A stretch of 64,000 nt of DNA from a virus: the IMG/VR virus record IMGVR_UViG_3300020048_000039, positions 32,001 to 96,000 of that record; one strand, written 5' to 3'. Each line of letters opens with the position of its first letter. Positions within the stretch are counted from its first letter, which is position 1. Made by a program: the position numbers and the translations under genes. Below the pieces are notes generated by a model. It saw only the letters and a list, made by a program, of their open reading frames with translations, was not told the origin of the DNA and did no database searches. Shown here piece after piece: positions 1 to 64,000 of the stretch.

Positions 1-43
1 CCAAAAGGGTGTAGCAATTGTGGATAAAGAAAAAATATAACAT

Positions 44-679
44 ATGAAACTCGCTAACATTGTTTACGAAAAGGAATTGATTAATCACACTCAGGTAGAG
101 TATGTTAACTACATCAATAAACCCGAAGAATACGATAAGCTTGATAAGACTTTACCTACTTTATATGTGGGTTGGTCATTTATGAAAGCCAGTAATCCAA
201 ACAATGAGATAATTCAGAACGCAAATATTCTTTACAAGAAAATCATTACAAATGAACTTTATTGGGAATGTAGTTTCGAAGAAAGTAAATCATCACACAT
301 TAAGGGTGTTGAAAGCTTTATTAAGAATGTCCCACAATTTTATTTTACGCCAAGGTATGAATACATTAACTTAGACCCTGTTTTCTTTCAGATTAAAGAT
401 GTTGATGACTTAATGGATATTTTACCTAAAAAGATAGACTATACTTATAATTATAAGAACGAAATGCTTTACATATTAACCGACAATAAAATCTATGGTA
501 TTAATTTGTTTTTATATAATTATTTTAAGTTTGTTATTGGTGACCTTTTATTTAGGATATCGGAAAGAACTGAAACTGGATTCATAGATGAAAAAGGAAT
601 TTCGTATCAACAATATTATAGATTATTACCAAACTATGAACGTTTAAAACGCCATATGATTGTTTTTCTATGTAAATAG
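44..679 (+). CDS. hypothetical phage protein
   Basis: 211-aa ORF with A-rich start context; no motif recognised. Confidence 0.7.
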   Translation: MKLANIVYEKELINHTQVEYVNYINKPEEYDKLDKTLPTLYVGWSFMKASNPNNEIIQNANILYKKIITNELYWECSFEESKSSHIKGVESFIKNVPQFYFTPRYEYINLDPVFFQIKDVDDLMDILPKKIDYTYNYKNEMLYILTDNKIYGINLFLYNYFKFVIGDLLFRISERTETGFIDEKGISYQQYYRLLPNYERLKRHMIVFLCK

Positions 680-744
680 TTGTTTATTGTAATTTATTGT
701 ATATATTTTATCTGTGTTTCCAAATGATATTTAAGATTTGAATA

Positions 745-752
745 GTATTTAT
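745..752 (+). promoter_or_regulatory. GTATTTAT box, putative phage late promoter (first of about 19 intergenic copies)
   Basis: Exact copies upstream of starts at 745, 3932, 6593, 13140, 13486, 23928, 28230, 30000, 30390, 30935, 33311, 33704, 42178, 44495, 45689, 46435, 54346, 56366 and 59768; variant GTATCTAT at 22884. Confidence 0.75.
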
Positions 753-773
753 GTGTAATAAATAACTTATATT

Positions 774-965
774 ATGAAAAACGACATAACAAAAGTGCTT
801 AATGATTTTATCGACTCTCCTGAGAATGAAGACGAAGTAGTAGTTAAAAAAACAAATAATAATAAAAAAATTGTTCTTGATGAAAGAGACGGCTTAATTA
901 TTGAAAGAATCGACCGTCAATACATTACATCGGACGGGCGTATGCTTTTAAGAGAACAATACTAA
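774..965 (+). CDS. small hypothetical protein
   Basis: 63-aa acidic ORF directly downstream of a GTATTTAT box. Confidence 0.7.
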   Translation: MKNDITKVLNDFIDSPENEDEVVVKKTNNNKKIVLDERDGLIIERIDRQYITSDGRMLLREQY

Positions 966-976
966 TACATTCGCCA

Positions 977-1693
977 ATGATAGAAATAAAAACTAAACTT
1001 CAAGAGATTGCTCTTAAGGAATTTATGCACCGTGTTACTTATAACATTAACGAAGTTCATTATCGTCCGTTAGTTGGTGTTGACGAAGAGTTTGACGATT
1101 TGCCTTCAAACTCAAAAAATGAAGCTGGTGAGCAAGAAGATGCTCCTAAACCAGCAGGTGGTGCTGCACCACCCGAAACATCTAACGACCAGCCAATGGG
1201 CGTAGATGCACCTGTTCCACCCGAAATTCCTGAACCAGCTATTGCACCAGAAGGTGGAATGCCACCAGAAGGCGGTGCTCCTGAAATTGGTGGAATGCCA
1301 CCTGCACCAGTAGAACCCGTTGCACCACCTGTTGATGATGTTCAAAACGAAATTATTAAACACAATATTGAGGCAATGAAAGCAATTCACGACCAATTGG
1401 AATCGCTTAACAATATGAGTAAATCATTGGATGCTAAATTAGAAGTGCTTACTGCTGATGTTGAGGAAGTTCGTGAACCAACTAATGTTCAGAAACTCAT
1501 GAGTAAAACCAATGTTTCACACCCATATTATTACAATCTTAATGATTATTGGGGCAAGAATTTTAATCAACAGAAAGATGGTGAATTAGAAAGGGGTATT
1601 AAGGAATTACCTGATGGTACATATGTAGCAGATTTTGATGATTTGCCACAGAAATCCAAAACTGATGTTCAGAATAGTTTTAATGATATATAA
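977..1693 (+). CDS. acidic Pro-rich protein, putative head/scaffold-associated
   Basis: Low-complexity P/E/G/A tract (APPEGGMPPEGG) followed by a coiled-coil-like segment. Confidence 0.65.
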   Translation: MIEIKTKLQEIALKEFMHRVTYNINEVHYRPLVGVDEEFDDLPSNSKNEAGEQEDAPKPAGGAAPPETSNDQPMGVDAPVPPEIPEPAIAPEGGMPPEGGAPEIGGMPPAPVEPVAPPVDDVQNEIIKHNIEAMKAIHDQLESLNNMSKSLDAKLEVLTADVEEVREPTNVQKLMSKTNVSHPYYYNLNDYWGKNFNQQKDGELERGIKELPDGTYVADFDDLPQKSKTDVQNSFNDI

Positions 1694-2137
1694 ATGAGAA
1701 TATTTCCAGCAACTGGTTCAAAAGAAAGACTCTTTCAAATGATGGGAAGGGTTAGTAAGCTTAATGAAGAACTACTCTCTCCTGATAAGAGAGAGTCTGT
1801 TGTTAATGAGTTTCTGAGTTTTGCTGCTGATAGACTTAATTTAGAAGATGCACCAAAGATAAGACTTTCATATGATGAAGGTGATGCTCAGAAGAATAAA
1901 TCATTTGGAAACTATAAGCCAGAGAATAACGAAATTAATGTTGTGGCAAAAAATAGAAATTTGGCTGATATTTTGAGGACAGTTGCGCATGAGTTAATAC
2001 ATCTAAAGCAAAATAAAGAAGGGAGAATCAAACCAAATTCAGGTGAAACTGGAAGCACAGAAGAAAATGAAGCAAATGCACTTGCAGGAGTTCTCATGAG
2101 AGAGTTTGGAAAAAATAATCCGATTATATTCGAATAA
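1694..2137 (+). CDS. zincin-like metallopeptidase domain protein
   Basis: LRTVAHELIHLKQ (HExxH) plus downstream ENEANALAG third-ligand Glu region. Confidence 0.7.
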   Translation: MRIFPATGSKERLFQMMGRVSKLNEELLSPDKRESVVNEFLSFAADRLNLEDAPKIRLSYDEGDAQKNKSFGNYKPENNEINVVAKNRNLADILRTVAHELIHLKQNKEGRIKPNSGETGSTEENEANALAGVLMREFGKNNPIIFE

Positions 2138-2146
2138 ATTAAAGAT

Positions 2147-3874
2147 ATGAAGAACAGCAAATTATTTAACGTAGCTGGTAGCAAAGAGAGACTCTTTGAA
2201 ATGATGCAAAAGGTGAATAAAATTAGTTTAAATGAAGATGTTATGCAAGGCGAAGCAAAAGGCGACCTTGCAGCAAATGCATTTAATGAATTGGTAAGCG
2301 GTGCACTTAAAATAGATAAAACCAACACACAAACAGATGAAAATGGAAGTTATCTTGAAATTGGTGGTGTTGATGATGCAGGAAATAGAGCATCATTCAG
2401 GTTCAGAGTAGAAGGAAGTCAGGGCGACCAAGACGGTGTATTCAGCGTTAATAAGGCAACTTTAACACAATTTAATTTCGTTGGTCATGGGTTTGATGCG
2501 GAAATGGGTGAAGAGGTAAATACAATACAAAGATTAAATGCCTCAAAATCACAGGAAATGATTGACGTAGCGAGTCAGTATGCTGATTTTGATATGGGTG
2601 AACCCGAAATTGATGAAGAATATATGCAGGCAATGCAGAAAATTGATTCATATCCATTCGGTGGAACTCCACGAACAATGGTGACTCCTGCACAATACTT
2701 AGACCAAAAACCAACCAATCCTGATTTAAGGGTTAAAGCACCTGAATTAAATAAATTTGTTGTTGGCGAAAATAATATTGTTATGGATAATCCCGATACT
2801 GCTAATTTAGGTCAGCATTATTATGATAAATCAAAATCTAAGTTTCAAGTTATTGAGCAGGCAATCGAAGCGGTTAATAAGATATTGGCAGTAAGAGGTC
2901 AGAACTCAACCAGTATTCCAATCGAACAATATAGAAAAATGGTTAAGGATGAAGCTTCTATTATATATGCCGATTTTTTAGGTCGAATGAACGAAGGAAA
3001 GAAAAAGAAAAAAGATAAAACAGATTACCCAAATCCAATTGGTAGTCACTTCAAACCAAAATCAGATTATCCTACTGAAAAGAAAAAACCACAGACTGCT
3101 GTAAATATTGATGAAGAATTTGGTGACGAGGAAAAAGCACCTAACATGAATCTCCGTGATACTCAACCTAATCTTAAAATGGCTAAAAATGCTGCAAATT
3201 CTGATATGGATAAAGAGCATAGGGGAGTTAATAGAGCACATAGTGGAATTAATAAAGTGCCATACGATACACAATTTGGTGAATTTGACCTACACGAGAA
3301 AGAAGAACCAAATGCTGGTGAAGAACAAGAAATTAATCATGTTGAGCGTGAAAGAGAAGAACAAGGCGAAAAATTACAGGGTGGACTTGGTGACGAAGCT
3401 ACGACACAACAATTTGACCAAGAACAAGTTCTAATGGGATTAAAGGTAGAAATGGAACATTCAGATGACCCTACAGTGGCATTAGAAATCGTTTTAGACC
3501 ATCTTAGCGAAGACCCTGAGTACTACACCACAAAAGACAATCCAGAGTGTTCTGCGCAGGCTAATGCAGCCAAAGATGCAGAAGGTGATGAAGAAGCAAA
3601 TCCTGACTTATATGGCGCAGGTAGCGAAGACCAAAATGATGTCGAAAAAGAAAATCCTGATTTATATCCCGAAGGTTGGAAAGAAATGGATGGAATGTTT
3701 ATGAATCCAAACAATCCAATGTATATGGGTGGCAATAAAAAGAATGACAAAGAAGAAGAAGACATATTACTTGGATTTAAGCCACATAATGTTGGTGATG
3801 AAATTGAAGAAGCATACGGTCAAGCAAACCCATTAAAAATACCTGCATTTCCAAAAGCTGGTACTGTTAAATAA
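2147..3874 (+). CDS. acidic multidomain putative head protein with DUF5661-like domain
   Basis: C-terminal MGLKVEMEH...EIVLDHLSEDPEYYT resembles DUF5661 as recalled; N-terminal GSKERLFEMM shared with the upstream gene. Confidence 0.6.
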   Translation: MKNSKLFNVAGSKERLFEMMQKVNKISLNEDVMQGEAKGDLAANAFNELVSGALKIDKTNTQTDENGSYLEIGGVDDAGNRASFRFRVEGSQGDQDGVFSVNKATLTQFNFVGHGFDAEMGEEVNTIQRLNASKSQEMIDVASQYADFDMGEPEIDEEYMQAMQKIDSYPFGGTPRTMVTPAQYLDQKPTNPDLRVKAPELNKFVVGENNIVMDNPDTANLGQHYYDKSKSKFQVIEQAIEAVNKILAVRGQNSTSIPIEQYRKMVKDEASIIYADFLGRMNEGKKKKKDKTDYPNPIGSHFKPKSDYPTEKKKPQTAVNIDEEFGDEEKAPNMNLRDTQPNLKMAKNAANSDMDKEHRGVNRAHSGINKVPYDTQFGEFDLHEKEEPNAGEEQEINHVEREREEQGEKLQGGLGDEATTQQFDQEQVLMGLKVEMEHSDDPTVALEIVLDHLSEDPEYYTTKDNPECSAQANAAKDAEGDEEANPDLYGAGSEDQNDVEKENPDLYPEGWKEMDGMFMNPNNPMYMGGNKKNDKEEEDILLGFKPHNVGDEIEEAYGQANPLKIPAFPKAGTVK

Positions 3875-3895
3875 ATTTAAGTGAATTGAGTATAA

Positions 3896-3923
3896 AAGAG
3901 ACTGCCAGTTGGTAGTCTTTTTT
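3896..3923 (+). terminator. intrinsic terminator
   Basis: AGACTGCCA/TGGTAGTCT stem followed by a T-run after the stop at 3874. Confidence 0.7.
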
Positions 3924-3953
3924 GTTTCTCTGTATTTATAATAAAAAAATAGC

Positions 3954-5534
3954 ATGTCAGTCTTTAGGTCATACTTTTCTCAGAACAATACGTTAATAAA
4001 AAATAACGTAACCAACAATGCATTAAATCCCGTTACTGAAATATCATATGGTACAAATAATGCAGAAGTTACGAGGTTTATATTAGATATTGACCTAACT
4101 GACCTTCAAACTAAGATAGCACAAGGACTTATAATACCAAATAGTTCTATGAAGCACGTGTTGCATATGACTAATACAATTAGCTATGCTCCACAATATA
4201 TAGGTAAAAAATCATATACAACTGCAATTAACAGAGCATCGAGTTTCGACTTGGAGTTCTTTAATATTAATCAGGCTTGGGATGGTGGTAGTGGCTATGA
4301 TTTAATATATGGTTCATCTGCACCACGAATATTATATGATGCTTCTGGAAATACAACAGGAATTACATATAATATTGGTTCATTTAGTGAAATGGGACAA
4401 GGTGATGCAGTATATGGAGCATCAAACTGGTTTTCAGGAAAGACAAATGTAGTTTGGAATGTCGCTGGTGCATATCAAAGTGGTGCTACCCAAATTTTAA
4501 GTACACAACATTTTGATGCAGGTAATGAAAACATTGATATTGATATAACCAATTATATTAACCAAAGATTATTTAGTGGATATACTGGTACTACCGCATT
4601 TACTGGTGATACATATGGTATTGGTATTAAATTTAGTGAGGCATTTGAAGAACAAAAGACTCAATTTAGAGAAGCTGTTGCATTTCATGCGAAAAATACT
4701 AATACTTGGTATGAACCATATCTTGAAACGACTATTGATGATACTATTGTTGACGATAGAAACTATTTTTATTTAGATAAAGAAAATAGTTTGTATTTTT
4801 ATTTAAACAACAATCTTCCAAATGTAGTTGTTAATAAGGTAGAAATTTATGACCATGATGGTGATTTAGTTGATATATTATCTGGTAGCTCAATTATTAA
4901 TGTATGTAAGGGTATATATAAGATAAATTTGACTGTAAATTCTGATGATTATCCAGACGCAGTGTTATTTAATGACAAATGGTTTTTAACGATAAATGGT
5001 AAAACGAGTGAATATACTGGTGATTTTTATTTAATATCTGCTGATAATTACTATGGTTTCGACAATTCTAATAATATTAACTTCGATAACTACTTCTTTT
5101 ATTTTTGGGGAATAGGTGAAAAAGAGAACATTATGAATGGAAATGTTAGAAAAATTAAGCTAACCATAAAAGAATTGTATCCAAATCAAAATAATTTTGT
5201 ACCTTTGGAGCTTGAATATAGGGTATTCACAACAATTGGTAGTAAATATCAGATAGATGTAATTCCATTTACTTCTATTAATAGAACAAATACTGGATAT
5301 TACTTTAATCTTGATACTTCTTGGTTAATTCCACAAGACTATTACCTACAGATAAGAATGAAGAATGGCGACTATTATGAAAACAAACAGACACTTTCAT
5401 TCACAGTTGTATCAGATGGCTCTCAATTATTTTCTACAACCTCAATGCCAGTTCCTCAACCAATACCTATGAAACAATTCCCAACTGGCTTTATGTATAA
5501 CAATACATTATTATTTAATTCTAAAACTTGGTAA
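3954..5534 (+). CDS. putative virion structural protein
   Basis: 526 aa, rich in N/T/G/Y, predicted beta-rich; GTATTTAT box at 3932. Confidence 0.6.
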   Translation: MSVFRSYFSQNNTLIKNNVTNNALNPVTEISYGTNNAEVTRFILDIDLTDLQTKIAQGLIIPNSSMKHVLHMTNTISYAPQYIGKKSYTTAINRASSFDLEFFNINQAWDGGSGYDLIYGSSAPRILYDASGNTTGITYNIGSFSEMGQGDAVYGASNWFSGKTNVVWNVAGAYQSGATQILSTQHFDAGNENIDIDITNYINQRLFSGYTGTTAFTGDTYGIGIKFSEAFEEQKTQFREAVAFHAKNTNTWYEPYLETTIDDTIVDDRNYFYLDKENSLYFYLNNNLPNVVVNKVEIYDHDGDLVDILSGSSIINVCKGIYKINLTVNSDDYPDAVLFNDKWFLTINGKTSEYTGDFYLISADNYYGFDNSNNINFDNYFFYFWGIGEKENIMNGNVRKIKLTIKELYPNQNNFVPLELEYRVFTTIGSKYQIDVIPFTSINRTNTGYYFNLDTSWLIPQDYYLQIRMKNGDYYENKQTLSFTVVSDGSQLFSTTSMPVPQPIPMKQFPTGFMYNNTLLFNSKTW

Positions 5535-5546
5535 AACTAAAAAAAA

Positions 5547-6263
5547 ATGGCAAATATTAAAACAATTTCAGTTATAGATGGTGTAACAACAACCCAGATG
5601 TTCGCTGGCGATATTGATTATAATTTTAAAATAATTACTGGTAATACATATACCAGAAATCAAATAGATTTATTTTTAGGATATAAATTAAATATATCCA
5701 CCTTCAATGCCTTTACTGGTACTACATTGAGCATCGACACCTTCAATGCCTTTACTGGCACTACATTGAGCATCGACACCTTCAATGCCTTTACTGGCAC
5801 TACGTTAAGCATCGACACTTTCAATGCCTTTACTGGCACTACGTTACCAGCATATAAGCAGACATCATTTACATCAACACTTGCATATACTGTTGGATTA
5901 ACAGATTATGGGTGGAAGAATAATATTAGCGCAGAAAGATGGCATCAAAATGGCGTTTATGTTAATTTAGAAAAAGAACTTGGAACTGGTTGGAGCACAT
6001 TCAATATAATATATAGTCTTCAATCCGAACATAATGCTGGCTCTGATTTAAATGTGAGATTATATGATTCAATTGACGGATATGTTGGTAATTGGTACAC
6101 AATTACTGCAACAACACTCGGATATGTAATGGTAGAAATGACTAATCTTACGTTCACCAATAAATCATCACCAAGAGTGATTCACTTAGAATCATATATT
6201 GGTAATGTATTACAATATTATCACATAAATAAAATAGATTTATCAATAGAAGGGAATAATTAA
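5547..6263 (+). CDS. putative virion protein with internal 13-aa tandem repeat
   Basis: TFNAFTGTTLSID repeated about 3.8 times. Confidence 0.6.
   Translation: MANIKTISVIDGVTTTQMFAGDIDYNFKIITGNTYTRNQIDLFLGYKLNISTFNAFTGTTLSIDTFNAFTGTTLSIDTFNAFTGTTLSIDTFNAFTGTTLPAYKQTSFTSTLAYTVGLTDYGWKNNISAERWHQNGVYVNLEKELGTGWSTFNIIYSLQSEHNAGSDLNVRLYDSIDGYVGNWYTITATTLGYVMVEMTNLTFTNKSSPRVIHLESYIGNVLQYYHINKIDLSIEGNN
5700..5846 (+). repeat. 39-nt in-frame tandem repeat (3 full copies + 1 partial)
   Basis: Unit ACCTTCAATGCCTTTACTGG(T/C)ACTAC(A/G)TT(G/A)AGCATCGAC. Confidence 0.95.
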
Positions 6264-6264
6264 T

Positions 6265-6492
6265 ATGGCAACTTACATAAATAACCTAAATGAACTAAAA
6301 TCTGAGATTGAAAATCAGATTAATAATCAAAAAATATTAATTAAATCACAAATAACTGATGTCGATTTGAGTACTGAGATGTTTGGACCAGTTGGTGCTA
6401 AAACGATTAAATTATATGCTGTGAAAGAAATCGAAGCATTGGGAGTATTATTACATAAATTAGAATCAATAAATAATTTATTGGGAATATAG
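6265..6492 (+). CDS. small hypothetical protein
   Basis: 75-aa ORF translationally coupled to the upstream gene. Confidence 0.6.
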   Translation: MATYINNLNELKSEIENQINNQKILIKSQITDVDLSTEMFGPVGAKTIKLYAVKEIEALGVLLHKLESINNLLGI

Positions 6493-6520
6493 AAAAGATG
6501 TTTTCAAATTTTTATTATTT

Positions 6521-6556
6521 TTGTGGCGAAGTCGTTTTTTTAAAATTTCGCCACAA
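6521..6556 (+). terminator. inverted repeat/terminator
   Basis: TTGTGGCGAAGT ... ATTTCGCCACAA flanked by T-runs. Confidence 0.55.
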
Positions 6557-6590
6557 TTTTTTTATTTAATTTAATTATTTTCAAAAATCC

Positions 6591-6621
6591 TTGTATTTAT
6601 GTAAAATGAAGACTACTTTTG
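6591..6621 (+). promoter_or_regulatory. Bacteroidota-type sigma70 promoter for the replication operon
   Basis: TTG(6591)-N20-TACTTTTG(6614) matches the -33/-7 (TTTG / TAnnTTTG) consensus. Confidence 0.65.
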
Positions 6622-6695
6622 TAGTGTTATTAAAATTGTAATTAATAATTGAAATAATAATTGTAAATAACTTTAACTGTAAAAACCAAATCAAA

Positions 6696-7934
6696 ATGGC
6701 AAATGAACCAAACGGTCAAATGGATGACCTAAAAAAAATGTTCTCTGACTATCAGAAGAAACAGACCCAATCAACGGGTGGCAAAAAATCACGTGAGGAC
6801 TTATTAGCGAAATATTTCGTCCCTCGCAACACCAAAGAAGTTTTCCGAATCTTACCCCCAAAAGGCAACAAGAAACACATCGAAGAAGCATTCTTCCATG
6901 TTGTTACCACTAATGCTGCTGGCGGTAAAAAGAAACACGGCACAGTAATTTACTGTCCTGCCCACAACGACCCAAAGGTAAAGAAATTAGATTCTGCTGG
7001 CAATCCTATTTTGGAAGCCAATGGTAATCCTGTTATGATACCTGCTCCATGTCCTTTATGTGCACAACATAAGAAATGGCTTGCAAAACAAGACCCATCT
7101 TTAAAAGGTGTTAAAAAGGAAAACATGAATCCTTCACAACTTGTTACTAAAGAAAAGAATGATGCAATTTACAAGGAAGCCATTAAATGGGAAGCCAAGA
7201 AATTCTACATTGTTCGTGGTATTGACAAGGGACAGGAAAAAGATGGTGTAAAATTCTGGAGGTTCAAACACAATTACAAGAACCAAGGTACACTTGACAA
7301 ATTACTTCCTATCTTGGAAGAATACATGACACACCAACAAGCCGACTTCTCAGATGCTCAAAACGGTACAGATTTAAGTATCATTATGACTGACAGCGAA
7401 TTTAATGGTCATGTTTACAAAACAATTTCCGCAATTACTTTCCGTGGTAAATCACCACTCTCACCAGATTCACTTATTGCAAGAGCATGGCTTGATGATG
7501 ATATTACGTGGAGAGACGTTTTCTTACCAAAGAAAGCACCTAACACCACACCATACGAATTTCTCGAAATGGTTGCAAGCGGTTCAAACCCATATTGGGA
7601 TGATACTGACCAAAGTAATAAGAAATGGGTGTTTCCCGGTCGTCCTGACTTGGAAGAACTTGCCAATAATCGTCAACGTAATCTCGATGCAGATGACGAT
7701 GAAACATTCGAACAAGCATCCGACCTTGATGATGAATATGTTTCAATTAGTAACATAACTCCATCACAAGTGGGTACTTACAAGGACACTGCAATGGATT
7801 TAGGTGCAACCGCTATTGCTGAAACAGCACCAGTTGCACAGGTAACTTCACCAGTTGCACAAGCAACGACTACAGAAGCACCTGTAACTGAACCCGCAGT
7901 AGGTAAAGTAAATTATGACGACTTACCTTTCTAA
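6696..7934 (+). CDS. single-stranded DNA-binding protein, T4 gp32-like
   Basis: FRILPP, Zn-type CPAHND...CPLC, acidic C-terminal tail ending YDDLPF; first gene of the replication cluster. Confidence 0.75.
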   Translation: MANEPNGQMDDLKKMFSDYQKKQTQSTGGKKSREDLLAKYFVPRNTKEVFRILPPKGNKKHIEEAFFHVVTTNAAGGKKKHGTVIYCPAHNDPKVKKLDSAGNPILEANGNPVMIPAPCPLCAQHKKWLAKQDPSLKGVKKENMNPSQLVTKEKNDAIYKEAIKWEAKKFYIVRGIDKGQEKDGVKFWRFKHNYKNQGTLDKLLPILEEYMTHQQADFSDAQNGTDLSIIMTDSEFNGHVYKTISAITFRGKSPLSPDSLIARAWLDDDITWRDVFLPKKAPNTTPYEFLEMVASGSNPYWDDTDQSNKKWVFPGRPDLEELANNRQRNLDADDDETFEQASDLDDEYVSISNITPSQVGTYKDTAMDLGATAIAETAPVAQVTSPVAQATTTEAPVTEPAVGKVNYDDLPF

Positions 7935-7956
7935 TAGGTAGTCAAAAAATAAATCG

Positions 7957-7989
7957 AAAAAAGGGGTTATGAAAGTTTCCCCTTTTTTT
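7957..7989 (+). terminator. intrinsic terminator
   Basis: AAAAAAGGGG ... CCCCTTTTTTT. Confidence 0.6.
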
Positions 7990-8014
7990 ACCACTTGTAA
8001 TAAAATTTAATATA

Positions 8015-9193
8015 ATGGCAATAAAGAAAAAAGAAGACGAAGAAATCCCTTCAAACAATAAAGGTCGTAAACCAGCACCTGCAACCCCATCTACAACACC
8101 AGTATCATCAACGGCAGGAATGTCGCAAAAAAAGGTATTCGATTTAGACAAGTATAATAAAAGTATAGAATTGGAAGATGTACCAGATAAAGAATTGGTA
8201 TGGATTCCAATTAGCGATGCATTGGAAGATGTCACAGGTATACCCGGTGTGCCACAAGGTTATGTATCAACCTTTTGTGGATTCTCGAATAGTGGAAAGT
8301 CAACTGCACTTTGTTTAGGTATTGTTGCTGCACAGAAAATGGGCATGTATCCAATCATATTTGACTTAGAAAGCAACTTAGGTAGATACAGGTTGGCTTC
8401 AATGGGTTTTGACTGGAATGGTAAATTTAAGGTTATTAATAATGAGTATTTGCTTACGAAGTTCGGTGATAAAACCAGAAGTTATGCCTCAATTGAAGAT
8501 TTTGCAGCTTGCATTAGATTCTTTTTAAAAGAACAAGCAGAGGGTAGATTACCATTTGACTTATTATTTGCAATTGACTCAATCGGTACATTGGATTGTA
8601 ACAAAACAATTATTGCTGCCGAAAAGAGGGAAGCAGATAGTAACTTCTGGAATGCAGGAGTATATGAAAAAGAGTTTAAATACTTATTTAACGACATCAT
8701 TCCAAATAGTAGAAAAGCAAACAAACCTTACACCAATACAGTTATTGCTGTTCAGAAAATTGGTAGGGATGCAATGAACAATGCAATTACCATGAAAGGT
8801 GGTCGTATGTGGGAATATGTGCCAAGGTTACAATATTACTTTGGTGGCATTCTTACAAAGGGTGTTGCAAAAGTTACCGCAATTTCCAAAAAACGTACAA
8901 TGGAGTTTGGTGTATCAGTAAGAGTTAATATTCTGAAAAACCAGATTGATGGTCCTTTAGGTGGAATATCGATGGAAGGTAAAATAATTTCAGTTCCACA
9001 GGGATTTATAACACCAGATGGATTTGACGAATACAAAAAGAAAAACGTCTTATACTTCCGTAATTTATTTAAAAACAACGAATTAGATGTTAATGAACTT
9101 ACCACTGGCGAGAAAATAGTGGATGATTTTGGTAAGCCGATATATAATTTGATTCAGGGAGTAGACGAAGAAACAGGTGAAATAACTGAATAA
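8015..9193 (+). CDS. uvsX: RecA/UvsX-like recombinase
   Basis: Walker A GFSNSGKST, Walker B-like FAIDSIG, RVNILKNQI. Confidence 0.85.
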   Translation: MAIKKKEDEEIPSNNKGRKPAPATPSTTPVSSTAGMSQKKVFDLDKYNKSIELEDVPDKELVWIPISDALEDVTGIPGVPQGYVSTFCGFSNSGKSTALCLGIVAAQKMGMYPIIFDLESNLGRYRLASMGFDWNGKFKVINNEYLLTKFGDKTRSYASIEDFAACIRFFLKEQAEGRLPFDLLFAIDSIGTLDCNKTIIAAEKREADSNFWNAGVYEKEFKYLFNDIIPNSRKANKPYTNTVIAVQKIGRDAMNNAITMKGGRMWEYVPRLQYYFGGILTKGVAKVTAISKKRTMEFGVSVRVNILKNQIDGPLGGISMEGKIISVPQGFITPDGFDEYKKKNVLYFRNLFKNNELDVNELTTGEKIVDDFGKPIYNLIQGVDEETGEITE

Positions 9194-10257
9194 TGGAAAC
9201 AAGAACATTATTAGTTGATAGTTCAAATCTTTTAAAGCGTTCCTTTCATGGAGCGAAAGAAGTATATACCTCCAAATTTGGACATATTGGGGGTTTATAC
9301 TCTTTCCTTACTACTACACGTATGCTAATTAAAGAGCATAAGATTAATAAAGTGGTGTTGGTTTGGGATGGAGAAGGTGGTGGAATATATCGTCACCATA
9401 TTGATAAGGAATATAAAGCAAACCGAAAACATAAGGAATGGGATAAGAAAATCAGCATGACTGCTGCCGAAATTCGCAAAGAGAGGGAGAAAGAGCAATC
9501 CATTCTAAAACAAAGGTGTAGAATACAACAATATTGTCAAGAATTGTTTATAAGACAAATTGAAGTGGATGATATTGAAGCAGATGATTTAATTGCAGCA
9601 TATTGTTTACGTCATAGTAATGATGAAGAAATTTGGTTATACTCCAATGACCGTGACTTTGCACAATTCTTTGACCTGAACATCACCATATTGTTCCCAA
9701 ACATTAATGTTCCAGTAACAAGAGCAAACTATATGATGCATTTCGACCATCACTACACTAATGCATTGACAATGAAAATTGTTTGTGGTGATGATGCTGA
9801 TAATATTGCTGGAATTAAAGGTGTCGGTGAAGATACTTTACTAAAATACTTTCCCGAACTTAAGTACAAACATGTCAGTGTAAGGGAAATATGTCAGAGA
9901 GCAGCAGCAATTAATGCTGAAAGAATCTCAGGTAAGGGCAAGAACAAAAAGAAACCAGTAAAAGCACTCGAAAACATCGTAAATGGTGTCGAAAGGCTGA
10001 AAATGAATCATCAGTTAACGAATTTACGTGAGCCAATGCTTAATGAAGCAGCCGAAGAAGCACTACTGGAATTAGAAAAACCACTCTCACCTGAAAACCG
10101 TGGAACGAAACAATTGCTCCCTATGATGATGGAAGACGAGTTTTTAACCGTGTATAAAAGCACATTCGTTCAATATATTGAACCATTTTATACTGTCGTT
10201 ATGCATGAGAAACAGCTACTTACAGAGTTTCAGAAAAAACAAAAAAATAATTTATAA
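9193..10257 (+). CDS. 5'-3' exonuclease / RNase H (FEN/PolI N-terminal family)
   Basis: LLVDSSNL, VWDG, YKANR, EADDLIA, SNDRDF, GDDADNIAGIKGVG (helix-hairpin-helix). Confidence 0.9.
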   Translation: METRTLLVDSSNLLKRSFHGAKEVYTSKFGHIGGLYSFLTTTRMLIKEHKINKVVLVWDGEGGGIYRHHIDKEYKANRKHKEWDKKISMTAAEIRKEREKEQSILKQRCRIQQYCQELFIRQIEVDDIEADDLIAAYCLRHSNDEEIWLYSNDRDFAQFFDLNITILFPNINVPVTRANYMMHFDHHYTNALTMKIVCGDDADNIAGIKGVGEDTLLKYFPELKYKHVSVREICQRAAAINAERISGKGKNKKKPVKALENIVNGVERLKMNHQLTNLREPMLNEAAEEALLELEKPLSPENRGTKQLLPMMMEDEFLTVYKSTFVQYIEPFYTVVMHEKQLLTEFQKKQKNNL

Positions 10258-10286
10258 AAAGTCTTTCAAGTCTGGAAGATTGATAG

Positions 10287-10294
10287 TATATTTG
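10287..10294 (+). promoter_or_regulatory. Bacteroidota-type -7 element
   Basis: TATATTTG 32 nt upstream of ATG 10326; the -33 match (TTC) is imperfect. Confidence 0.45.
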
Positions 10295-10325
10295 TACAGT
10301 ATTAACAATTTAAATTTTATTAAAA

Positions 10326-10934
10326 ATGAGTGAAAAGGAATACAGTAACGAGTTCAAATTTTCATTACATCAAGGCGATGTTCTACTATGCGAAAACGTA
10401 TTTGATGCCGACCAATTTAATCCCTTTACCAGATATTCTATCGACATTAGGGAAATTTTACCAAGAGCAATTACGAAGTTGCAAAAAACTCTCTCAAAGA
10501 GAAGCTACATAACGGAATTGTCAGATGATATGGATTTTTTCCAGTATCATCAAAAAATGGTTAATCTATATCCTCAAGAATATAGGAGCAATATGCGATA
10601 TAATCCGCAGTCTATTATCCAACAGATTGAAGAAAAAACAATCAGGGGAGTGGAATGTAAAATTGGATTTTATATTAACGATAAGCCAATTGTTGAAAGA
10701 ATTTTCTATGTCAACGAATTTAATCCAGTCGCAAGATGGTCGGCAGATGTTGTTTACACAGTAAGTGAAATCACAGATTCTATCTTCGAGAAGATTAAGA
10801 AAAATGATGTTAAGAACATGTGGGACGACTACGATTTGATTAATATCAGGGGATTATCCATCAATCAGATAAGAGAACTCACACTCTTACAGAGAGAGCA
10901 AATGTTGAGGCGACTCAATAGAAATGCATCTTAG
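10326..10934 (+). CDS. hypothetical protein in the replication cluster
   Basis: 202-aa ORF; no motif recognised. Confidence 0.75.
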   Translation: MSEKEYSNEFKFSLHQGDVLLCENVFDADQFNPFTRYSIDIREILPRAITKLQKTLSKRSYITELSDDMDFFQYHQKMVNLYPQEYRSNMRYNPQSIIQQIEEKTIRGVECKIGFYINDKPIVERIFYVNEFNPVARWSADVVYTVSEITDSIFEKIKKNDVKNMWDDYDLINIRGLSINQIRELTLLQREQMLRRLNRNAS

Positions 10935-11034
10935 TTTACAAAGCATTGGGTAGTCAATTACATAAGGTCTTTCCCACTTCAAGTTATTCCTTTTGTATTG
11001 ACTACCCGTTTTTTTACATTCTTTTATTTTAATA

Positions 11035-13122
11035 ATGAGCGAAATTACAGATAATACGTTAACTGCATATCTCGGTCCTGAATTTCAGCAACACCTAATG
11101 TGGCAGTTGTTGGTAGAACCCGAATATGCTGAAAAAACAATACCATTGTTGGCAATAGAATACTTTGACGACCCTAATTTAAAAAGGTTGTTCATAGTAA
11201 TATTGGAGTTTTTAAAAGAATATCATAAAGTTCCAAATCTACAAAACCAAAGTATTCGTCAGGCAATCAATAAGTATAAGACACCCAATAATGTTATTGA
11301 GGAAGAATCTTTATTTTCTACGATTAATCGTATTGAATTATGGAATCAGAGAATCATTAACAAGGAATTACTACATAATGGTGATGTAATACGAAAAGCT
11401 ACCAATACATTTATTAAACAACAAGAGTACCGTAAGATAGGTGAGTTTATCTTGGATAAAACTAAGAATGGTGAAATAAAGGGTAAAAATACAATTGCAC
11501 GTATTGAAGAAAGGTTTCAAAAGGCTGCACACATTGGTGAAGAAGCTGATGATTGTGAAGAGGTTATTGACAACATTGACACAGCATTGAGAATGGAATT
11601 TCGACAGACTATTGCAACAGGTATTGAAGTAATTGACTCTTTAACTGGTGGTGGTTTGGGTAAAGGTGAAATTGGATTGATATTAACTCCATCAGGTGTT
11701 GGTAAAACAACAATTCTTACAAAAATTGCAAATACTGCATATGAAGACGAAAAAAATGTTGCACAAATAATCTTTGAAGACTCAAAAGACCAAATTAAAC
11801 GTAAGCATTATACTATTTGGACAGGCATTGCATTAAGTGAAACCGATAACAATCTTGAATTAGCAAGAGAAAGAACGCATAAAAAAGCTGATAGTTTAAG
11901 GGGTAAGGGGAGATTAGTAATTAAAAAGTTTAGTCAGGAAGATACGACAATTAAACATGTTCGTGACTGGATGGTTGGTTATGAAAAGAATTACAATATG
12001 AAATTTGACATACTTGTTCTTGATTACCTTGATTGTCTCGAATCACATAAAGACAGTAAAGATAGAAACGAAGATGAATTAGCAATTATTAAGGGTTTTG
12101 AAACACTTGCATCTGACTTCGACATTCCTTGTTGGTCTGCTATTCAAAGTAATCGTTCTGGCTTTGATGCTGAATATGTTCATGCAGGTCAGTCTGGTGG
12201 TAGTATTAAGAGGGTACAGAAAGCTCACTTTTTCATGAGTGTAGCTAAGACACAAACACAGAAAGAAGCGCATTTAGCCAACATTATGATTCTCAAAGCA
12301 AGGTTTGCGAGTGATGGTCAGGTGTTTAATGATGTATTATTTAATAATGATACTATGGAAATTAGAATCGAAGATGATAGATACAAGTATAACAAATTAG
12401 GTAAAGGAAAGAAGAAATATGGCGAAGTAGACCTATCAAACATGGAGACTAAGGCAAGTGATATGAGTAAAATTAACGTAGCTGTTGGTAGTCCATATTC
12501 TGTTTATGATGCTATTGATAGAGCAAATATTGAAACTGTTGGTGATGTTAAAACAGATGCGTTGTTTGCCGATATGACAAGTAAACATAACGAATTTAAG
12601 GGATTGACACCGAATGATGGATTCAATAAACCAATGGGAATTGATGTAGAAGCTGAAATTACCAAAATGGCTGTTGATGAAACGACTATACAGTGTGGTA
12701 TTGATGTTCATGATGAACTAAATAAAATGTTGCGTGGCGATGCTGATTTTATAAGTAAGATGGAAGAAATTGAAGAAAACCAGAAGTTGGCACAAATCTC
12801 AGTAGATATTGTACATGAGGGAGCAACTGAGGGAGCAACTGAGGGAATAAGTGAGGGAGTAATTAAGGGAATAAAACACGTAAACCCTAATGATACTGTA
12901 AATGATACAGTAAGGGATGCTGTAAATGAGGGAGCAAATGAGGGAGCAAATTGGCATCCAGAAGCCGACTTTCATGAACAGCAAATAATCGAGGATTCTG
13001 AAATTGTTGGGGATATTGAAGATTTTTTACTTGACCCCGATGCTGTGATTGAAAGTAGTGATAGTGTGAAAAATATTTTATTGAAAGAACGTGATAAACA
13101 AAATGTTTTAAAGAAAGCCTAA
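11035..13122 (+). CDS. replicative DnaB/gp41-like helicase with long acidic C-terminal extension
   Basis: Walker A TPSGVGKTT, Walker B LVLDYLD, WSAIQSNR, LKARF. Confidence 0.9.
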   Translation: MSEITDNTLTAYLGPEFQQHLMWQLLVEPEYAEKTIPLLAIEYFDDPNLKRLFIVILEFLKEYHKVPNLQNQSIRQAINKYKTPNNVIEEESLFSTINRIELWNQRIINKELLHNGDVIRKATNTFIKQQEYRKIGEFILDKTKNGEIKGKNTIARIEERFQKAAHIGEEADDCEEVIDNIDTALRMEFRQTIATGIEVIDSLTGGGLGKGEIGLILTPSGVGKTTILTKIANTAYEDEKNVAQIIFEDSKDQIKRKHYTIWTGIALSETDNNLELARERTHKKADSLRGKGRLVIKKFSQEDTTIKHVRDWMVGYEKNYNMKFDILVLDYLDCLESHKDSKDRNEDELAIIKGFETLASDFDIPCWSAIQSNRSGFDAEYVHAGQSGGSIKRVQKAHFFMSVAKTQTQKEAHLANIMILKARFASDGQVFNDVLFNNDTMEIRIEDDRYKYNKLGKGKKKYGEVDLSNMETKASDMSKINVAVGSPYSVYDAIDRANIETVGDVKTDALFADMTSKHNEFKGLTPNDGFNKPMGIDVEAEITKMAVDETTIQCGIDVHDELNKMLRGDADFISKMEEIEENQKLAQISVDIVHEGATEGATEGISEGVIKGIKHVNPNDTVNDTVRDAVNEGANEGANWHPEADFHEQQIIEDSEIVGDIEDFLLDPDAVIESSDSVKNILLKERDKQNVLKKA

Positions 13123-13182
13123 CTTTTGGAATTTTCAGCGTATTTATAATCCCAAGTGGACAGTTCTTAAATAAAAATATAT

Positions 13183-13254
13183 TGCGGGGTGGAGCAGAGG
13201 TAGCTCGTGAGAATCATAATCTTAAGGTCGTGGGTTCGAATCCCACTCCCGCTA
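13183..13254 (+). tRNA. trnM: tRNA-Met(CAT) with initiator-like acceptor and D arms; CCA not encoded
   Basis: Cloverleaf: TGCGGGG/TCCCGCT (1:72 mismatch), D stem GAGC/GCTC, anticodon arm TGAGA-ATCATAA-TCTTA (CAT at 13215-13217), T arm GTGGG-TTCGAAT-CCCAC; discriminator A followed by CAA. Confidence 0.9.
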
Positions 13255-13421
13255 CAAATATACACAGTAAAGCCTCTTGCGAAAGCAATGTAACTGTGTT
13301 TAACTTTTTTGGTTGTTGGTATCAGTGTTTTTAGCAAAAAACGGGGCATACCGCCTAACATTTAATTTATTGGTCAAGAATGGTTTTTGTCGGCATTTGT
13401 CGATTTTTTTCAAAAAATAAG

Positions 13422-13454
13422 AAACCCTACAGGTGAAAACTTGTAGGGTTTTTT
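13422..13454 (+). terminator. intrinsic terminator
   Basis: 13-bp stem AAACCCTACAGGT/ACTTGTAGGGTTT with a GAAA loop and T-run. Confidence 0.8.
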
Positions 13455-13509
13455 CGTTTTATCATGTTTTTAATTTAATTTTCAGGTATTTATTGTAAAC
13501 ATAACCGAA

Positions 13510-14241
13510 GTGAAAACTTCGGAATTGCTAATTAGGGGTACGGTTTGCACTTTACGAAATATGGATAAGAAAATGTATGTATATAATCAAAATTATAACT
13601 CGTTTTTTGGGTCTGAATTAGACATTGTTGAAATAAACAACGAAAAAAAGAGTAAACGCTTAACCAATGAAGAATTTATTAAAAGAGCAAATAATGTTCA
13701 TGATAATAGATTTGATTATTCTGAATGTGTGTATATGAATATGTCAACAAAAATTAGTGTAATTTGTAAAAGACATAATGTTAAATTCACTCAAACACCA
13801 GCTAATCATTTACACGGTTCTGTCGGTTGTCCCATTTGTAATAAGAATATTAGACCAAGAATTGTGCGAAAAATATGGATAAAAAGAGTAGTTGAAAAAA
13901 TTGAGAAAATTGGTAGTGTCGGTGAAAAACTAATCGAATGTTGGCTAAATAAAAATTCAATTAACTATGAAAAGCAAAAAACTTTTGATGGTTGTAAGAA
14001 TTATAGAAAATTAAGATATGATTTTTATTTACCAGAACAAAATATTCTTATTGAATATGATGGTAGACAACATTTTAGTAGTGTTAAATGTTTTGGGGGT
14101 GAATCTGAATTTATAAAACAACTAATTAACGATAAGATAAAAACTGAATATGCTTTAAATAATGGATATTATTTGTTGCGTATACCATATACTGAAAGAA
14201 AAAATCTTTTAGAAATATTAAAAAATAACATAGAAAATTAA
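13510..14241 (+). CDS. free-standing putative homing endonuclease (Zn-binding repeat + PD-(D/E)XK/Vsr-like C-terminus)
   Basis: FIKRANNVHDNRFDYS..Y...ICKRH...HLHG.GCPIC and LRYDFYLPEQNILIEYDGRQH...LLRIPY; GTG start (ATG 13561 is an alternative). Confidence 0.8.
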   Translation: MKTSELLIRGTVCTLRNMDKKMYVYNQNYNSFFGSELDIVEINNEKKSKRLTNEEFIKRANNVHDNRFDYSECVYMNMSTKISVICKRHNVKFTQTPANHLHGSVGCPICNKNIRPRIVRKIWIKRVVEKIEKIGSVGEKLIECWLNKNSINYEKQKTFDGCKNYRKLRYDFYLPEQNILIEYDGRQHFSSVKCFGGESEFIKQLINDKIKTEYALNNGYYLLRIPYTERKNLLEILKNNIEN

Positions 14242-14252
14242 AACAAATAATT

Positions 14253-15434
14253 ATGCCATTTTTCGCAAGACCAAATTTAAGTGATGAACAATTTAAGCAA
14301 TTAGATGGTTCTGATAATATTTTGACGTTATCGGGTCAAACACGTATAGCTACAGTAAGTGGTTTAACGTTAACCAATGGTTCAGGTGGCTATGTACCAA
14401 TTACATTAAGTGGGGCAAGTTCTATTACTAATAATTATGTGCTAACATATCGAGACGATATTAAAAAGGTCGTGTTGAGGTCTGGTGGTACTGGTGGTGG
14501 TGGAGGTATTTATCCATATAACGAGTCTGCTACAACAACTGTGGGTGGTCTACCTTCTGGTACTAATCTATATAATGTACAGGTTGTTGATATTCTACAA
14601 GAAATATTAGTACCAACAATTACTCCAACAACAACAAATCCATCTGCCACATTTGGTCTCACAATTACACCAACATTATCAATTCCTCTTGTACGTGAAG
14701 TTGGTGCAACGATAATGGTAACTGGAACAAGTTATTTTAATAGAGGTAGTGTTTCGCCACTGTATTATGGTACTTGTTGTTTTAGAAGCGGATTACCAAC
14801 CTCGTTTGGATATTTTGAAAATAGTCCTGTGGGAACTAATGTAAGTACAATTTCACCAGATAAATATGTTTTTGGTTCATATTTAGTTAAATTAAATAGT
14901 AACTATTTTGGTAGTAAAGTTTATTATTCATCTGGGGAAACGCCAATATACAGGAGTAATGGCACTGTTGTTACAGGTGTTACAGGTACATTACCATCAG
15001 GTTGTACTCCATCTACTAATGTATATAATTGTTCTATTATCACTGGTACATATCCTTGGTATTGGGGTACTGGTACTACTGCACCAACAATAGGACAAAC
15101 ATTACTTGATAGTTATGTTTGTAAATGTGTTGCAAGCAGTTCTGGCTCAATAACTGTTGATAATTTCAATGCTGCTGGTCAATATATTTGGTTTGCAACG
15201 CCAGCAGCGTCTCCAGAAAGATTGTGTTGGCAAGATGCTGTACTTTCATCAAATAATGGCTTCATACCGGGTGTATTATGGGCAGCACCACAACTATATA
15301 GTGTAAAATCACCTGAAAATTGTTGGGGCGTACCTGCTGCAACAGTAAGTCCATCACCTGTTTCATATAGATTTTATGTTAGTAACTATGCAACAAGTGT
15401 AAGTAGTGGTATGATAATTAGTAAATGTAATTAA
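14253..15434 (+). CDS. putative tail fibre/virion protein
   Basis: N-terminal PNLSDEQFKQ shared with other fibres; VGGLPSGT...ILQEILVP and PWYWG...YIWFA modules shared with 15445. Confidence 0.65.
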   Translation: MPFFARPNLSDEQFKQLDGSDNILTLSGQTRIATVSGLTLTNGSGGYVPITLSGASSITNNYVLTYRDDIKKVVLRSGGTGGGGGIYPYNESATTTVGGLPSGTNLYNVQVVDILQEILVPTITPTTTNPSATFGLTITPTLSIPLVREVGATIMVTGTSYFNRGSVSPLYYGTCCFRSGLPTSFGYFENSPVGTNVSTISPDKYVFGSYLVKLNSNYFGSKVYYSSGETPIYRSNGTVVTGVTGTLPSGCTPSTNVYNCSIITGTYPWYWGTGTTAPTIGQTLLDSYVCKCVASSSGSITVDNFNAAGQYIWFATPAASPERLCWQDAVLSSNNGFIPGVLWAAPQLYSVKSPENCWGVPAATVSPSPVSYRFYVSNYATSVSSGMIISKCN

Positions 15435-15444
15435 AATATAAGAT

Positions 15445-17334
15445 ATGGCACAATATAATGAAAATATAACACTCGCAGCACCAAATCCATTAGATAGGAG
15501 ATATTTAAGTCTTAGAACATCTGCTGGTAGTCAATTACCATATTCGGGTTTAAGTGAAGTATATTTAAGAGTTCCACTTACTGTAAGATATAGTGGTCTA
15601 ACAGTTCTTGTTCGTACAGGCACAACAAATGTTGAATTTTGGTTTAAAAATGGTATCCAAGACTCAAATTTAATTGAAAAGAAATATGATTCTACTCTTC
15701 CATTAACTGATTATGTTACTGGTGGAACGAATTTAGGATATTTCAGTGGATATACGGGTGTTCAAACACTACCTATTGACCATTTAACGACTAATGCTTA
15801 TGATGGTAACTATCGTTCTCTCTATAATTATTATTTTAGGGATAGTAATGGATTTATTCAAATTGGTACTCCAAGTGATGGTATTCCAAAGAGAGGATAT
15901 TTAAGAGAACCAACTATTATAAGTCCAGTACATAAATCTTGGATTTGGAATGAATATATCGGTAGTACGCTTGGTGGTACACAAGTTGGTTGGATATTAA
16001 TTGATGGAGATATTTCAAGTATGGTAGGCACATATCAATTTGGTATTGTATATTATATATTTCCATATGCTCATACAGAAACTGCATATGTTGCTGGAAC
16101 ACCATACCCAAGTTTATCAAATGTTAGTATAAATGCAGTAGTAGGTAGTTTAACTACTGGAAGTACAATTGCAGTTGGTAGTAGACCATTTGCGTTTCAA
16201 GAACACAATAATTTACATTTTAGAACGATTGTCAGTGATACTCCAACTATAATTTCTACTTGGGATGATAGTACACTCATACATATTTCTGGTGCATCAT
16301 CAACTGCAAATGCAGTTAATGTTGGTGGTAGTGTTAATGTTTATAGTGGTCAAACTGGCACAACATTTATATTTAAAACACTTGTCGGAAGTGGAGATAC
16401 AATAGTTAGCGACCACGGAAATTATGTGGTAATTGCTTCAACTGGTGGTGATAGTGGAACATATAATTTAGATTCTCCAGCCGTGTGTCAGGTTGGTGGT
16501 ATTAATATTGGTACTGTATTAACAGGAAAGACAGCATTTCAGCTATTTGAAGAAATATTAGTTCCAGTACAATATCCAACATTAACTGCTCCGACTGTAG
16601 CAATTAGTTTGTCCCCATCTACTACATTATATGAAATTGGTTGTTCAATTTCTATTTTAGCTATTACTGGAACATTTAATGCTGGCAGTATTGCTCCACA
16701 ATATATTGCTGTCAGTTCATGTAGAAGCAATGGTGTTAGTTCATATTGTTTCATCGGCACACCAATAACTGGTATCTATCCCGATTCAAATGTAACTAAA
16801 ACAATAAATGTGCCATCATATTCAATACTTAGTGGTGCACAAACATGGAGTGTTAAAGCATGTCACTTGGTTGGTGTTCAACCTTTTGATAGTAAGGGTG
16901 TTGCTTATAGCACACCGTTAAGTGTTGGTGAAACAGTGCTTGATAGTGCAACAATTACTGGTATATTGCCATATTATTGGGGTATGAGTTCAACAATAAA
17001 TCCAGATGCTGCTTGTATTGCAAATTGTGGTTGTACCAGTGATGGTGCTAAAGTACTTCAAAATGTTACAACAGACCCATTTCCAATTACGTTTAACAGT
17101 AATGCGAATGATTATATTTGGTTTGCATTGCCTGAATGTGCAGCAACAAAAACTTGCTGGTGTGTAAATGGTACTAATAATGGTACTATTGGTGGTGTTG
17201 GCAATTTATTTGCTGCTCCATATACATGTAGCATTAATTCAGCAGAATTATGCTGGTCAGGTTGCAATTATGAAATATATGTAAGTTGTGGTAAAACAGG
17301 AACAGCAGCAGGAGTACCAATGTACATAAGTTAA
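15445..17334 (+). CDS. putative tail fibre/virion protein
   Basis: G/T/S-rich; AAPNPLDRRY N-terminus similar to 17356; C-terminal module paralogous to 14253. Confidence 0.65.
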   Translation: MAQYNENITLAAPNPLDRRYLSLRTSAGSQLPYSGLSEVYLRVPLTVRYSGLTVLVRTGTTNVEFWFKNGIQDSNLIEKKYDSTLPLTDYVTGGTNLGYFSGYTGVQTLPIDHLTTNAYDGNYRSLYNYYFRDSNGFIQIGTPSDGIPKRGYLREPTIISPVHKSWIWNEYIGSTLGGTQVGWILIDGDISSMVGTYQFGIVYYIFPYAHTETAYVAGTPYPSLSNVSINAVVGSLTTGSTIAVGSRPFAFQEHNNLHFRTIVSDTPTIISTWDDSTLIHISGASSTANAVNVGGSVNVYSGQTGTTFIFKTLVGSGDTIVSDHGNYVVIASTGGDSGTYNLDSPAVCQVGGINIGTVLTGKTAFQLFEEILVPVQYPTLTAPTVAISLSPSTTLYEIGCSISILAITGTFNAGSIAPQYIAVSSCRSNGVSSYCFIGTPITGIYPDSNVTKTINVPSYSILSGAQTWSVKACHLVGVQPFDSKGVAYSTPLSVGETVLDSATITGILPYYWGMSSTINPDAACIANCGCTSDGAKVLQNVTTDPFPITFNSNANDYIWFALPECAATKTCWCVNGTNNGTIGGVGNLFAAPYTCSINSAELCWSGCNYEIYVSCGKTGTAAGVPMYIS

Positions 17335-17355
17335 AAATATTAAAACTAAAAAAGA

Positions 17356-19722
17356 ATGGCAATAATTATAAATGATAACTTGGCTATTAACGTAGGAAAA
17401 CCTGTTGATAGCAAGTACATGAACATCGCAACACCGTGGACATCGGTTCTTGATGCTAATACGAATATTCCCTTGTCTTATAGATATTTGGGATTAACAG
17501 TTAATGTTAATAATGTTGAATATTGGTATCAAAATAGTCTTGCTGATGTTGGCTTGGTTATTAAATCATTAGGTGGTACATTAACTGGTGCAACAAATGG
17601 TTTAACTATAGCTGGTGCAAAAGTGAGATTAGGTGGTACAATAACGGGAACAACTACATTTATTGATAGTAGATTAGCTCCAAGAGGTCTTGAATATGGT
17701 GCTGATTATAGCACTACATTTACAGCACGTTCACTTGTTGATAGAGGATATGTTGATGGTGTTGCAAGTGGATTAAAGGCAAAAGAAGCTGTATTGGTAG
17801 CAAGTAGTAGTAATGTAACTCCATTCCTACCAACTGGCTTAACTACTTTTGATGGTGTACCATTATCTGTTGGTGATAGAATATTATTTAAAAATCAAAT
17901 AAATGGTATTGAAAATGGTATTTACAGCGCAAGTACTGGAACTTGGGGTCGTACTGATGACTTTGATGGCACACCAAGTGGTGAAGTAGCAAGTGGAGTA
18001 TATATGTGGGTTTTAAGCGGTAATACTAATAAAGGTACTGCGTGGGTTCTAAATACAGATAATCCAATAATTGGTCTTTCTGCGTTAACATTTGTACAAT
18101 TTAATCAGGTTGCTGGTCTTACTGGTGGAGTTGGTATTATTGTTAGTGCACAAACTGGAAATTATATAATTAGTTTTGATGGTGCTAATGTAGCTGGCAG
18201 TGGTTTAACTTGGAATGGCACACAATTAAATGTTGTTGATATTTCAGATATGAGTGGCGCAACAAATGGCTTAACAAGAGTTGGTGCTAATGCTACTCTT
18301 GGTGGAACGTTAACTGGTAATACTTTTATTGAATTACCAGTTGGTGTTAAAAGAAGTTTCATTGTCGGTCAAGATGATACTAACTGGCATGGTGGTAGAA
18401 TTGAGGTTTGTACGGATAGTATCCTCACAGGTGATACTGCATTTATTGGTGCAAGACACGATGCCACGTGTTATAGTCAAATTCAAATAACAGCCATGTC
18501 TGGAATGACAATGACAAGTTGTTATGAAGGTGGTTCGTATGGTGATTCACACTTAGTAAGACTTGGTAATCGTGCATTAGAATATGGTGGTAATTATTAC
18601 TCAGACTTCAACACAAACCCACGTAGTATTCCTGATGTGGCATTTGTAACTGGTCAAACTGGCTCAATAAGTGCTGTAAACGGATTAAATAGAAGCGGAA
18701 ATAATGTAGTTCTTGGTGGCTCAATGACTGGTGACACTGTGATTAATGGTGTTGGTTATGATTTGTCTTTAGGTAGTTCATCAAACAGATTTGATAAAAT
18801 ATGTCTTGATGCACAAGGAATTTTAATGAATTCAAGTGGTGCAACATATATTGATGCAAGAATAAATCCAGCTACGCAAAGTGCTATTGAATATGGTGCT
18901 TGTTATCATGCTGGCTATACAAATCGTACCCTTGTTGATAAAGAATATGTTGATATTAAAGTTGTTTCTACCATTCCTGTTACTGGTGCTACAAATGGCT
19001 TGACTTTAACCAATAGTAAAGTTATTCTTGGTGGTGCTTTAACTGGCACAACAACTGTTAACATAAATAATAACAGTCTTAGGTTTATTTCTGATAGTGG
19101 TACAACATATGGATTGGTTAACATAGGTATGAATAGTACATATGCTAATTCAAAAATAGGCATATGTTCACGTGACGGCAGTGGTGCAATTTGGGGATGG
19201 TCGGGAAATTCAACAATACTTATATCATATCATTACGCAAATGCAACCAACGGCAACAGTATTTCAATCAACAACAGTAATATTGTAATGTCAAATTTAA
19301 CTGGTGCTTCCCCCAAAACAGTTTGTTTGGGCACATCGGGTATGACATATGCAGCATGTTATCATCCATCATATAGTAGCCGTTCGTTAGTTGATAAAGA
19401 ATTTGTTCAGAATTGCGTTGCTGAAATGTCAAATATTATTCATGTTACAAACACTGGTGTTGCTGGTTATACTGCAACATTAGCAGACGATTTTATTGGT
19501 GTCAGCGGTTCAACATGTGTTTGTTTATACCCTACACCAATCCAAGGACAGAAGGTTATTGTTTCTGATATTTGTGGAAATGCTTTAAATACACAAATAT
19601 TTATTAATGGCAATGGTAAGAAAATCAATGATGGTCTAATTTCAACAATTAGTACTAACTATGGTGCTGTTACCTATATATATAATGGATATTGTTGGAG
19701 TACAATAGCTTTTGTTAATTAA
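17356..19722 (+). CDS. putative tail fibre protein
   Basis: Repeated GATNGLT..G..V.LGG.LTG.T and YG..Y...RSLVD..YV modules; DGVPLSVGDRILFKNQ..ENGIY domain typical of phage fibres. Confidence 0.75.
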   Translation: MAIIINDNLAINVGKPVDSKYMNIATPWTSVLDANTNIPLSYRYLGLTVNVNNVEYWYQNSLADVGLVIKSLGGTLTGATNGLTIAGAKVRLGGTITGTTTFIDSRLAPRGLEYGADYSTTFTARSLVDRGYVDGVASGLKAKEAVLVASSSNVTPFLPTGLTTFDGVPLSVGDRILFKNQINGIENGIYSASTGTWGRTDDFDGTPSGEVASGVYMWVLSGNTNKGTAWVLNTDNPIIGLSALTFVQFNQVAGLTGGVGIIVSAQTGNYIISFDGANVAGSGLTWNGTQLNVVDISDMSGATNGLTRVGANATLGGTLTGNTFIELPVGVKRSFIVGQDDTNWHGGRIEVCTDSILTGDTAFIGARHDATCYSQIQITAMSGMTMTSCYEGGSYGDSHLVRLGNRALEYGGNYYSDFNTNPRSIPDVAFVTGQTGSISAVNGLNRSGNNVVLGGSMTGDTVINGVGYDLSLGSSSNRFDKICLDAQGILMNSSGATYIDARINPATQSAIEYGACYHAGYTNRTLVDKEYVDIKVVSTIPVTGATNGLTLTNSKVILGGALTGTTTVNINNNSLRFISDSGTTYGLVNIGMNSTYANSKIGICSRDGSGAIWGWSGNSTILISYHYANATNGNSISINNSNIVMSNLTGASPKTVCLGTSGMTYAACYHPSYSSRSLVDKEFVQNCVAEMSNIIHVTNTGVAGYTATLADDFIGVSGSTCVCLYPTPIQGQKVIVSDICGNALNTQIFINGNGKKINDGLISTISTNYGAVTYIYNGYCWSTIAFVN

Positions 19723-19819
19723 TGATTGCTGAAAATTAAGTGAATTTACTGAGATAATTTACTGCAATTATAACTAATTTATATTAAGCGGAAAATAGAA
19801 AAAAATAAAATAGAAAATT

Positions 19820-22786
19820 ATGGCTTTTAACACAAAAATATTACTAAGTAATAATAAAGTTTGTCAGGCAGATGCAGATGTATTAACATTATGTGGAGAT
19901 ACAAGCATTGATGCAGTCGGCACATTAAAATATTCAACCGACCAAAACAGTTCGTTTGTAGCTCGTTCTATCGTTGATGCTGGTTATGTGACTGGTAAAA
20001 CAGGCGCACTTGCTACAAGGGTTACTGCAATTGAAGGTAAATACCTTTCAGGAGCAACTAACGGTATTGGTTTTACTGGTAAACAAGTTTGTTTAGGTGG
20101 TAACTTAGTTACAAACACTACTATTGGTGGTGCTTTCACGATGGGATTTAACAACTCGGTAATAAATCTTACAGGTACTTCGGGAATAAATATTAATGCT
20201 CCTGCTGGTGCATTTAAATTAATTACACAGCCTTCAACTGGCGGTGTTAGTGATTCAATTCTTGTAAGAGCAAGTGACGGTACAATTAAACAAATAGCAG
20301 GAACTTCTCTTGGTGCTGTTACTGGTGCAACAAATGGTTTGAGTATAACAGGTCAAAAGGTTGTATTGGGTGGTGCTTTAACTGGTGATACTGCTATTGC
20401 TACTGCTGATAATGATTTGACAATACTTAATACTTCGTTAATTGGTCTTACTGTATGTGTAGGTGATGTAGCTATTGGTGATTATAGTTCTCTTACTCCA
20501 AAAGGTTATGTTGTTGCTCAACCTCAAAGCAATGTCGTACTATATACTGAATCTGCTAATGGTCTATGTTATTCCAGTGTGTATTTAGGTCAGTGCAATT
20601 TTGAAATGGTTACAGATGACACAAATCGTTATACTGCAATATATTCAAATAGTGATGCAGTATCGTTGTGTGGCTATTCTGGTGGAACTGAGGCTATTAT
20701 GTGTGTCACTTCAAACGGAAGTATTTTGTTAGGGGGTGTTGCTACTACTGGTTTTGTTGGTGCTCAATATGATATTGATTATAGTCCTAATTTTATTGCA
20801 CGTTCACTTGTTGATAAAGAATATGTTGATAATAGTTTTACTGCAAATAATGGTTTAAATAAAATTGGAACTAATGTACGTTTAGGTGGTGATTTAACTG
20901 GTAATACTATTATTAGTACAAGTACGAATAGCCTAATAATAACTGGTGGTACTAATAAATTTGGTGTTTGGTTAGTTCCAGATGAAATAAGGATTGGTAA
21001 CTACAATAACTTGCCAACATTTCCCTATGCTAATTTATATATATATCCCAAATCATTTAGTTTAGCAGCTACTTCTGGTACGAGTAATTCAAAATATGTT
21101 ACGGTTACTGGTGTTGTTGATACCTTTGAGAACGGTGGAGCATATCTTGATGTTCAGGTTGGTTGTCAAATTGGTAATTATGTGGGTTATTGCATGAGTC
21201 CCGATGAATTTACTATTTGTGGTAAAAATACTGCTTTCCAAGGTGCTAAATATTATGACTTAGAAGCTGCTGATTATCGTGCTAATTTTGTTTGTAATTC
21301 ACTTGTGGACGCTGCTTATGTAACAGGTATAACCGCAACAATAGGTATTCAAACAGCAAATAACGGTTTGACTAAATTAGGAACAAACGTTGTTCTCGGT
21401 GGTGCTTTAACTGGTGAAACTATTTTTAATGTTGATTTGGGTAGCATGGTTTTTTGTAGCAATATTAATGATTTTATTACGATAATCAATAGTGCTTGTT
21501 TATATGTTGGAGACACTAATTGTATCAATTGTATTAGTATGAGTTGTAATGATACAAATATAAATTATTCTGGTGTTACGTCATCCACACAATATTATCA
21601 AGATGCAAATCTTATTTGTCTTAGTACTTCTGATAATATAGGTGCTGAAATTTATAATGCGTTAAGTATTAGTACGACAGATATGAGTGTTTGTGGCAAT
21701 GAACTGAATTTTCAAGGTCTTCAATATGGTGCTGATTATAGTGCAAATTATATAGCACGTTCACTTGTTGATGCAGCATATGTAACTGGTTTGACTACTA
21801 CATCTGGTATTCAAACTGCAAGTAATGGCTTATGTAAATCAGGAACTGTTGTAAAATTAGGCTCGCCATTAACTGAAAATACTATTATTAATGGTGGTGC
21901 ATTTAATTTATGTTTGGGTCAAAGCGGTTCAATATTGGGCACTGTTAATATTTGTGCTACTTCATTAGTGGAATGTACAAGCGGTGCATATAGTCAATAT
22001 AGCACAACAAGTCTCACATGCACTTCGAGTACATTAGACTTACGCTCAACTGGTGCTGCTGGATTCTGCTCAACAGGTATAGCAACCGTTGTTGGTAGTT
22101 CAATCAACATAACTCCAACAACAACAGCCACAATTTTCGCAGGTAGTTGTGTTATTGCATGTGTTGGTACTTCTGCATTTAGTAAAGTCGAAGTAAAAGC
22201 GTCTGAATCGACATTGTTCTCTATGGGCACTGTAGCACTTAGCTTTGTTACCACATGTAATTCTGGTAACGTATATGTTTGTGGTAGTTCCAATGTAGTA
22301 ATAGGAGCACTTAATGGAGGTGTATGCCTCAATGGAGGCAATGGTGTATGCCTTACTGGTGGACTTAAATTAATAACAACTCCTGCTACTGGTGCATGTA
22401 CTGATGGTATTTTAGTTTGGAACTCAGGTGATAAAGAAATTAAGACCATTTCAACTGCTTCTGTCGGTGATAAAAATAATATTTATAGTAGAAAAATTGT
22501 CACAGCTTCAACTGGCTTAACCACAAACGATGCACTTGTGATTCTTGTTAATCATACTGCTCCCATTACAATTACCTTACCACCTATCCCAACAGATGGA
22601 TTGGCTTATAAAATTAAAGACGTAAGTTCTGCTGGTGCTTTAATAAACAATATCACAATCAATCGTAATGGTAAAAATATTAATGGTGGTGCTTCTGATG
22701 CTTTAATTAACACTTCTGGTGGCTCAATTGAACTTGTGTATGAAAATTCACTTGGTTCATGGTATATATTATCGTTCGTTAGCTAA
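19820..22786 (+). CDS. putative tail fibre protein
   Basis: Same ATNG/LGG and RSLVD modules (several copies); C-terminal ITITLP..DG..Y.IKD domain paralogous to the 17356 C-terminus. Confidence 0.75.
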   Translation: MAFNTKILLSNNKVCQADADVLTLCGDTSIDAVGTLKYSTDQNSSFVARSIVDAGYVTGKTGALATRVTAIEGKYLSGATNGIGFTGKQVCLGGNLVTNTTIGGAFTMGFNNSVINLTGTSGININAPAGAFKLITQPSTGGVSDSILVRASDGTIKQIAGTSLGAVTGATNGLSITGQKVVLGGALTGDTAIATADNDLTILNTSLIGLTVCVGDVAIGDYSSLTPKGYVVAQPQSNVVLYTESANGLCYSSVYLGQCNFEMVTDDTNRYTAIYSNSDAVSLCGYSGGTEAIMCVTSNGSILLGGVATTGFVGAQYDIDYSPNFIARSLVDKEYVDNSFTANNGLNKIGTNVRLGGDLTGNTIISTSTNSLIITGGTNKFGVWLVPDEIRIGNYNNLPTFPYANLYIYPKSFSLAATSGTSNSKYVTVTGVVDTFENGGAYLDVQVGCQIGNYVGYCMSPDEFTICGKNTAFQGAKYYDLEAADYRANFVCNSLVDAAYVTGITATIGIQTANNGLTKLGTNVVLGGALTGETIFNVDLGSMVFCSNINDFITIINSACLYVGDTNCINCISMSCNDTNINYSGVTSSTQYYQDANLICLSTSDNIGAEIYNALSISTTDMSVCGNELNFQGLQYGADYSANYIARSLVDAAYVTGLTTTSGIQTASNGLCKSGTVVKLGSPLTENTIINGGAFNLCLGQSGSILGTVNICATSLVECTSGAYSQYSTTSLTCTSSTLDLRSTGAAGFCSTGIATVVGSSINITPTTTATIFAGSCVIACVGTSAFSKVEVKASESTLFSMGTVALSFVTTCNSGNVYVCGSSNVVIGALNGGVCLNGGNGVCLTGGLKLITTPATGACTDGILVWNSGDKEIKTISTASVGDKNNIYSRKIVTASTGLTTNDALVILVNHTAPITITLPPIPTDGLAYKIKDVSSAGALINNITINRNGKNINGGASDALINTSGGSIELVYENSLGSWYILSFVS

Positions 22787-22803
22787 TAAACGAATGGGTT
22801 TTG

Positions 22804-22845
22804 AAAGGGGAGCACATGTTGGCACATGTTGCTCTTTTTTTTTTA
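22804..22845 (+). terminator. intrinsic terminator
   Basis: GAGCACATGT/ACATGTTGCTC stem (one bulge) plus a long T-run. Confidence 0.55.
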
Positions 22846-22909
22846 TTTTTTTCATATTTATTCAAGATTTTCCATTTTTTTACGTATCTATAAAAAAATA
22901 TAAATTATA

Positions 22910-23845
22910 ATGGCTAAAGAAAAAAAAAAATCTATGAAAAATGATGGAACAATAAAACCAGAAGATAAATTTGTAATATTTCATACAGAGGGGGGGCACG
23001 GCAAGCAGTGCATGGCCACAGCAGTTTGTCGAGCATTAAAGAAAGCATATCCTGACAGAAAATTAATAGTAGTCACAGCGTGGGATGGTCCGTTCTTTTA
23101 TAATCCAGACGTGTGGCGTTTTTATACATTCGGACAAATGCAGTATTTTTATGATGATTATATCAATGCTGACACAAAAATATTCAGACAGGAAGTTTAT
23201 CACACAGAAGACCATATCTTGGGAAGAAAACATCTTGTACAATCATGGTGCGACATGATGGGTATTCCCTCAGACGGCATAAAACCAAAAATCTATTTAA
23301 ACCCCAGAGAGCTTGAAATAGCAAAGGATAAAATCAAACCAGATGGTAGACCCATAATGTTATTACAAACGCATGGCGGGTCTCCTACGGGGCAATACAG
23401 CAAGAAATCTTGGTATAGGGATATGCCGATTGAAATCGCACAGAAACTCGCTAATTATTACAGTAAATCATATCGTATTTTACATATTAAATCACCTGAA
23501 CAACCTGTTTTACAAAATGTAGAACCTCTTATTTTACCTTTCAGGGAATTGTATGCAGTTTTTCCTCTATCAACAAAAAGATTGTTTATTGATAGTTTTT
23601 CACAGCATGTCGCTGCTGCACTGGACTTACAAAGTACCGTTGTTTGGATTGGTAATAAACCCGAAGTATTCGGATATCCTGAACACATCAACGTAACCCC
23701 AAACGCAAATTATGTCAGAGAATTAAATAAGTTTAGCTATCTTGACCAGTTTGATATTAGTGGACAGATTCAACAGTTTCCATACGATACTGTCAACCTT
23801 TTAGACATAAATGAAATTATGAAAGCAGTTGATAGGCAAAAATAA
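22910..23845 (+). CDS. glycosyltransferase, GT-B fold (GT9/heptosyltransferase-like)
   Basis: EGGHGKQCMATAVCRALK, LLQTHGG, FIDSFSQHVAAAL...VVW, resembling GT9 GIDS..H.AAA. Confidence 0.65.
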   Translation: MAKEKKKSMKNDGTIKPEDKFVIFHTEGGHGKQCMATAVCRALKKAYPDRKLIVVTAWDGPFFYNPDVWRFYTFGQMQYFYDDYINADTKIFRQEVYHTEDHILGRKHLVQSWCDMMGIPSDGIKPKIYLNPRELEIAKDKIKPDGRPIMLLQTHGGSPTGQYSKKSWYRDMPIEIAQKLANYYSKSYRILHIKSPEQPVLQNVEPLILPFRELYAVFPLSTKRLFIDSFSQHVAAALDLQSTVVWIGNKPEVFGYPEHINVTPNANYVRELNKFSYLDQFDISGQIQQFPYDTVNLLDINEIMKAVDRQK

Positions 23846-23871
23846 GGCATTTTTATTAATGTGAATAAAAG

Positions 23872-23898
23872 AACCCGTCAAATCGATGGGTTTTTTTT
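23872..23898 (+). terminator. intrinsic terminator
   Basis: AACCCGTC/GATGGGTT stem plus T-run. Confidence 0.7.
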
Positions 23899-23954
23899 AT
23901 TATGCTAAATTAAGTTATGATTCTAAAGTATTTATCTATGTTAATTAAATTACT

Positions 23955-26627
23955 ATGGGACAATACGACAATAAACCAAATCTTAGCAATAATCAATTCG
24001 AGCAACGTACTGACGATACAATGATTTTGAGTGGAAACACATGTGTTCTCAAAATGGGAACATTTAGCTCAGATTCTGGATATCAAATCAGTGGAAGCAC
24101 AATTCTTAAAACGTCACCAAGCACAATAACTTCAATTTATTTGGGTCAAAATTCTGGCTGTAATGTTAGTAATGTTGGAATGAATAATATTGGTCTTGGC
24201 AGTTCGGCATTACGTTTTAACACAATTGGAATTAATAATGTTGCTATTGGTGCAAATACTTTATATGGTAATACTGGTGGCACTGAAAATGTCGCTCTTG
24301 GTACAGAAGCATTGTATTTAAACACAAACGGCAGTCAAAATGTTGCAATTGGTTTTCAGTCGCTATACCAAAATTGCAATGGTATTGGAAATGTTGCTAA
24401 TGGTTATAAATCGTTATGGAGTACAGAAATTGGTAATTATAATCTTGCTTTTGGCACTTGTGCATTATATGCAAATTGTGTTGGTAATGAGAATATTGCG
24501 TTAGGACATAATGCTTTGTTGAATAATACGAGTAGTTGTAATATTGCTATTGGTTCGGAAACTTTAAAGTCAAATACTACTGGCAATAATAATATTGCCT
24601 TTGGTACATGTGCATTATCTGGTAATACTTCTGGTTGTGAAAATGTTGCAATTGGTTATAGGTCATTGTTAAAAAATGTTGACGGCATTCAGAATATTGG
24701 TATTGGTTTAGGGTCATTGGCAAATAATGCTAATGGTAACATTAATATTGCTCTTGGTGTGAATAGTTTATGGAATAACATAAGTGGTAGTTATAACGTT
24801 GCTATAGGTTTGGATTCACAGAAGACTCTTACTACGGGACTATGGAATGTCTCGCTTGGTAATAATACATTGATTTGTAATGCGACTTCAAGTCAAAATA
24901 CAGCTATTGGTGATAGTGCTTTACTTTGTACGACTGGTAGTAATAACACTGGCGTTGGTCTTGGCGCATTAGCTAATAATATTGATGGTAATAATAATAC
25001 ATCTATTGGTTATCAATCTGGTCAAGTGAATATAAGTGGTTCACGTAATGTATATATTGGTGCATGTGCTGGTAGTGGTACAACACTATCCGATAAACTA
25101 TTCATTGCCAATTGCGGATTATGTAATTTAATTTATGGTGATTTTGCCTCTAATTTTGTAACACTGTCAACCTTAAAGCTTTGCTGTACCCCGTCAACTG
25201 GTGTGTGCACTGATAGCGTATTGGTTTGGAATGCCAGTACTTGTTGTGTAAAAAAACTTCCATATTCAAGTGGTGGTACTGGTAGCACAGCAACAATCAC
25301 CGCTAATAATGGTCTAACTAAATTAGACGATAATATTACTTTAGGCGGTACTTTAACAGGAAATACTACAATTAGTGGTGGTTATACACTGAGTTTATGT
25401 AGTGGTACTAAAATTAATACTGATGCAGGTTATCAGATAAGTGGGGTCACTATGTTTAGAACTTCTTCATCAGCGTTAGGTTCAATATATATTGGTCAAT
25501 GTAGTGGTAGTGATGTGTCTATTGGTGATAATAATTTTGGTGTAGGCTTATGTGCATTAGCATCTAACACAACTGGTAGTAATAACATTGCGCAAGGCAA
25601 TTATGCATTACAAGCCAATACTACAGGTTTTGGTAACATTGCGCAAGGCAATGGGGCATTATATGCCAATATAAGTGGTGTTAATAACATTGCACAAGGC
25701 AATTATGTGTTATATTGCAATACTACAGGTAGTAATAACATTGCACAAGGTTATGCTGCATTATATTGCAATACTACAGGTTGTCATAACGTTGCACAAG
25801 GCTGTTGTGCATTATATTGCAATACTACTGGTGGTAATAATGTTGCTATTGGCTATGGTAGTTTATTTAGAAATATTACTGGTGGTAATAATATTGGTAT
25901 TGGCTGTATGACAATTTCGTGTTCATCGAATTCGGCATATAATATCGCATTTGGTAATTGTACGTTAGGTAGAACAACAACTGGTAGTTATAACGTTGGT
26001 ATTGGTTTGACTGCTCTTGGTACTAATTCATCAGGTAGGGATAATATTGGAATTGGACAGTTTAGTGAGTTCAATAATACAACAGGTTGTTATAATGTTG
26101 CTGTTGGAAATAATTCGTTAAGAGCAAATACAACAGGTTGCTATAATGTTGGAATTGGAGTATGTGTTGGTTCGGGGGCTATAACTGTTTCAAATAACGT
26201 ATATATTGGTAGTTTTGCTGGCTCTGGAAACACTAATTCAAATAGACTTTATATTGCAAATTCACCAAATTGTACGTTAATTTATGGAGAATTTGATAAT
26301 AAATTAATTAAAATTGATGGCGATATTTGTTCTACTCAGAATATGTGCGCAACTAATTTTATATTAACATCGGACTGTCGGCTTAAGACGTGTATTATAC
26401 CAATACCAATTAGCACAATCTCTGCTGAATATAAACAATTTGAAATGTTAACCGAGCCAAATCAAATAAGATACGGAATAATTGCACAGGATTTACAAAT
26501 TGAAAATCCTGAATTAGTTAGAACTAATGAAGAAGGTATGTTATCTGTTGCATATATTGATTTACTTGTAAAAGAAATTGCATATCTTAAATATAAAATC
26601 TATGAATTAGAAGAAAAAATTGGATAA
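23955..26627 (+). CDS. tail fibre/spike with 17-aa N-x-A-x-G beta-roll repeats and C-terminal S74-like intramolecular chaperone
   Basis: Two arrays of NNVAIG..AL..NTTG repeats; TSDCRLK...YGIIAQD...PELV...coiled-coil tail. Confidence 0.8.
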   Translation: MGQYDNKPNLSNNQFEQRTDDTMILSGNTCVLKMGTFSSDSGYQISGSTILKTSPSTITSIYLGQNSGCNVSNVGMNNIGLGSSALRFNTIGINNVAIGANTLYGNTGGTENVALGTEALYLNTNGSQNVAIGFQSLYQNCNGIGNVANGYKSLWSTEIGNYNLAFGTCALYANCVGNENIALGHNALLNNTSSCNIAIGSETLKSNTTGNNNIAFGTCALSGNTSGCENVAIGYRSLLKNVDGIQNIGIGLGSLANNANGNINIALGVNSLWNNISGSYNVAIGLDSQKTLTTGLWNVSLGNNTLICNATSSQNTAIGDSALLCTTGSNNTGVGLGALANNIDGNNNTSIGYQSGQVNISGSRNVYIGACAGSGTTLSDKLFIANCGLCNLIYGDFASNFVTLSTLKLCCTPSTGVCTDSVLVWNASTCCVKKLPYSSGGTGSTATITANNGLTKLDDNITLGGTLTGNTTISGGYTLSLCSGTKINTDAGYQISGVTMFRTSSSALGSIYIGQCSGSDVSIGDNNFGVGLCALASNTTGSNNIAQGNYALQANTTGFGNIAQGNGALYANISGVNNIAQGNYVLYCNTTGSNNIAQGYAALYCNTTGCHNVAQGCCALYCNTTGGNNVAIGYGSLFRNITGGNNIGIGCMTISCSSNSAYNIAFGNCTLGRTTTGSYNVGIGLTALGTNSSGRDNIGIGQFSEFNNTTGCYNVAVGNNSLRANTTGCYNVGIGVCVGSGAITVSNNVYIGSFAGSGNTNSNRLYIANSPNCTLIYGEFDNKLIKIDGDICSTQNMCATNFILTSDCRLKTCIIPIPISTISAEYKQFEMLTEPNQIRYGIIAQDLQIENPELVRTNEEGMLSVAYIDLLVKEIAYLKYKIYELEEKIG
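25277..25629 (+). repeat. 353-nt near-identical duplication, copy 1 (copy 2 at 31031-31383)
   Basis: Direct comparison shows a few substitutions in the first ~100 nt and identity afterwards. Confidence 0.9.
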
Positions 26628-28120
26628 TGGCGAGAATCCCCAACACTACAACATTTTCATTACAGAACGTATTAGACGTAATTGCACCACGAATTACAGA
26701 TATTTGTGATGCGTATTTATATTCTAATACACATGGTTTTGATTCATACTATAGTGGCGAAAAAAATTCATTGTTGAATTTTAGAAACTATTTTGGTAAT
26801 GTATATTATTTCGCTAATTCAGGTGATGATACTTTTGGAGATGGCAGTATTGATAATCCATATGCAACTTTAAGTAAGTTGTCAGAATTGTCATTGGTCT
26901 CAGGTGATAATGTGCTTTTTAAACGTGGTGATACTTTTCGGGGGGCATTAATAATTAATGGCAGCGGTGTCGCACTAAGTGCAATTACTTTCTCATCATA
27001 TGGAATTGGTTCAAAGCCATTAATTTTAGGTTCAAAAGATGCCTCTGATATTAGCAATTGGGTAGAATATTCGGAAAGTATATGGGCAACCATTGCTGGT
27101 TATACATATGGTGAAATTGGTAATATATATTTTAATGATGATTCATCATATGGTTTTAGAAAACAAACATTAAGTGCCTGCACATCACAAGGAGACTTTT
27201 ATCTTGACTTAATAACAAAAAAATTATACCTATATTCCATTGTAAATCCGAGTGATTTTTATAATAATATTGAGGTTGGAGGTGTTTATAGTGACCATAT
27301 AATTACGTTATATAATAAAAATTACATAAACATAAGAAATCTTAGCATTAAATATTCATCTTGGCACGGACTAAACATATATCAATCTAATTATTGTGTT
27401 ATTGAAAATTGTGATTTTTCTTGGATTGGCGGTTCATTTGCTGGTATGACGGATGGTACACGCCTTGGCAATGCTATACAATTATGGAAACAGTGTAGCA
27501 ATATAATTATTAGATATAATAACATTTCACAGGCATATGATGCAGGTATAACACCACAAGGGAGCAGTACGTATTTGCAAAACGATATATGGATTTATAA
27601 TAATGTGATTACAAATTGTTGGTATAGCTACGAAGTTTTTGAATATGTTGGAGCTTCAATGACCAATATTAATTTCGACAACAATACCTGTATAAATGCA
27701 GGCAATTGCTGGTCGGCATTACAAAGACCATCTAAAACAAACGAAAGGCACGTTATGTGGTGGGGTGCAGAAGGAATTGTAATTAATTGCAATATTCGCA
27801 ATAATATATTTTATGAAATTACTGATAATAATCAAGCATTAAGATTCGATGCAGCTTGCCATGCTATACTTAAGAATAATCTTTATTACGTTACAACTGT
27901 AGGTAGAATAGGGTATCCAATTCCAATAACCTACGCTACACTTGCATCGTGGCAATTGGCTACATCTAATGACATTGGCTCGATATCGGCAAATCCTTTA
28001 TTTGTTTCAACAATTGATTATCATTTATTATCTGGCTCTCCTGCAATAAACGCTGGTATTGATGTTGGGTTGTCATACAGTGGAATTGCACCAGATATTG
28101 GTGCTTATGAATATGCTTAA
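26627..28120 (+). CDS. right-handed beta-helix (pectate lyase-like) tailspike/depolymerase
   Basis: YYFANSGDD..GDGSIDNPYATL, VLFKRGDTFRG, repeated I.N..I.N strands, SPAINAG...PDIGAYEY. Confidence 0.7.
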   Translation: MARIPNTTTFSLQNVLDVIAPRITDICDAYLYSNTHGFDSYYSGEKNSLLNFRNYFGNVYYFANSGDDTFGDGSIDNPYATLSKLSELSLVSGDNVLFKRGDTFRGALIINGSGVALSAITFSSYGIGSKPLILGSKDASDISNWVEYSESIWATIAGYTYGEIGNIYFNDDSSYGFRKQTLSACTSQGDFYLDLITKKLYLYSIVNPSDFYNNIEVGGVYSDHIITLYNKNYINIRNLSIKYSSWHGLNIYQSNYCVIENCDFSWIGGSFAGMTDGTRLGNAIQLWKQCSNIIIRYNNISQAYDAGITPQGSSTYLQNDIWIYNNVITNCWYSYEVFEYVGASMTNINFDNNTCINAGNCWSALQRPSKTNERHVMWWGAEGIVINCNIRNNIFYEITDNNQALRFDAACHAILKNNLYYVTTVGRIGYPIPITYATLASWQLATSNDIGSISANPLFVSTIDYHLLSGSPAINAGIDVGLSYSGIAPDIGAYEYA

Positions 28121-28275
28121 TATTAAACAGTCGGGTTGAAATTAGAAAATGATATGTAGCTGCTAAGAGTATAATATTTAATAATTGATTATTATTATTA
28201 AATTCTTAGATTAATAATGAGTTTTTTTAGTATTTATCATATGGTATAGGTAATACCAAAATAAATTTTTATAAA

Positions 28276-29985
28276 ATGGGATTCGAAACAAAATCTAATT
28301 TAGCTGATGGCAAATTTAAACAGTGCAACACTGATGTAATGGCGTTATCTGGTTGTACACAGATAATTGGTACGTTAGATATTTACCCTTCTGGCACTAT
28401 TGATTCGTGTAGTGGATATAGAATTTCAGGCTCAACAGTACTGAGGACATCAAATGGTTCATTAGATTCGATATATTTGGGTAGACTTGCAGGGTCAGAT
28501 GGAAGCGGAGTAGGCAATTTTGGTGTAGGCTTATGTGCATTAGCATCTAACACAACTGGTAGTAATAACATTGCGCAAGGCTATTCTGCATTATATAGTA
28601 ATATAAGTGGTACAAATAACATTGCACAAGGTTATGCGGCAATGAGTGGCAATAGTACAGGTAGCAATAACATTGCATTAGGCTATAATGCATTAATGAA
28701 CAATTATGATGGTGGTAATAATATCGCATTAGGTTGCAAATCATTGTTTTGTGGTATTGGAAATAGTGGTAATCTGGCTATTGGTAATTTTTCATTATCC
28801 AGCAATATTACTGGCTGTAATAATGTCTCAATTGGTACTAATTCTTTAACTTGTAATAACAATGGTTGTAACAATACTGTAATGGGTATTGCTGCATTAG
28901 CAGGTAACTGTAGTGGTTCTACGAATACTGCAATTGGAATGTGTACAATGAGTTGTAATAGGGGTGGCTGTCGTAACTCTGCTATTGGATATTGTAGCAT
29001 ATTTCGTAATTCTTATGGACTTGATAATGTTGCAATTGGCTATTCATCGTTACGTAGTAATACAACTGGCTGTAATAATATTGCTATAGGTGCTAATGCA
29101 TTATGTTTCAGTACCACAGCATCATCTAATGTTGCCATTGGTAAATCATCATTGTTTAATAGTCTAAGCGGTAGTGATAATATTGGTGTTGGTATTTACA
29201 CGTTAAGCGGAACTACTACAGGCTGGAATAATATTGCGCTTGGTAGTTGTTCGTTAGCTTGTAATAAATGCGGATGTAATAATATTGCTGTTGGTTGTAT
29301 GGCATTATTTAATAATTGTGGTGGCAGAGATAATATTGCCATTGGACTCAATTCATTGTCTTATAATTGTTCGGGTAGAGATAATATTGCAATTGGTGGA
29401 AATTCTTCTACTGGTCACGCCTGTGGCTGCTACAACATTGCTCTTGGTGTTGAAGCATTTTCTGTTAATGTCTGTGGATGTGATAATATTTCAATTGGCA
29501 GATGTAGTGGTTGGAATAATCAGGGATGTAATAATGTATTTCTTGGTAAATATGCTGGTTTATGTGAATTAGGTTCGAATAGACTACATATAAGTACTTC
29601 TGCAACATACCCGTTAATTTATGGTGAGTTTGACAATAAGATAATTACCATTGATGGTTGTATGTGCATAACCCGTTTACCTGCTAAGTCGGGTGAAACT
29701 AATGTGGTATATATTGACTCAATGGGCAAGCTGAGTTCAGGTGCTACTTCTGCTGGTGGAAGTGGTGTGTGTACGATGGAATTTACTGGAAATAGTACTG
29801 CAACAGGATTTACACTTAATCATGAAATGAGTGCTGCATTTCCAATGGTGCAAGTAGTAAAAAATGTAAGTCCTTATCCAACAGTTTATACTGACATTTC
29901 AAGACCAAATGCGGACTGTGTTTGTGTTACGTTTGATGTTGCACCAGTAACTGGTTTGGTGTATAAAGTATTAATAATAAAATAA
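28276..29985 (+). CDS. Cys-rich tail fibre with 17-aa repeats
   Basis: N-terminal SNLADGKFKQ, NNIA.G repeats, LIYGEFDNK module shared with 23955. Confidence 0.75.
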   Translation: MGFETKSNLADGKFKQCNTDVMALSGCTQIIGTLDIYPSGTIDSCSGYRISGSTVLRTSNGSLDSIYLGRLAGSDGSGVGNFGVGLCALASNTTGSNNIAQGYSALYSNISGTNNIAQGYAAMSGNSTGSNNIALGYNALMNNYDGGNNIALGCKSLFCGIGNSGNLAIGNFSLSSNITGCNNVSIGTNSLTCNNNGCNNTVMGIAALAGNCSGSTNTAIGMCTMSCNRGGCRNSAIGYCSIFRNSYGLDNVAIGYSSLRSNTTGCNNIAIGANALCFSTTASSNVAIGKSSLFNSLSGSDNIGVGIYTLSGTTTGWNNIALGSCSLACNKCGCNNIAVGCMALFNNCGGRDNIAIGLNSLSYNCSGRDNIAIGGNSSTGHACGCYNIALGVEAFSVNVCGCDNISIGRCSGWNNQGCNNVFLGKYAGLCELGSNRLHISTSATYPLIYGEFDNKIITIDGCMCITRLPAKSGETNVVYIDSMGKLSSGATSAGGSGVCTMEFTGNSTATGFTLNHEMSAAFPMVQVVKNVSPYPTVYTDISRPNADCVCVTFDVAPVTGLVYKVLIIK

Positions 29986-30027
29986 ATCGAAATAAATCAG
30001 TATTTATAATTAAACAAAAACAAAAAC

Positions 30028-30315
30028 ATGTACGAAACACAAACAGACATATCAGATTACCAAAATCCAAACATGGGTACTGGTACTGGCAATACGGCAA
30101 TGTATATTGCACCAAAAACATTAATTCATGAATATTCAACAACAGAATTTTATGTTGGTGTTTCAATTAGTGGTGTAGATACTGCTGCTCCAATATGGTC
30201 AATCAGAAAAATAGTTAAAACAGGTAATGTTTGGGCAACTACCTTATACCCCAATGGTGACCAAGGATTTAATTATATTTGGAATGAAAGACTTAATTAT
30301 TTAAATTATTCCTAA
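30028..30315 (+). CDS. small putative virion/fibre-associated protein
   Basis: YVG.....WSIRKI...YPNGD..F...W..R..Y pattern; GTATTTAT box at 30000. Confidence 0.55.
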   Translation: MYETQTDISDYQNPNMGTGTGNTAMYIAPKTLIHEYSTTEFYVGVSISGVDTAAPIWSIRKIVKTGNVWATTLYPNGDQGFNYIWNERLNYLNYS

Positions 30316-30435
30316 AGACTTTATTTGTCATATTTATTAAAATGACATGAGAAACTTGGAATATTTTCAGAAGAGCACTGAACAAGACGGTATTTATGAT
30401 AAATATAATTAACATTTAAATTAAAACAATATAAC

Positions 30436-30825
30436 ATGAGCGAAATACTTAAAATTCTCTTTGGTGAATTTACCACATCACAACTAATAGGATATATTTG
30501 GTTCTTCATAATTGGTTACATTATTTATGGTCTTACAGAAGTTAGTGGTCGTAATGTACAAAGTTCAGCTACTCCTGTAAAGTTTAGTTGGAAATTCTGG
30601 TTTCTTGATAATTGGCGCAGGTACGTAACCACAATTTTGTGTACATACATACTTTTTAGGTTCTATACAGAAATCAATGGAACTACCTTTACATACTTTG
30701 ATGCTGTGACATTAGGTCTCGTTGGAGATGGCATTGCTGCAACTATTAAGAGAAGGATAGATGTAGTAAATCCAAATAGGGCTGATTTAACTACTAAAAT
30801 TAACGAAGAAAATTCTACACAATAA
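30436..30825 (+). CDS. small membrane protein, holin-like
   Basis: Two to three hydrophobic segments (LIGYIWFFIIGYIIYGL; VTTILCTYILFRF; FTYFDAVTLGLVG). Confidence 0.5.
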   Translation: MSEILKILFGEFTTSQLIGYIWFFIIGYIIYGLTEVSGRNVQSSATPVKFSWKFWFLDNWRRYVTTILCTYILFRFYTEINGTTFTYFDAVTLGLVGDGIAATIKRRIDVVNPNRADLTTKINEENSTQ

Positions 30826-30895
30826 ACTATTTAACATTTAATATAAATATTTTTTTTTTATTAAGTAGTATAATGCCTTATTGAATTAAAACAAT

Positions 30896-30920
30896 AAACC
30901 CATCAAAATCTGATGGGTTT
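30896..30920. terminator. perfect inverted repeat, terminator-like
   Basis: AAACCCATCA/TGATGGGTTT. Confidence 0.6.
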
Positions 30921-30962
30921 ATTGTTTTTTCTGAGTATTTATTATGAAATACTTATAGAAAC

Positions 30963-33308
30963 ATGGCAACATTTACAATTGATTTACTAAACGGTGGTGA
31001 ATATTTATTTAATGCCGATTTTGGTGGTAGTACTGGTAGCACAGCAACAATCACCGCTAATAATGGTCTAACTAAATTAGGCGATAATATTGCATTAGGC
31101 GGTACTTTAACTTGTGATACCACAATTAGTGGTGGTTATACACTGAGTTTATGTAGTGGTACTAAAATTAATACTGATGCAGGTTATCAGATAAGTGGGG
31201 TCACTATGTTTAGAACTTCTTCATCAGCGTTAGGTTCAATATATATTGGTCAATGTAGTGGTAGTGATGTGTCTATTGGTGATAATAATTTTGGTGTAGG
31301 CTTATGTGCATTAGCATCTAACACAACTGGTAGTAATAACATTGCGCAAGGCAATTATGCATTACAAGCCAATACTACAGGTTGTAATAACATTGCACAA
31401 GGCAATAATGCATTATATGGGAATACTACAGGTAGTTATAACATTGCACAAGGCTTATGTTCATTACGTAGCAATATAAGTGGTACTTATAACATTGCAC
31501 AAGGCGGTTTTACATTACAAGCTAATACTACAGGTAGTAATAACATTGCACAAGGTTATGGGGCATTATATGCCAATACTACAGGTAGTGCTAACATTGC
31601 ACAAGGCAATCTGGCATTACGTTGCAATACTACAGGTTGTAATAACATTGCACAAGGCTTATGTGCATTACGTAGCAATACTACAGGTTGTAATAACATT
31701 GCACAAGGCAATCAGGCATTATATAGCAATACTACAGGTAGTTATAACATTGCACAAGGCAATTATGCATTATATGGTAATACTGAAGGCGGTGATAACA
31801 TTGCACAAGGCTATCAAGCATTATATAGCAATACTACGGGTAGTGATAACATTGCACAAGGCGTTTCGGCATTACAAGCTAATACTGAAGGTATTAATAA
31901 CATTGCACAAGGCAATCAAGCATTACATAACAATACTACAGGTAGTAATAACATTGCACAAGGCTCTTATGCATTAGTCAGCAATACTACAGGTAGTAAT
32001 AACATTGCACAAGGCAATCAAGCATTACTTGGCAATACTACAGGTGGTGACAATATTGCACAAGGCAGTGAGGCATTATTAACCAATACTGAAGGTTTTG
32101 GTAACATTGCACAAGGCAATCAGGCATTATATAGCAATACTACGGGTAGTGATAACATTGCACAAGGCAATCAGGCATTATATACCAATATAAGTGGTGG
32201 TTATAACATTGCACAAGGCGGTTTTACATTACAAGCTAATACTACAGGTAGTAATAACATTGCACAAGGCTATTTGGCATTACGTAGTAATACTGAAGGT
32301 TTTGGTAACATTGCACAAGGCAATCAGGCATTATATAGCAATACTACTGGTATTAATAACATTGCACAAGGCAATTCTGCATTATATAGCAATACTACAG
32401 GTGGTGACAATATTGCACAAGGCTATTCTGCATTATATGGCAATGTTACAGGTAGTAATAACATTGCACAAGGCAATAATGCATTAGTCAACAATACTAC
32501 AGGTAGTCATAACATTGCACAAGGCAATAATGCATTAGCCAGCAATACTGAAGGTAGTTATAACATTGCACAAGGCAATTCAGCATTATATAGTAATACT
32601 ACAGGTTATGATAACATTGCACAAGGCAATTCAGCATTATCTGCCAATATAAGTGGTTATAATAACATTGCACAAGGCATTCAGGCATTAATGGCTAATA
32701 CTACAGGTTGTGATAACATTGCACAAGGAGTACAAGCATTATATAGCAATACTACAGGTTGTAATAACATTGCACATGGCTATGGAGCATTATCCAGCAA
32801 TGTAAGTGGCTATGATAACATTGCACAAGGCTATGGAGCATTATCCAGCAATGTAAGTGGCTGTAATAACATTGCTATTGGTTATTCATCGGGTGCTGAT
32901 GATTTACTCATTATATCTACAGAATGTAATCATGTGGTAATTGGCAATAACAGCACCACTTGTGCAGTAGCTAAAGTAGCTTGGACAACCACTTCTGACG
33001 AACGTGATAAAATGAACTTTGGCATAGTGCCATATGGATTGGATTTTGTAAATGAGTTGAATCCAATATCATATCAATTCAGGACATCAAGATGTATTGA
33101 TGAACCAAGCGGTGGAATAAAATATGGTTTCAAAGCACAAGACATATTAGCTTTAGAAGGTGAGAATCCTGTAATTATAAGTAATAATGACATTGAGCAT
33201 TTGAAATACAATGAGTCATCATTAATTCCAGTATATGCTAATGCAATAAAGGAATTGACGATTAAGATTCAAGAATTGGAAAATAGATTAACACTATTGG
33301 AAAAATAA
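30963..33308 (+). CDS. tail fibre with 31 x 17-aa repeats and C-terminal S74-like intramolecular chaperone
   Basis: NIAQG..AL..NTTG array; TSDERDK...YGFKAQD...LKYNESSLIPV..NAIKEL. Confidence 0.85.
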   Translation: MATFTIDLLNGGEYLFNADFGGSTGSTATITANNGLTKLGDNIALGGTLTCDTTISGGYTLSLCSGTKINTDAGYQISGVTMFRTSSSALGSIYIGQCSGSDVSIGDNNFGVGLCALASNTTGSNNIAQGNYALQANTTGCNNIAQGNNALYGNTTGSYNIAQGLCSLRSNISGTYNIAQGGFTLQANTTGSNNIAQGYGALYANTTGSANIAQGNLALRCNTTGCNNIAQGLCALRSNTTGCNNIAQGNQALYSNTTGSYNIAQGNYALYGNTEGGDNIAQGYQALYSNTTGSDNIAQGVSALQANTEGINNIAQGNQALHNNTTGSNNIAQGSYALVSNTTGSNNIAQGNQALLGNTTGGDNIAQGSEALLTNTEGFGNIAQGNQALYSNTTGSDNIAQGNQALYTNISGGYNIAQGGFTLQANTTGSNNIAQGYLALRSNTEGFGNIAQGNQALYSNTTGINNIAQGNSALYSNTTGGDNIAQGYSALYGNVTGSNNIAQGNNALVNNTTGSHNIAQGNNALASNTEGSYNIAQGNSALYSNTTGYDNIAQGNSALSANISGYNNIAQGIQALMANTTGCDNIAQGVQALYSNTTGCNNIAHGYGALSSNVSGYDNIAQGYGALSSNVSGCNNIAIGYSSGADDLLIISTECNHVVIGNNSTTCAVAKVAWTTTSDERDKMNFGIVPYGLDFVNELNPISYQFRTSRCIDEPSGGIKYGFKAQDILALEGENPVIISNNDIEHLKYNESSLIPVYANAIKELTIKIQELENRLTLLEK
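31031..31383 (+). repeat. 353-nt near-identical duplication, copy 2
   Basis: Matches 25277-25629. Confidence 0.9.
31332..32882 (+). repeat. 51-nt in-frame tandem array (31 cores) with constant core AACATTGCACAAGGC
   Basis: Cores counted from the translation; the period of 17 codons fits the 1551-nt span. Confidence 0.9.
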
Positions 33309-33355
33309 TAGTATTTATATTAAAAATAACATTAAAAGCTAAAAACTAAGAAAAA

Positions 33356-33640
33356 ATGGCACTAATTAAAGATTACTATAATCCACAATTTAATTTAACC
33401 GTTGCTGGATGCTACTGGAAAATAGAAGTAGATAATGGAATTCAGGGTGGGAAGGAAAAACTTAATGTGAGAATGAATTGCTTTAAAACTAAGGAAATTG
33501 CCGATACTAATCAAGATAAGTATATGGATTTTGATTTCCAATTTACGCCTGATTTAACAGACACAGCACCTAATTTCATTGCACAGGCATACACGTTTGT
33601 AAAAACATTGCCCGAATTTACAACTGCTGTTGACGCATAA
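33356..33640 (+). CDS. putative tail fibre assembly/accessory protein
   Basis: Small ORF right after a chaperone-bearing fibre; NFIAQAYTFVKTLPEF..AVDA. Confidence 0.5.
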   Translation: MALIKDYYNPQFNLTVAGCYWKIEVDNGIQGGKEKLNVRMNCFKTKEIADTNQDKYMDFDFQFTPDLTDTAPNFIAQAYTFVKTLPEFTTAVDA

Positions 33641-33665
33641 CGCTAAATAGATTAATTGTTTCATA

Positions 33666-33700
33666 AATAACGAGTTTGTGTCAGACATAAACTCGTTATT
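33666..33700. terminator. inverted repeat/terminator
   Basis: AATAACGAGTTT/AAACTCGTTATT. Confidence 0.65.
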
Positions 33701-33732
33701 TTAGTATTTATATAAACCAAATACAATCTAAC

Positions 33733-34146
33733 ATGAATTACAGTACATTTGACACAAATAATTTCTTTATTAAGAAGGATAGTACCCTTCCTGAATTAAA
33801 ATATCCACTTGTTCAACAATTAAGGGAACAATATGATATTAGCGATTCGATGCTCGAAAATGTCGCAGTCACATTCTCTATGATTGATGCAATGACTGGA
33901 TTATATCGTATTGCGAATGTTGCTGGCAATCTTGTTATTGTTAATGACCCTGCTGCTCACCCTGACGAAGAAAAGTATACACTTACTTATAGATTCAAAC
34001 TGAATGATACAAGAAAGAGTGGAAGGTTTTTGGGGGAATTTAAATTAGACGCACTTGGTGAGAATTGTGGGAAAATTACGTTGCCAGTCAATGGGTATAT
34101 TAACATAATTATTTCAGATGGAATTACTAAAACTACAGTAATTTAA
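33733..34146 (+). CDS. BppU-like Ig-fold virion protein
   Basis: FFIKKDSTLPEL, VTFSM, YRF...DT...G.F.GEF, ITLP pattern resembles the BppU N-terminal domain as recalled. Confidence 0.5.
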   Translation: MNYSTFDTNNFFIKKDSTLPELKYPLVQQLREQYDISDSMLENVAVTFSMIDAMTGLYRIANVAGNLVIVNDPAAHPDEEKYTLTYRFKLNDTRKSGRFLGEFKLDALGENCGKITLPVNGYINIIISDGITKTTVI

Positions 34147-34150
34147 TTTC

Positions 34151-34181
34151 TTGCATTATTAGAATTTTTGAATTACTTTTG
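34151..34181 (+). promoter_or_regulatory. Bacteroidota-type promoter for the helicase/QueC/PolB operon
   Basis: TTG(34151)-N20-TACTTTTG(34174). Confidence 0.65.
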
Positions 34182-34198
34182 CATACTAATATAATTCT

Positions 34199-37165
34199 AT
34201 GCAAGAGATACCAATTTTTATTGTGCATTGTGAGCGAATACCACGAAGGCAAGCATACTATGTTAGGTTTCCACTTAATGATGGTCTTGTTGAAAAAATA
34301 AAAAGTCTTCCCGAAGACACCCGAAAATGGAGTGCTCTTAATTTGGCATGGGAAGTCAGTGCCTATTCATTATTCCTTTTAATTAAGAAGTACACTAAGT
34401 CAACCAAAATCCATTTCGATTTCGGCAATGATATTAGCCGTGGAATATTTATTGAGCAGGTTAAGAAAATTGAGATTGCCGAAGAAGAAAAAAGACTATT
34501 CATTGCTGACCTTAATATAAAGAAAGAGCATTGGGTTAAATATAAGGAAGAACTCGAAACTGAATACGTTAAGTATAGTGATAAAATGCACGCATTACTT
34601 AACGGTGATGTTAAATTATACAAGCACCAAATCACTGCTGCTCTTTTCATGAATGCCACCCGAAATGCATTAATTTCACATGAAATGGGTCTCGGAAAGA
34701 GCTTATCTTCAATACTTTACGTTGAAATGAATAAATTCGATAAAGTAGTAGTTGTTACTCCAAATTCTTTAAAGTTTAACTATTATTATGAAGTGGAGAA
34801 GTTCACTCAAAGCAATTCACACATAGTCAAGTGGAGAAAGAATAAATGCAGTATTGAAGATGCAAAATACATTATTGTTAATTATGATTTCTTCAACCCA
34901 AGTAGTAAAGAAGCATTTAAAGCAAAATGGGATAAACTTAAGATTGGTAAGGTTGATGCAGTGATTTGTGACGAATGTTTTCCATATAATACACCCGTTG
35001 AAACCAATATGGGTTCAGTGATGATTGGTGATATTGTGAGCCATAAACTTAATGTTAAAATTATATCCTATAATCATAGATTAAAAAAAATTGAACTAAA
35101 ATCAGTTAAGAGGTATTTATATAGAGGATATAAAGATATCGTTAAAATTAAATTATCGAACGGGAAAATAATTGAATGTACACCAGAGCATAAATTTTAT
35201 TCTGTTGATAGAAATAAATATATACCAATTAAGGATTTTAATTATGGAGAAAGACTATATGAATACGAGAAAGAAAAAAATATCGACAACAATAGTAGTC
35301 TGTCCACAATGTGGGGTGGAGTTCAAGCAAAAGCGAAGCTCACAAAAATTTTGTTCAAAAAGGTGTTCGGTTGCTTTTACTTCAAAAGAGAATATAATAA
35401 AAGCATTGAAGACAAGAAAAATGAATGGGAATTTATCACCAATTGTGACGAGAAAGTGCCAACATTGCGAAAAAGATTTTTCTGTTCAAGAAAGAATAGT
35501 CCAAAGATTTTGCTCAACAAATTGTTCGGCAAAATGGAGAATGATGCAGCCAGAAATAAGAATGGTGGTATATACAAAAGAATCTGGTCAGAAGATTTCA
35601 AAAGCAATTACGGAAAGCTACATCAAAAAACCAGAATTGAGAGAGCGTCTCTCGAAGAGAATGAAAGAAGTCAATCCAATGTCTCTATTAATAAATATAG
35701 AAAAAATGAAAGCAAAAAAACTAAACAGTACTTTTCTTTCAAGAGGTGGAAATGGACAATTAACCAAACAGCAATTAAAATTATATGGAGCAATTTCTGG
35801 AATGACTCAAATGAAAATGGAATTAGCAATACCAGTATTAATGCCACTAAGAAAAATGAATTTAATAGTAACTTCACCACCAACACACTACAAGGTGGAT
35901 ATTGGAATACCGAGTCTGAATTTAGCGATAGAGGTGGATGGAAATTCCCACAAAACGAAGAAATGGAAATTTTTAGACAAAAGAAAAACGGAAATTTTAG
36001 AATTGTTAGGGTGGAAAGTATTGAGATTTTGGAATCAAGAGATAGACGAAAATTTGGAACAGGTGGTAGCCAAAATAAAGGTGTTTATGATTTAGAAATT
36101 GAAGATAATCACAATTTTTTCGCTAATAATATACTTGTGAGTAATTGTCAGAAGCTCAAAAATATTAAAGCAAATACTTATAAGAATTTCAGCAAGACAT
36201 TTAGAAAAGATGCATTTAAGAATGAAAAGGTAAGTAAAATATTCTTATCTGGAACTCCTGCACCTAATCGTGCACATGAATTGTATTCGGTTTTAAACCA
36301 AATATCCCCAACTGATTTTGCAACAAAGAAATACTTTAATGAATATTATTGTGGTATGGTATATGATTTTACATATGGTTGGGGTTATGACCCTGACCAA
36401 ATGGAAACTCGTTTTGAAGAACTCTATCACAAAATTGCACCATTTACTCATAGAAAGAGAAAATCCGAAGTACTGAAAGACCTTCCAGATAAAATCTATC
36501 AAAAGGTTATGCTGGAAATGGACGATAGTGAATATAAGATTTATGATGAAATAGAATCTGGTGTTGCTAATGAATTTGTATTGCACCCAAATGGCAATGC
36601 CTTGACCACAATGGTTCGTTTAAGACAATATACTTCACACATTAAAATTAAACCAGTTATTGAGTTGATTGAGAATATCTTAGAAACTGGTGAAAAGGTT
36701 GTGGTTGTGGATTTCTTTAAGGAAGGTCTTTATGAATTAAAGAAACAGCTTGGTGATGTAGCAGCACTGCATACTGGCGACCAATCACCCGAAGTACGTG
36801 CTGACTTAGTTAAAGAGTTCCAAGACCCAAACGGTAAGATAAAAGTATTCCTTGGCTCAATACAAACATGTAATTATGGTTTGACATTAACAGCAGCCAG
36901 TAAGCTATTTATTTTATCACTACCATTCAGTGTTGGGGAATACGACCAAGTTGCAGACCGTTTACATAGAATTGGTCAAAAGGATGTTGTGAATATCTAT
37001 CCACTGATGTTCAGGGATTCTATTGATGAATATGTGTATGCTGCAATTGAGAGTAAGCGTAAGGAAATTGTTAAAGTAATTGACAACGAAGACTACGAAT
37101 CAAAAGTCGGTGAATCAATATTAAGTGAAGTCATTAAAAAAATAAAGGAAAAACATGGGAAGTAG
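34199..37165 (+). CDS. SNF2/SWI2-family helicase (SMARCAL1-like) interrupted by an intein
   Basis: HEMGLGKS (motif I), ICDE|CQK after splicing, LSGTP..NR, GEKVVV, GLTLTAAS, QVADRLHRIGQ. Confidence 0.92.
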   Translation: MQEIPIFIVHCERIPRRQAYYVRFPLNDGLVEKIKSLPEDTRKWSALNLAWEVSAYSLFLLIKKYTKSTKIHFDFGNDISRGIFIEQVKKIEIAEEEKRLFIADLNIKKEHWVKYKEELETEYVKYSDKMHALLNGDVKLYKHQITAALFMNATRNALISHEMGLGKSLSSILYVEMNKFDKVVVVTPNSLKFNYYYEVEKFTQSNSHIVKWRKNKCSIEDAKYIIVNYDFFNPSSKEAFKAKWDKLKIGKVDAVICDECFPYNTPVETNMGSVMIGDIVSHKLNVKIISYNHRLKKIELKSVKRYLYRGYKDIVKIKLSNGKIIECTPEHKFYSVDRNKYIPIKDFNYGERLYEYEKEKNIDNNSSLSTMWGGVQAKAKLTKILFKKVFGCFYFKREYNKSIEDKKNEWEFITNCDEKVPTLRKRFFCSRKNSPKILLNKLFGKMENDAARNKNGGIYKRIWSEDFKSNYGKLHQKTRIERASLEENERSQSNVSINKYRKNESKKTKQYFSFKRWKWTINQTAIKIIWSNFWNDSNENGISNTSINATKKNEFNSNFTTNTLQGGYWNTESEFSDRGGWKFPQNEEMEIFRQKKNGNFRIVRVESIEILESRDRRKFGTGGSQNKGVYDLEIEDNHNFFANNILVSNCQKLKNIKANTYKNFSKTFRKDAFKNEKVSKIFLSGTPAPNRAHELYSVLNQISPTDFATKKYFNEYYCGMVYDFTYGWGYDPDQMETRFEELYHKIAPFTHRKRKSEVLKDLPDKIYQKVMLEMDDSEYKIYDEIESGVANEFVLHPNGNALTTMVRLRQYTSHIKIKPVIELIENILETGEKVVVVDFFKEGLYELKKQLGDVAALHTGDQSPEVRADLVKEFQDPNGKIKVFLGSIQTCNYGLTLTAASKLFILSLPFSVGEYDQVADRLHRIGQKDVVNIYPLMFRDSIDEYVYAAIESKRKEIVKVIDNEDYESKVGESILSEVIKKIKEKHGK
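35113..35120 (+). promoter_or_regulatory. GTATTTAT late-promoter-like box inside the intein coding sequence
   Basis: AGGTATTTATATAG about 125 nt upstream of the nested endonuclease ATG. Confidence 0.45.
35244..36095 (+). CDS. nested (+1 frame) Zn-ribbon + DUF559/Vsr-like endonuclease inside the intein
   Basis: CPQCG..F......KFCSKRC and CQHCEKDF.......FCSTNC repeats; YKVDIG...LAIEVDGNSH...DKRKTEILELLGWKVLRFWN; ATG 35244 (or 35259; the ORF track starts at TTG 35172). Confidence 0.85.
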   Translation: MEKDYMNTRKKKISTTIVVCPQCGVEFKQKRSSQKFCSKRCSVAFTSKENIIKALKTRKMNGNLSPIVTRKCQHCEKDFSVQERIVQRFCSTNCSAKWRMMQPEIRMVVYTKESGQKISKAITESYIKKPELRERLSKRMKEVNPMSLLINIEKMKAKKLNSTFLSRGGNGQLTKQQLKLYGAISGMTQMKMELAIPVLMPLRKMNLIVTSPPTHYKVDIGIPSLNLAIEVDGNSHKTKKWKFLDKRKTEILELLGWKVLRFWNQEIDENLEQVVAKIKVFMI

Positions 37166-37514
37166 ATATGTTCATGGTATGAATCCGTTTCGTGATTTCT
37201 TAGTTGAGTCACTAAAATATGAATACAATATTGCAGGAAAAGCAGAAAAACGAGAGATTGACAACTCTTTTAAATATATTTTAGAAAACGTTTTGAATAA
37301 CGGAAAAGAGGCTGTACATTTGGACTTTGAAATCATCGATAAAAACGGTTGGTATAGTGTTAGGGGTAAAAACCCGCCAAGTGCACTGTGGCTCAGTGGA
37401 ATACTGGTCGAAAATGTTGAGTATATGTTAGATGCCAAGTCATTCGAAATTGGTGATAGAAAGTACAAATACAACCAAAAAACAGGTGAATTAACTTTTA
37501 AATTAAAAAAATGA
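37155..37514 (+). CDS. hypothetical protein
   Basis: 119-aa ORF overlapping both neighbours; start uncertain. Confidence 0.65.
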   Translation: MGSRYVHGMNPFRDFLVESLKYEYNIAGKAEKREIDNSFKYILENVLNNGKEAVHLDFEIIDKNGWYSVRGKNPPSALWLSGILVENVEYMLDAKSFEIGDRKYKYNQKTGELTFKLKK

Positions 37515-38467
37515 AGAAAAGTGTTGCAGTATTGTTCTCAGGTGGATTAGACTCCACCTATTTGGTGTGGAAAAATTTATCGGAAGGAAACACAGTATTT
37601 CCAGTTTACATCGAAATCACTAACAATCAAGTTAAATCTGTTTTGGAGAAAAATAGAATTGGGTTGTTGCGTAGAGAATTTCTAAAGGAGTTTAAGACTC
37701 CAATTGGTGATTGGGAAGAACCACTCGCAAATATTAATTATTTGTTAAGTGTTGGTGTTGATGCAAATGAAAGTGCATTGCGTTTGAGACAATTACCTGT
37801 TTGGATGGTAGGATTATCATTTATGCAAAGCATGAAAGTTGATGAAATTCAAATTGGCTATGTGTCAAATGATGATGCAATATCATATTTGGATGAAATT
37901 CAGGCTATTTACAAGTCTTATGAAAAGATTACGGAAACGACAATGATACCATTAACATTTCCATTAATAAAGAAACATAAATGGGAAATGGCATCTGAAT
38001 TGCCAAATCAATATTTGAAGTTGGTAATTAGTTGTGAGGGTGCTCATATTGTTAAAGAAAAGGACAGAGAATTAGTTTCGAAGAATGTATATGGTAGTAG
38101 TGGTGTAGCATCTGACCCTGATTATCTTATTGAGTATGAACCATGTTGTGATTGTCAACCCTGTAAAACAATAATGGCAACTGGAAGTTATTATGGTGTA
38201 TATGAATTTCCTGAAAACTATAAAAAACGTGTTGTTTATAATCATATTTGGGCATTATATCGTGAGGGATATAAAATAACCGATAAAGATGGAAAAAATC
38301 CATGTGAACCTGCAACACTTGACTATGCGAAATTCACTCCATACCAAATGGAATTACCACTCGATTGGTGTAACTACATACCAACGTTAGATTGCTGCGC
38401 TTGGAAGGGTGAAGAGAAATTGGCTGACCTTGAAGCCGATGGATGTTGTGATATTAGAAAAGCTTAA
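37511..38467 (+). CDS. queC: QueC-like PP-loop ATPase (7-cyano-7-deazaguanine synthase family)
   Basis: VAVLFSGGLDSTYL, and SC...PCCDCQPC Zn cluster. Confidence 0.6.
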   Translation: MKKSVAVLFSGGLDSTYLVWKNLSEGNTVFPVYIEITNNQVKSVLEKNRIGLLRREFLKEFKTPIGDWEEPLANINYLLSVGVDANESALRLRQLPVWMVGLSFMQSMKVDEIQIGYVSNDDAISYLDEIQAIYKSYEKITETTMIPLTFPLIKKHKWEMASELPNQYLKLVISCEGAHIVKEKDRELVSKNVYGSSGVASDPDYLIEYEPCCDCQPCKTIMATGSYYGVYEFPENYKKRVVYNHIWALYREGYKITDKDGKNPCEPATLDYAKFTPYQMELPLDWCNYIPTLDCCAWKGEEKLADLEADGCCDIRKA

Positions 38468-38482
38468 AACAAATAAAACTGA

Positions 38483-41400
38483 ATGGATAAATTAAATGTA
38501 TTAGCAGAAATTAAGGGATTCCTTGAGGGTTATAATGACGATTTAAAATATTTGGTAAATGTCGAAACCGACAATAACACCAATATTGCAGATTGCGTCA
38601 TTCATGAACCAAATAAAGAGCCAAGGATTGTAAAAATTCCCTACGAACCTTTCTTATACATGAAAGACTTGGGTAAGGCTAATCATACTTTGTATGAAGG
38701 TCACACCGAAGAATACATGGTGAGTAAACAAATTAAATATGGTATTACCATAGCTAAATTAAAAACTGGCAATCAGAAACGTTTGGTTAATGGATATTGC
38801 TATAAACTAACAAGTAGTAGGTCATATAATGATATCATCAACTATATTAGGGATGGTGGATTAAATCCATATGAAAAACTTGTAGATGATGATGGTAGGG
38901 TTGTTAACGATGCAAAAGGCGAACCAATTTATCCATATCGTGATTTATTTTATTCTGTGAGAGGAACTGAACAATTCTTTATATCGAAACAATGTCGTTT
39001 GTTTAAGGGTTTTGAGGAATATAAAGATGTTCACAAAGTTACATTTGATATTGAAACCACTGGTTTGAGGCATCAAATAGCAAGAATGTTTGCAATTGGT
39101 GTCAGAGATAATAGGGGATTTGAAACAATACTTGAATTGGATAAGTTAGATGACAATGAATCCGAAATCAGATTAATTCAAGACTTCTTTAATTTAATTC
39201 AGATTTTAAAACCTGCTGTAATTTCAGGATATAATTCCGAGAATTTTGACTTTGAGTTTATTCTTGGTAGAGCAAAAGTTCTTAAAATGGATTTGGAAGC
39301 AGTTCCCACAAGCCTCAAAGAAGGGGTTCATTTAAGGAGAAGACCCAATACATCTGTAAAATATGGTAATACTGCTGACAAATTTACTGCTACTGAAATG
39401 TGGGGTATTTCTGTTATTGATATTATTCATGCTACAAAAAAGACTGCTGCTGTTAATACCGAAATTAAAGCAACTGGCTTAAAATATATTGCCAAGCATG
39501 AAGGAATTGCGAAACCAAATCGTACCTATATTAAGGGTGAAGATAATTCGATTGGAAACTTCTATGCACAAAATAAAACCTTTTTAATTGACGAAAGTAA
39601 TAATTATATCCAGTTACCTGCTAAATATCAGGAAGTTGGAAAGAAATTATATGTTCTTCAAGGCAATAAAGGAAGGATTAGTGAAGCAAAGTACAAAGAA
39701 AAAAGAAACGAATATCTCAGCGAATGTCCAGAATTTGTAGAATGGTTTAGAAATGAAGCATTATCTAAAGGACTAATTACCTTTATTAGTGGTAAGAAAC
39801 TTGTTAAGCAATACTTGCTTGATGACCTTTGGGAAACTGAACAGGTTGACGAACTCTACAATCAATCATCTTTCATGTTAGGTAAGATTGTTCCAACTAC
39901 ATATCAGCGAGTCTGTACGATGGGTACTGCTGCTATTTGGAACTTACTTTTAACTGCGTGGAGTTACGAAAACGACTTAGCAATACCAATTTGTGATAAA
40001 ACCATAAAATTTAGTGGTGGTTTGGCAAGGTGTTATAAAGTCGGATTTACAAGGCGAATCAAAAAGATTGACTACGCTTCCTTGTATCCTATGATACAGT
40101 TATCAGAAGATGTATTCCCAATGTTTGATGTTACTGGCGTAATTAAAAAACTTTTACTTTACTTAACAACAACACGCAATATTTACAAGAAACTTGCAAA
40201 TAGTGATGAACTTAATGAAGAAGAAGTCATGTTGTTGAAACAAATCGACCATGAAGTTCACATCAAGTATCTTAATAATACTCTGACAACCGAAGACCGT
40301 GCTATGTTTAAGATTAAACAGCTACCTATCAAGATTTTGAACAACTCGTTGTTCGGTGCTTTGGGTTCTGCTATTTCGTTTAACTGGTCTGATAATGTTT
40401 GCGCTGCTCGTATTACCTGTACTGGTAGACTTCACCTAAGACATGCAATTGATTGGTTTACTGATTATGATTGTGTGGCTTTACTTGCAGTAACTGACGG
40501 TATTAACTTTAACTATCCCGAAAAGAGTAGAATTAGAGTTACTGACACTACTCAAACCATTGAAGATGAAGAACAAGATGTTGAAGAAATGTGGCAGTAT
40601 GGTGGTAAGAAAGGCTTAAATGCACTTATAGAAAAGTACAATACAGAAGAAATGTCGTCACCATACATGTCTGTTGATGATGATGGAGATTCAATTTCAT
40701 GTTTGAACCTTTCACGTATTAACTATGCAACTCTTTCATTGGCAAAGGATAAGAAAACCAAAGAAATGAAAGAAAAGGTTAAGCTAACTGGTAACACCAT
40801 AAAGTCAAAAGTAATGCCAGAATATATCGAAGAATTTATCGATAAAAGCTTAACTATGGTACTTCATGGTCAAGGCAAAGAGTTTGTGGACTATTATTAT
40901 GACTATTGTGATAATATTCGTTACATGCAAATTCCATTAAAGAAAATTGCAAGTAAGAGTAAGATTAAAATGACTTTAGCTAACTACAAGAAAAGAGGTA
41001 AAGATAAAAATGGTAGGGATAAAGGTATTCAGGCACACATGGAACTTCTATTGGAAAAACGTGCCAAGATAGCCGAAGAACTTTTCGAAGTGCATAAAGA
41101 GTCATTTAACCTTACTAAAATAAAAAAGGAACTAACTGCTGACGATAAAATGAAGTTTGTTGCCAACTACATGCCACAAGAGCCTGAATTAGATTCTGTT
41201 GTATATTATGTTAATTCTGGCTACAGGAAATCGCATGGTGATTCACGAAAGATTGTTGATAAATTAACTGGTGAAGAAAGATTCTGTGCCACATTAATCA
41301 GCAATGAAGACTTACTTGATAATCCAAGCATGACTGGTATCTATAACTACGAAAAATATCTTGATGCATTCAACAAACGTGTTGAGTCATTATTGGTTGG

Positions 41401-42163
41401 ATTTGAACCTGAAATTCAGCAAAAGATTTTAGTTAAGATTGCTCAAAAAGATAATGCGAAAACAAATGTAAGTAAAGGTGATTTAATAAAAGCAGGATTT
41501 ACTCCTGATGATTTGGAATTAAAAAACTTTGATTCTGATGATTATGCTGAATCCATGTACTTAGAAGAAATGGAAGTTGATTTCTGGAATAAAACTGGAT
41601 ATGACCCAAGGAAAATCTGGAATGGATTTAAAATGAGGGAAGATTACAGAGTATATTATGAAATTTATGACGATGCTCTGGAGTTTTTAAATAAAAAGAT
41701 GAAAGAAAGTGATAAACCTGAAATAAAATCCATTAACGATGCGTATGGTGATGGTGATTTAGTTCTCATTAAAGATGGTAGTGAATATCACCTTGGTGCA
41801 TATAATGGCACATATCTTCAAATTGTTAGAGAAGATGTAAAAGTGCCTAAACATCAAATCGAAGTTGAGCAAGAAAATAGGCGTATTGAGAATGAAAAAA
41901 AACTTGAAGAGTTGAGAGCCAATGAATTAACCACCAAAACTGATAGGGATGTTTTCTTAGATGCTCAACAGGCAAAACAAATAAAGTATTTCTCAGCGTT
42001 TAAACAGCAGTTTAACATTCCACTTACATTGACCATGAATGAATTATTTTCAGAAGTACCAAATGCAAAAGATGCTTTTGATGATTTTATTGCTGAGTCA
42101 GATGGAATGCTTGATGAAGAAGCTTTGGAATATTCTGGTATTGATAACGATGATGATGTATAA
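38483..42163 (+). CDS. family B DNA polymerase with 3'-5' exonuclease
   Basis: ExoI FDIETTG, ExoII GYNSENFDF, ExoIII YLLDD, region A DYASLYP, region B KILNNSLFG, region C VTDG. Confidence 0.92.
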   Translation: MDKLNVLAEIKGFLEGYNDDLKYLVNVETDNNTNIADCVIHEPNKEPRIVKIPYEPFLYMKDLGKANHTLYEGHTEEYMVSKQIKYGITIAKLKTGNQKRLVNGYCYKLTSSRSYNDIINYIRDGGLNPYEKLVDDDGRVVNDAKGEPIYPYRDLFYSVRGTEQFFISKQCRLFKGFEEYKDVHKVTFDIETTGLRHQIARMFAIGVRDNRGFETILELDKLDDNESEIRLIQDFFNLIQILKPAVISGYNSENFDFEFILGRAKVLKMDLEAVPTSLKEGVHLRRRPNTSVKYGNTADKFTATEMWGISVIDIIHATKKTAAVNTEIKATGLKYIAKHEGIAKPNRTYIKGEDNSIGNFYAQNKTFLIDESNNYIQLPAKYQEVGKKLYVLQGNKGRISEAKYKEKRNEYLSECPEFVEWFRNEALSKGLITFISGKKLVKQYLLDDLWETEQVDELYNQSSFMLGKIVPTTYQRVCTMGTAAIWNLLLTAWSYENDLAIPICDKTIKFSGGLARCYKVGFTRRIKKIDYASLYPMIQLSEDVFPMFDVTGVIKKLLLYLTTTRNIYKKLANSDELNEEEVMLLKQIDHEVHIKYLNNTLTTEDRAMFKIKQLPIKILNNSLFGALGSAISFNWSDNVCAARITCTGRLHLRHAIDWFTDYDCVALLAVTDGINFNYPEKSRIRVTDTTQTIEDEEQDVEEMWQYGGKKGLNALIEKYNTEEMSSPYMSVDDDGDSISCLNLSRINYATLSLAKDKKTKEMKEKVKLTGNTIKSKVMPEYIEEFIDKSLTMVLHGQGKEFVDYYYDYCDNIRYMQIPLKKIASKSKIKMTLANYKKRGKDKNGRDKGIQAHMELLLEKRAKIAEELFEVHKESFNLTKIKKELTADDKMKFVANYMPQEPELDSVVYYVNSGYRKSHGDSRKIVDKLTGEERFCATLISNEDLLDNPSMTGIYNYEKYLDAFNKRVESLLVGFEPEIQQKILVKIAQKDNAKTNVSKGDLIKAGFTPDDLELKNFDSDDYAESMYLEEMEVDFWNKTGYDPRKIWNGFKMREDYRVYYEIYDDALEFLNKKMKESDKPEIKSINDAYGDGDLVLIKDGSEYHLGAYNGTYLQIVREDVKVPKHQIEVEQENRRIENEKKLEELRANELTTKTDRDVFLDAQQAKQIKYFSAFKQQFNIPLTLTMNELFSEVPNAKDAFDDFIAESDGMLDEEALEYSGIDNDDDV

Positions 42164-42201
42164 TATCGATACGAATAGTATTTATGTAGAAATACACAAT
42201 C

Positions 42202-42834
42202 ATGGAATTTAAAAAGAAAGACATTGAAGAAATAATCGACACCAATGGAGAATTAATTGGATTAGATGATATACCATCAAACGATGCTAATGCCGACACT
42301 GCTGCTCACGGAACGACTGACCAAAATGTAAAAATTGGTCAGCAACCGTTCCGATATGATATGTTGGGTCGTTTTGGCTTTAGTATGATGCCTTTTATGG
42401 AAGGTAAAGAAGATTCTAAGGAAAGAACTGCACTTATAAACGATTTGGCTAAACTTAGTTACGATAATTATATACGTATAATCAGGCATTACTATAAGAA
42501 CCCAAATAAATTAAAGGTTGACTATAGGATGCATTCAGAACACAATTTTGAAACACAGCCTGAACATAATATGGAAACTGATTTTGATTTTGCTGATATG
42601 ATAATGAAAGTTGTTCAAAAGCATTTCGAAGATGCATTTAAAGAGCCTGAACAAATTGATGAATCTAAAGTTGTTGAGGATAAGATGCTTAACAAAAAGG
42701 GTGAAGATGAAATAACTGACAAAACAGAAGACATAGGTGTTAGAGAAAAGAAACTCGAAAAGATTGCTGGCTTGATTAACAAATTGGAGAAGAAAGATAT
42801 AGATAAACTTATTAATTTATTGGAGAGGAAATGA
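42202..42834 (+). CDS. hypothetical acidic protein, putative head-associated
   Basis: GTATTTAT box at 42178; IDESK linker-type motif. Confidence 0.65.
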   Translation: MEFKKKDIEEIIDTNGELIGLDDIPSNDANADTAAHGTTDQNVKIGQQPFRYDMLGRFGFSMMPFMEGKEDSKERTALINDLAKLSYDNYIRIIRHYYKNPNKLKVDYRMHSEHNFETQPEHNMETDFDFADMIMKVVQKHFEDAFKEPEQIDESKVVEDKMLNKKGEDEITDKTEDIGVREKKLEKIAGLINKLEKKDIDKLINLLERK

Positions 42835-43763
42835 GAAAATTAAATACGTGCGAATTTATTAATAAAGCATTTGCTATGTATGGTAATAAATATGATTACT
42901 CCTTAGTAAATTATGTGAACTCAAAAACAAAGATAAAAATTATTTGCTCAAAACATGGCACATTTGAACAAACGCCAAATAGCCATTTATGTGGATGTGG
43001 GTGTCCTAAATGCGGAGATTTATTAGTTAGTGAAAAAAAATGTGAAGATACAGACCATTTTATTAGTAGGGCAATTGAAAAACATGGTCATAAATATGAT
43101 TATTCGTTAGTTGATTATATTAATGTAAAAAGTTTTATCGTAATAATTTGTTGTGAGCACGGTAAATTTTCACAGCGAGCAAATGACCATTTAAATGGAA
43201 AGGGTTGTCCTATATGTGGAAAAATTTTAAAGGGAATTAAAATAAGAAAGAATACTGATTATTTTATTAATGAAGCAAAAAAAATTCATGGCAAGAAATA
43301 TAATTATTCGAATGTTGACTATGTAAAAAGTAAAATAAGCGTAAGCATCATATGTTCAAAACACGGTATGTTCAATCAAAAACCGAATGACCATTTAAAT
43401 GGAAAAGGCTGTCCAACATGTTGTGAGTCCAACGGAGAAAATAAAATAAGAACTTTTTTAAATGAAAATAATATTAAATATATTAAAGAGAAAAAATTCA
43501 GTAATTGTATTAACGTTAAAGAGCTTCCTTTTGATTTTTATCTTCCAGAATACGATGTTTTAATTGAATTTGATGGAGTGCAGCATTTTAATCCCATTAA
43601 TTATTTTGGTGGAATTGATGCATTAAATAATCAAATTATTAATGATAAAATAAAAAACGATTTTGCGAGAGTAAATAATTTTCATTTACTTCGAATACGA
43701 TTTGATGAAATAAATGAAATTAATAAAATCTTAAATACATATGAACCAATATTTAAAAGATAA
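42831..43763 (+). CDS. free-standing putative homing endonuclease (3 Zn-binding repeats + PD-(D/E)XK-like domain)
   Basis: 3x YDYS.V.Y.....IIC..HG.F.Q..N.HL.G.GCP.C; LPFDFYLPEYDVLIEFDGVQH; paralogue of 13510 and 54369. Confidence 0.85.
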   Translation: MRKLNTCEFINKAFAMYGNKYDYSLVNYVNSKTKIKIICSKHGTFEQTPNSHLCGCGCPKCGDLLVSEKKCEDTDHFISRAIEKHGHKYDYSLVDYINVKSFIVIICCEHGKFSQRANDHLNGKGCPICGKILKGIKIRKNTDYFINEAKKIHGKKYNYSNVDYVKSKISVSIICSKHGMFNQKPNDHLNGKGCPTCCESNGENKIRTFLNENNIKYIKEKKFSNCINVKELPFDFYLPEYDVLIEFDGVQHFNPINYFGGIDALNNQIINDKIKNDFARVNNFHLLRIRFDEINEINKILNTYEPIFKR

Positions 43764-44490
43764 AACCTATAGGATACCACCAGATGTATTAAGGGGTATT
43801 AGTGTAGCCAAAGCGTCCACTTCAAATGGAAGTGGTCTTAAAAGAGCTAATTTTCTGCTTAAAAATGGTGTTATAACCTATCAAGCAATGAAAAGACTTA
43901 AGAATTATTTTGATTATCACGACCCACAAACTGATGATAAAAATGAATATGCTCTTGCTGGTGGTGAATTAATGAAAAGCTTCATTCAAACAACACTTAA
44001 TCAAGACCGTGCAGGTATAAAAAGGACTGTAGATACAAAGCGTGAAGCTATGCCTATCATGAACGAAGCCGAAAAGAAGAAAAAAGAAAAACCAGTTAAA
44101 AATGCCTGTGCTATTATTGTTGACAAAGACAATAAAATATTGCTATTGAAACGAGCAGATATTGGTGAAATGTGGATGCCAAATAAATGGGCATTAGTTG
44201 GTGGTGGTGTTGAGAAAGGCGAAACACCTTTACAAGCGGTTGAGAGAGAAATTAAGGAAGAAACTGGTTTAGAAATCAAGAAATTTATTAGTTCATTTAA
44301 TTTACAACTAAACAGTACTAATAGTATTGAGTATATGTTTGTTTGTAGATTTGAAGGCGACCCAACCGAAGTGAATCTAAATCAAGAGAACATAAGATAT
44401 GGCTGGTTTAGTACTGGTGAAATGGATTATTTGGATACAGTCCCACATTTATTGGAATATATTACAATTGCTTTTAAAAGTTATGAGTAA
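43741..44490 (+). CDS. NUDIX hydrolase with an unknown N-terminal domain
   Basis: Nudix box GGVEKGETPLQAVEREIKEETG. Confidence 0.85.
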   Translation: MNQYLKDKTYRIPPDVLRGISVAKASTSNGSGLKRANFLLKNGVITYQAMKRLKNYFDYHDPQTDDKNEYALAGGELMKSFIQTTLNQDRAGIKRTVDTKREAMPIMNEAEKKKKEKPVKNACAIIVDKDNKILLLKRADIGEMWMPNKWALVGGGVEKGETPLQAVEREIKEETGLEIKKFISSFNLQLNSTNSIEYMFVCRFEGDPTEVNLNQENIRYGWFSTGEMDYLDTVPHLLEYITIAFKSYE

Positions 44491-44537
44491 TTCTGTATTT
44501 ATAGTAAAATAATATTAAATATTTAAAACGAAACACA

Positions 44538-44777
44538 ATGAGCAGATTAGAAGATATTAGCTTACAATACAGAGAATGTAGTGTTGCTAAAAATGACTAC
44601 GATAATAATGACGCATATGTTGCTGGACACCCTGACGCATTATCAACAGGTGATGCATTAGGTAAAGGTGAACAAAATGGTGAAGTAGGTAATGCTACTG
44701 ACATTAAGACCAGAAGCATATTATTAACTAAAAATAAATTTAAAGGTGATAATTGTTATTACGCTGGCACTGCATAA
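44538..44777 (+). CDS. small hypothetical protein
   Basis: 79 aa; GTATTTAT box at 44495. Confidence 0.65.
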   Translation: MSRLEDISLQYRECSVAKNDYDNNDAYVAGHPDALSTGDALGKGEQNGEVGNATDIKTRSILLTKNKFKGDNCYYAGTA

Positions 44778-44778
44778 T

Positions 44779-45684
44779 ATGTTGAATGAAACCAAGATAT
44801 TGTTTAATAACATCAAGAACTTTCGCCATCTTATAACAGAAGCGGTAAGTCAAAGTGACATGGAAAATTATATTAATAACCATGAGTTCATTTATATTTA
44901 CTATACTGGTGATGGAGAAAACAAAAGAGGTTGGAGAACAATTAGACCATATACACTTGGTACATCACCAAAAGATGGTCATTTATTATTGAGAGCATGG
45001 CAGGATAAAGGTAAAAGTGTTAGTAGAAGCCTAAATTTACGTGGTAATAGACATGATTATTGGACTGATGATTCTGACGGTAAAGTGAAACCCGGTTGGA
45101 GAATGTTTCGAGTTGATAACATCGAACAACTACTTCCAATTGGTACTAAGTTCAATTACTCCAATGGTGAAGTAATGATTCCACCTGATTATAAAGAAGG
45201 TACTGACAAAGGCATGGCAACTGTTCTTGCGTGGGTTAGTACCGATAACGCACCTGTTGTGACTTCTGGAACAACCAGAATATCTCCCATCGCTACCAAA
45301 AGAGGTGATTGGAGTAGATTTGCTAATGGAAATGCAAACAATGTTAAAATTACAGCTAATGACGTAGAAAATTTACGTAATAAAGTTAATAGAGTTCTAA
45401 AAGAAAAAATTGGAAACTTCGATGTAGTTATTAACGACAGAAACGAATTTGAAGTCGTGCGTGCAAAGGATATTAATAATATACCAAAACAAGCAATTGT
45501 TGGTAGTTTAGCGAATTTATATGATACGCTTGTGAAATCACCAGCACCAACAGACCAATTCTATAAAACAGGCGGTCAGGAGATAAAAAATCAGTTGAAA
45601 AATAAGCTTAATCAAGCGAATACTGAAACAAATAACCAACAATCCCCAACAATTCCATTTGAAAAGAAAACTTTTTTCAAATAA
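44779..45684 (+). CDS. WYL-like domain protein
   Basis: IYY...GWRTIRPYTLG...LLRAWQ...GWRMFRVDNI; ATG 44779 preferred over the ORF-track start 44746, which overlaps the upstream gene. Confidence 0.65.
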   Translation: MLNETKILFNNIKNFRHLITEAVSQSDMENYINNHEFIYIYYTGDGENKRGWRTIRPYTLGTSPKDGHLLLRAWQDKGKSVSRSLNLRGNRHDYWTDDSDGKVKPGWRMFRVDNIEQLLPIGTKFNYSNGEVMIPPDYKEGTDKGMATVLAWVSTDNAPVVTSGTTRISPIATKRGDWSRFANGNANNVKITANDVENLRNKVNRVLKEKIGNFDVVINDRNEFEVVRAKDINNIPKQAIVGSLANLYDTLVKSPAPTDQFYKTGGQEIKNQLKNKLNQANTETNNQQSPTIPFEKKTFFK

Positions 45685-45719
45685 CAACGTATTTATAAAA
45701 AATAATAAAAATTTATAAA

Positions 45720-46406
45720 ATGGCAGATAAGATTAATTTAAATAGACTTAAGGATGAAATAGATAACCGTAAAAGGGAAAAGGGCATGGTTACGACCAAC
45801 TCGAATGGTGTTAGCACAACTATGCCAGCACGTGATACCTTCCTAAACGGATTACTTGAATCATTCCAAACGGGTAGAGATACACGTTCATCGGTGGTGG
45901 TTAAAGAAGTGGTAAATAAGGTTGCTGAAAAAGCAGGTGAAACTGCACCAATACGTCAACAAGCTAACCTACCAATTCAGAATCATTCACAACAACCACA
46001 GAGAATATCAGAAGCAGACATGTCTGGTGTTGAAAGAGACGAACAATTGTTTCTTGACTTGCAAAAAAGGAGAAGCCTGACGTTGGCTGAATCAATTCAG
46101 GATTATTCTAAGATTCCTAATGTTGGTGCTCCAATGAATACTCAACCAACAACCAATATGGGTGGTGGTATGATGATTAATGAAGCATATTTGACTGAGA
46201 ATGTTAAAAATGTGGTTAACAATTACTTGGCTGAGAATTTCGGTCCCATCATCGAAGAATCCATTAAGAGTACAATTCTTGAAATGTATGCTCTTGAGAG
46301 AATTAAAACAGTCTTAGCAGAAAACAAAGATATGATTCGAGGGGTGGTGAAAGAAGTCATACAAGAAATTAGTGATAGAAATAAAGCAAGGAAAGCGCAA
46401 TCTTAA
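45720..46406 (+). CDS. hypothetical protein, putative head/scaffold-associated
   Basis: GTATTTAT box at 45689; ISEAD, LAESI, INEAYLTEN motifs; helical C-terminus. Confidence 0.65.
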   Translation: MADKINLNRLKDEIDNRKREKGMVTTNSNGVSTTMPARDTFLNGLLESFQTGRDTRSSVVVKEVVNKVAEKAGETAPIRQQANLPIQNHSQQPQRISEADMSGVERDEQLFLDLQKRRSLTLAESIQDYSKIPNVGAPMNTQPTTNMGGGMMINEAYLTENVKNVVNNYLAENFGPIIEESIKSTILEMYALERIKTVLAENKDMIRGVVKEVIQEISDRNKARKAQS

Positions 46407-46422
46407 TTGCGCTTTTTTTTTT
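46392..46422 (+). terminator. intrinsic terminator overlapping the stop codon
   Basis: AAAGCGCAAT/ATTGCGCTTT plus T-run. Confidence 0.7.
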
Positions 46423-46461
46423 ACCTTTAATTCTGTATTTATATATAATTAATATGGAATT

Positions 46462-49400
46462 ATGGCAATTTATAAGATAATAAAACCCATCGAAGAACTC
46501 TATAACAATGCAGATGGTAATGATGATATTCTTTCAGATATTGGAACTACTGCCGAAGTTAGAATGGGACACACAATAACTCCAGATAACACAGTAAATG
46601 AGTTTGGCGGTGATTCATTGTATTCACACGATGATAGTATTGGTGATGACGAATTTCCTGCTTATAATAATGCAGACTCTTCACCTTCAATAGAGAACAA
46701 CCTAAATGCCAATTCTGCAATGTATAATGAAGACTTGGAATATAATCATGTTAGTGATGCAACCCAAGACACATACGTAATAGGTGAAGAATTTCTTGGC
46801 ACTGATAAGCGTTTTGAAGATGAATTTGAAATCTTTAAAAATCCCAAATCAATTAAAAACCTAAGAAAAGACATTAAAGGGATTATCGATATGAAAACTG
46901 GCGATTTTTATGTTGCCAACTATAATATGATGTTACATATTGATTTAGCACGATGGTTAAATGTGAAATTAGGTTTTAATATTCCCGAAAAATGGAATGA
47001 TTTGTATGATGGTACTACATACTTAGCAGTACAGAGACGCAAGGATTCTAATATTTTTGGTTTATCAGAAGTTTATACATATGAAGATTATAATATGGAT
47101 GACTATGAAATCGAAAGAATCATAAGTGCATTTGAAAAAGCAAACCAAAAAAATCCTACAATAGAATTTAGTCTTGAGGGTATTGAAAGAAAAACTAAGC
47201 CAGAACCTGTTGATGCATTAGATGAAAGAGTATTATCATCAATGGCTGGTAGTTCCAGCGTTGAAGTTAAACAGAAATGTAGATTAGCAGGCAACGGTAA
47301 CACAAGCACACCTTGTAATCAGGGTGATATTGGTAATCTCAACATTAAGCCACTAAAAGAAGCATACGTCAATCTTCCATATAATAAAACGTATTGGGGA
47401 TGGGTTTCACCAGAGAATCAATTTACACAAGTTCCTGAACTAAAACATGCAGCATTCATCGAAAAAAGATATCCCGACATGTGGGACACCGATAAAATAT
47501 TCGACAAAGCATTTGCAGATGGATGGGTAAGAGTAATTTACGAATATTATCCAAATAGATACAAAGGTACGTTATCACTAAATGGTGGTGATGAAGAACG
47601 TGTTTTACATGTATTAAAAAACATATTTCTTGATAGCATTAGGTGGAGTAATACTACAATTTATTTACAATTTGAGAATCCAAATACTTCACGTGTTTTT
47701 AACACTGGTGATTCAGAGGGTAAAGCAGAATTGGCTAATTATTTAGGTGGACTTAACGAAATAAATGAAGAATCATTGGGTGTTATTGATTATGAAGACG
47801 TAGAATTGAACAATCCGATTGAAATGTTTAAAAATCCTAAATCACTGAGGAATTTAAAACCAAGCATCAGGGGAATTATTGATGCTGAGACTGGTGATTT
47901 ATATGCTGCAAACACATCCAACTATTTCCACAATATGTTAATTAAGTGGCTTAATCAAAATGTTGGCACACATTATACTGATAATTATAACTTAATATAT
48001 AAAAGTCCTGATGAACTTATTCCAGTCCAAAGAGACCAAAACACCAACGTGTTTAAATTAGGTGAAATGTATCCTACCAATCTTGATAAGGAAATGGAGG
48101 GTAGACGTGAAATGCTTGCTAAAATAAAAAATGGTTTAGCATTGGCAAAACAAAAGAATCCAAGTATTGAGTTTATACCTCAAACAATCGATAGTATTGA
48201 AATGCATGAACAATTAAATGAAGAGATTGATGCCAGTGAAGCATATAGAGATGAAGATGGATTGCAAACTATTCTTGATGGAAAACGTAATGTTGGTGGC
48301 TATGTAACATATAATAGAAAAAATGTTATTCAGATGTTGGAAGATACTGGATTGAACATTCTCCCACTCAGTGATAATCCATATGGCTTAGTAATAGTGT
48401 TTAATGATAAAGGAAGAGAAAATGCAATGAGGTTATGGAAGTTTGCAATATCTAAGGGTGGTTATTTTCAAGATAGTACACCTGATGAAGCACGCTTTAT
48501 TGGAAAAATGCTCGAATATACTGATACATCAATAGAAACCTATGTTAATAGAATATACGATGAAAACAGTCAGAGAAGAAAACAATCATTAAATGAAGAT
48601 TTTGATGATAATAAATATGTTGCTGTAGTTACACCCGATATGCAATTAATTAAAGGTACTACACACAATGCAATTTTTAAACAATTATTTCCCGATATTG
48701 AAGGTTATGCTGAAAAATATGACCATGCATTCGAAAATGGATATGTTAGGGTTATATGGAATGAAAATGAATATCAGGGTCAACCAATAATACACGCCAG
48801 TTTCGAAGGTAACAAAGCAAATCTGATTGCTGCCCTTAAAAGATTTTATTATAAAGAGATTATTACGAATAGAAGTAGTGTTAATATCGATATTTTTGAG
48901 ACAGGTAAAAGTTTAGGGTTCATCTTACCAGAACAAAAACAGGCATTCAGTGCATTCATGAGTGGATTGACAGAAGATATTGAAGAGGGTGTTGGCGATA
49001 AATATGTTGAAAGAAAATATCATATGCAACCAGAGTTTGACGACTTTGAACAATTATATAGAAACAAGCTCAGTACCGAAGGGCATGACGAAGTTGTGTA
49101 CGATGATACTAATAAGGGTGGTACTTTAAGGATTATTAAGAACCCAAAATCATTGAATAGTGTTGGTGCGGATGTTAGAGGTGTTATAGATAGAGAAGGA
49201 AATTTTTATACCGAACAACGAGTATCTGGAAAGGTACATGTTGCAATTCTTGGTGTGTTGGAAGATTTGGATTTAATTCCAGAAGATTGGGATTGGGGTG
49301 AACACTTACCAACAGATTTTATCACGGTGCAAAGAAGTAAAGATGAAAATGCTATTTTACTTAGTGAGAAGACCGAAATGATGACACCACCAGAAGAAAG

Positions 49401-52400
49401 AGACCCTGAATATTATGGAGCAGGGTATTGGGAAAGTTTTCCATCGTATGAAGAAGCATATCCAGAATTTCAGAAATTTATTGATAGAGCTAAAGCAAAG
49501 AACCCAAGCATTAATTTCATTAATGCAAATATCGTCTATTATGAGGGTAATGGTTCTAAAAATATAAAAGAATATAATAATTTTGATAATGGTGTTGACG
49601 GTTTGGAAAATAGTAGTACCTTTGCAGCCGAAATCCCTGTAAATACCAGTACTGAAATGATGACTGAAAATAAATTAATGTCTTTAAATGATTTACCATT
49701 CAAAGCGGATGTTGAAGCAATGGGGGGTAGTATTCATGCAGTGGGAGGAAGCGTGCGTGATTCATTCTTAGGTAAAGATTCGAAGGATTTGGATGTTCTT
49801 ATTACTGGTGTTCCGCTTGATGACTTAGAAAGAATCGTTTCTAAATATGGTCGTGTTGACTCAGTTGGAAAATCGTTTGGTGTACTTAAGTTCATGCCAA
49901 ATGGTGTAGATTTAGATGAACCTATTGACATTGCGATTCCAAGGACAGAGAAAATGACTGCTGGTGGTGGTCATAAAGACTTTGACGTAACTTCAGACCA
50001 TACGTTACCGATTGAAAGGGATTTAGAACGTAGAGACATTACCATCAATGCAATTGCAAAAGATGCTAACGGTAATATTATTGACCCGTATGGTGGACAG
50101 GAAGACCTTAAGAATAAAATAATCCGTGCAGTTAATCCACAGGCATTTAGTGATGACCCGCTTCGTATGCTCAGGTGTGTGGGATTTGCAAGTCGTTTTG
50201 GCTTTACTATTGAGCCAACTACAATGAAAATGATTCAGGACACTGCTGATAGAATTTCAGGTATTGCTACTGAAAGATTGTTAATTGAGTTTGATAAAAT
50301 AATTAAAAAAGGTAACATTAGACTTGGTGTACAATTATTGAAGGATACTGGCTTATTTAAACATATCTTTGGATTTGACATACAGCAATCAACGATTGAT
50401 AGAAGTCCGTTTGAAGAAGTACGTACAATGGGTGAATTTCTATACCTGTTAATACGTTTATCACCAAATCCTGCTGAATTTTACTTGGGTAAGTTTGCAA
50501 CGGAAGATGCAAAACGTGATAAGATATACAAAGAAATTAAGGCATTGGATATTGGTTTGAGTAATCAAAACGATAATCCAATTGCGTTAAGGTCTATTGC
50601 ACATAACATGTACACGATTGCACCAGAATCTTTAGGTAGTGAAATATTACCAGAAGCACTTGAAATAGCTGCACAGGAATTGTTATCAGGTAAATATCCA
50701 AAGACTGTTGGAGAATTAGCTGTTAATGGAAATGATTTACTTGCAGCAGGTTTGAAGGGTAAAGAGATTGGTGATGCGCAGAGAAAAATGTTATTGAAAA
50801 TATATTCAGATAAACTTCCTAATGATAAGGATTCATTGTTAGCATTATTGGGTAATAATGATTTGGATGAAGCTAATTTAAAGAAAGCAGCAGAAATGGT
50901 GCGAAAATATACCGTAGATGAAAAAAAGGAAGATTTTGATGAAGGTGTTGGTGATAAGTACGCAGAAAGAAAATTTGGTATACCTGATGCTGGTGCTGAG
51001 TTTGATACACTATATAGGCAAGCAAAGGCTGTTAGTGGTGAAAAACCAGTGGCATATGTTAATGGTTTTAACACCAAGACGAATGCTAAAGAGCAATCAC
51101 CAATTTTCTTGAATCCAAAATCATTAAACGGATTTGATAATGCAGTACGAGCAATTTCAGATGAAAGTGGTAATTTATATGTGGCGCAAAAGAATTATGG
51201 ATTTACTCATGGTGATATATCAGTAGCATTGGGATTTTTTAGAAGTAACTATCAAATATTCGAAAGCTACGATAGATATACAACGTATCATAGAGTAGAT
51301 GCAATGCCAGCGTTTGGAATTTCACCAACAAATGAACAATATTTGAAGAAAGGTAATGAAGAAATTGTTGAGAATTTATTAAATGCTGCACGTCAGAAGA
51401 ATCCACAATATGATTTTACGACAGATTACTTTGAGTATGTGAGTGGTAAATACAATGATGAAGTTGGCGTTGATGAAGGTGTTGGAGATAAGTATGCTGA
51501 AAAACGTTTTGGTATTCCTGATGCTGGTGCTGAGTTCGAAAAGAAGTACCAACAAAATAGATTAGTGATTGACGGTAATGAACCATTTGGTTATGTTAGT
51601 GATTTTATTGATTGGAAAGGTAAAACAAGTCCTGAAAAAGTGCCTGTTTACAAAAATCCAAAATCATTAAGAGATTTTGATTATAATGTAAGGGCAATAT
51701 CTGATACACAGGGTAATTTATATGTTGCACTTGTTGACGAAGCATTCAATCATGGCGAAATGGCTGCACATATTGGTTTAATGAATGGTGATGATACTAT
51801 ATATGAGAGAATCACTGATTTTCTATTACTAAATAGGGTCAAAGATAAGGATGTGTTTGGATTTGCTGATAGTAGTGAAGAAGAATATAATCAAAGTAAT
51901 GAAGACCGTAAGCGTGTTACAGAATTGCTTAACATAGTTAAAAGAAGTAATCCACAATTTAAATTCATCCCAAAGTATTATGAAGAAATTACAGGAGATT
52001 TAAATGTTGATGAAAGTCTTGACGAAACAATAAAAGGTGGTAAATATATCATGTATCATGGTAGTAACCATGCATTCAATAAATTCACTGATGAATTTGT
52101 TGGTGGTGAAAGCGCAAACGACCAAGAAGGTGCTGGAATTTATTTCACAACATCTAAGGAAGAAGCTAATAGATATGGCAAATACATATACAAAGTACAG
52201 TTGAAACCAAGGAAGCTAACTAATATTGCAAACAAAAGATTTGTATCGGTAAGTGATATGACCAAGCTAATTAAAATGTCACCAACATGGAAAGATGATG
52301 TCCAAAATTGGGACGAAAATATCATAAGAGGACTTGCAATTGCAATAAAAAGCATAATGGAATATTCTGACAATGAAAAAGATTTATTCCAACAGATTGA

Positions 52401-52962
52401 GCATGACTTCTTTAGGTATCAACCGAGATTATATGTTCAAGGAATGACAAAATTGGGTTATGATGGTCAGCTAATTGATAAGGATTATGAGGGTATTGTG
52501 CATATCATTGTTTACAACCCTGAGATTATCACAATTCTCGAAAGTAATGTTGAAAATACCGAACCAATAAATGAAGAAGAAATGAGTAATATTGCTTATA
52601 GTGCTGTTGTGCTTGATAATGTATCACATCAGAAATTAGTTAAAGTGTTTAAACCTATGATTCCAAAGGATTGGGAAATTCTTGCACATCACATGACATT
52701 AAACTTAGGTGGTATCGACCCTAAGTTTGAACAGGATTTGGGTCGTGACATTGAATTAAGTGTTGTCGATTATGCTATGGATGATAAAGTAATGGCTGTG
52801 GGCGTTGAAGGTTATCCAACCAACAACAAGAAAGCACATATTACTATTGCCGTGAATAGAACTGTTGGTGGTAAACCTATGATGTCAAATGATTTAAGTG
52901 ATTGGAAACCAATCGAATTTCCATTACAAATAGATGGAACAATAACTGAAATAGAAAGATGA
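46462..52962 (+). CDS. 2166-aa polyvalent protein: 5x NPKS domain, 2x H/G(W/Y)VRV domain, class II tRNA nucleotidyltransferase, ART-like domain, 2H phosphodiesterase
   Basis: Motifs read directly from the translation; see the sub-features. Confidence 0.9.
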   Translation: MAIYKIIKPIEELYNNADGNDDILSDIGTTAEVRMGHTITPDNTVNEFGGDSLYSHDDSIGDDEFPAYNNADSSPSIENNLNANSAMYNEDLEYNHVSDATQDTYVIGEEFLGTDKRFEDEFEIFKNPKSIKNLRKDIKGIIDMKTGDFYVANYNMMLHIDLARWLNVKLGFNIPEKWNDLYDGTTYLAVQRRKDSNIFGLSEVYTYEDYNMDDYEIERIISAFEKANQKNPTIEFSLEGIERKTKPEPVDALDERVLSSMAGSSSVEVKQKCRLAGNGNTSTPCNQGDIGNLNIKPLKEAYVNLPYNKTYWGWVSPENQFTQVPELKHAAFIEKRYPDMWDTDKIFDKAFADGWVRVIYEYYPNRYKGTLSLNGGDEERVLHVLKNIFLDSIRWSNTTIYLQFENPNTSRVFNTGDSEGKAELANYLGGLNEINEESLGVIDYEDVELNNPIEMFKNPKSLRNLKPSIRGIIDAETGDLYAANTSNYFHNMLIKWLNQNVGTHYTDNYNLIYKSPDELIPVQRDQNTNVFKLGEMYPTNLDKEMEGRREMLAKIKNGLALAKQKNPSIEFIPQTIDSIEMHEQLNEEIDASEAYRDEDGLQTILDGKRNVGGYVTYNRKNVIQMLEDTGLNILPLSDNPYGLVIVFNDKGRENAMRLWKFAISKGGYFQDSTPDEARFIGKMLEYTDTSIETYVNRIYDENSQRRKQSLNEDFDDNKYVAVVTPDMQLIKGTTHNAIFKQLFPDIEGYAEKYDHAFENGYVRVIWNENEYQGQPIIHASFEGNKANLIAALKRFYYKEIITNRSSVNIDIFETGKSLGFILPEQKQAFSAFMSGLTEDIEEGVGDKYVERKYHMQPEFDDFEQLYRNKLSTEGHDEVVYDDTNKGGTLRIIKNPKSLNSVGADVRGVIDREGNFYTEQRVSGKVHVAILGVLEDLDLIPEDWDWGEHLPTDFITVQRSKDENAILLSEKTEMMTPPEERDPEYYGAGYWESFPSYEEAYPEFQKFIDRAKAKNPSINFINANIVYYEGNGSKNIKEYNNFDNGVDGLENSSTFAAEIPVNTSTEMMTENKLMSLNDLPFKADVEAMGGSIHAVGGSVRDSFLGKDSKDLDVLITGVPLDDLERIVSKYGRVDSVGKSFGVLKFMPNGVDLDEPIDIAIPRTEKMTAGGGHKDFDVTSDHTLPIERDLERRDITINAIAKDANGNIIDPYGGQEDLKNKIIRAVNPQAFSDDPLRMLRCVGFASRFGFTIEPTTMKMIQDTADRISGIATERLLIEFDKIIKKGNIRLGVQLLKDTGLFKHIFGFDIQQSTIDRSPFEEVRTMGEFLYLLIRLSPNPAEFYLGKFATEDAKRDKIYKEIKALDIGLSNQNDNPIALRSIAHNMYTIAPESLGSEILPEALEIAAQELLSGKYPKTVGELAVNGNDLLAAGLKGKEIGDAQRKMLLKIYSDKLPNDKDSLLALLGNNDLDEANLKKAAEMVRKYTVDEKKEDFDEGVGDKYAERKFGIPDAGAEFDTLYRQAKAVSGEKPVAYVNGFNTKTNAKEQSPIFLNPKSLNGFDNAVRAISDESGNLYVAQKNYGFTHGDISVALGFFRSNYQIFESYDRYTTYHRVDAMPAFGISPTNEQYLKKGNEEIVENLLNAARQKNPQYDFTTDYFEYVSGKYNDEVGVDEGVGDKYAEKRFGIPDAGAEFEKKYQQNRLVIDGNEPFGYVSDFIDWKGKTSPEKVPVYKNPKSLRDFDYNVRAISDTQGNLYVALVDEAFNHGEMAAHIGLMNGDDTIYERITDFLLLNRVKDKDVFGFADSSEEEYNQSNEDRKRVTELLNIVKRSNPQFKFIPKYYEEITGDLNVDESLDETIKGGKYIMYHGSNHAFNKFTDEFVGGESANDQEGAGIYFTTSKEEANRYGKYIYKVQLKPRKLTNIANKRFVSVSDMTKLIKMSPTWKDDVQNWDENIIRGLAIAIKSIMEYSDNEKDLFQQIEHDFFRYQPRLYVQGMTKLGYDGQLIDKDYEGIVHIIVYNPEIITILESNVENTEPINEEEMSNIAYSAVVLDNVSHQKLVKVFKPMIPKDWEILAHHMTLNLGGIDPKFEQDLGRDIELSVVDYAMDDKVMAVGVEGYPTNNKKAHITIAVNRTVGGKPMMSNDLSDWKPIEFPLQIDGTITEIER
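49595..49624 (+). promoter_or_regulatory. internal Bacteroidota-type promoter upstream of the CCA domain
   Basis: TTG(49595)-N19-TACCTTTG(49617)CA, followed by in-frame ATGs at 49657, 49660 and 49678. Confidence 0.5.
49678..50856 (+). other. cca: class II tRNA nucleotidyltransferase (CCA-adding-type) domain, without an HD domain
   Basis: AVGGSVRD...KDLDV, ARTE-like PRTE, RDLERRDITINAIA, DPYGGQEDL, FSDDPLRMLR, tail LAVNGNDL..G..IG. Confidence 0.88.
52042..52539 (+). other. ADP-ribosyltransferase-like domain (ART-PolyVal-like)
   Basis: MYHGS...GAGIYFTTSKEEANRYG..YKVQL...LGYDG...IVYNP. Confidence 0.7.
52582..52959 (+). other. 2H phosphoesterase / Trl1-type cyclic phosphodiesterase domain
   Basis: YSAVVLD, two HxT motifs (HMT at 52690, HIT at 52837), G.KPMMSNDL..W. 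Confidence 0.8.
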
Positions 52963-52985
52963 CAAAAATTAAAAGATTAATAGCA

Positions 52986-53018
52986 TTTGACTTTATGTTA
53001 TAATTTTTCATAATTTTG
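52986..53018 (+). promoter_or_regulatory. Bacteroidota-type promoter
   Basis: TTTG(52986)-N21-TAATTTTG(53011), a full consensus match. Confidence 0.7.
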
Positions 53019-53052
53019 TTGTTTTATAAAAAAAAACTAAAAGTTTTGTGAA

Positions 53053-53970
53053 ATGACTACGGATAATAAAATAAAGAGACTCCAAGTTTTTGATTTTGAT
53101 GGCACATTAGCCAATAGCCCAATGCCAGAAGATGGAAAAAAGAAATGGGGAGAGTTTCATGGTAAACCTTTTCCACATAAAGGATGGTGGGGTAGACCAG
53201 AAAGTTTAGACTTAGGTGTGTTTGACATTAAAATGTTTCCAAGCGTGCTTAATCAGTTGAAGCGTGAAGTTTCAACGCCTGATACGTATGTGATTATTCT
53301 CACATCACGTATGGAAAAACTACGTCCACAACTCAAAGCAGTTCTGGATGCAAACGCTGTTCATGTCAACGCACTTGATATGAAGCACAATGAATTAACG
53401 AAAGGTGAAAAAATCTTGCGTTATATCGACCATTTACCTGACTTGGAAGAAGTAAGTGTTTATGACGATAGGGAAGGTGACATTGCATCTTATCAGGCAA
53501 TAAGAAACAGAATACCAGAAGGTATTTCTTTTAATATTTATTTGGCTGATAGTGGTAAGTTTGGATTAGTTGAAGTGGAAAATAATGATAAGCTAACACA
53601 TATTATTATGGAAGAAATTATAAACTTTGCTGATAGTGGTGAAATTTATCATGGGACACATGTTGGTGCAGCCATTAGTATTCAGCGTAATGGTGGAATG
53701 AAACTCAACACCGAACCATATATTTCTTTCACAAGTAAACCAAGTGTTGCAAAGTATTATGCTGAAATGAAAGGTGGTAGGGATAGGGGGATTATTTTGA
53801 GAACACAATTAACCAACGATTTTAAACAATCACCAAAATTTGATAAAAAGGATGGTTATGAGTGGATAACAACACGTGAAATCCCATCAAGTGAGTTAGA
53901 GGTTATGACTTCACAAGGCTGGATTCCATTAAATAAATGGGACTTTATTGATAAAGAAATTAAGACATGA
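53053..53970 (+). CDS. HAD-family phosphatase (Swiss-Army-knife RNA-repair type) fused to an ART-like domain
   Basis: VFDFDGTL, WWGRPESL, ILTSR, K...VYDDR; C-terminal IYHGT...YISFTSKPSVAKYYA...YEW. Confidence 0.8.
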   Translation: MTTDNKIKRLQVFDFDGTLANSPMPEDGKKKWGEFHGKPFPHKGWWGRPESLDLGVFDIKMFPSVLNQLKREVSTPDTYVIILTSRMEKLRPQLKAVLDANAVHVNALDMKHNELTKGEKILRYIDHLPDLEEVSVYDDREGDIASYQAIRNRIPEGISFNIYLADSGKFGLVEVENNDKLTHIIMEEIINFADSGEIYHGTHVGAAISIQRNGGMKLNTEPYISFTSKPSVAKYYAEMKGGRDRGIILRTQLTNDFKQSPKFDKKDGYEWITTREIPSSELEVMTSQGWIPLNKWDFIDKEIKT

Positions 53971-54338
53971 GAAAAATTTTAATTGCAGAGGACAATGAAA
54001 TGAATTACAATCTATTTTTATTAATGTTAAAGGACATTTTGAATATTATCATACTTCATGCTAATGATGGTAACGAAGCCATTGAACTCTGTGATTTAAA
54101 TCCAGATATTTCGTTGGTATTAATGGATATTAACATGCCTAATATGAATGGTGAGGCTGCTGCTGTTGCAATTAAATTATCACACCCTAATATTCCAATT
54201 ATATCACAAACAGCATATTCGATTACTGGAATGGTTAGTGAAGAAAATAGGTGGTGCTTCGAAGATTTTATTTCGAAGCCGATTGATAGTTCTTATTTAA
54301 AAAAACTTGTTAAGAAATATTGTCCAGATGAAAAATAA
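53967..54338 (+). CDS. single-domain response regulator (CheY-like receiver)
   Basis: ILIAEDN, LVLMDINMPNMNG, QTAY, FISKP. Confidence 0.9.
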   Translation: MRKILIAEDNEMNYNLFLLMLKDILNIIILHANDGNEAIELCDLNPDISLVLMDINMPNMNGEAAAVAIKLSHPNIPIISQTAYSITGMVSEENRWCFEDFISKPIDSSYLKKLVKKYCPDEK

Positions 54339-54368
54339 AACAACTGTATTTATAATAAAAGAATTACT

Positions 54369-55103
54369 GTGGGAAAGAAATCAACAAAAGAAGAGTTTAT
54401 TAAAAATGCTGTGAATATACATGGCAATAAATTTGACTATTCTAAAGTTGAATATATTGGTAATAAATCAAAAGTTATTATTAGTTGTCCACAACATGGT
54501 GAATTTTTACAGAGACCTAATGACCATTTAAGTGGATATGGGTGTAAAAAATGCCAATACTTTAAGACATCGAAAGAAAATAAATTTACTAATGATGAAT
54601 TTATTGGTAAGGCAAGTAAATTACATAATAATAAATTCGATTATTCTTTAGTTGTATACGATGGATATGAAAAAAAAATAAAAATTATATGTAAAAAACA
54701 TGGAATTTTTGAACAAACTCCACATAGTCATTGGAGTGGCGCAGGTTGTCCTTCATGCTCCGAATCTCGTGGCGAAAAGAAAGTTGCAGAAATTCTAACT
54801 GAAAATAATATTAAATTTGTCAGAGAATTAACTTTTAGCGATTTAAAAGATAAATCTAACTTATTTTATGATTTTTATTTACCAGAACACAAATTATTTA
54901 TTGAATATCATGGAATACAGCATTGTCGAAGCGTTGATTTTTTTGGTGGAAAGAAAGGATTGGTTGAGACAAGAAAACGTGACATAATCAAATATAAATA
55001 TGCGATAAATAACGGTTATAAGATAATCTGGATATTTAATATTCCACCAAATAATTTAAATGAAATATTAACAAAGAAATTGAAAGAAATATCAATAATA
55101 TGA
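54369..55103 (+). CDS. free-standing putative homing endonuclease (2 Zn-binding repeats + PD-(D/E)XK-like domain)
   Basis: 2x HGNKFDYS.V.Y....CPQHG.F.Q.P..HL.G.GC..C; LFYDFYLPEHKLFIEYHGIQH; GTG start. Confidence 0.82.
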   Translation: MGKKSTKEEFIKNAVNIHGNKFDYSKVEYIGNKSKVIISCPQHGEFLQRPNDHLSGYGCKKCQYFKTSKENKFTNDEFIGKASKLHNNKFDYSLVVYDGYEKKIKIICKKHGIFEQTPHSHWSGAGCPSCSESRGEKKVAEILTENNIKFVRELTFSDLKDKSNLFYDFYLPEHKLFIEYHGIQHCRSVDFFGGKKGLVETRKRDIIKYKYAINNGYKIIWIFNIPPNNLNEILTKKLKEISII

Positions 55104-55906
55104 GTAAAGTATCGCCAAAATATTTACCACAAATAATAGCACCAATTGACGTAGTTTTAGAAAAGCTTAGAGAAATTGATTGTGATTATGAGTATATTCA
55201 AATAAATCCAGATGAATTGAAGGCATCACAACCATTTACATTGTCTGATGATGTATATAATGCAGTAAATGATGATATGAACCCAATTTGGATTGATATT
55301 GATTCGAACATTATTGATGGACATCATTCTTGGGTTAAATCATTGCATACCAATAAGCCAGTGATTGCAATTAAGTTAAGCTTAAATTTTATGGATGCTT
55401 GTAGAGTCTTAAATAAGATTGAAGACATTTATGAATATGAAGAGTCTCGTCTAATGGAAGAAGAAGCACAAGGAGCAATAAACTATTATGGCAGTGACGA
55501 AAACCAATTTTTAAATGATTTAGAAGAAGATAATGCCAAAGTTCAATCGGAAACTCCAAGTCAAAACGAACAAACAATAATTGCATATCGAAAAGAACCA
55601 GTTAAGGAAAATTCAGTTGTTGGAAATTTTTTCTCACTTAAACCAATTGAAGGTTATAATAAATATGAAATAGAATTTAGTAATCTTCTTGACACACATG
55701 TATTGGGAATGACATATAAAGACGGTCAACAACCAGCAGAAATACTTGCAAAGATATGGTTTCCACACGTTAATTTCGAAAAACTAAGCGAACAATATAA
55801 CATGCCGTCCATCAACTTAAAAAACAAGGCAATTGCTGAGAAAGCAATGAAAATTGGATATGATGGTATTAAATATGGCGATACATTAATACAAGGATTT
55901 AAATAA
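55100..55906 (+). CDS. ParB/Srx-like domain fused to a degenerate ART-like domain
   Basis: L..SQ...PIWIDIDSNIIDGHH; C-terminal GNFFSL...YEI...NLLD...GYDGIKYG. Confidence 0.55.
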   Translation: MSKVSPKYLPQIIAPIDVVLEKLREIDCDYEYIQINPDELKASQPFTLSDDVYNAVNDDMNPIWIDIDSNIIDGHHSWVKSLHTNKPVIAIKLSLNFMDACRVLNKIEDIYEYEESRLMEEEAQGAINYYGSDENQFLNDLEEDNAKVQSETPSQNEQTIIAYRKEPVKENSVVGNFFSLKPIEGYNKYEIEFSNLLDTHVLGMTYKDGQQPAEILAKIWFPHVNFEKLSEQYNMPSINLKNKAIAEKAMKIGYDGIKYGDTLIQGFK

Positions 55907-55914
55907 TTTAAACT

Positions 55915-56268
55915 ATGAGCACATTTAAAATTACAAACATAACCAATACGATTGGTAAACGTGAACCTAAATATAATTCTGTTTTAACAATAGAATATAT
56001 CGATAAGATGATGAAGAAACATATCACAATTAAAGCAGGTGATACTATTTTCTTAACATTACCTTCTTTACCTATATCCGCACATAGTCTTAGGGTAAAG
56101 AACTTAATTACCGTTTCCGAAGTAAGTAGTGATGAATTAGCTGCTGCAATCCACGTTACCCCACCAAAGGTCGAAGCAAAGCCAATTACTAAAGAAGTTA
56201 AAGTTGATGTTGTCGAAGTAAAAGAACAAAAAAAAATAGTCGTGAAAAAGGAAAAAGAAGAAGTGTAA
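55915..56268 (+). CDS. hypothetical protein
   Basis: 117-aa ORF with a K/E/V-rich tail. Confidence 0.65.
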   Translation: MSTFKITNITNTIGKREPKYNSVLTIEYIDKMMKKHITIKAGDTIFLTLPSLPISAHSLRVKNLITVSEVSSDELAAAIHVTPPKVEAKPITKEVKVDVVEVKEQKKIVVKKEKEEV

Positions 56269-56297
56269 TTACCTGATTATCATTTAGTAATATGATT

Positions 56298-56323
56298 AAA
56301 GCCAGTATTGTACTGGCTTTTTT
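56298..56323 (+). terminator. intrinsic terminator
   Basis: AAAGCCAGTA/TACTGGCTTT plus T-run. Confidence 0.75.
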
Positions 56324-56413
56324 ACTTTTATTTCATCAGGGATTCAAGATTTTACTCAGTTTTGCGTATTTATAATAAATTACATAAATTTATAAATTTT
56401 TATAAGCAGAAAT

Positions 56414-57796
56414 ATGGACGGAAAAATTAGGATTTTATATCATAATCTTGATGGAGCAGGTGTTAATTATTTTAGAACACTAACACCAGCAATGGAACTC
56501 GAAAGAAATCATTCAGATGAATTTTACGTGGAGATTAACCCCACATTGGATTTTAACGACCCAACAATCGTTGATTACTTGAAATCATTTCACATTATAC
56601 ATTATCATCGTCAATTTTTAAATGACAGTAAGCAGATGTTAAACTTAGCAAATGAGTTAAGGAAATCAGGAACTGTTCTGATAGTGGATATTGATGACTA
56701 CTGGCAATTGCATAAGAAACATCCATATTATCATATGAGTCTCGAAAATAACCTTGCACAGCCAATTATCGAAAATCTTAAAATTGCTGATTATGTTACG
56801 ACAACAACCGATGTTTTTGCAGAAGAAATTCGTAAAATAACTGGTAGAGAGAATGTTGAGGTACTTTACAACTCAATTGACCCTACATGGATGAAACAAT
56901 TCCAGAATAATTGGACTGCTGACACTGATGGTCGTGTTAGAATTACTTATATGGCTGGTTCTTCCCACATGGGTGACGTTGAGCAACTTGAAGGCGTAAT
57001 GAATGTATTGTCATCAGACCCTGACCTTAAAGATAAGTTCAAAGTCATTATTGCTGGTTGGGACACAGAGGGTTCAACGACTGACATTACGTTTAATCAG
57101 GAGTTTGGAACTGAGCTACAGAAAAAGGGTTTGTGGACTAATGAAATCGTGAAAGCAATTAATAATTCAAAGGGAGATATTGATAAGATACTACATTTGC
57201 CTGCATCAATAAAAGAAAAATACAGAGGTAAAATATTTGACCAAAAGCAAAGAGATATTGCTTCGGAAGAAAGTGTTTATCTTGTGTATGAAAACATATT
57301 AACAGATAATCATCGTATGATTAAAAATCCCGATTATTTGGAATGGCTTGGCAATTATGAAAGAAATGTAAACTATGAAGATGAAGGAAACTTTGCCAGA
57401 CGTTGGACACAAAAAGCCAACACGTATGCACAAGTATTGGATGAAACCGATATTGTCATTGCACCACTTGCAAAAAATTCATTCAACTCAATGAAATCAA
57501 ATTTGAAACAGGTTGAGTGTTGGACACGTAAACTTCCAATTGTTTGTTCAGATGTCGTGCCTTATAATGTACATGGGAAGCACATGGAAAATTGTGTGTT
57601 AATTCCATCAGAAAAGAACGCATACAAATACTGGCAAAAGTATTTAAAGAAACTAATATTAGATGCTGATTTAAGAAAAAGACTCGGTGAACAGCTATAT
57701 GAAGACTTTAAAGAAGAGTATAACTTAGCATACGTAACGGCAAAACGTGCTGAATTTTATAAAGCATGCGTTGCCAAAACATTAGAACTCGCATAA
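56414..57796 (+). CDS. glycosyltransferase, GT-B fold (GT4-like)
   Basis: IVDIDDYW, ADYVTTTT, NSID, DIVIAPL..NSFNSMKSNLK.VE...LPIVCSDV.PY. Confidence 0.8.
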   Translation: MDGKIRILYHNLDGAGVNYFRTLTPAMELERNHSDEFYVEINPTLDFNDPTIVDYLKSFHIIHYHRQFLNDSKQMLNLANELRKSGTVLIVDIDDYWQLHKKHPYYHMSLENNLAQPIIENLKIADYVTTTTDVFAEEIRKITGRENVEVLYNSIDPTWMKQFQNNWTADTDGRVRITYMAGSSHMGDVEQLEGVMNVLSSDPDLKDKFKVIIAGWDTEGSTTDITFNQEFGTELQKKGLWTNEIVKAINNSKGDIDKILHLPASIKEKYRGKIFDQKQRDIASEESVYLVYENILTDNHRMIKNPDYLEWLGNYERNVNYEDEGNFARRWTQKANTYAQVLDETDIVIAPLAKNSFNSMKSNLKQVECWTRKLPIVCSDVVPYNVHGKHMENCVLIPSEKNAYKYWQKYLKKLILDADLRKRLGEQLYEDFKEEYNLAYVTAKRAEFYKACVAKTLELA

Positions 57797-57797
57797 T

Positions 57798-58781
57798 ATG
57801 GGAAGAAGATTCAAGAAAATATTGCTATGGATTTATCTTAAAATTCACTTGACCTTAGTGAACATCAGTATTGCGTTATATAATACTGAGGAAGAGATAC
57901 TTAAAGCCGACCCGTTTGATTTAAAGGAAGGTGATAAGAAAATCCAGAGAATGCGTCATAGAAATCAGGTACTGGAAAAGTTCTATGCTGGAAAGCGTGA
58001 TGAAAAATATGTACAGGATTTCTATGAAATTCTAAAAGGAGCAGATAAATTCATGAAAAATTCTACACAACAACAATTTGCTGTTGCAACAGATAAACAC
58101 TTACGTTTCACAGGGAAGGACGAGTCTGGAAGACGTTATGATACGTATGGCTATTTCGATAATAAACACAAACATGCAGGTAAGACACTTGGTGAGGTAC
58201 TGGCATTAGAGTTTGAAGAAAGACGTACAAAAGACGATAATTATGATTTGCTTTATATCTTTGAGAACCAACCAATTGAAGTTGGACTTGCAAAAATAAT
58301 GGATGTTGTCGAAAAAACCGACAAAACAATTGAAGTTCCAGAAGTTATTTATACTGCTTCGGAAGATGGTGGATTAAATGAACGTCTTACTGGTGATAAA
58401 ATTTCAGAAAACATATTCGAAGTGAAGGATAATTTAAAAAAATCTCAGTCATTCGAATTTCCAATTAAAGCGTTTCGTGATGATGAAAACATTGTCAATA
58501 AAATAGAACAATTAGCTGATTGTGTACATGTTAAGCAGACTGCTTTTGAATACAGACAATTAGAGTTTTTTATACCTGTGAAGTATAAAACAGAAGAAAT
58601 TACAGAAGATTCACAAATATTCTTGGATTTGATAAATATTAAAGGTATCTTTGTCAAAAATAAGTACGGAGAGATAATTGGATTTGGTATCACCAAGTTC
58701 ATAAAAAGAATGAAACATAACAGTACACATGAAGTATGGAAGTTCGATGGAATTGAAATGCAGAATGTAGGATTATTTTAA
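57798..58781 (+). CDS. hypothetical protein
   Basis: 327-aa ORF; no motif recognised. Confidence 0.75.
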   Translation: MGRRFKKILLWIYLKIHLTLVNISIALYNTEEEILKADPFDLKEGDKKIQRMRHRNQVLEKFYAGKRDEKYVQDFYEILKGADKFMKNSTQQQFAVATDKHLRFTGKDESGRRYDTYGYFDNKHKHAGKTLGEVLALEFEERRTKDDNYDLLYIFENQPIEVGLAKIMDVVEKTDKTIEVPEVIYTASEDGGLNERLTGDKISENIFEVKDNLKKSQSFEFPIKAFRDDENIVNKIEQLADCVHVKQTAFEYRQLEFFIPVKYKTEEITEDSQIFLDLINIKGIFVKNKYGEIIGFGITKFIKRMKHNSTHEVWKFDGIEMQNVGLF

Positions 58782-58793
58782 AACCAAATACAC

Positions 58794-59228
58794 ATGGCAT
58801 CAGATTTTTTAAAAAATTTACAAAAAACCGTTGACTCAGGCGAGTTTAACTCAGAAGCAGCAAAAAAAATAAATGAGCTTACTAACCTTGTTGAAACCAA
58901 AAATTATGATAGGGATGCTCTTGACAAAGCATATGAGGAACTGAAAAAGGTTCAACCTGAAATCATTACCGAAGAAGAAGCAGCATCACTTAAAATGGCA
59001 TATGATGAAAAAATGCTCGAAATTAAGAAACAGGATGCTGTTAATGCACAAATTGCTACTCTTATTGATATTGAAGATATAGTTAAAGCAAGCATTGCAG
59101 ACATGTTTAGCTTTATAGATGAACTTGATGAACAATTTACAAAAGAGTTTGAGGCAGAAGACCCATTTTTTGGCGACTTACACCTTAAAATTGAACAATT
59201 GAAATCCAAATACAAATCACTAATTTAA
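58794..59228 (+). CDS. hypothetical coiled-coil protein
   Basis: 144-aa, acidic and helical. Confidence 0.7.
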   Translation: MASDFLKNLQKTVDSGEFNSEAAKKINELTNLVETKNYDRDALDKAYEELKKVQPEIITEEEAASLKMAYDEKMLEIKKQDAVNAQIATLIDIEDIVKASIADMFSFIDELDEQFTKEFEAEDPFFGDLHLKIEQLKSKYKSLI

Positions 59229-59242
59229 AACAAAAACAATTT

Positions 59243-59707
59243 ATGGCAAAATTTGAAGTAGCATCCGAAGATGTAGAAAAAATCTTCGATGAAGTACGTG
59301 ACAACACGACAATTCCCCATTGGGTAGAGTTTAAGGTTCTCTGTAACAACAAACAAAAAGAGGTTTGTAAGCTCGTTAAATCAACAGACCTTGTGGAACT
59401 TCTTACAGAAGGACTGAATTTCGCAGTTATCATCAACGAAGAAATTTTTGATGAACTCCCAACCGACATGAAAATCATGGTAATTGATGAATGTCTTGCA
59501 GGTGTCGCAGTAAGTGATACTGATGCATTGTCAGTAGAAAAAACAAACTTTAATACACACAGAGGTGTATTGCAGAAATATGGTGGAGATAAAATCATTG
59601 TACTTCATGAATCGATTAAGAGTCTTTATGACGCAAAGAAACAGAAGGAAGATGAAGCCAAAGCCATAACAAAGGGTAAGAAGGGCAGAAAACCAAAGGC
59701 AGAATAG
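59243..59707 (+). CDS. hypothetical protein, possibly phage metallopeptidase-like with a degenerate site
   Basis: FAVIINEEIFD.L.....VIDECLAG resembles that fold but lacks HExxH. Confidence 0.45.
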   Translation: MAKFEVASEDVEKIFDEVRDNTTIPHWVEFKVLCNNKQKEVCKLVKSTDLVELLTEGLNFAVIINEEIFDELPTDMKIMVIDECLAGVAVSDTDALSVEKTNFNTHRGVLQKYGGDKIIVLHESIKSLYDAKKQKEDEAKAITKGKKGRKPKAE

Positions 59708-59730
59708 TTATTTTTTGTTTTATATTATGG

Positions 59731-59759
59731 AAATCCAGACAAGTTGTCTGGATTTTTTT
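59731..59759 (+). terminator. intrinsic terminator
   Basis: AAATCCAGACAA/TTGTCTGGATTT plus T-run. Confidence 0.75.
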
Positions 59760-59792
59760 GTTTATAAGTATTTATAGAAAAACTAATTATAA

Positions 59793-60191
59793 ATGAACAC
59801 ATATAATATTAAGTTTCCCCTTACTGATGATGTTGTAACAAACACGTTTTTCCAATTAACTCAAGTAACTAAAGATGCACTTCGTTCCGATTTAGTATTG
59901 CTTTTACTTACTCAAAGGGGTGAAAGATATTATGAACCAGACTACGGTACAAATTTATTGAAATATTTATTTGAACCAAACGATACTTCAACAGCACAAG
60001 ATATTGAAGAGGAAATTAAAAGAACTGTTTCACTATACATTCCAGTACTTACAATTAATAAAGTTACGTTTAATTGGAATGTTGATGATAGTGGCGAACC
60101 AATACCAGAAACACAACTAAATGTTAATGTTAAATTTACATATAGTGAAGATGTGTTTAGTGAAGGTGGCGAATTAGATTTAAATTTTTAA
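59793..60191 (+). CDS. baseplate wedge protein, gp25/GPW-like
   Basis: LLLLTQRGERYYEPDYGTNL..YLFEP. Confidence 0.85.
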   Translation: MNTYNIKFPLTDDVVTNTFFQLTQVTKDALRSDLVLLLLTQRGERYYEPDYGTNLLKYLFEPNDTSTAQDIEEEIKRTVSLYIPVLTINKVTFNWNVDDSGEPIPETQLNVNVKFTYSEDVFSEGGELDLNF

Positions 60192-60201
60192 AATATAAGA
60201 T

Positions 60202-62043
60202 ATGGCAACAACAGATACAACAACGAATGTAATCAGATATGGCTCAAGAACATTTAGCGAAATCAGAACTGACTTAATATCGTTAATTAGACAAACTTAT
60301 CCCGAAGTTCTTTCAGACTTCACAGATTCAAGCGTTGGTGCAATGCTTATTGATTTAAATGCTGGTGTAGCCAATAATTTAAGCATAAATACCGATAGAG
60401 TATTTCAGGAGACCCAACTTGAATATGCACAGCAAAGAGCATCAATTCTTAATATTGCAAAAAACATGGGATTTAATATTCCAGCAAACAGACCATCTGT
60501 AACGGTTGTTGATTTTACTGTCTTAATTCCAGTTTTAGGTAATAGTCCAGATGCTTCATATTATCCTACTTTAACTGCTGGAGCACAAGTGATTGGTGGT
60601 GGAAAGATATTTGAAACACAAAATACTATTGATTGGAACTCACCATATAGTGAAATGGGAGACCCTAACCGTAAATGGATTCCTAACTTTAATTCAAATG
60701 GTATTATTATAAATTATAGTGTTACTAAAAGAGAAGTAGTGTTTAATGGCAGTACATCAATATATAAAAGAGTTATTAGTAGTAGTGATGTTACGCCATT
60801 TTTTAAAATTGTTCTTCCAGACCCAAATGTAATTGAAATAGATAGTATTATTTTAGTTGAAGGAACAAATGTTGAAACTCCAACTGCCGATGTGTTTAGT
60901 TCTTCACCAAATAGATATTATGAAGTGGATTACTTGGCTCAACAAAAGGTATTTGTTGAGAATACTTCGGCAGTAAAAGATATTTCAGGTGTTAAGGTTG
61001 CTCGTTGGCTTGATGTTACAAAGAAATTTATAAAGGAATTTACGACAAATGGATATTGCCAGATAACTTTCGGCAGTGGTGATTCAGATGCCAACGCATT
61101 TAAATCAGGTTTCCTTAAAGAAGGCGTAAGTAACAAATATTTTCTCGAAAACTTTTTAAATAACACTGCATTAGGTGAGAAACTAAAAGCAAATTATACT
61201 TTGTTCATTAAATATAGAACAGGTGGTGGAAGTACATCTAATGTTGGCGCACAAGTACTGACACAATTAGGCAACTACGAATTAATATGTAATGGTGCAC
61301 GTCAGGATTATAAACAAAATGTTGTTAGAAGCTTAACCGTAAATAACCCAATTCCTGCAATTGGTGGTAATGATGGACTTAGCACTGAGCAAATCAGACA
61401 GTTAATAAAATACAATTTTTCTTCACAGAATAGGGATGTTACGCTAAGTGACTACTTATTGCAGATATATAAGATGCCGGGTAAATATGGCTCACCATTC
61501 CGTGCCAATTCATCTAAGGTTGATAATAAGGTAGTTATCTCCGTATTGGATATCGCTGCCGATGGAACACTTTCAAATTCGAGTAATACGTTACTTAAAG
61601 ACAATATCACTGAATATCTAAGTAATTTCAGAATGATGAACGACTACATTGAAGTTAAGGACGGTAGAATATTTAACTTAGCATTTGATATTGATGTATA
61701 TGTCGAAAATACTGCCGACAATACTATCGCCAATACTATCATAACATTAGTTAGGGATTATATGAACATCAACAATTATGAAATGAACCAAAATATTTTC
61801 CTTGGTAAATTACAAAGAGAAATAATGGATGCAAATGGTGTTATAAATGTTATTGACATTAAAGTATATAATAAAGTTGGTGGTCAATATTCAACCAATC
61901 CAGTTTCACAAGAATTGGTGAGTACAACTACTGGTGAGATAAAAATAATTAACAACACAATTTATTCTGCTCAAGACTCAATGTTCGAAATTAAATTCCC
62001 AACAAAAGATATTAGAGTATTTCTAAGGAAGAATGTTATATAA
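60202..62043 (+). CDS. baseplate wedge protein, T4 gp6/baseplate J-like
   Basis: DFTDSSVGAMLIDL, QETQLEYAQQRASILNIAKNMG, QITFGSG, GGNDG...QNRDVT..DY. Confidence 0.82.
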   Translation: MATTDTTTNVIRYGSRTFSEIRTDLISLIRQTYPEVLSDFTDSSVGAMLIDLNAGVANNLSINTDRVFQETQLEYAQQRASILNIAKNMGFNIPANRPSVTVVDFTVLIPVLGNSPDASYYPTLTAGAQVIGGGKIFETQNTIDWNSPYSEMGDPNRKWIPNFNSNGIIINYSVTKREVVFNGSTSIYKRVISSSDVTPFFKIVLPDPNVIEIDSIILVEGTNVETPTADVFSSSPNRYYEVDYLAQQKVFVENTSAVKDISGVKVARWLDVTKKFIKEFTTNGYCQITFGSGDSDANAFKSGFLKEGVSNKYFLENFLNNTALGEKLKANYTLFIKYRTGGGSTSNVGAQVLTQLGNYELICNGARQDYKQNVVRSLTVNNPIPAIGGNDGLSTEQIRQLIKYNFSSQNRDVTLSDYLLQIYKMPGKYGSPFRANSSKVDNKVVISVLDIAADGTLSNSSNTLLKDNITEYLSNFRMMNDYIEVKDGRIFNLAFDIDVYVENTADNTIANTIITLVRDYMNINNYEMNQNIFLGKLQREIMDANGVINVIDIKVYNKVGGQYSTNPVSQELVSTTTGEIKIINNTIYSAQDSMFEIKFPTKDIRVFLRKNVI

Positions 62044-62810
62044 TGGAAGTAATAAAAAAAACTATACTACAAGTACTTACAACTGGTATAACTGCTACTA
62101 CATCTGGAAATAAGTATATTATTATTCCAGATACTGGTGCAACTTATTCCATGACGTTTGGAATAGTCTCAAGTGATGAAGAAATAGGTTTTTTTGATGC
62201 ATATACGTTTAATGACCCATATTATTACTATGATGTATCTGGTGATACTAATATGGCAAAATTTGAATCAATGTTAAGTGGTGGCACAGGTGTTCCACCA
62301 ATCTTATATGATAGCGGTGGATATGCAACTACGGATGAATTTACTGGCGATACCGTAACATATGTTGAGGTAACAGGTACATCACTAAGTAGGTTATCTG
62401 AATTGAGAAAGTATACAATTACGAATGTTTTCTCAAAACAATATATTACTGGTGGTACAACTAATGTTGATGGCGTTGATGTTGCTGTATCGAATACGGG
62501 GTCAAGTATAACATATTATCTCAGTGGCATTAAATATATTGATGTGATTAGTGGTGCTTCATCTGGAATTACTTATAATATTTTTACACCACAAGGAATT
62601 ACGAGTGCAAACTTTATTGATGTACCATATTATAAAAACCCCAATAAAGAGAATATTATTAGTCAGCCAAATATTGATGATGATGTATTTATAGTTAGAC
62701 AGGAAACATCAGCATTTGAGAATAACTATAGACTTGAATACATTAAAAATTTAAGTGATTTAATCACATATGCTGGTGGAAATTACTTCAACATAATAAA
62801 CAACTCATAA
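62043..62810 (+). CDS. putative baseplate/virion protein
   Basis: Coupled to the gp6-like gene; T/G/Y-rich. Confidence 0.55.
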   Translation: MEVIKKTILQVLTTGITATTSGNKYIIIPDTGATYSMTFGIVSSDEEIGFFDAYTFNDPYYYYDVSGDTNMAKFESMLSGGTGVPPILYDSGGYATTDEFTGDTVTYVEVTGTSLSRLSELRKYTITNVFSKQYITGGTTNVDGVDVAVSNTGSSITYYLSGIKYIDVISGASSGITYNIFTPQGITSANFIDVPYYKNPNKENIISQPNIDDDVFIVRQETSAFENNYRLEYIKNLSDLITYAGGNYFNIINNS

Positions 62811-62813
62811 ACA

Positions 62814-63647
62814 ATGGGAAATCAACACACATCTAAGCCATACACAGAATTAGAACTTAATGAAATTGTTTCGTTCTATAAATCTGGTATGTCATTTACT
62901 ATGATTGGTAAATTATTTAAAAGACAGAAAAACACAATAAAAAGCATTGTTGTTAATTCTGGCGTTTGGGTTGAAAATAGAAATGATGTAAAAATTATCT
63001 TTAACGATAAAGAAATTGAAACAATAAAAAAAATGTATACGATTGACATGTTAAATACTACTGCAATTGGTAAACATTTCAATGTTTCATCAACACCAAT
63101 AAGAAAAGTACTAAAAAATGCTGGTTTATTGAGAATAGGGAAAAGTAATGGACAAAAAATTATTCTATCAGAAGAACAAAAGAAAAAAATTGTAAATTTA
63201 TACTTAAATGAATATAAAAATACATTTGAAATTGGTGAAATTATTGGATGTTCAAGTAGCTATATTAATAATGTCTTAATTAAAATTAGATGTTTAAGAA
63301 CTAAAAGTGGTGGTGCTTCCGTTGGATTAGTTAAACGTTTTAGTGGCGTTAATTACGATGAATATCTTTTAAAATTGCCAGAACAAGAAAAATATAGAAG
63401 GAAAGTAATTGCTTTGACTAATAAGCAACCAATTAAAACATTAAATAATTACGAAAAGCGAGGTGTTAGTGGCATTGATGGCGCATATCATTTAGACCAT
63501 AAATATTCTATATTGGAAGGTTTTAAAAATAATATTGAACCAAACATTATTGCAAGTTTGAATAATCTTGTATTTATATCTTGGAAAGAAAATGTGAGTA
63601 AACGCACAAAATGTTCAATAAGTAAAGAGCAATTAATAAATATTTAA
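62814..63647 (+). CDS. putative HNH homing endonuclease with repeated HTH-like N-terminus
   Basis: Three helix-turn-helix-like repeats; YHLDHKYSI....NNL..ISWKENVSK. Confidence 0.65.
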   Translation: MGNQHTSKPYTELELNEIVSFYKSGMSFTMIGKLFKRQKNTIKSIVVNSGVWVENRNDVKIIFNDKEIETIKKMYTIDMLNTTAIGKHFNVSSTPIRKVLKNAGLLRIGKSNGQKIILSEEQKKKIVNLYLNEYKNTFEIGEIIGCSSSYINNVLIKIRCLRTKSGGASVGLVKRFSGVNYDEYLLKLPEQEKYRRKVIALTNKQPIKTLNNYEKRGVSGIDGAYHLDHKYSILEGFKNNIEPNIIASLNNLVFISWKENVSKRTKCSISKEQLINI

Positions 63648-63650
63648 ACT

Positions 63651-64000
63651 ATGGCGACAGGCATCATGGGTATAACAAGACCCTCAGACGTAAGTATCAA
63701 TGATATTGAAATGTATTTTAATTATGCAGTAGATAGATACTCACCAAATAATACAATTGTTACGTTAAATCCTTCGGAAGTACTAAGTTATTGTACATTA
63801 CCGTCAGGTGACACTAATTATGTTGGTGGTTATGAAAATCTATTAGAAGGATTATATAATTTAACACTACCTGCTTCAACATTTAATCGATTGGGGATTT
63901 ACACAATTTACATTAAACCTAAAATGGTCACAACTACAATTGTCGATTGTAGTGTTTTATCTGCTTTACCTACAGTAAAGGGAATAGTCCTCAATGGTTC
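63651..64000 (+). CDS. putative structural protein, truncated by the window end
   Basis: ATG 63651 opens MATGIMGITRPSDVSINDIEMYFNY..., with no stop before 64000; not in the ORF track. Confidence 0.7.
   Translation, partial: MATGIMGITRPSDVSINDIEMYFNYAVDRYSPNNTIVTLNPSEVLSYCTLPSGDTNYVGGYENLLEGLYNLTLPASTFNRLGIYTIYIKPKMVTTTIVDCSVLSALPTVKGIVLNG

Follow-up and report, generated by a model that had tools for sequence, protein, structure and literature searches.

A jumbo-phage SNF2 helicase gene with an intein and a predicted homing endonuclease gene nested in its +1 frame

In a jumbo-phage gene for an SNF2-type helicase, an intein shares most of its length with a long ORF in the +1 frame, which raises the question of whether both frames are coding and what keeps each of them open. 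The window analysed here is the whole stretch of 64,000 nucleotides at positions 32,001 to 96,000 of IMG/VR record IMGVR_UViG_3300020048_000039, and all positions below refer to it. The helicase ORF (34199–37165, 988 aa) is stop-free from end to end, and the overlap is the only one involving ORFs of at least 200 aa within the 64 kb. A blastn search with the helicase gene against GenBank phages gave no match, and relatives were reached solely by protein-level searches. The coordinates proposed in the initial annotation (intein 34976–36145, +1 ORF 35244–36095) all held when ORFs and profiles were read again. The helicase frame is composed as follows:

34199–34975, + strand: N-extein, SNF2-type helicase aa 1–259 (Pfam SNF2-rel_dom; PHROG 62, DNA helicase)
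34976–36145, + strand: class-1 intein, 390 aa (Pfam Intein_splicing, E 1.7e-15; invariant residues in alignment A2; relatives lacking exactly these bases)
34976–35269, + strand: N-terminal splicing region, intein residues 1–98 (helicase frame is the conserved one; PT-HINT match at residues 24–107)
35270–35992, + strand: helicase-frame "shadow" linker, intein residues 99–339 (dN/dS about 1–1.5; pLDDT about 30; mostly deleted in relative L008)
35993–36145, + strand: C-terminal splicing region, intein residues 340–390, blocks F and G (kept in the mini-intein L008)
36146–37165, + strand: C-extein of the helicase (Pfam Helicase_C; 80 relatives in IMG/VR)

The insertion point lies in motif II of the helicase (DE|C). 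The N-extein ends with ...VICDE, the first half of motif II (Walker B), and the C-extein begins with Cys+1 and the remainder of the motif (CQKLKN); in intein-less relatives the two exteins are contiguous. The match to Intein_splicing (PF14890) scores 57.6 bits against a cut-off of 35.8, and positions 9–155 of the 155 in the profile are spread in split form over intein residues 14–390. C1, T69..H72 (the TxxH of block B), N390, and Cys+1 are all invariant in alignment A2. Block F reads VYDLEIEDNHNF, and the intein terminates in ...LVSN, followed by Cys+1. Its penultimate residue is thus Ser389 (..LVSN|C) and not the usual His; the Ser is invariant in the subclade of the window, while the relatives in Vibrio phages and in L180 have His. 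A penultimate His in block G is frequent in inteins, yet splicing can do without it.

Between the splicing regions, the picture is different. Sliding identity of the host frame exceeds that of the +1 frame up to about intein residue 90, and the host frame is better conserved again from residue 371. The shadow linker contains no stops but is otherwise unconstrained, being rich in K, N, S, and E (GRAVY −1.16), and Pfam and PHROG searches of it found no domain, in line with the initial reading of the intein middle as lacking a recognisable one. A functional domain in the helicase-frame middle was considered and rejected, given no family match, a dN/dS of about 1 or higher, and the extensive deletion in L008. 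The AlphaFold2 model of the intein frame is poor throughout (mean pLDDT 37.6, from a shallow alignment of 8 sequences). Mainly the dN/dS and the L008 deletion, and to a small degree this model, hint that the middle of the intein is an unstructured linker.

The +1 frame is open from 35172; its ORF starts at ATG 35244 and ends with TAG at 36093–36095. It includes the following features:

35244–36095, + strand: predicted homing endonuclease gene (P0002), 283 codons plus TAG (DUF559 match; AlphaFold2; dN/dS; conserved ATG)
35301–35366, + strand: zinc ribbon 1, C20, C23 ... C37, C41 (translation; matches to N-terminal modules of PHROG HNH endonucleases)
35457–35525, + strand: zinc ribbon 2, C72, C75 ... 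C90, C94 (all four Cys nearly invariant in alignment A1)
35883–36083, + strand: DUF559 / EDxHD (Vsr-like) nuclease core, aa 214–280 (Pfam; invariant residues; PDB profile match; Foldseek)

The product matches DUF559 (PF04480) with an E-value of 4.6e-14 (52.6 bits, cut-off 20.6) and, in a profile search, the DUF559 structure PDB 3hrl at 1.2e-12. The residues E230, D232, H236, and D245 (nt 35931–35978) are invariant in the 41 homologues of alignment A1, and C37 of the first zinc ribbon is nearly so. The AlphaFold2 model has a mean pLDDT of 88.8, and its top Foldseek matches are 3hrl (TM 0.70 on target), 3r3p (I-Bth0305I), and 1vsr, with probabilities of 0.8–1.0 and E-values of 1.7e-3 to 3.6e-2, the best of which (1.7e-3 and 3e-3) fall just above Foldseek's own line of 1e-3. 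Translation and Pfam thus confirm the two CxxC...FCSxxC zinc ribbons and the DUF559/Vsr-like nuclease named in the initial annotation, which had also placed the +1 stop just before block F; the TAG in fact falls inside the first codons of this block (D-L-E of VYDLE).

As for the start of this gene, ATG 35244 is at the same position in the close relatives L004–L007. An AAGGA 8 nt upstream of it is not conserved among relatives and was dropped as evidence. No Shine-Dalgarno motif was found before the genes of the window phage, ATG 35244 included, the leaders being A-rich; in three Vibrio phages, an SD-like GAGG is located 7–10 nt before the endonuclease start. A scan for sigma-70 promoters and terminators showed no enrichment (19 promoter-like sites vs. 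15.4 expected) and no credible promoter before ATG 35244.

The double coding is real and is maintained by selection. Across the overlap, the helicase frame has no stops and the third frame has 40. As a background, we read the other 36 genes of the window in the frame that the helicase holds relative to the endonuclease; this frame had 0.147 stops per codon and a longest open run of 56 codons, and on this window background the probability of 283 open codons is ∼3e-20. Synonymous shuffling of the endonuclease (n = 5000) produced on average 12.9 helicase-frame stops, and never fewer than 4. We infer that in the +1 register every possible helicase-frame stop has the form T|AA, T|AG, or T|GA, with the T at the third position of an endonuclease codon. 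NNT and NNC are always synonymous, and therefore the host frame can be freed of stops without any change to the endonuclease protein. The codons used follow this pattern. In the stop-to-stop stretch 35172–36092, T-ending endonuclease codons are absent before AA, AG, or GA (0/103) and account for 63/203 elsewhere (Fisher test, 1.8e-13). When 74 distinct viral loci are pooled, the respective counts are 0/5716 and 3491/11943; among Y-ending codons of the same loci, 1194 end with C and none with T before AA, AG, or GA, compared to 1405 with C and 3491 with T elsewhere.

The two frames differ in what is selected. For the same overlap bases, dN/dS is 0.15–0.41 in the +1 frame and 0.94–1.53 in the intein frame, as estimated for pairs from the window's own clade (the window and L004–L007), where dS is unsaturated. 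Moreover, the conservation profile changes frame at the endonuclease ATG and again at its stop. Hence the +1 frame is under amino-acid selection, and the helicase frame is merely kept stop-free by the use of C-ending instead of T-ending endonuclease codons. Both checks that the initial annotation had suggested, stop-codon avoidance and frame-specific dN/dS, thus favour its claim of ∼850 dual-coding nucleotides, in which an unselected frame should have many stops. The exception to this division is a short segment near the end of the overlap:

35996–36085, + strand: doubly constrained segment (both frames 0.68–0.91 identical among 7 relatives)

Its helicase-frame translation (..VESIEILES..) corresponds to the first strand of the C-terminal splicing region, and its +1 translation (..LGWKVLRFWN..) to the end of the nuclease core. 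Invariant here are E347, E350, L352, E353, and R357 in alignment A2 and G256, W257, R261, and N264 in alignment A1. The description of the intein as a neutral shelter for the endonuclease is slightly too simple, because the last ∼30 endonuclease codons overlap the C-terminal splicing region and are constrained in both frames.

The same layout is found in seven close relatives of the window and, at 30% identity, in three Vibrio phage lineages, where the surrounding genes carry helicase annotations. It is also present in every one of the 80 best viral matches and in 21 of 23 zinc-ribbon relatives from bacterial genomes. By contrast, only two of 57 plain DUF559 genes have it, and 55 do not. The +1 register is the same in more than 100 independent assemblies, including the isolates Vibrio phage CP-T1 and 24 Vibrio lentus phages. 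In two further loci, the frames are joined: in P0063 the N-intein runs into the endonuclease frame, and in P0084 the endonuclease runs into the C-intein frame. Decay or indel errors may explain them, and both were left out of the count of in-frame forms.

Among related helicases, the site is mostly empty. In 50 of the 57 distinct related C-exteins there is no intein, and the sequence reads ...DE|SQKLKN unbroken. The natural empty alleles have GATGAA followed by AGT or TCN (Ser), and not the TGT of the intein-less junction assumed in the initial annotation. The seven occupied alleles require at least six changes on the extein tree (mean 6.7 after shuffling), and so the intein-bearing alleles are scattered on it. 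Several relatives have other forms of the element. L008 is a mini-intein derivative in which most of the shadow linker is deleted and the C-terminal splicing region is retained; L180 is a fractured form with the same endonuclease clade, with a stop after the N-intein and a separate start of the C-intein; and L182 has a free-standing copy of the endonuclease adjoining an intein-less helicase. The endonucleases of both L180 and L182 begin as independent genes at the equivalent place. Such free-standing, fractured, overprinted, and mini states among relatives offer a direct handle on how inteins acquire endonucleases; if our reading is true, they record the route of endonuclease gain and loss and make the "splicing first, endonuclease later" model readily testable.

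Taken together, it is very probable that the non-canonical intein and the nested endonuclease gene move together as a single element, inserted at the motif II (DE|C) codons of the helicase. Ribosomes would translate the helicase frame straight across the intein, whose residues 1–98 and 340–390 would fold as a HINT domain around a hydrophilic, unstructured linker of 240 residues; the intein would then excise itself and restore DE-CQKLKN. The 283-aa protein, with its pair of zinc ribbons and its EDxHD nuclease, would come from +1-frame translation that begins at ATG 35244 on either the helicase mRNA or an internal transcript. By analogy with its family, in a co-infection this enzyme would cut intein-less helicase alleles (...GATGAA|AGTCAR...), and repair would copy the intein, the endonuclease gene, and the Cys+1 codon into the cut alleles. 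The initial proposal that the intein frame is kept open for translation and splicing of the helicase, and the +1 frame for mobility, agrees with the stop avoidance, dN/dS, recurrence, empty alleles, and their scatter.

As the window belongs to a metagenomic record, the +1 register might be an artefact of assembly or sequencing, with two indel errors mimicking a frame shift in what is really an in-frame intein domain. We consider this practically negligible, since the register recurs across the independent assemblies, isolate genomes among them, the helicase frame is stop-free by codon choice, which errors cannot produce, and the endonuclease ORF is bounded by a conserved ATG and stop of its own. 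Another possible route to the endonuclease is programmed +1 frameshifting, which would produce a fusion of N-extein, N-intein, and endonuclease and leave the ATG unused. The 24 codons open upstream of this ATG (35172–35243), the lack of a Shine-Dalgarno motif in the window phage, and the A-rich runs after the ATG would all fit such a mechanism. It is nevertheless very unlikely: the ATG has the same position in all close relatives and is preceded by the SD-like GAGG in the Vibrio phages, the L180 and L182 homologues start as independent genes, no conserved slippery site was seen, and upstream of the ATG the +1 frame is the less conserved one.

The helicase could also be made in two pieces joined by trans-splicing, as in "fractured genes" (Dassa et al., 2009), making read-through of the middle irrelevant. 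Indeed, the same endonuclease family is truly fractured in L180, and the original finds of Vsr-like endonucleases were made between the halves of split inteins (PMC2677866). The helicase frame of the window is, however, continuous across 34199–37165, with no stop after the N-intein such as a fractured gene has, and an untranslated middle would not stay stop-free in more than 100 loci, which makes this possibility extremely improbable. More weight, but still little, is due to the view that the endonuclease of the window is an inactive relic and that the intein persists by vertical descent only. Homing elements commonly decay once fixed, L008 demonstrates decay at the same site, and P0063 and P0084 resemble frame-broken copies. 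Here, though, the ORF is intact, the four EDxHD residues and the eight zinc-ribbon cysteines are retained, dN/dS to relatives is low (0.15–0.41), and closely related intein-less targets are present in the same virus group.

Layouts of this type are already known from the literature and are widespread in phages; our results support the mechanism and not its novelty, although the initial annotation knew of no formal description. Non-canonical inteins with out-of-frame or opposite-strand endonucleases have been on record since Gorbalenya (1998, NAR 26:1741; cited in PMC2677866 and 10.64898/2026.09.14.751524); actinophage inteins with out-of-frame endonucleases (bioRxiv 10.1101/2025.01.02.630785) and a cyanobacterial dnaX intein of the same kind (bioRxiv 10.64898/2026.09.14.751524) have been reported as well. 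Similar to these, the window has a contiguous intein, whose open frame lacks a middle domain, and a folded endonuclease is encoded between the splicing blocks in a different frame. Again, dN/dS is low for the endonuclease and high for the intein frame, and the element is scattered in its distribution. Among the known cases, dnaX has a LAGLIDADG enzyme in a +2 ORF, and others have an endonuclease VII-like protein in frame 3 or, on the antisense strand, LAGLIDADG or VSR-like enzymes. In the window, the nuclease is of the zinc-ribbon EDxHD/DUF559 type and is encoded in +1 of the same strand, and its clade resides at the Walker B site of SF2 helicases and clamp loaders. Although called rare in the preprints, the architecture is the rule in the window's clade, judging by the best viral matches.

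In fractured genes, split inteins flank a free-standing gene for a Vsr-like or GIY-YIG endonuclease (PMC2677866). Like there, the 3′ end of the endonuclease gene in the window overlaps the C-intein coding region. Unlike there, the host frame is not broken by a stop, a 27–51 nt spacer, and a new start, with halves that trans-splice, although L180 demonstrates that this endonuclease clade can adopt the fractured form too. The proven homing enzyme I-Bth0305I, the prototype of the EDxHD family (Taylor et al., 2011, PMC3239194; PDB 3r3p), shares with the window protein a nuclease core, predicted here to be Vsr-like, with E, D, H, and D, the order of an N-terminal DNA-binding region and a C-terminal nuclease, the His–Asp spacing of 9 (H213/D222 there, H236/D245 here), and a size of about 270–280 aa. 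It is encoded in a group I intron of recA and has NUMOD-type motifs, while the predicted enzyme of the window lies within an intein and carries two CxxC...CSxxC zinc ribbons. The ShiLan insertion also has an endonuclease overprinted on a stop-free host frame, and a disjunct distribution, but it has no splicing domain and is thought to remain in the protein as a loop, whereas the overlap in the window is flanked by clear intein blocks.

The clade as a whole comprises more than 100 loci from phages and bacteria, in which the hosts are SNF2 and ResIII helicases, helicase-methylases, and clamp loaders. Whether zinc-ribbon EDxHD endonucleases exist almost only as +1 overprints in inteins at the Walker B / DExH box of P-loop NTPases, forming an old, co-evolving composite with a register that confers evolvability, is in our view an evenly balanced matter. 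The composite would be an old unit of this kind because the last ∼30 endonuclease codons are constrained in both frames, and the register may make it evolvable because every host-frame stop is removable by a synonymous NNT-to-NNC change. Inteins that tolerate an unstructured insert of 240 residues, and a new set of putative long-target EDxHD nucleases, may also be of interest to protein engineers. Overlapping-frame intein endonucleases appear to be the normal state of a large family of phage and bacterial elements and not rare curiosities. The locus is a clear-cut natural case of dual coding: over ∼850 nt, selection acts on the protein sequence of one frame and only against stops in the other. 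It is thus useful as a benchmark for methods detecting overlapping genes. Gene callers overlook such overprinted endonucleases: in GenBank, these loci are annotated as "helicase" or "coil containing protein" only.

The endonuclease ORF overlaps the intein of the helicase gene in another frame of the same strand:

34199-37165, +: SNF2-type helicase ORF, 988 aa (Pfam SNF2-rel_dom and Helicase_C; PHROG 62)
34976-36145, +: intein, 390 aa (Pfam Intein_splicing), helicase residues 260-649
35244-36095, +: predicted endonuclease ORF (P0002), 283 aa, +1 to the helicase; two zinc ribbons of the form CxxC...FCSxxC, DUF559 domain at the C-terminus

The initial annotation, which had placed a +1-frame zinc-ribbon nuclease gene here, was right in coordinates and description, as judged by ORF, Pfam, PHROG, and translation checks. 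The intein starts with Cys directly after ...VICDE and contains the Thr..His pair of block B; its block F/G sequence is ...VYDLEIEDNHNFFANNILVSN. As the next residues are Cys+1 (the first C-extein residue) of CQKLKN, the insertion site lies within helicase motif II. Intein residues 99-339 have no family match in Pfam or PHROG; in the helicase frame this linker is hydrophilic (GRAVY -1.16) and K/N/S/E-rich, with pLDDT of ∼30, which is weak evidence given the shallow alignment.

The DUF559 match of P0002 (E-value 4.6e-14) exceeds the Pfam cut-off, its structure model has a mean pLDDT of 88.8, and a profile built from 41 homologues matches the DUF559 structure 3hrl (1.2e-12). The top Foldseek matches of the model were 3hrl, the catalytic domain of I-Bth0305I (3r3p), and Vsr (1vsr), all with high probabilities but with E-values of 1.7e-3 to 3.6e-2. 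Residues E230, D232, H236, and D245 are invariant and match the EDxHD signature, which was defined on I-Bth0305I, an enzyme whose homing has been proven experimentally (PMC3239194). The two proteins differ in the N-terminal part for DNA binding, which consists of zinc ribbons in P0002 and of NUMOD motifs in I-Bth0305I.

Over the overlap, the helicase frame contains no stops and the third frame 40. Helicase-frame stops can arise only as T|AA, T|AG, or T|GA, where T is the last base of an endonuclease codon. Stop-codon avoidance, which the initial annotation proposed as a check, was borne out: over the stop-to-stop stretch 35172-36092, T-ending codons comprise 0/103 before AA-, AG-, or GA-codons versus 63/203 elsewhere (Fisher test, 1.8e-13), and 0/97 versus 57/186 if counted from the ATG at 35244. 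Among Y-ending codons, C and T are found 11 and 0 times before AA/AG/GA, versus 11 and 56 times elsewhere. Synonymous shuffling of the endonuclease (n = 5000) yielded 12.9 ± 2.4 stops, with a minimum of four. For the remaining 36 genes in the window, the equivalent frame has 0.147 stops per codon and a longest open run of 56 codons; against this background, 283 stop-free codons would occur by chance with P ∼3e-20. Across the 64 kb, no overlapping ORF of at least 200 aa exists besides the +1 ORF.

The arrangement recurs in phages and bacteria. In GenBank phages, tblastn retrieved 40 records, mostly Vibrio phages, with all matches falling within genes annotated as helicases. In Vibrio phages K391, CP-T1, and 159E43-1b, the match is +1 to an open helicase CDS with DEC|F...HN|CHH intein junctions, and the T-avoidance counts are 0/74, 0/66, and 0/68, respectively. 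A profile scan of IMG/VR identified 299 relatives. For the best 80 of these, with host ORFs of 617-2669 aa, the host frame is open across the whole endonuclease ORF in 80/80 and the third frame in 0/80. Across 74 distinct loci taken together, codons ending in T number 0/5716 before AA/AG/GA versus 3491/11943 elsewhere. The host genes encode SNF2 and ResIII helicases, a helicase-methylase, and AAA+ clamp-loader proteins, and intein profiles flank the endonuclease in all of them; the junctions, chiefly hhhDE|CF and sometimes DEAH|CF, imply insertion at Walker B. In bacterial genomes, used as a control set, 21 of the 23 zinc-ribbon relatives are overprinted (carriers include Longilinea arvoryzae, Anaerolinea MAGs, and Roseicella), while 55 of the 57 ordinary DUF559 genes are not.

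Frame-specific dN/dS, also proposed initially, was calculated for four IMG/VR relatives (L004-L007) with endonucleases 56-71% identical. For the same nucleotides, the +1 frame has a Nei-Gojobori dN/dS of 0.15-0.41 and an amino-acid identity of 0.56-0.72; for the intein frame, the values are 0.94-1.53 and 0.37-0.53, respectively. In a sliding comparison of seven sequences, the helicase frame is more conserved through intein residue ∼90, the +1 frame at residues ∼95-360, and the helicase frame again from residue 371; the switch points match the ATG and TAG of the +1 ORF. The intein had been described as a neutral shelter for the endonuclease. At residues 341-370, the nuclease core finishes (..LGWKVLRFWN..) on top of the strand that opens the C-terminal splicing region (..VESIEILES..), and both frames are highly conserved; hence the spacer is not purely neutral.

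The record is a 128-kb jumbo phage fragment, ∼39% complete, with related contigs of up to 360 kb. The motif II intein is absent from 50 of the 57 distinct related C-exteins (the helicase part downstream of the intein), which read ...DE|SQKLKN, and every occupied allele has Cys+1. On the C-extein tree, the seven occupied alleles require at least six changes, five of them forced by well-supported branches, and are as scattered as shuffled labels (6.7 changes). Two kinds of intein-less alleles, L067/L068 and L081/L085, have Cys instead of Ser at +1 of the motif II junction; L068 is sister to the occupied L012, and L085 to the occupied L007. This placement fits precise loss of the intein, of which these alleles may be a trace, or recent targets.

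Other loci represent further states. L008 has retained the splicing regions and lost most of the endonuclease region, and thus is a mini-intein; two more loci are fractured and free-standing, respectively:

L180:1867-3396 (3.4-kb contig binned as Lutibacter): helicase-N and N-intein ORF with a stop; overlapping 252-aa endonuclease gene; new ORF with C-intein and C-extein
L182:3321-5250 (Oscillospiraceae MAG): free-standing 213-aa homologue with one zinc ribbon, abutting an intein-less ResIII-type helicase gene and overlapping its start

Split-intein halves with Vsr-like endonucleases between them have been described (Dassa 2009; PMC2677866). The empty, mini, fractured, and free-standing states are those expected under a homing cycle and under the model of that study, in which endonucleases invade inteins. 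Two metagenome proteins run across frames, P0063 from the N-intein into the C-half of the endonuclease and P0084 from the endonuclease into the C-intein and extein; these could be either decaying copies or indel errors. The helicase family is an intein hotspot in which three distinct sites are occupied: besides the motif II insertion, L005:900-4901 and L006:924-5030 have a canonical LAGLIDADG intein, in frame, at motif I (GLGK|...HN|T), and L008:1-2664 has one at motif VI (DR|C...HN|CHRIGQ).

The initial annotation knew of no formal description of this architecture, but there are precedents. That the endonuclease ORF of an intein may lie in an alternative frame or antisense to it was proposed by Gorbalenya (1998; cited in PMC2677866 and 10.64898/2026.09.14.751524). 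For actinophage inteins, a survey reports an endonuclease VII-like enzyme encoded in frame 3, as well as LAGLIDADG and VSR-like enzymes encoded antisense (10.1101/2025.01.02.630785), and a dnaX intein has a +2 LAGLIDADG ORF under frame-specific selection (10.64898/2026.09.14.751524). Out-of-frame HNH insertions lacking splicing domains have also been reported (PMC11855218). Among the papers that could be searched, none describes Walker B inteins with an EDxHD endonuclease in +1 on the same strand, and none shows a whole clade living as such overprints. Hence, while the out-of-frame principle is already known, this clade-wide combination appears to be new.

The position of the +1 ATG is kept in all close relatives, and in K391, CP-T1, and 159E43-1b an SD-like GAGG precedes the start by 7-10 nt. 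The +1 ORF of the window has no conserved Shine-Dalgarno motif; likewise, the other genes of this phage have A-rich leaders without one. A promoter scan was uninformative, and for the window we infer the route of translation.

Other features of the window include:

30963-33308, +: 781-aa repeat protein, ∼30 tandem units of ∼18 residues (..NNIAQG..AL..NTTG..)
37511-38467, +: QueC-like protein with a Cys-rich C-terminal extension (weak Pfam match)
38483-42163: family B DNA polymerase
46462-52962, +: 2166-aa polyvalent protein; tRNA nucleotidyltransferase / poly(A) polymerase head and RNA-binding domain (aa 1093-1303), ART-PolyVal (aa 1859-2023)
13183-13255: tRNA-Met (one copy)

The repeat protein is likely a tail fibre, as it ends with an endosialidase-chaperone (Peptidase_S74) domain; its gene contains the longest chance +1 open run of the window, 165 codons. 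The QueC-like gene, located between the helicase gene directly upstream and the polymerase gene, hints at 7-deazaguanine DNA modification. ART-PolyVal is an ADP-ribosyltransferase domain. The 37 ORFs of at least 200 aa in the window (1-64000), leaving aside the nested endonuclease ORF, all lie on the plus strand.

Follow-up and report, generated by a model that had tools for sequence, protein, structure and literature searches.

A linked CCA-adding, 2H phosphoesterase and HAD phosphatase module of giant phages as a candidate tRNA 3′-end repair system

We found that two adjacent genes of an uncultured giant phage encode a class II CCA-adding tRNA nucleotidyltransferase domain, a minimal 2H phosphoesterase domain and a HAD phosphatase domain, all with intact catalytic motifs, and that these three domains are evolutionarily linked among related phages. 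From these domains we infer a substrate, an order of steps and a biological role, and propose that they probably form a three-activity module for cleaning and rebuilding tRNA 3′ ends, which would be functionally analogous to the Escherichia coli CCA-HD repair enzyme. The genes lie in a 64,000-nucleotide window (positions 32,001 to 96,000 of the IMG/VR record IMGVR_UViG_3300020048_000039); the source record is 128 kb long and only 39% complete. A megablast search of deposited phage genomes with the region gave no match. An initial annotation had read the locus as a tRNA 3′-end repair system made of three separate units. Its link between the domains, its assignment of the 2H, HAD and CCA types and its CCA-less phage tRNA (a tRNA-Met) stood up to the present analysis, but the separate units and an argument from missing kinases and ligases did not.

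According to the ORF list and translation, the stretch from 49678 to 52962 belongs to one 2166-aa ORF (46462–52962, + strand) and makes up its C-terminal half, and position 49678, where the repair locus had been thought to begin, corresponds to Met-1073 inside this ORF and is no gene start. All three domains are present where they had been placed, and their match statistics lie far outside chance expectation; two of them, CCA and 2H, are embedded in one protein, and the HAD domain is encoded by the next gene downstream (305 aa; 53053–53970, + strand). Pfam and PHROG matches, together with NPKS motif positions, revealed that the 2166-aa protein contains five NPKS modules, other uncharacterised modules, the CCA domain, an ART-PolyVal domain and the 2H domain. 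It is a polyvalent protein in that many unrelated conflict-type domains, including ART-PolyVal, are joined in one chain, and it resembles the giant beads-on-a-string chains with ART-PolyVal and 2H domains described by Iyer et al. 2017 (PMC5512222). Proteins of this kind, known from phages and conjugative elements, have been predicted to function at an early stage of infection (PMC5512222). A terminator-like hairpin directly 5′ of the polyvalent gene (46388–46419, + strand) and another hairpin at 56298–56320, both from a consensus scan only, flank a putative operon that comprises the polyvalent gene, the HAD gene, a REC gene, an HNH gene and two genes of no assigned function. The REC domain may be a “cRec”, and a NUDIX gene is located near the putative operon at 43741–44490; the ART domains, the NUDIX gene and the nearby REC domain would also suit an NAD/ADP-ribose-centred role.

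The transferase domain spans aa 1073–1480 of the polyvalent protein (49678–50901, + strand) and was delineated by Pfam, PHROG, PDB and NCBIfam matches and by motifs. Pfam placed a PolyA_pol head (PF01743) at aa 1093–1222 (E = 1.6e-20) and a PolyA_pol_RNAbd domain (PF12627) at aa 1247–1303 (4e-15), and PHROG 2244, “tRNA nucleotidyltransferase”, matched at 6e-60. The domain aligns to 6ibp and carries all class II head motifs (A, B, D and E), including, on the + strand, motif A (GGSVRD at aa 1095 and DLD at aa 1109; 49744–49794), motif B, RRD (aa 1190; 50029–50037), DDPLR (aa 1231; 50152–50166), representing the nucleotide template of motif D, [ED]DxxR, and motif E, ERLLIEFDK (aa 1271; 50272–50298). 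There was no HD domain among the Pfam matches of the 2166-aa protein, which agrees with the class II nucleotidyltransferase lacking an HD domain that had been recognised initially.

Class II CCA enzymes and PcnB have all of these head motifs in common, and PcnB models still matched the domain at 1e-28 (pcnB TIGR01942, 100.1 bits, 1.2e-28). The transferase might therefore be imagined to tail ends cleaned by the 2H and HAD domains, marking host RNA for decay or takeover, or the 2H domain might be a Usb1-like 3′-trimming RNase, a role raised by Iyer et al. 2017 (PMC5512222). We consider these possibilities very improbable, given that every CCA model outscored every PcnB model (171.7 vs 100.1 bits at best), that the match to the Bacillus-type CCA enzyme (NCBIfam NF009814, 2.4e-50) runs through body and tail (profile positions 22–392 of 396), and that the top matches in a PDB profile search were the CCA-adding enzymes 6ibp and 1miv (~1e-29), with PAP behind (1e-18); Usb1, for its part, was a weak structural match to the 2H domain (Z 5.3). 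In line with the missing HD domain, NF008137 matched head and neck only (profile positions 3–207 of 409). These comparisons favor a CCA-adding enzyme over a poly(A) polymerase, as had been supposed, and since the CCA and pcnB scores alike all fall below the curated NCBIfam equivalog cut-offs (290 and higher), CCA specificity over A-tailing is a candidate assignment.

The 2H domain, defined using alignments, an AlphaFold2 model and a fold search, occupies aa 2041–2166 (126 aa; 52582–52962, + strand) and begins with a Met that has been retained at the position where stand-alone homologues start. Its two HxT motifs, HMT (His-2077; 52690–52698, + strand) and HIT (His-2126; 52837–52845, + strand), are invariant in 41 homologues (alignments A1 and A3). 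The only 2H family matched in Pfam was tRNA_lig_CPD (PF08302), for which the score in the window is 17.7 bits, below the cut-off of 23; relatives pass this cut-off (27.4 bits for P0169), and many were pre-annotated as PF08302. When the 2H and HAD alignments were run as sequence profiles against the PDB, only noise was returned, and fold searches were needed for both domains. The model of the 2H domain (pLDDT 93) matched the CNPase catalytic domain best (Z 13.1, rmsd 2.1 Å, 126 of 132 residues), and all fold matches from Z 13.1 down to 5.3 were 2H enzymes, which places it in this superfamily with its duplicated α+β lobe fold. The other 2H structures reached Z 7.8 at most, among them the phage anti-CBASS protein Acb1 (7t27, 7.2), LigT (6.5), Usb1 and the viral 2′-5′ phosphodiesterases (within 4.8–7.2). 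The modeled fold thus points to a domain of the CNPase/Trl1-CPD kind, consistent with the initial Trl1-type assignment, although the Pfam score in the window is below the cut-off. As in Trl1 CPD and CNPase, which convert 2′,3′-cyclic phosphates to 2′-phosphates, there are two HxT motifs, and the CNPase match covers nearly the whole domain; unlike these enzymes (~210–250 aa), the phage domain has only ~126 aa, and unlike in the Trl1 tRNA ligase it is not joined to a polynucleotide kinase or an ATP-dependent ligase.

The N-terminal half of the 305-aa protein is a HAD (DxDxT) phosphatase domain (53053–53577, + strand) according to Pfam, PHROG, alignment A2 and the fold. Motif I (DFDGT, Asp-14 to Thr-18 with Asp-16; 53092–53106), motif II (Thr-84–Ser-85; 53302–53307), motif III (Lys-117; 53401–53403) and motif IV (Asp-138–Asp-139 in YDD; 53464–53469), all on the + strand, are conserved across 11 homologues (alignment A2). 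HAD_SAK_1 (PF10307) matched with 25.6 bits (1.3e-5), exactly at the Pfam cut-off of 25.6 and hence borderline, the relative P0155 reaching 29.1 bits; phrog_415 matched at 4.5e-7. In a fold search with the model of aa 1–170 (pLDDT ~90), the top three structures were Pnkp1 (4xrp, Z 13.4) and two entries for the T4 Pnkp phosphatase, 5uj0 at Z 13.1 and 1ltq at Z 12.5, compared with 11.5 or less for generic HADs, suggesting that the closest relatives of the modeled fold are polynucleotide 3′-phosphatases and that the RNA-repair type proposed earlier is appropriate. Like these 3′-phosphatases of T4 Pnkp and Pnkp1 and like PF10307, the phage domain is a DxDxT HAD without a large cap. In jumbo phages, the PF10307 “Swiss-army-knife” family has been described as a stand-alone phosphatase acting on RNA ends (PMC7824862). 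In contrast to the T4 Pnkp family there is no N-terminal P-loop 5′-kinase, Pfam finding no kinase domain in the 305-aa protein, and the HAD domain is instead fused to a small ART-like domain; in contrast to PF10307 and Pnkp phosphatases, it is accompanied in the genome by a CCA enzyme and a 2H domain, not by a ligase.

This C-terminal domain of the HAD protein (aa 186–305; 53608–53970, + strand), in which YHGT, SFT and EW are invariant (alignment A6), probably adopts a minimal H-Y-E-type ART fold, for which there were weak leads to Tpt1/KptA (0.1), ART-PolyVal (0.055) and Atlas Arr-ms/PARP clusters (0.93). It was also considered as a copy of the ART-PolyVal domain, and neither BLASTP nor hhalign gave a significant match. 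The ART-PolyVal ADP-ribosyltransferase domain itself (aa 1859–2023; 52036–52530, + strand) matched PF18760 at 2.5e-9 and phrog_25279 at 6e-22, with a weak AcrIF11-ART match (0.007), and follows two NPKS modules (aa 1495–1690 and 1691–1850; 50944–52011, + strand) in the region between the CCA and 2H domains. The NPKS modules are variable cargo in relatives; they matched no Pfam family, and their Atlas scores were all below 0.9. ART-PolyVal is likewise restricted to a minority of relatives, 7 of the 150 best 2H-family representatives.

The ART domains, the NUDIX gene and the possible “cRec” domain in or near the operon would fit a different use of the 2H domain, with or without the HAD phosphatase, namely clearing of 2′,3′-cyclic NMPs, of cyclic oligonucleotide or 2′-5′ oligoadenylate-type signals or of ADP-ribose 1″,2″-cyclic phosphate. 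Acb1 shares the 2H fold, and Iyer et al. 2017, because they never saw polyvalent 2H domains with RNA ligases, suggested that these domains are RNases or degrade signals (PMC5512222). Such clearing nevertheless seems distinctly improbable to us: the fold is far closer to CNPase than to Acb1 or the viral 2′-5′ phosphodiesterases, the HAD domain is closest to polynucleotide phosphatases, and relatives contain the ART domain, the REC domain and the ART-like tail only sporadically but have the CCA enzyme as a constant partner. The 2H family studied here, unlike the polyvalent 2H domains as interpreted in 2017, is associated, both here and among relatives, with a CCA enzyme and a HAD phosphatase; CCA-adding enzymes have zero occurrences in that paper (PMC5512222).

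The co-occurrence of the three domains across phages, a check suggested by the initial annotation, was examined with the 2H gene as anchor in 80 loci from related viruses. Sixty-four carry all three on one strand in the order CCA, 2H, HAD, and nine carry partial sets (six 2H and HAD, three CCA and 2H), most of them cut by contig ends. Of the 14 loci retrieved with the CCA or HAD protein as query, 11–12 also keep this order. Architectures vary from three adjacent separate genes (L011) through a 608-aa CCA-2H fusion (L010) to polyvalent proteins of 2688 aa, and a CCA domain is in the same chain in 44 of the 150 best 2H-family representatives. In addition to CCA-2H and 2H-CCA fusions, we detected 2H-HAD fusions (P0155 and P0261) and triple fusions with the arrangements 2H-CCA-HAD (P0169, P0199 and P0230), 2H-..-CCA-HAD (P0153) and CCA-2H-HAD (P0156); all fusion proteins retain both HxT motifs, DxD[GA]T and GGxVRD. 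A tree of the 2H domain implies at least eight changes of the CCA-2H fusion state on well-supported branches, with both domain orders occurring. The linked loci all come from related giant phages with synteny on both sides, and downstream genes of 268, 117 and 460 aa are present in 80–81 of 94 loci; gene order is therefore partly inherited, and the fusions alone constitute independent evidence. Together, the recurrent fusion and fission and the conserved order support an evolutionary and, as judged from sequence comparison, functional link of the CCA, 2H and HAD domains. Intervening proteins of 165–218 aa in relatives, some of them GIY-YIG or NUMOD homing endonucleases, were examined as hidden copies of the window domains without a match. 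A search of viral contigs for loci related to the triple-fusion protein P0169 found none.

The only tRNA gene in the 128-kb record encodes tRNA-Met (CAT; 13183–13255 of the window, + strand) and is followed by CAA, not CCA, so that its product needs post-transcriptional CCA addition; an Rfam scan of the window detected no other RNA. Of the tRNA genes sampled in relatives, 49 of 52 also lack CCA. Four complete relatives carry 36–55 tRNA genes and a 91%-complete relative carries 6. No ligase or kinase family was found in the 2166-aa protein or in the record, and the initial annotation had taken this as a sign that the module serves acceptor ends rather than anticodon nicks. The argument fails, because the record is only 39% complete and relatives encode RNA ligases and kinases elsewhere: PF09414 RNA ligases are present in four of five near-complete relatives, and P-loop kinase (AAA_33) matches in all five, three of them over the Pfam cut-off, while RtcB was not found in the five. 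The 2H and HAD domains could thus also serve ligase-based repair.

This raises the possibility of separate jobs within a shared “tRNA care” operon, the transferase only completing phage tRNAs, of which relatives hold 6–55 genes nearly all without CCA, and the 2H and HAD domains feeding RNA ligases in T4-like anticodon-loop repair. The divergent 2H-family members without a CCA domain reside in RNA-end-healing contexts, one adjoining a SpoU methylase and an RNA ligase (L088), which speaks for such a division, and the other a calcineurin-like phosphatase (L094). We nonetheless consider it unlikely, because the ligases are distant from the triad (in relative G001, for instance, the nearest PF09414 match is ~49 kb away and the other matches at least 140 kb), because the 2H and HAD domains are repeatedly fused to the CCA enzyme, and because no fusion to a ligase or kinase was seen among the 150 best representatives, screened with the domain queries of the window only; the incomplete record likewise contains no detected ligase or kinase.

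In the 3′-end healing and rebuilding that we favor, a metal-independent RNase would clip the acceptor end of a tRNA, leaving a 2′,3′-cyclic phosphate. The 2H domain would open it to a 2′-phosphate and a free 3′-OH, as CNPase and Trl1-CPD do, the Pnkp-like HAD phosphatase would strip the remaining 2′- or 3′-phosphate, and the CCA-adding domain would restore the lost C, C and A; the same transferase would have a second role in completing the phage’s own CCA-less tRNAs. Breaks farther inward than CCA remove the discriminator base or nucleotides of the stem, which CCA-adding enzymes are unable to replace, and would be left unrepaired. In the eukaryotic ANKZF1/Vms1–ELAC1–TRNT1 recycling pathway, loss of CCA leaves a 2′,3′-cyclic phosphate, which is removed before a class II enzyme adds CCA again; these are separate proteins, ELAC1 being a metallo-β-lactamase, and they act in ribosome quality control. 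The phage module would follow the same repair logic with different healing folds and in a setting of phage–host conflict. In the multifunctional E. coli Cca, the C-terminal HD domain removes 2′,3′-cyclic phosphate from tRNA ends, as summarised in PMC6961547, which cites Yakunin 2004. By comparison with that summary, both systems would couple a class II CCA enzyme to cyclic-phosphate opening and phosphate removal for ligase-free 3′-end repair, but the phage system has no HD domain, and the metal-independent 2H and aspartyl-phosphate HAD enzymes would take over its work, with the activities divided between a polyvalent protein and the product of another gene. Two unrelated phosphoesterase folds would then fill the role of the Cca HD domain.

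Two of the three activities are inside a polyvalent protein and may therefore be made, and possibly delivered, with other counter-defence cargo. We tentatively suggest that the triad could be a dedicated phage countermeasure to the immune nucleases and toxins by which the tRNA 3′ tail is disabled, such as HEPN RNases including acceptor-end-cutting Cas13a, the RuvC-type Cas12a3 and perhaps toxSAS enzymes, which pyrophosphorylate the CCA end; built into a polyvalent protein, it would then be on hand within the first minutes of infection. The HEPN RNase LbaCas13a cuts tRNA at A|CCA, with a proposed chemistry yielding a cyclic phosphate and then a 3′-phosphate (bioRxiv 10.64898/2025.12.03.690598). 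Cas12a3 cuts tRNA CCA tails, and its authors stated that viruses could resist it only by “yet unknown” means (PMC12851939), which the triad would supply if this suggestion is correct.

Phage-encoded variant tRNAs offer no escape from defences directed at the universal CCA tail, whether by cutting or by blocking it, and viral countermeasures were stated to be unknown (PMC12851939); a widespread, linked 2H, HAD and CCA module in giant phages is a concrete, clonable candidate for one. The role proposed earlier for 2H domains of polyvalent proteins would be revised, at least for this CCA- and HAD-linked 2H family, and the module would explain how phages with dozens of CCA-less tRNA genes keep their tRNAs chargeable.

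The initial annotation placed the three activities at 49678–53640; this interval does not delimit three genes but covers parts of two ORFs, one encoding 2166 aa (46462–52962) and one encoding 305 aa (53053–53970); 49678–52962 is the C-terminal half of the former, and 53053–53640 is the opening 196 codons of the latter. Judged by its sequence, the 2166-aa product is a typical polyvalent protein. All of its parts are encoded on the + strand, as is every large ORF in this DNA (GC content ~33%). It carries a class II nucleotidyltransferase head (aa 1093–1222; Pfam, E = 1.6e-20) followed by a nucleotidyltransferase RNA-binding neck (aa 1247–1303; Pfam), and it matched the PHROG family "tRNA nucleotidyltransferase" (6e-60). 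Toward its end lie an ART-PolyVal ADP-ribosyltransferase (ART) domain (aa 1859–2023; Pfam, 2.5e-9) and a short C-terminal 2H domain (aa 2041–2166), the latter recognized by domain searches and a fold match. The protein also holds five divergent copies of a ~130–190-aa module placed by its NPKS motif (46792–52011), together with other modules that have no assigned family. The NPKS module matched no Pfam family, and its Atlas scores were all below 0.9; in the polyvalent proteins of many relatives, copies lie on either side of the CCA domain. Terminator-like hairpins at 46388–46419 and 56298–56320, located by consensus scan only, bracket a putative operon that would include the polyvalent gene and the downstream HAD phosphatase gene.

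The transferase retains the complete class II CCA-adding head motifs (GGSVRD..DLD, RRD, DDPLR, and ERLLIEFDK). Its closest solved structures were the bacterial CCA-adding enzymes 6ibp and 1miv (E ~1e-29), with poly(A) polymerases at ~1e-18. The Bacillus-type CCA model NF009814 aligned from head to tail (profile positions 22–392 of 396) with 171.7 bits, compared with 100.1 bits for the PcnB model, and the E. coli "addition/repair" model matched the head and neck only. Since all of these scores were below the NCBI equivalog cut-offs, specificity for CCA is likely, short of proof. No HD domain was detected in the 2166-aa protein using Pfam and NCBI models.

In the 2H domain, the signatures H2077-M-T and H2126-I-T were invariant across 41 homologues. 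Its confident AlphaFold model (pLDDT 93) superposed on the catalytic domain of mouse CNPase with a Z score of 13.1 (rmsd 2.1 Å, 126 of 132 residues aligned), far above a phage phosphodiesterase (7.8), Acb1 (7.2), plant CPDase (6.7), LigT (6.5), and Usb1 (5.3). The only Pfam 2H match, to the fungal tRNA-ligase CPD family, supports the original "Trl1-type" label; it falls short of the cut-off in this protein but passes it in relatives. The HAD protein contains all four HAD motifs and scored exactly at the Pfam cut-off for HAD_SAK_1. The top folds for its well-modelled N-terminal 170 residues were Pnkp1 (Z 13.4) and T4 Pnkp phosphatase (Z 13.1 and 12.5), with generic HADs at 11.5 or less. The 120-aa C-terminal domain of this protein (53608–53970, +) has invariant YHGT, SFT, and EW motifs, a pattern resembling H-Y-E ADP-ribosyltransferases, and is fused to the HAD in at least seven other related viral loci (L005, L020, L021, L022, L041, L047, and L065). 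A 2'-phosphotransferase-like activity, which would fit the pathway proposed below, is unproven, and all leads were weak (Tpt1/KptA, 0.1; ART-PolyVal, 0.055; Arr/PARP Atlas clusters, 0.93). In the closest relative, whose HAD–ART gene is 81% identical, an in-frame TGA (L015, 10637–10639) stands opposite a Lys codon of the window; the gene could be a pseudogene or be recoded, or the TGA could be a sequencing error.

A search of IMG/VR with the CCA domain identified 13 loci with 47–68% identity, and a search with the HAD protein added one. The order CCA..2H..HAD was kept in 11–12 of these 14 loci, and all else varied: the three parts are separate adjacent genes in L011 (412, 123, and 186 aa), CCA and 2H are directly fused in L010 (608 aa), a 2247-aa polyvalent protein with CCA precedes separate 2H and HAD genes in L008, and a 2688-aa protein combines CCA with a C-terminal 2H in L012 and L014. 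A 2H-anchored search yielded 80 further loci; in 64 of them, all three parts share a strand and follow this order, nine had partial sets (six 2H + HAD and three CCA + 2H), most of them cut by contig ends, and L080 encodes the whole triad in one ORF. The phages that contain these loci are related and have flanking genes in common, so the shared gene order by itself is weak evidence. When 1.84 billion cluster representatives were searched by profile, 1889 members of the 2H family were recovered; 44 of the best 150 combine the 2H domain with a CCA domain in a single chain. Among the representatives were triple fusions in the orders 2H–CCA–HAD (P0169, 698 aa; P0199; P0230), 2H–..–CCA–HAD (P0153), and CCA–2H–HAD (P0156), as well as 2H–HAD (P0155 and P0261) and 2H–CCA (P0189 and P0226) fusions. 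Pfam independently confirmed these architectures, all with their catalytic motifs kept, and in the low-resolution 2H-domain tree, the fusion state must have changed eight or more times on well-supported branches. The real argument for joint function is the repeated fusions in differing orders. Together with the motifs and folds, they uphold the functional link and the domain types that had been claimed for the three parts.

In-frame Met codons begin the fused CCA (49657–49680) and 2H (52582–52584) domains; the former lies at about the start of the stand-alone L010 and L011 genes, and the latter coincides in the alignment with the initiator Met of stand-alone homologues, which suggests that the fusions formed when stop codons and intergenic spacers were lost. 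The most divergent 2H-family members had no CCA or HAD partners. Their neighbors include a SpoU-type methylase and an RNA ligase (L088, 6998–8498) or a calcineurin-like phosphatase (L094, 6983–8151), both classical settings for RNA-end healing, and these look like alternative sets of healing genes.

The NPKS modules, the ART domain, the ART-like tail of the HAD protein, and a stand-alone receiver (REC) gene occur sporadically in relatives. The REC gene (53967–54338, +; PF00072, 1.8e-16) overlaps the HAD stop codon, keeps the acidic pocket, phospho-acceptor Asp, Thr, and Lys, and comes after the HAD gene in just 4 of the 94 related loci. This domain could correspond to the "cRec" that a passage of PMC7824862 proposes as a cyclic-phosphate-processing domain of jumbo phages. 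A NUDIX hydrolase gene (43741–44490, +), two genes upstream of the polyvalent gene, and the two ART-type domains give the neighborhood an NAD/ADP-ribose flavor. Homing-type endonuclease genes, HNH in the window (42831–43763 and 54369–55103, both +) and GIY-YIG or NUMOD3 in relatives (L002, 10327–10977; L003, 11202–12143), are inserted around or between the module parts, indicating a hot spot for mobile endonucleases. Between 2H and HAD, relatives often carry a ~165–176-aa family whose D..ExK pattern, seen by eye, might mark a nuclease; another conserved family, of 218 aa, is likewise encountered repeatedly in this interval.

The source record (128,313 bases, of which the window is 32001–96000) is 39% complete (CheckV) and therefore represents only part of a giant-phage genome. 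Neither an RNA ligase nor an AAA_33 kinase family was detected in this 128-kb record, which lacks 60% of the genome, so the initial argument from a missing kinase and ligase cannot stand. Of five near-complete relatives (299–365 kb), four carry at least one PF09414 RNA ligase gene; AAA_33 matches were present in every one and passed the cut-off in three. All of these ligases and matches lie far from the triad, and RtcB was absent from all five relatives. The 2H and HAD domains could therefore also serve ligase-dependent repair. As had been noted, the phage tRNA is CCA-less: the single tRNA gene in the record, a tRNA-Met, has no encoded CCA, as is the case for 49 of 52 tRNA genes sampled from relatives, of which the four complete ones have 36–55 each and the 91%-complete one has six. 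Maturation of such tRNAs is a certain need, sufficient reason for the transferase alone. ARAGORN also called "tRNA-Pyl", its label for a CUA anticodon, in L100 (1380–1453; relative G002) and L102 (1501–1575; relative G005); these may be amber-suppressor tRNAs, a hint that some members of the phage group recode TAG.

In the proposed pathway, a metal-independent RNase would leave tRNA-N>p, the CNPase-like 2H would open N>p (to a 2'-phosphate, by analogy with CNPase and Trl1-CPD), the Pnkp-like HAD would remove the phosphate monoester, and the transferase would then rebuild CCA. The scheme would not extend to damage that removes the discriminator base or stem nucleotides, which a CCA enzyme is unable to replace. 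One passage of PMC6961547, citing Yakunin 2004, credits the HD domain of E. coli Cca with the same healing job, whereas the phage module would employ two unrelated folds, 2H and HAD; we consider it more likely than not that the module is a functional counterpart of Cca-HD. Passages of Iyer et al. 2021 (PMC7824862) name 2H, SAK-HAD, and CCA-adding enzymes, each on its own, among the RNA-repair components of jumbo phages. Iyer et al. 2017 (PMC5512222) nowhere mention CCA enzymes in polyvalent proteins, and a passage there proposes RNase or signal-degrading roles for polyvalent-protein 2H domains. No description of the linked triad was found in the literature searched, which left out Burroughs & Aravind 2016. 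Damage of the kind that the pathway would repair is now documented. LbaCas13a cuts tRNA at A|CCA, and under the HEPN mechanism proposed for it, a cyclic phosphate forms first and is followed by a 3'-phosphate (bioRxiv 10.64898/2025.12.03.690598). Cas12a3 removes tRNA tails, and its authors stated that viruses would need unknown means of resistance (PMC12851939). Pyrophosphorylation of the CCA end by toxSAS toxins (bioRxiv 10.1101/2021.04.30.441581; PMC9712102) is a modification that, speculatively, a 3'-phosphatase might also reverse. The triad can be put to a direct test with newly discovered defences that cleave tRNA tails.
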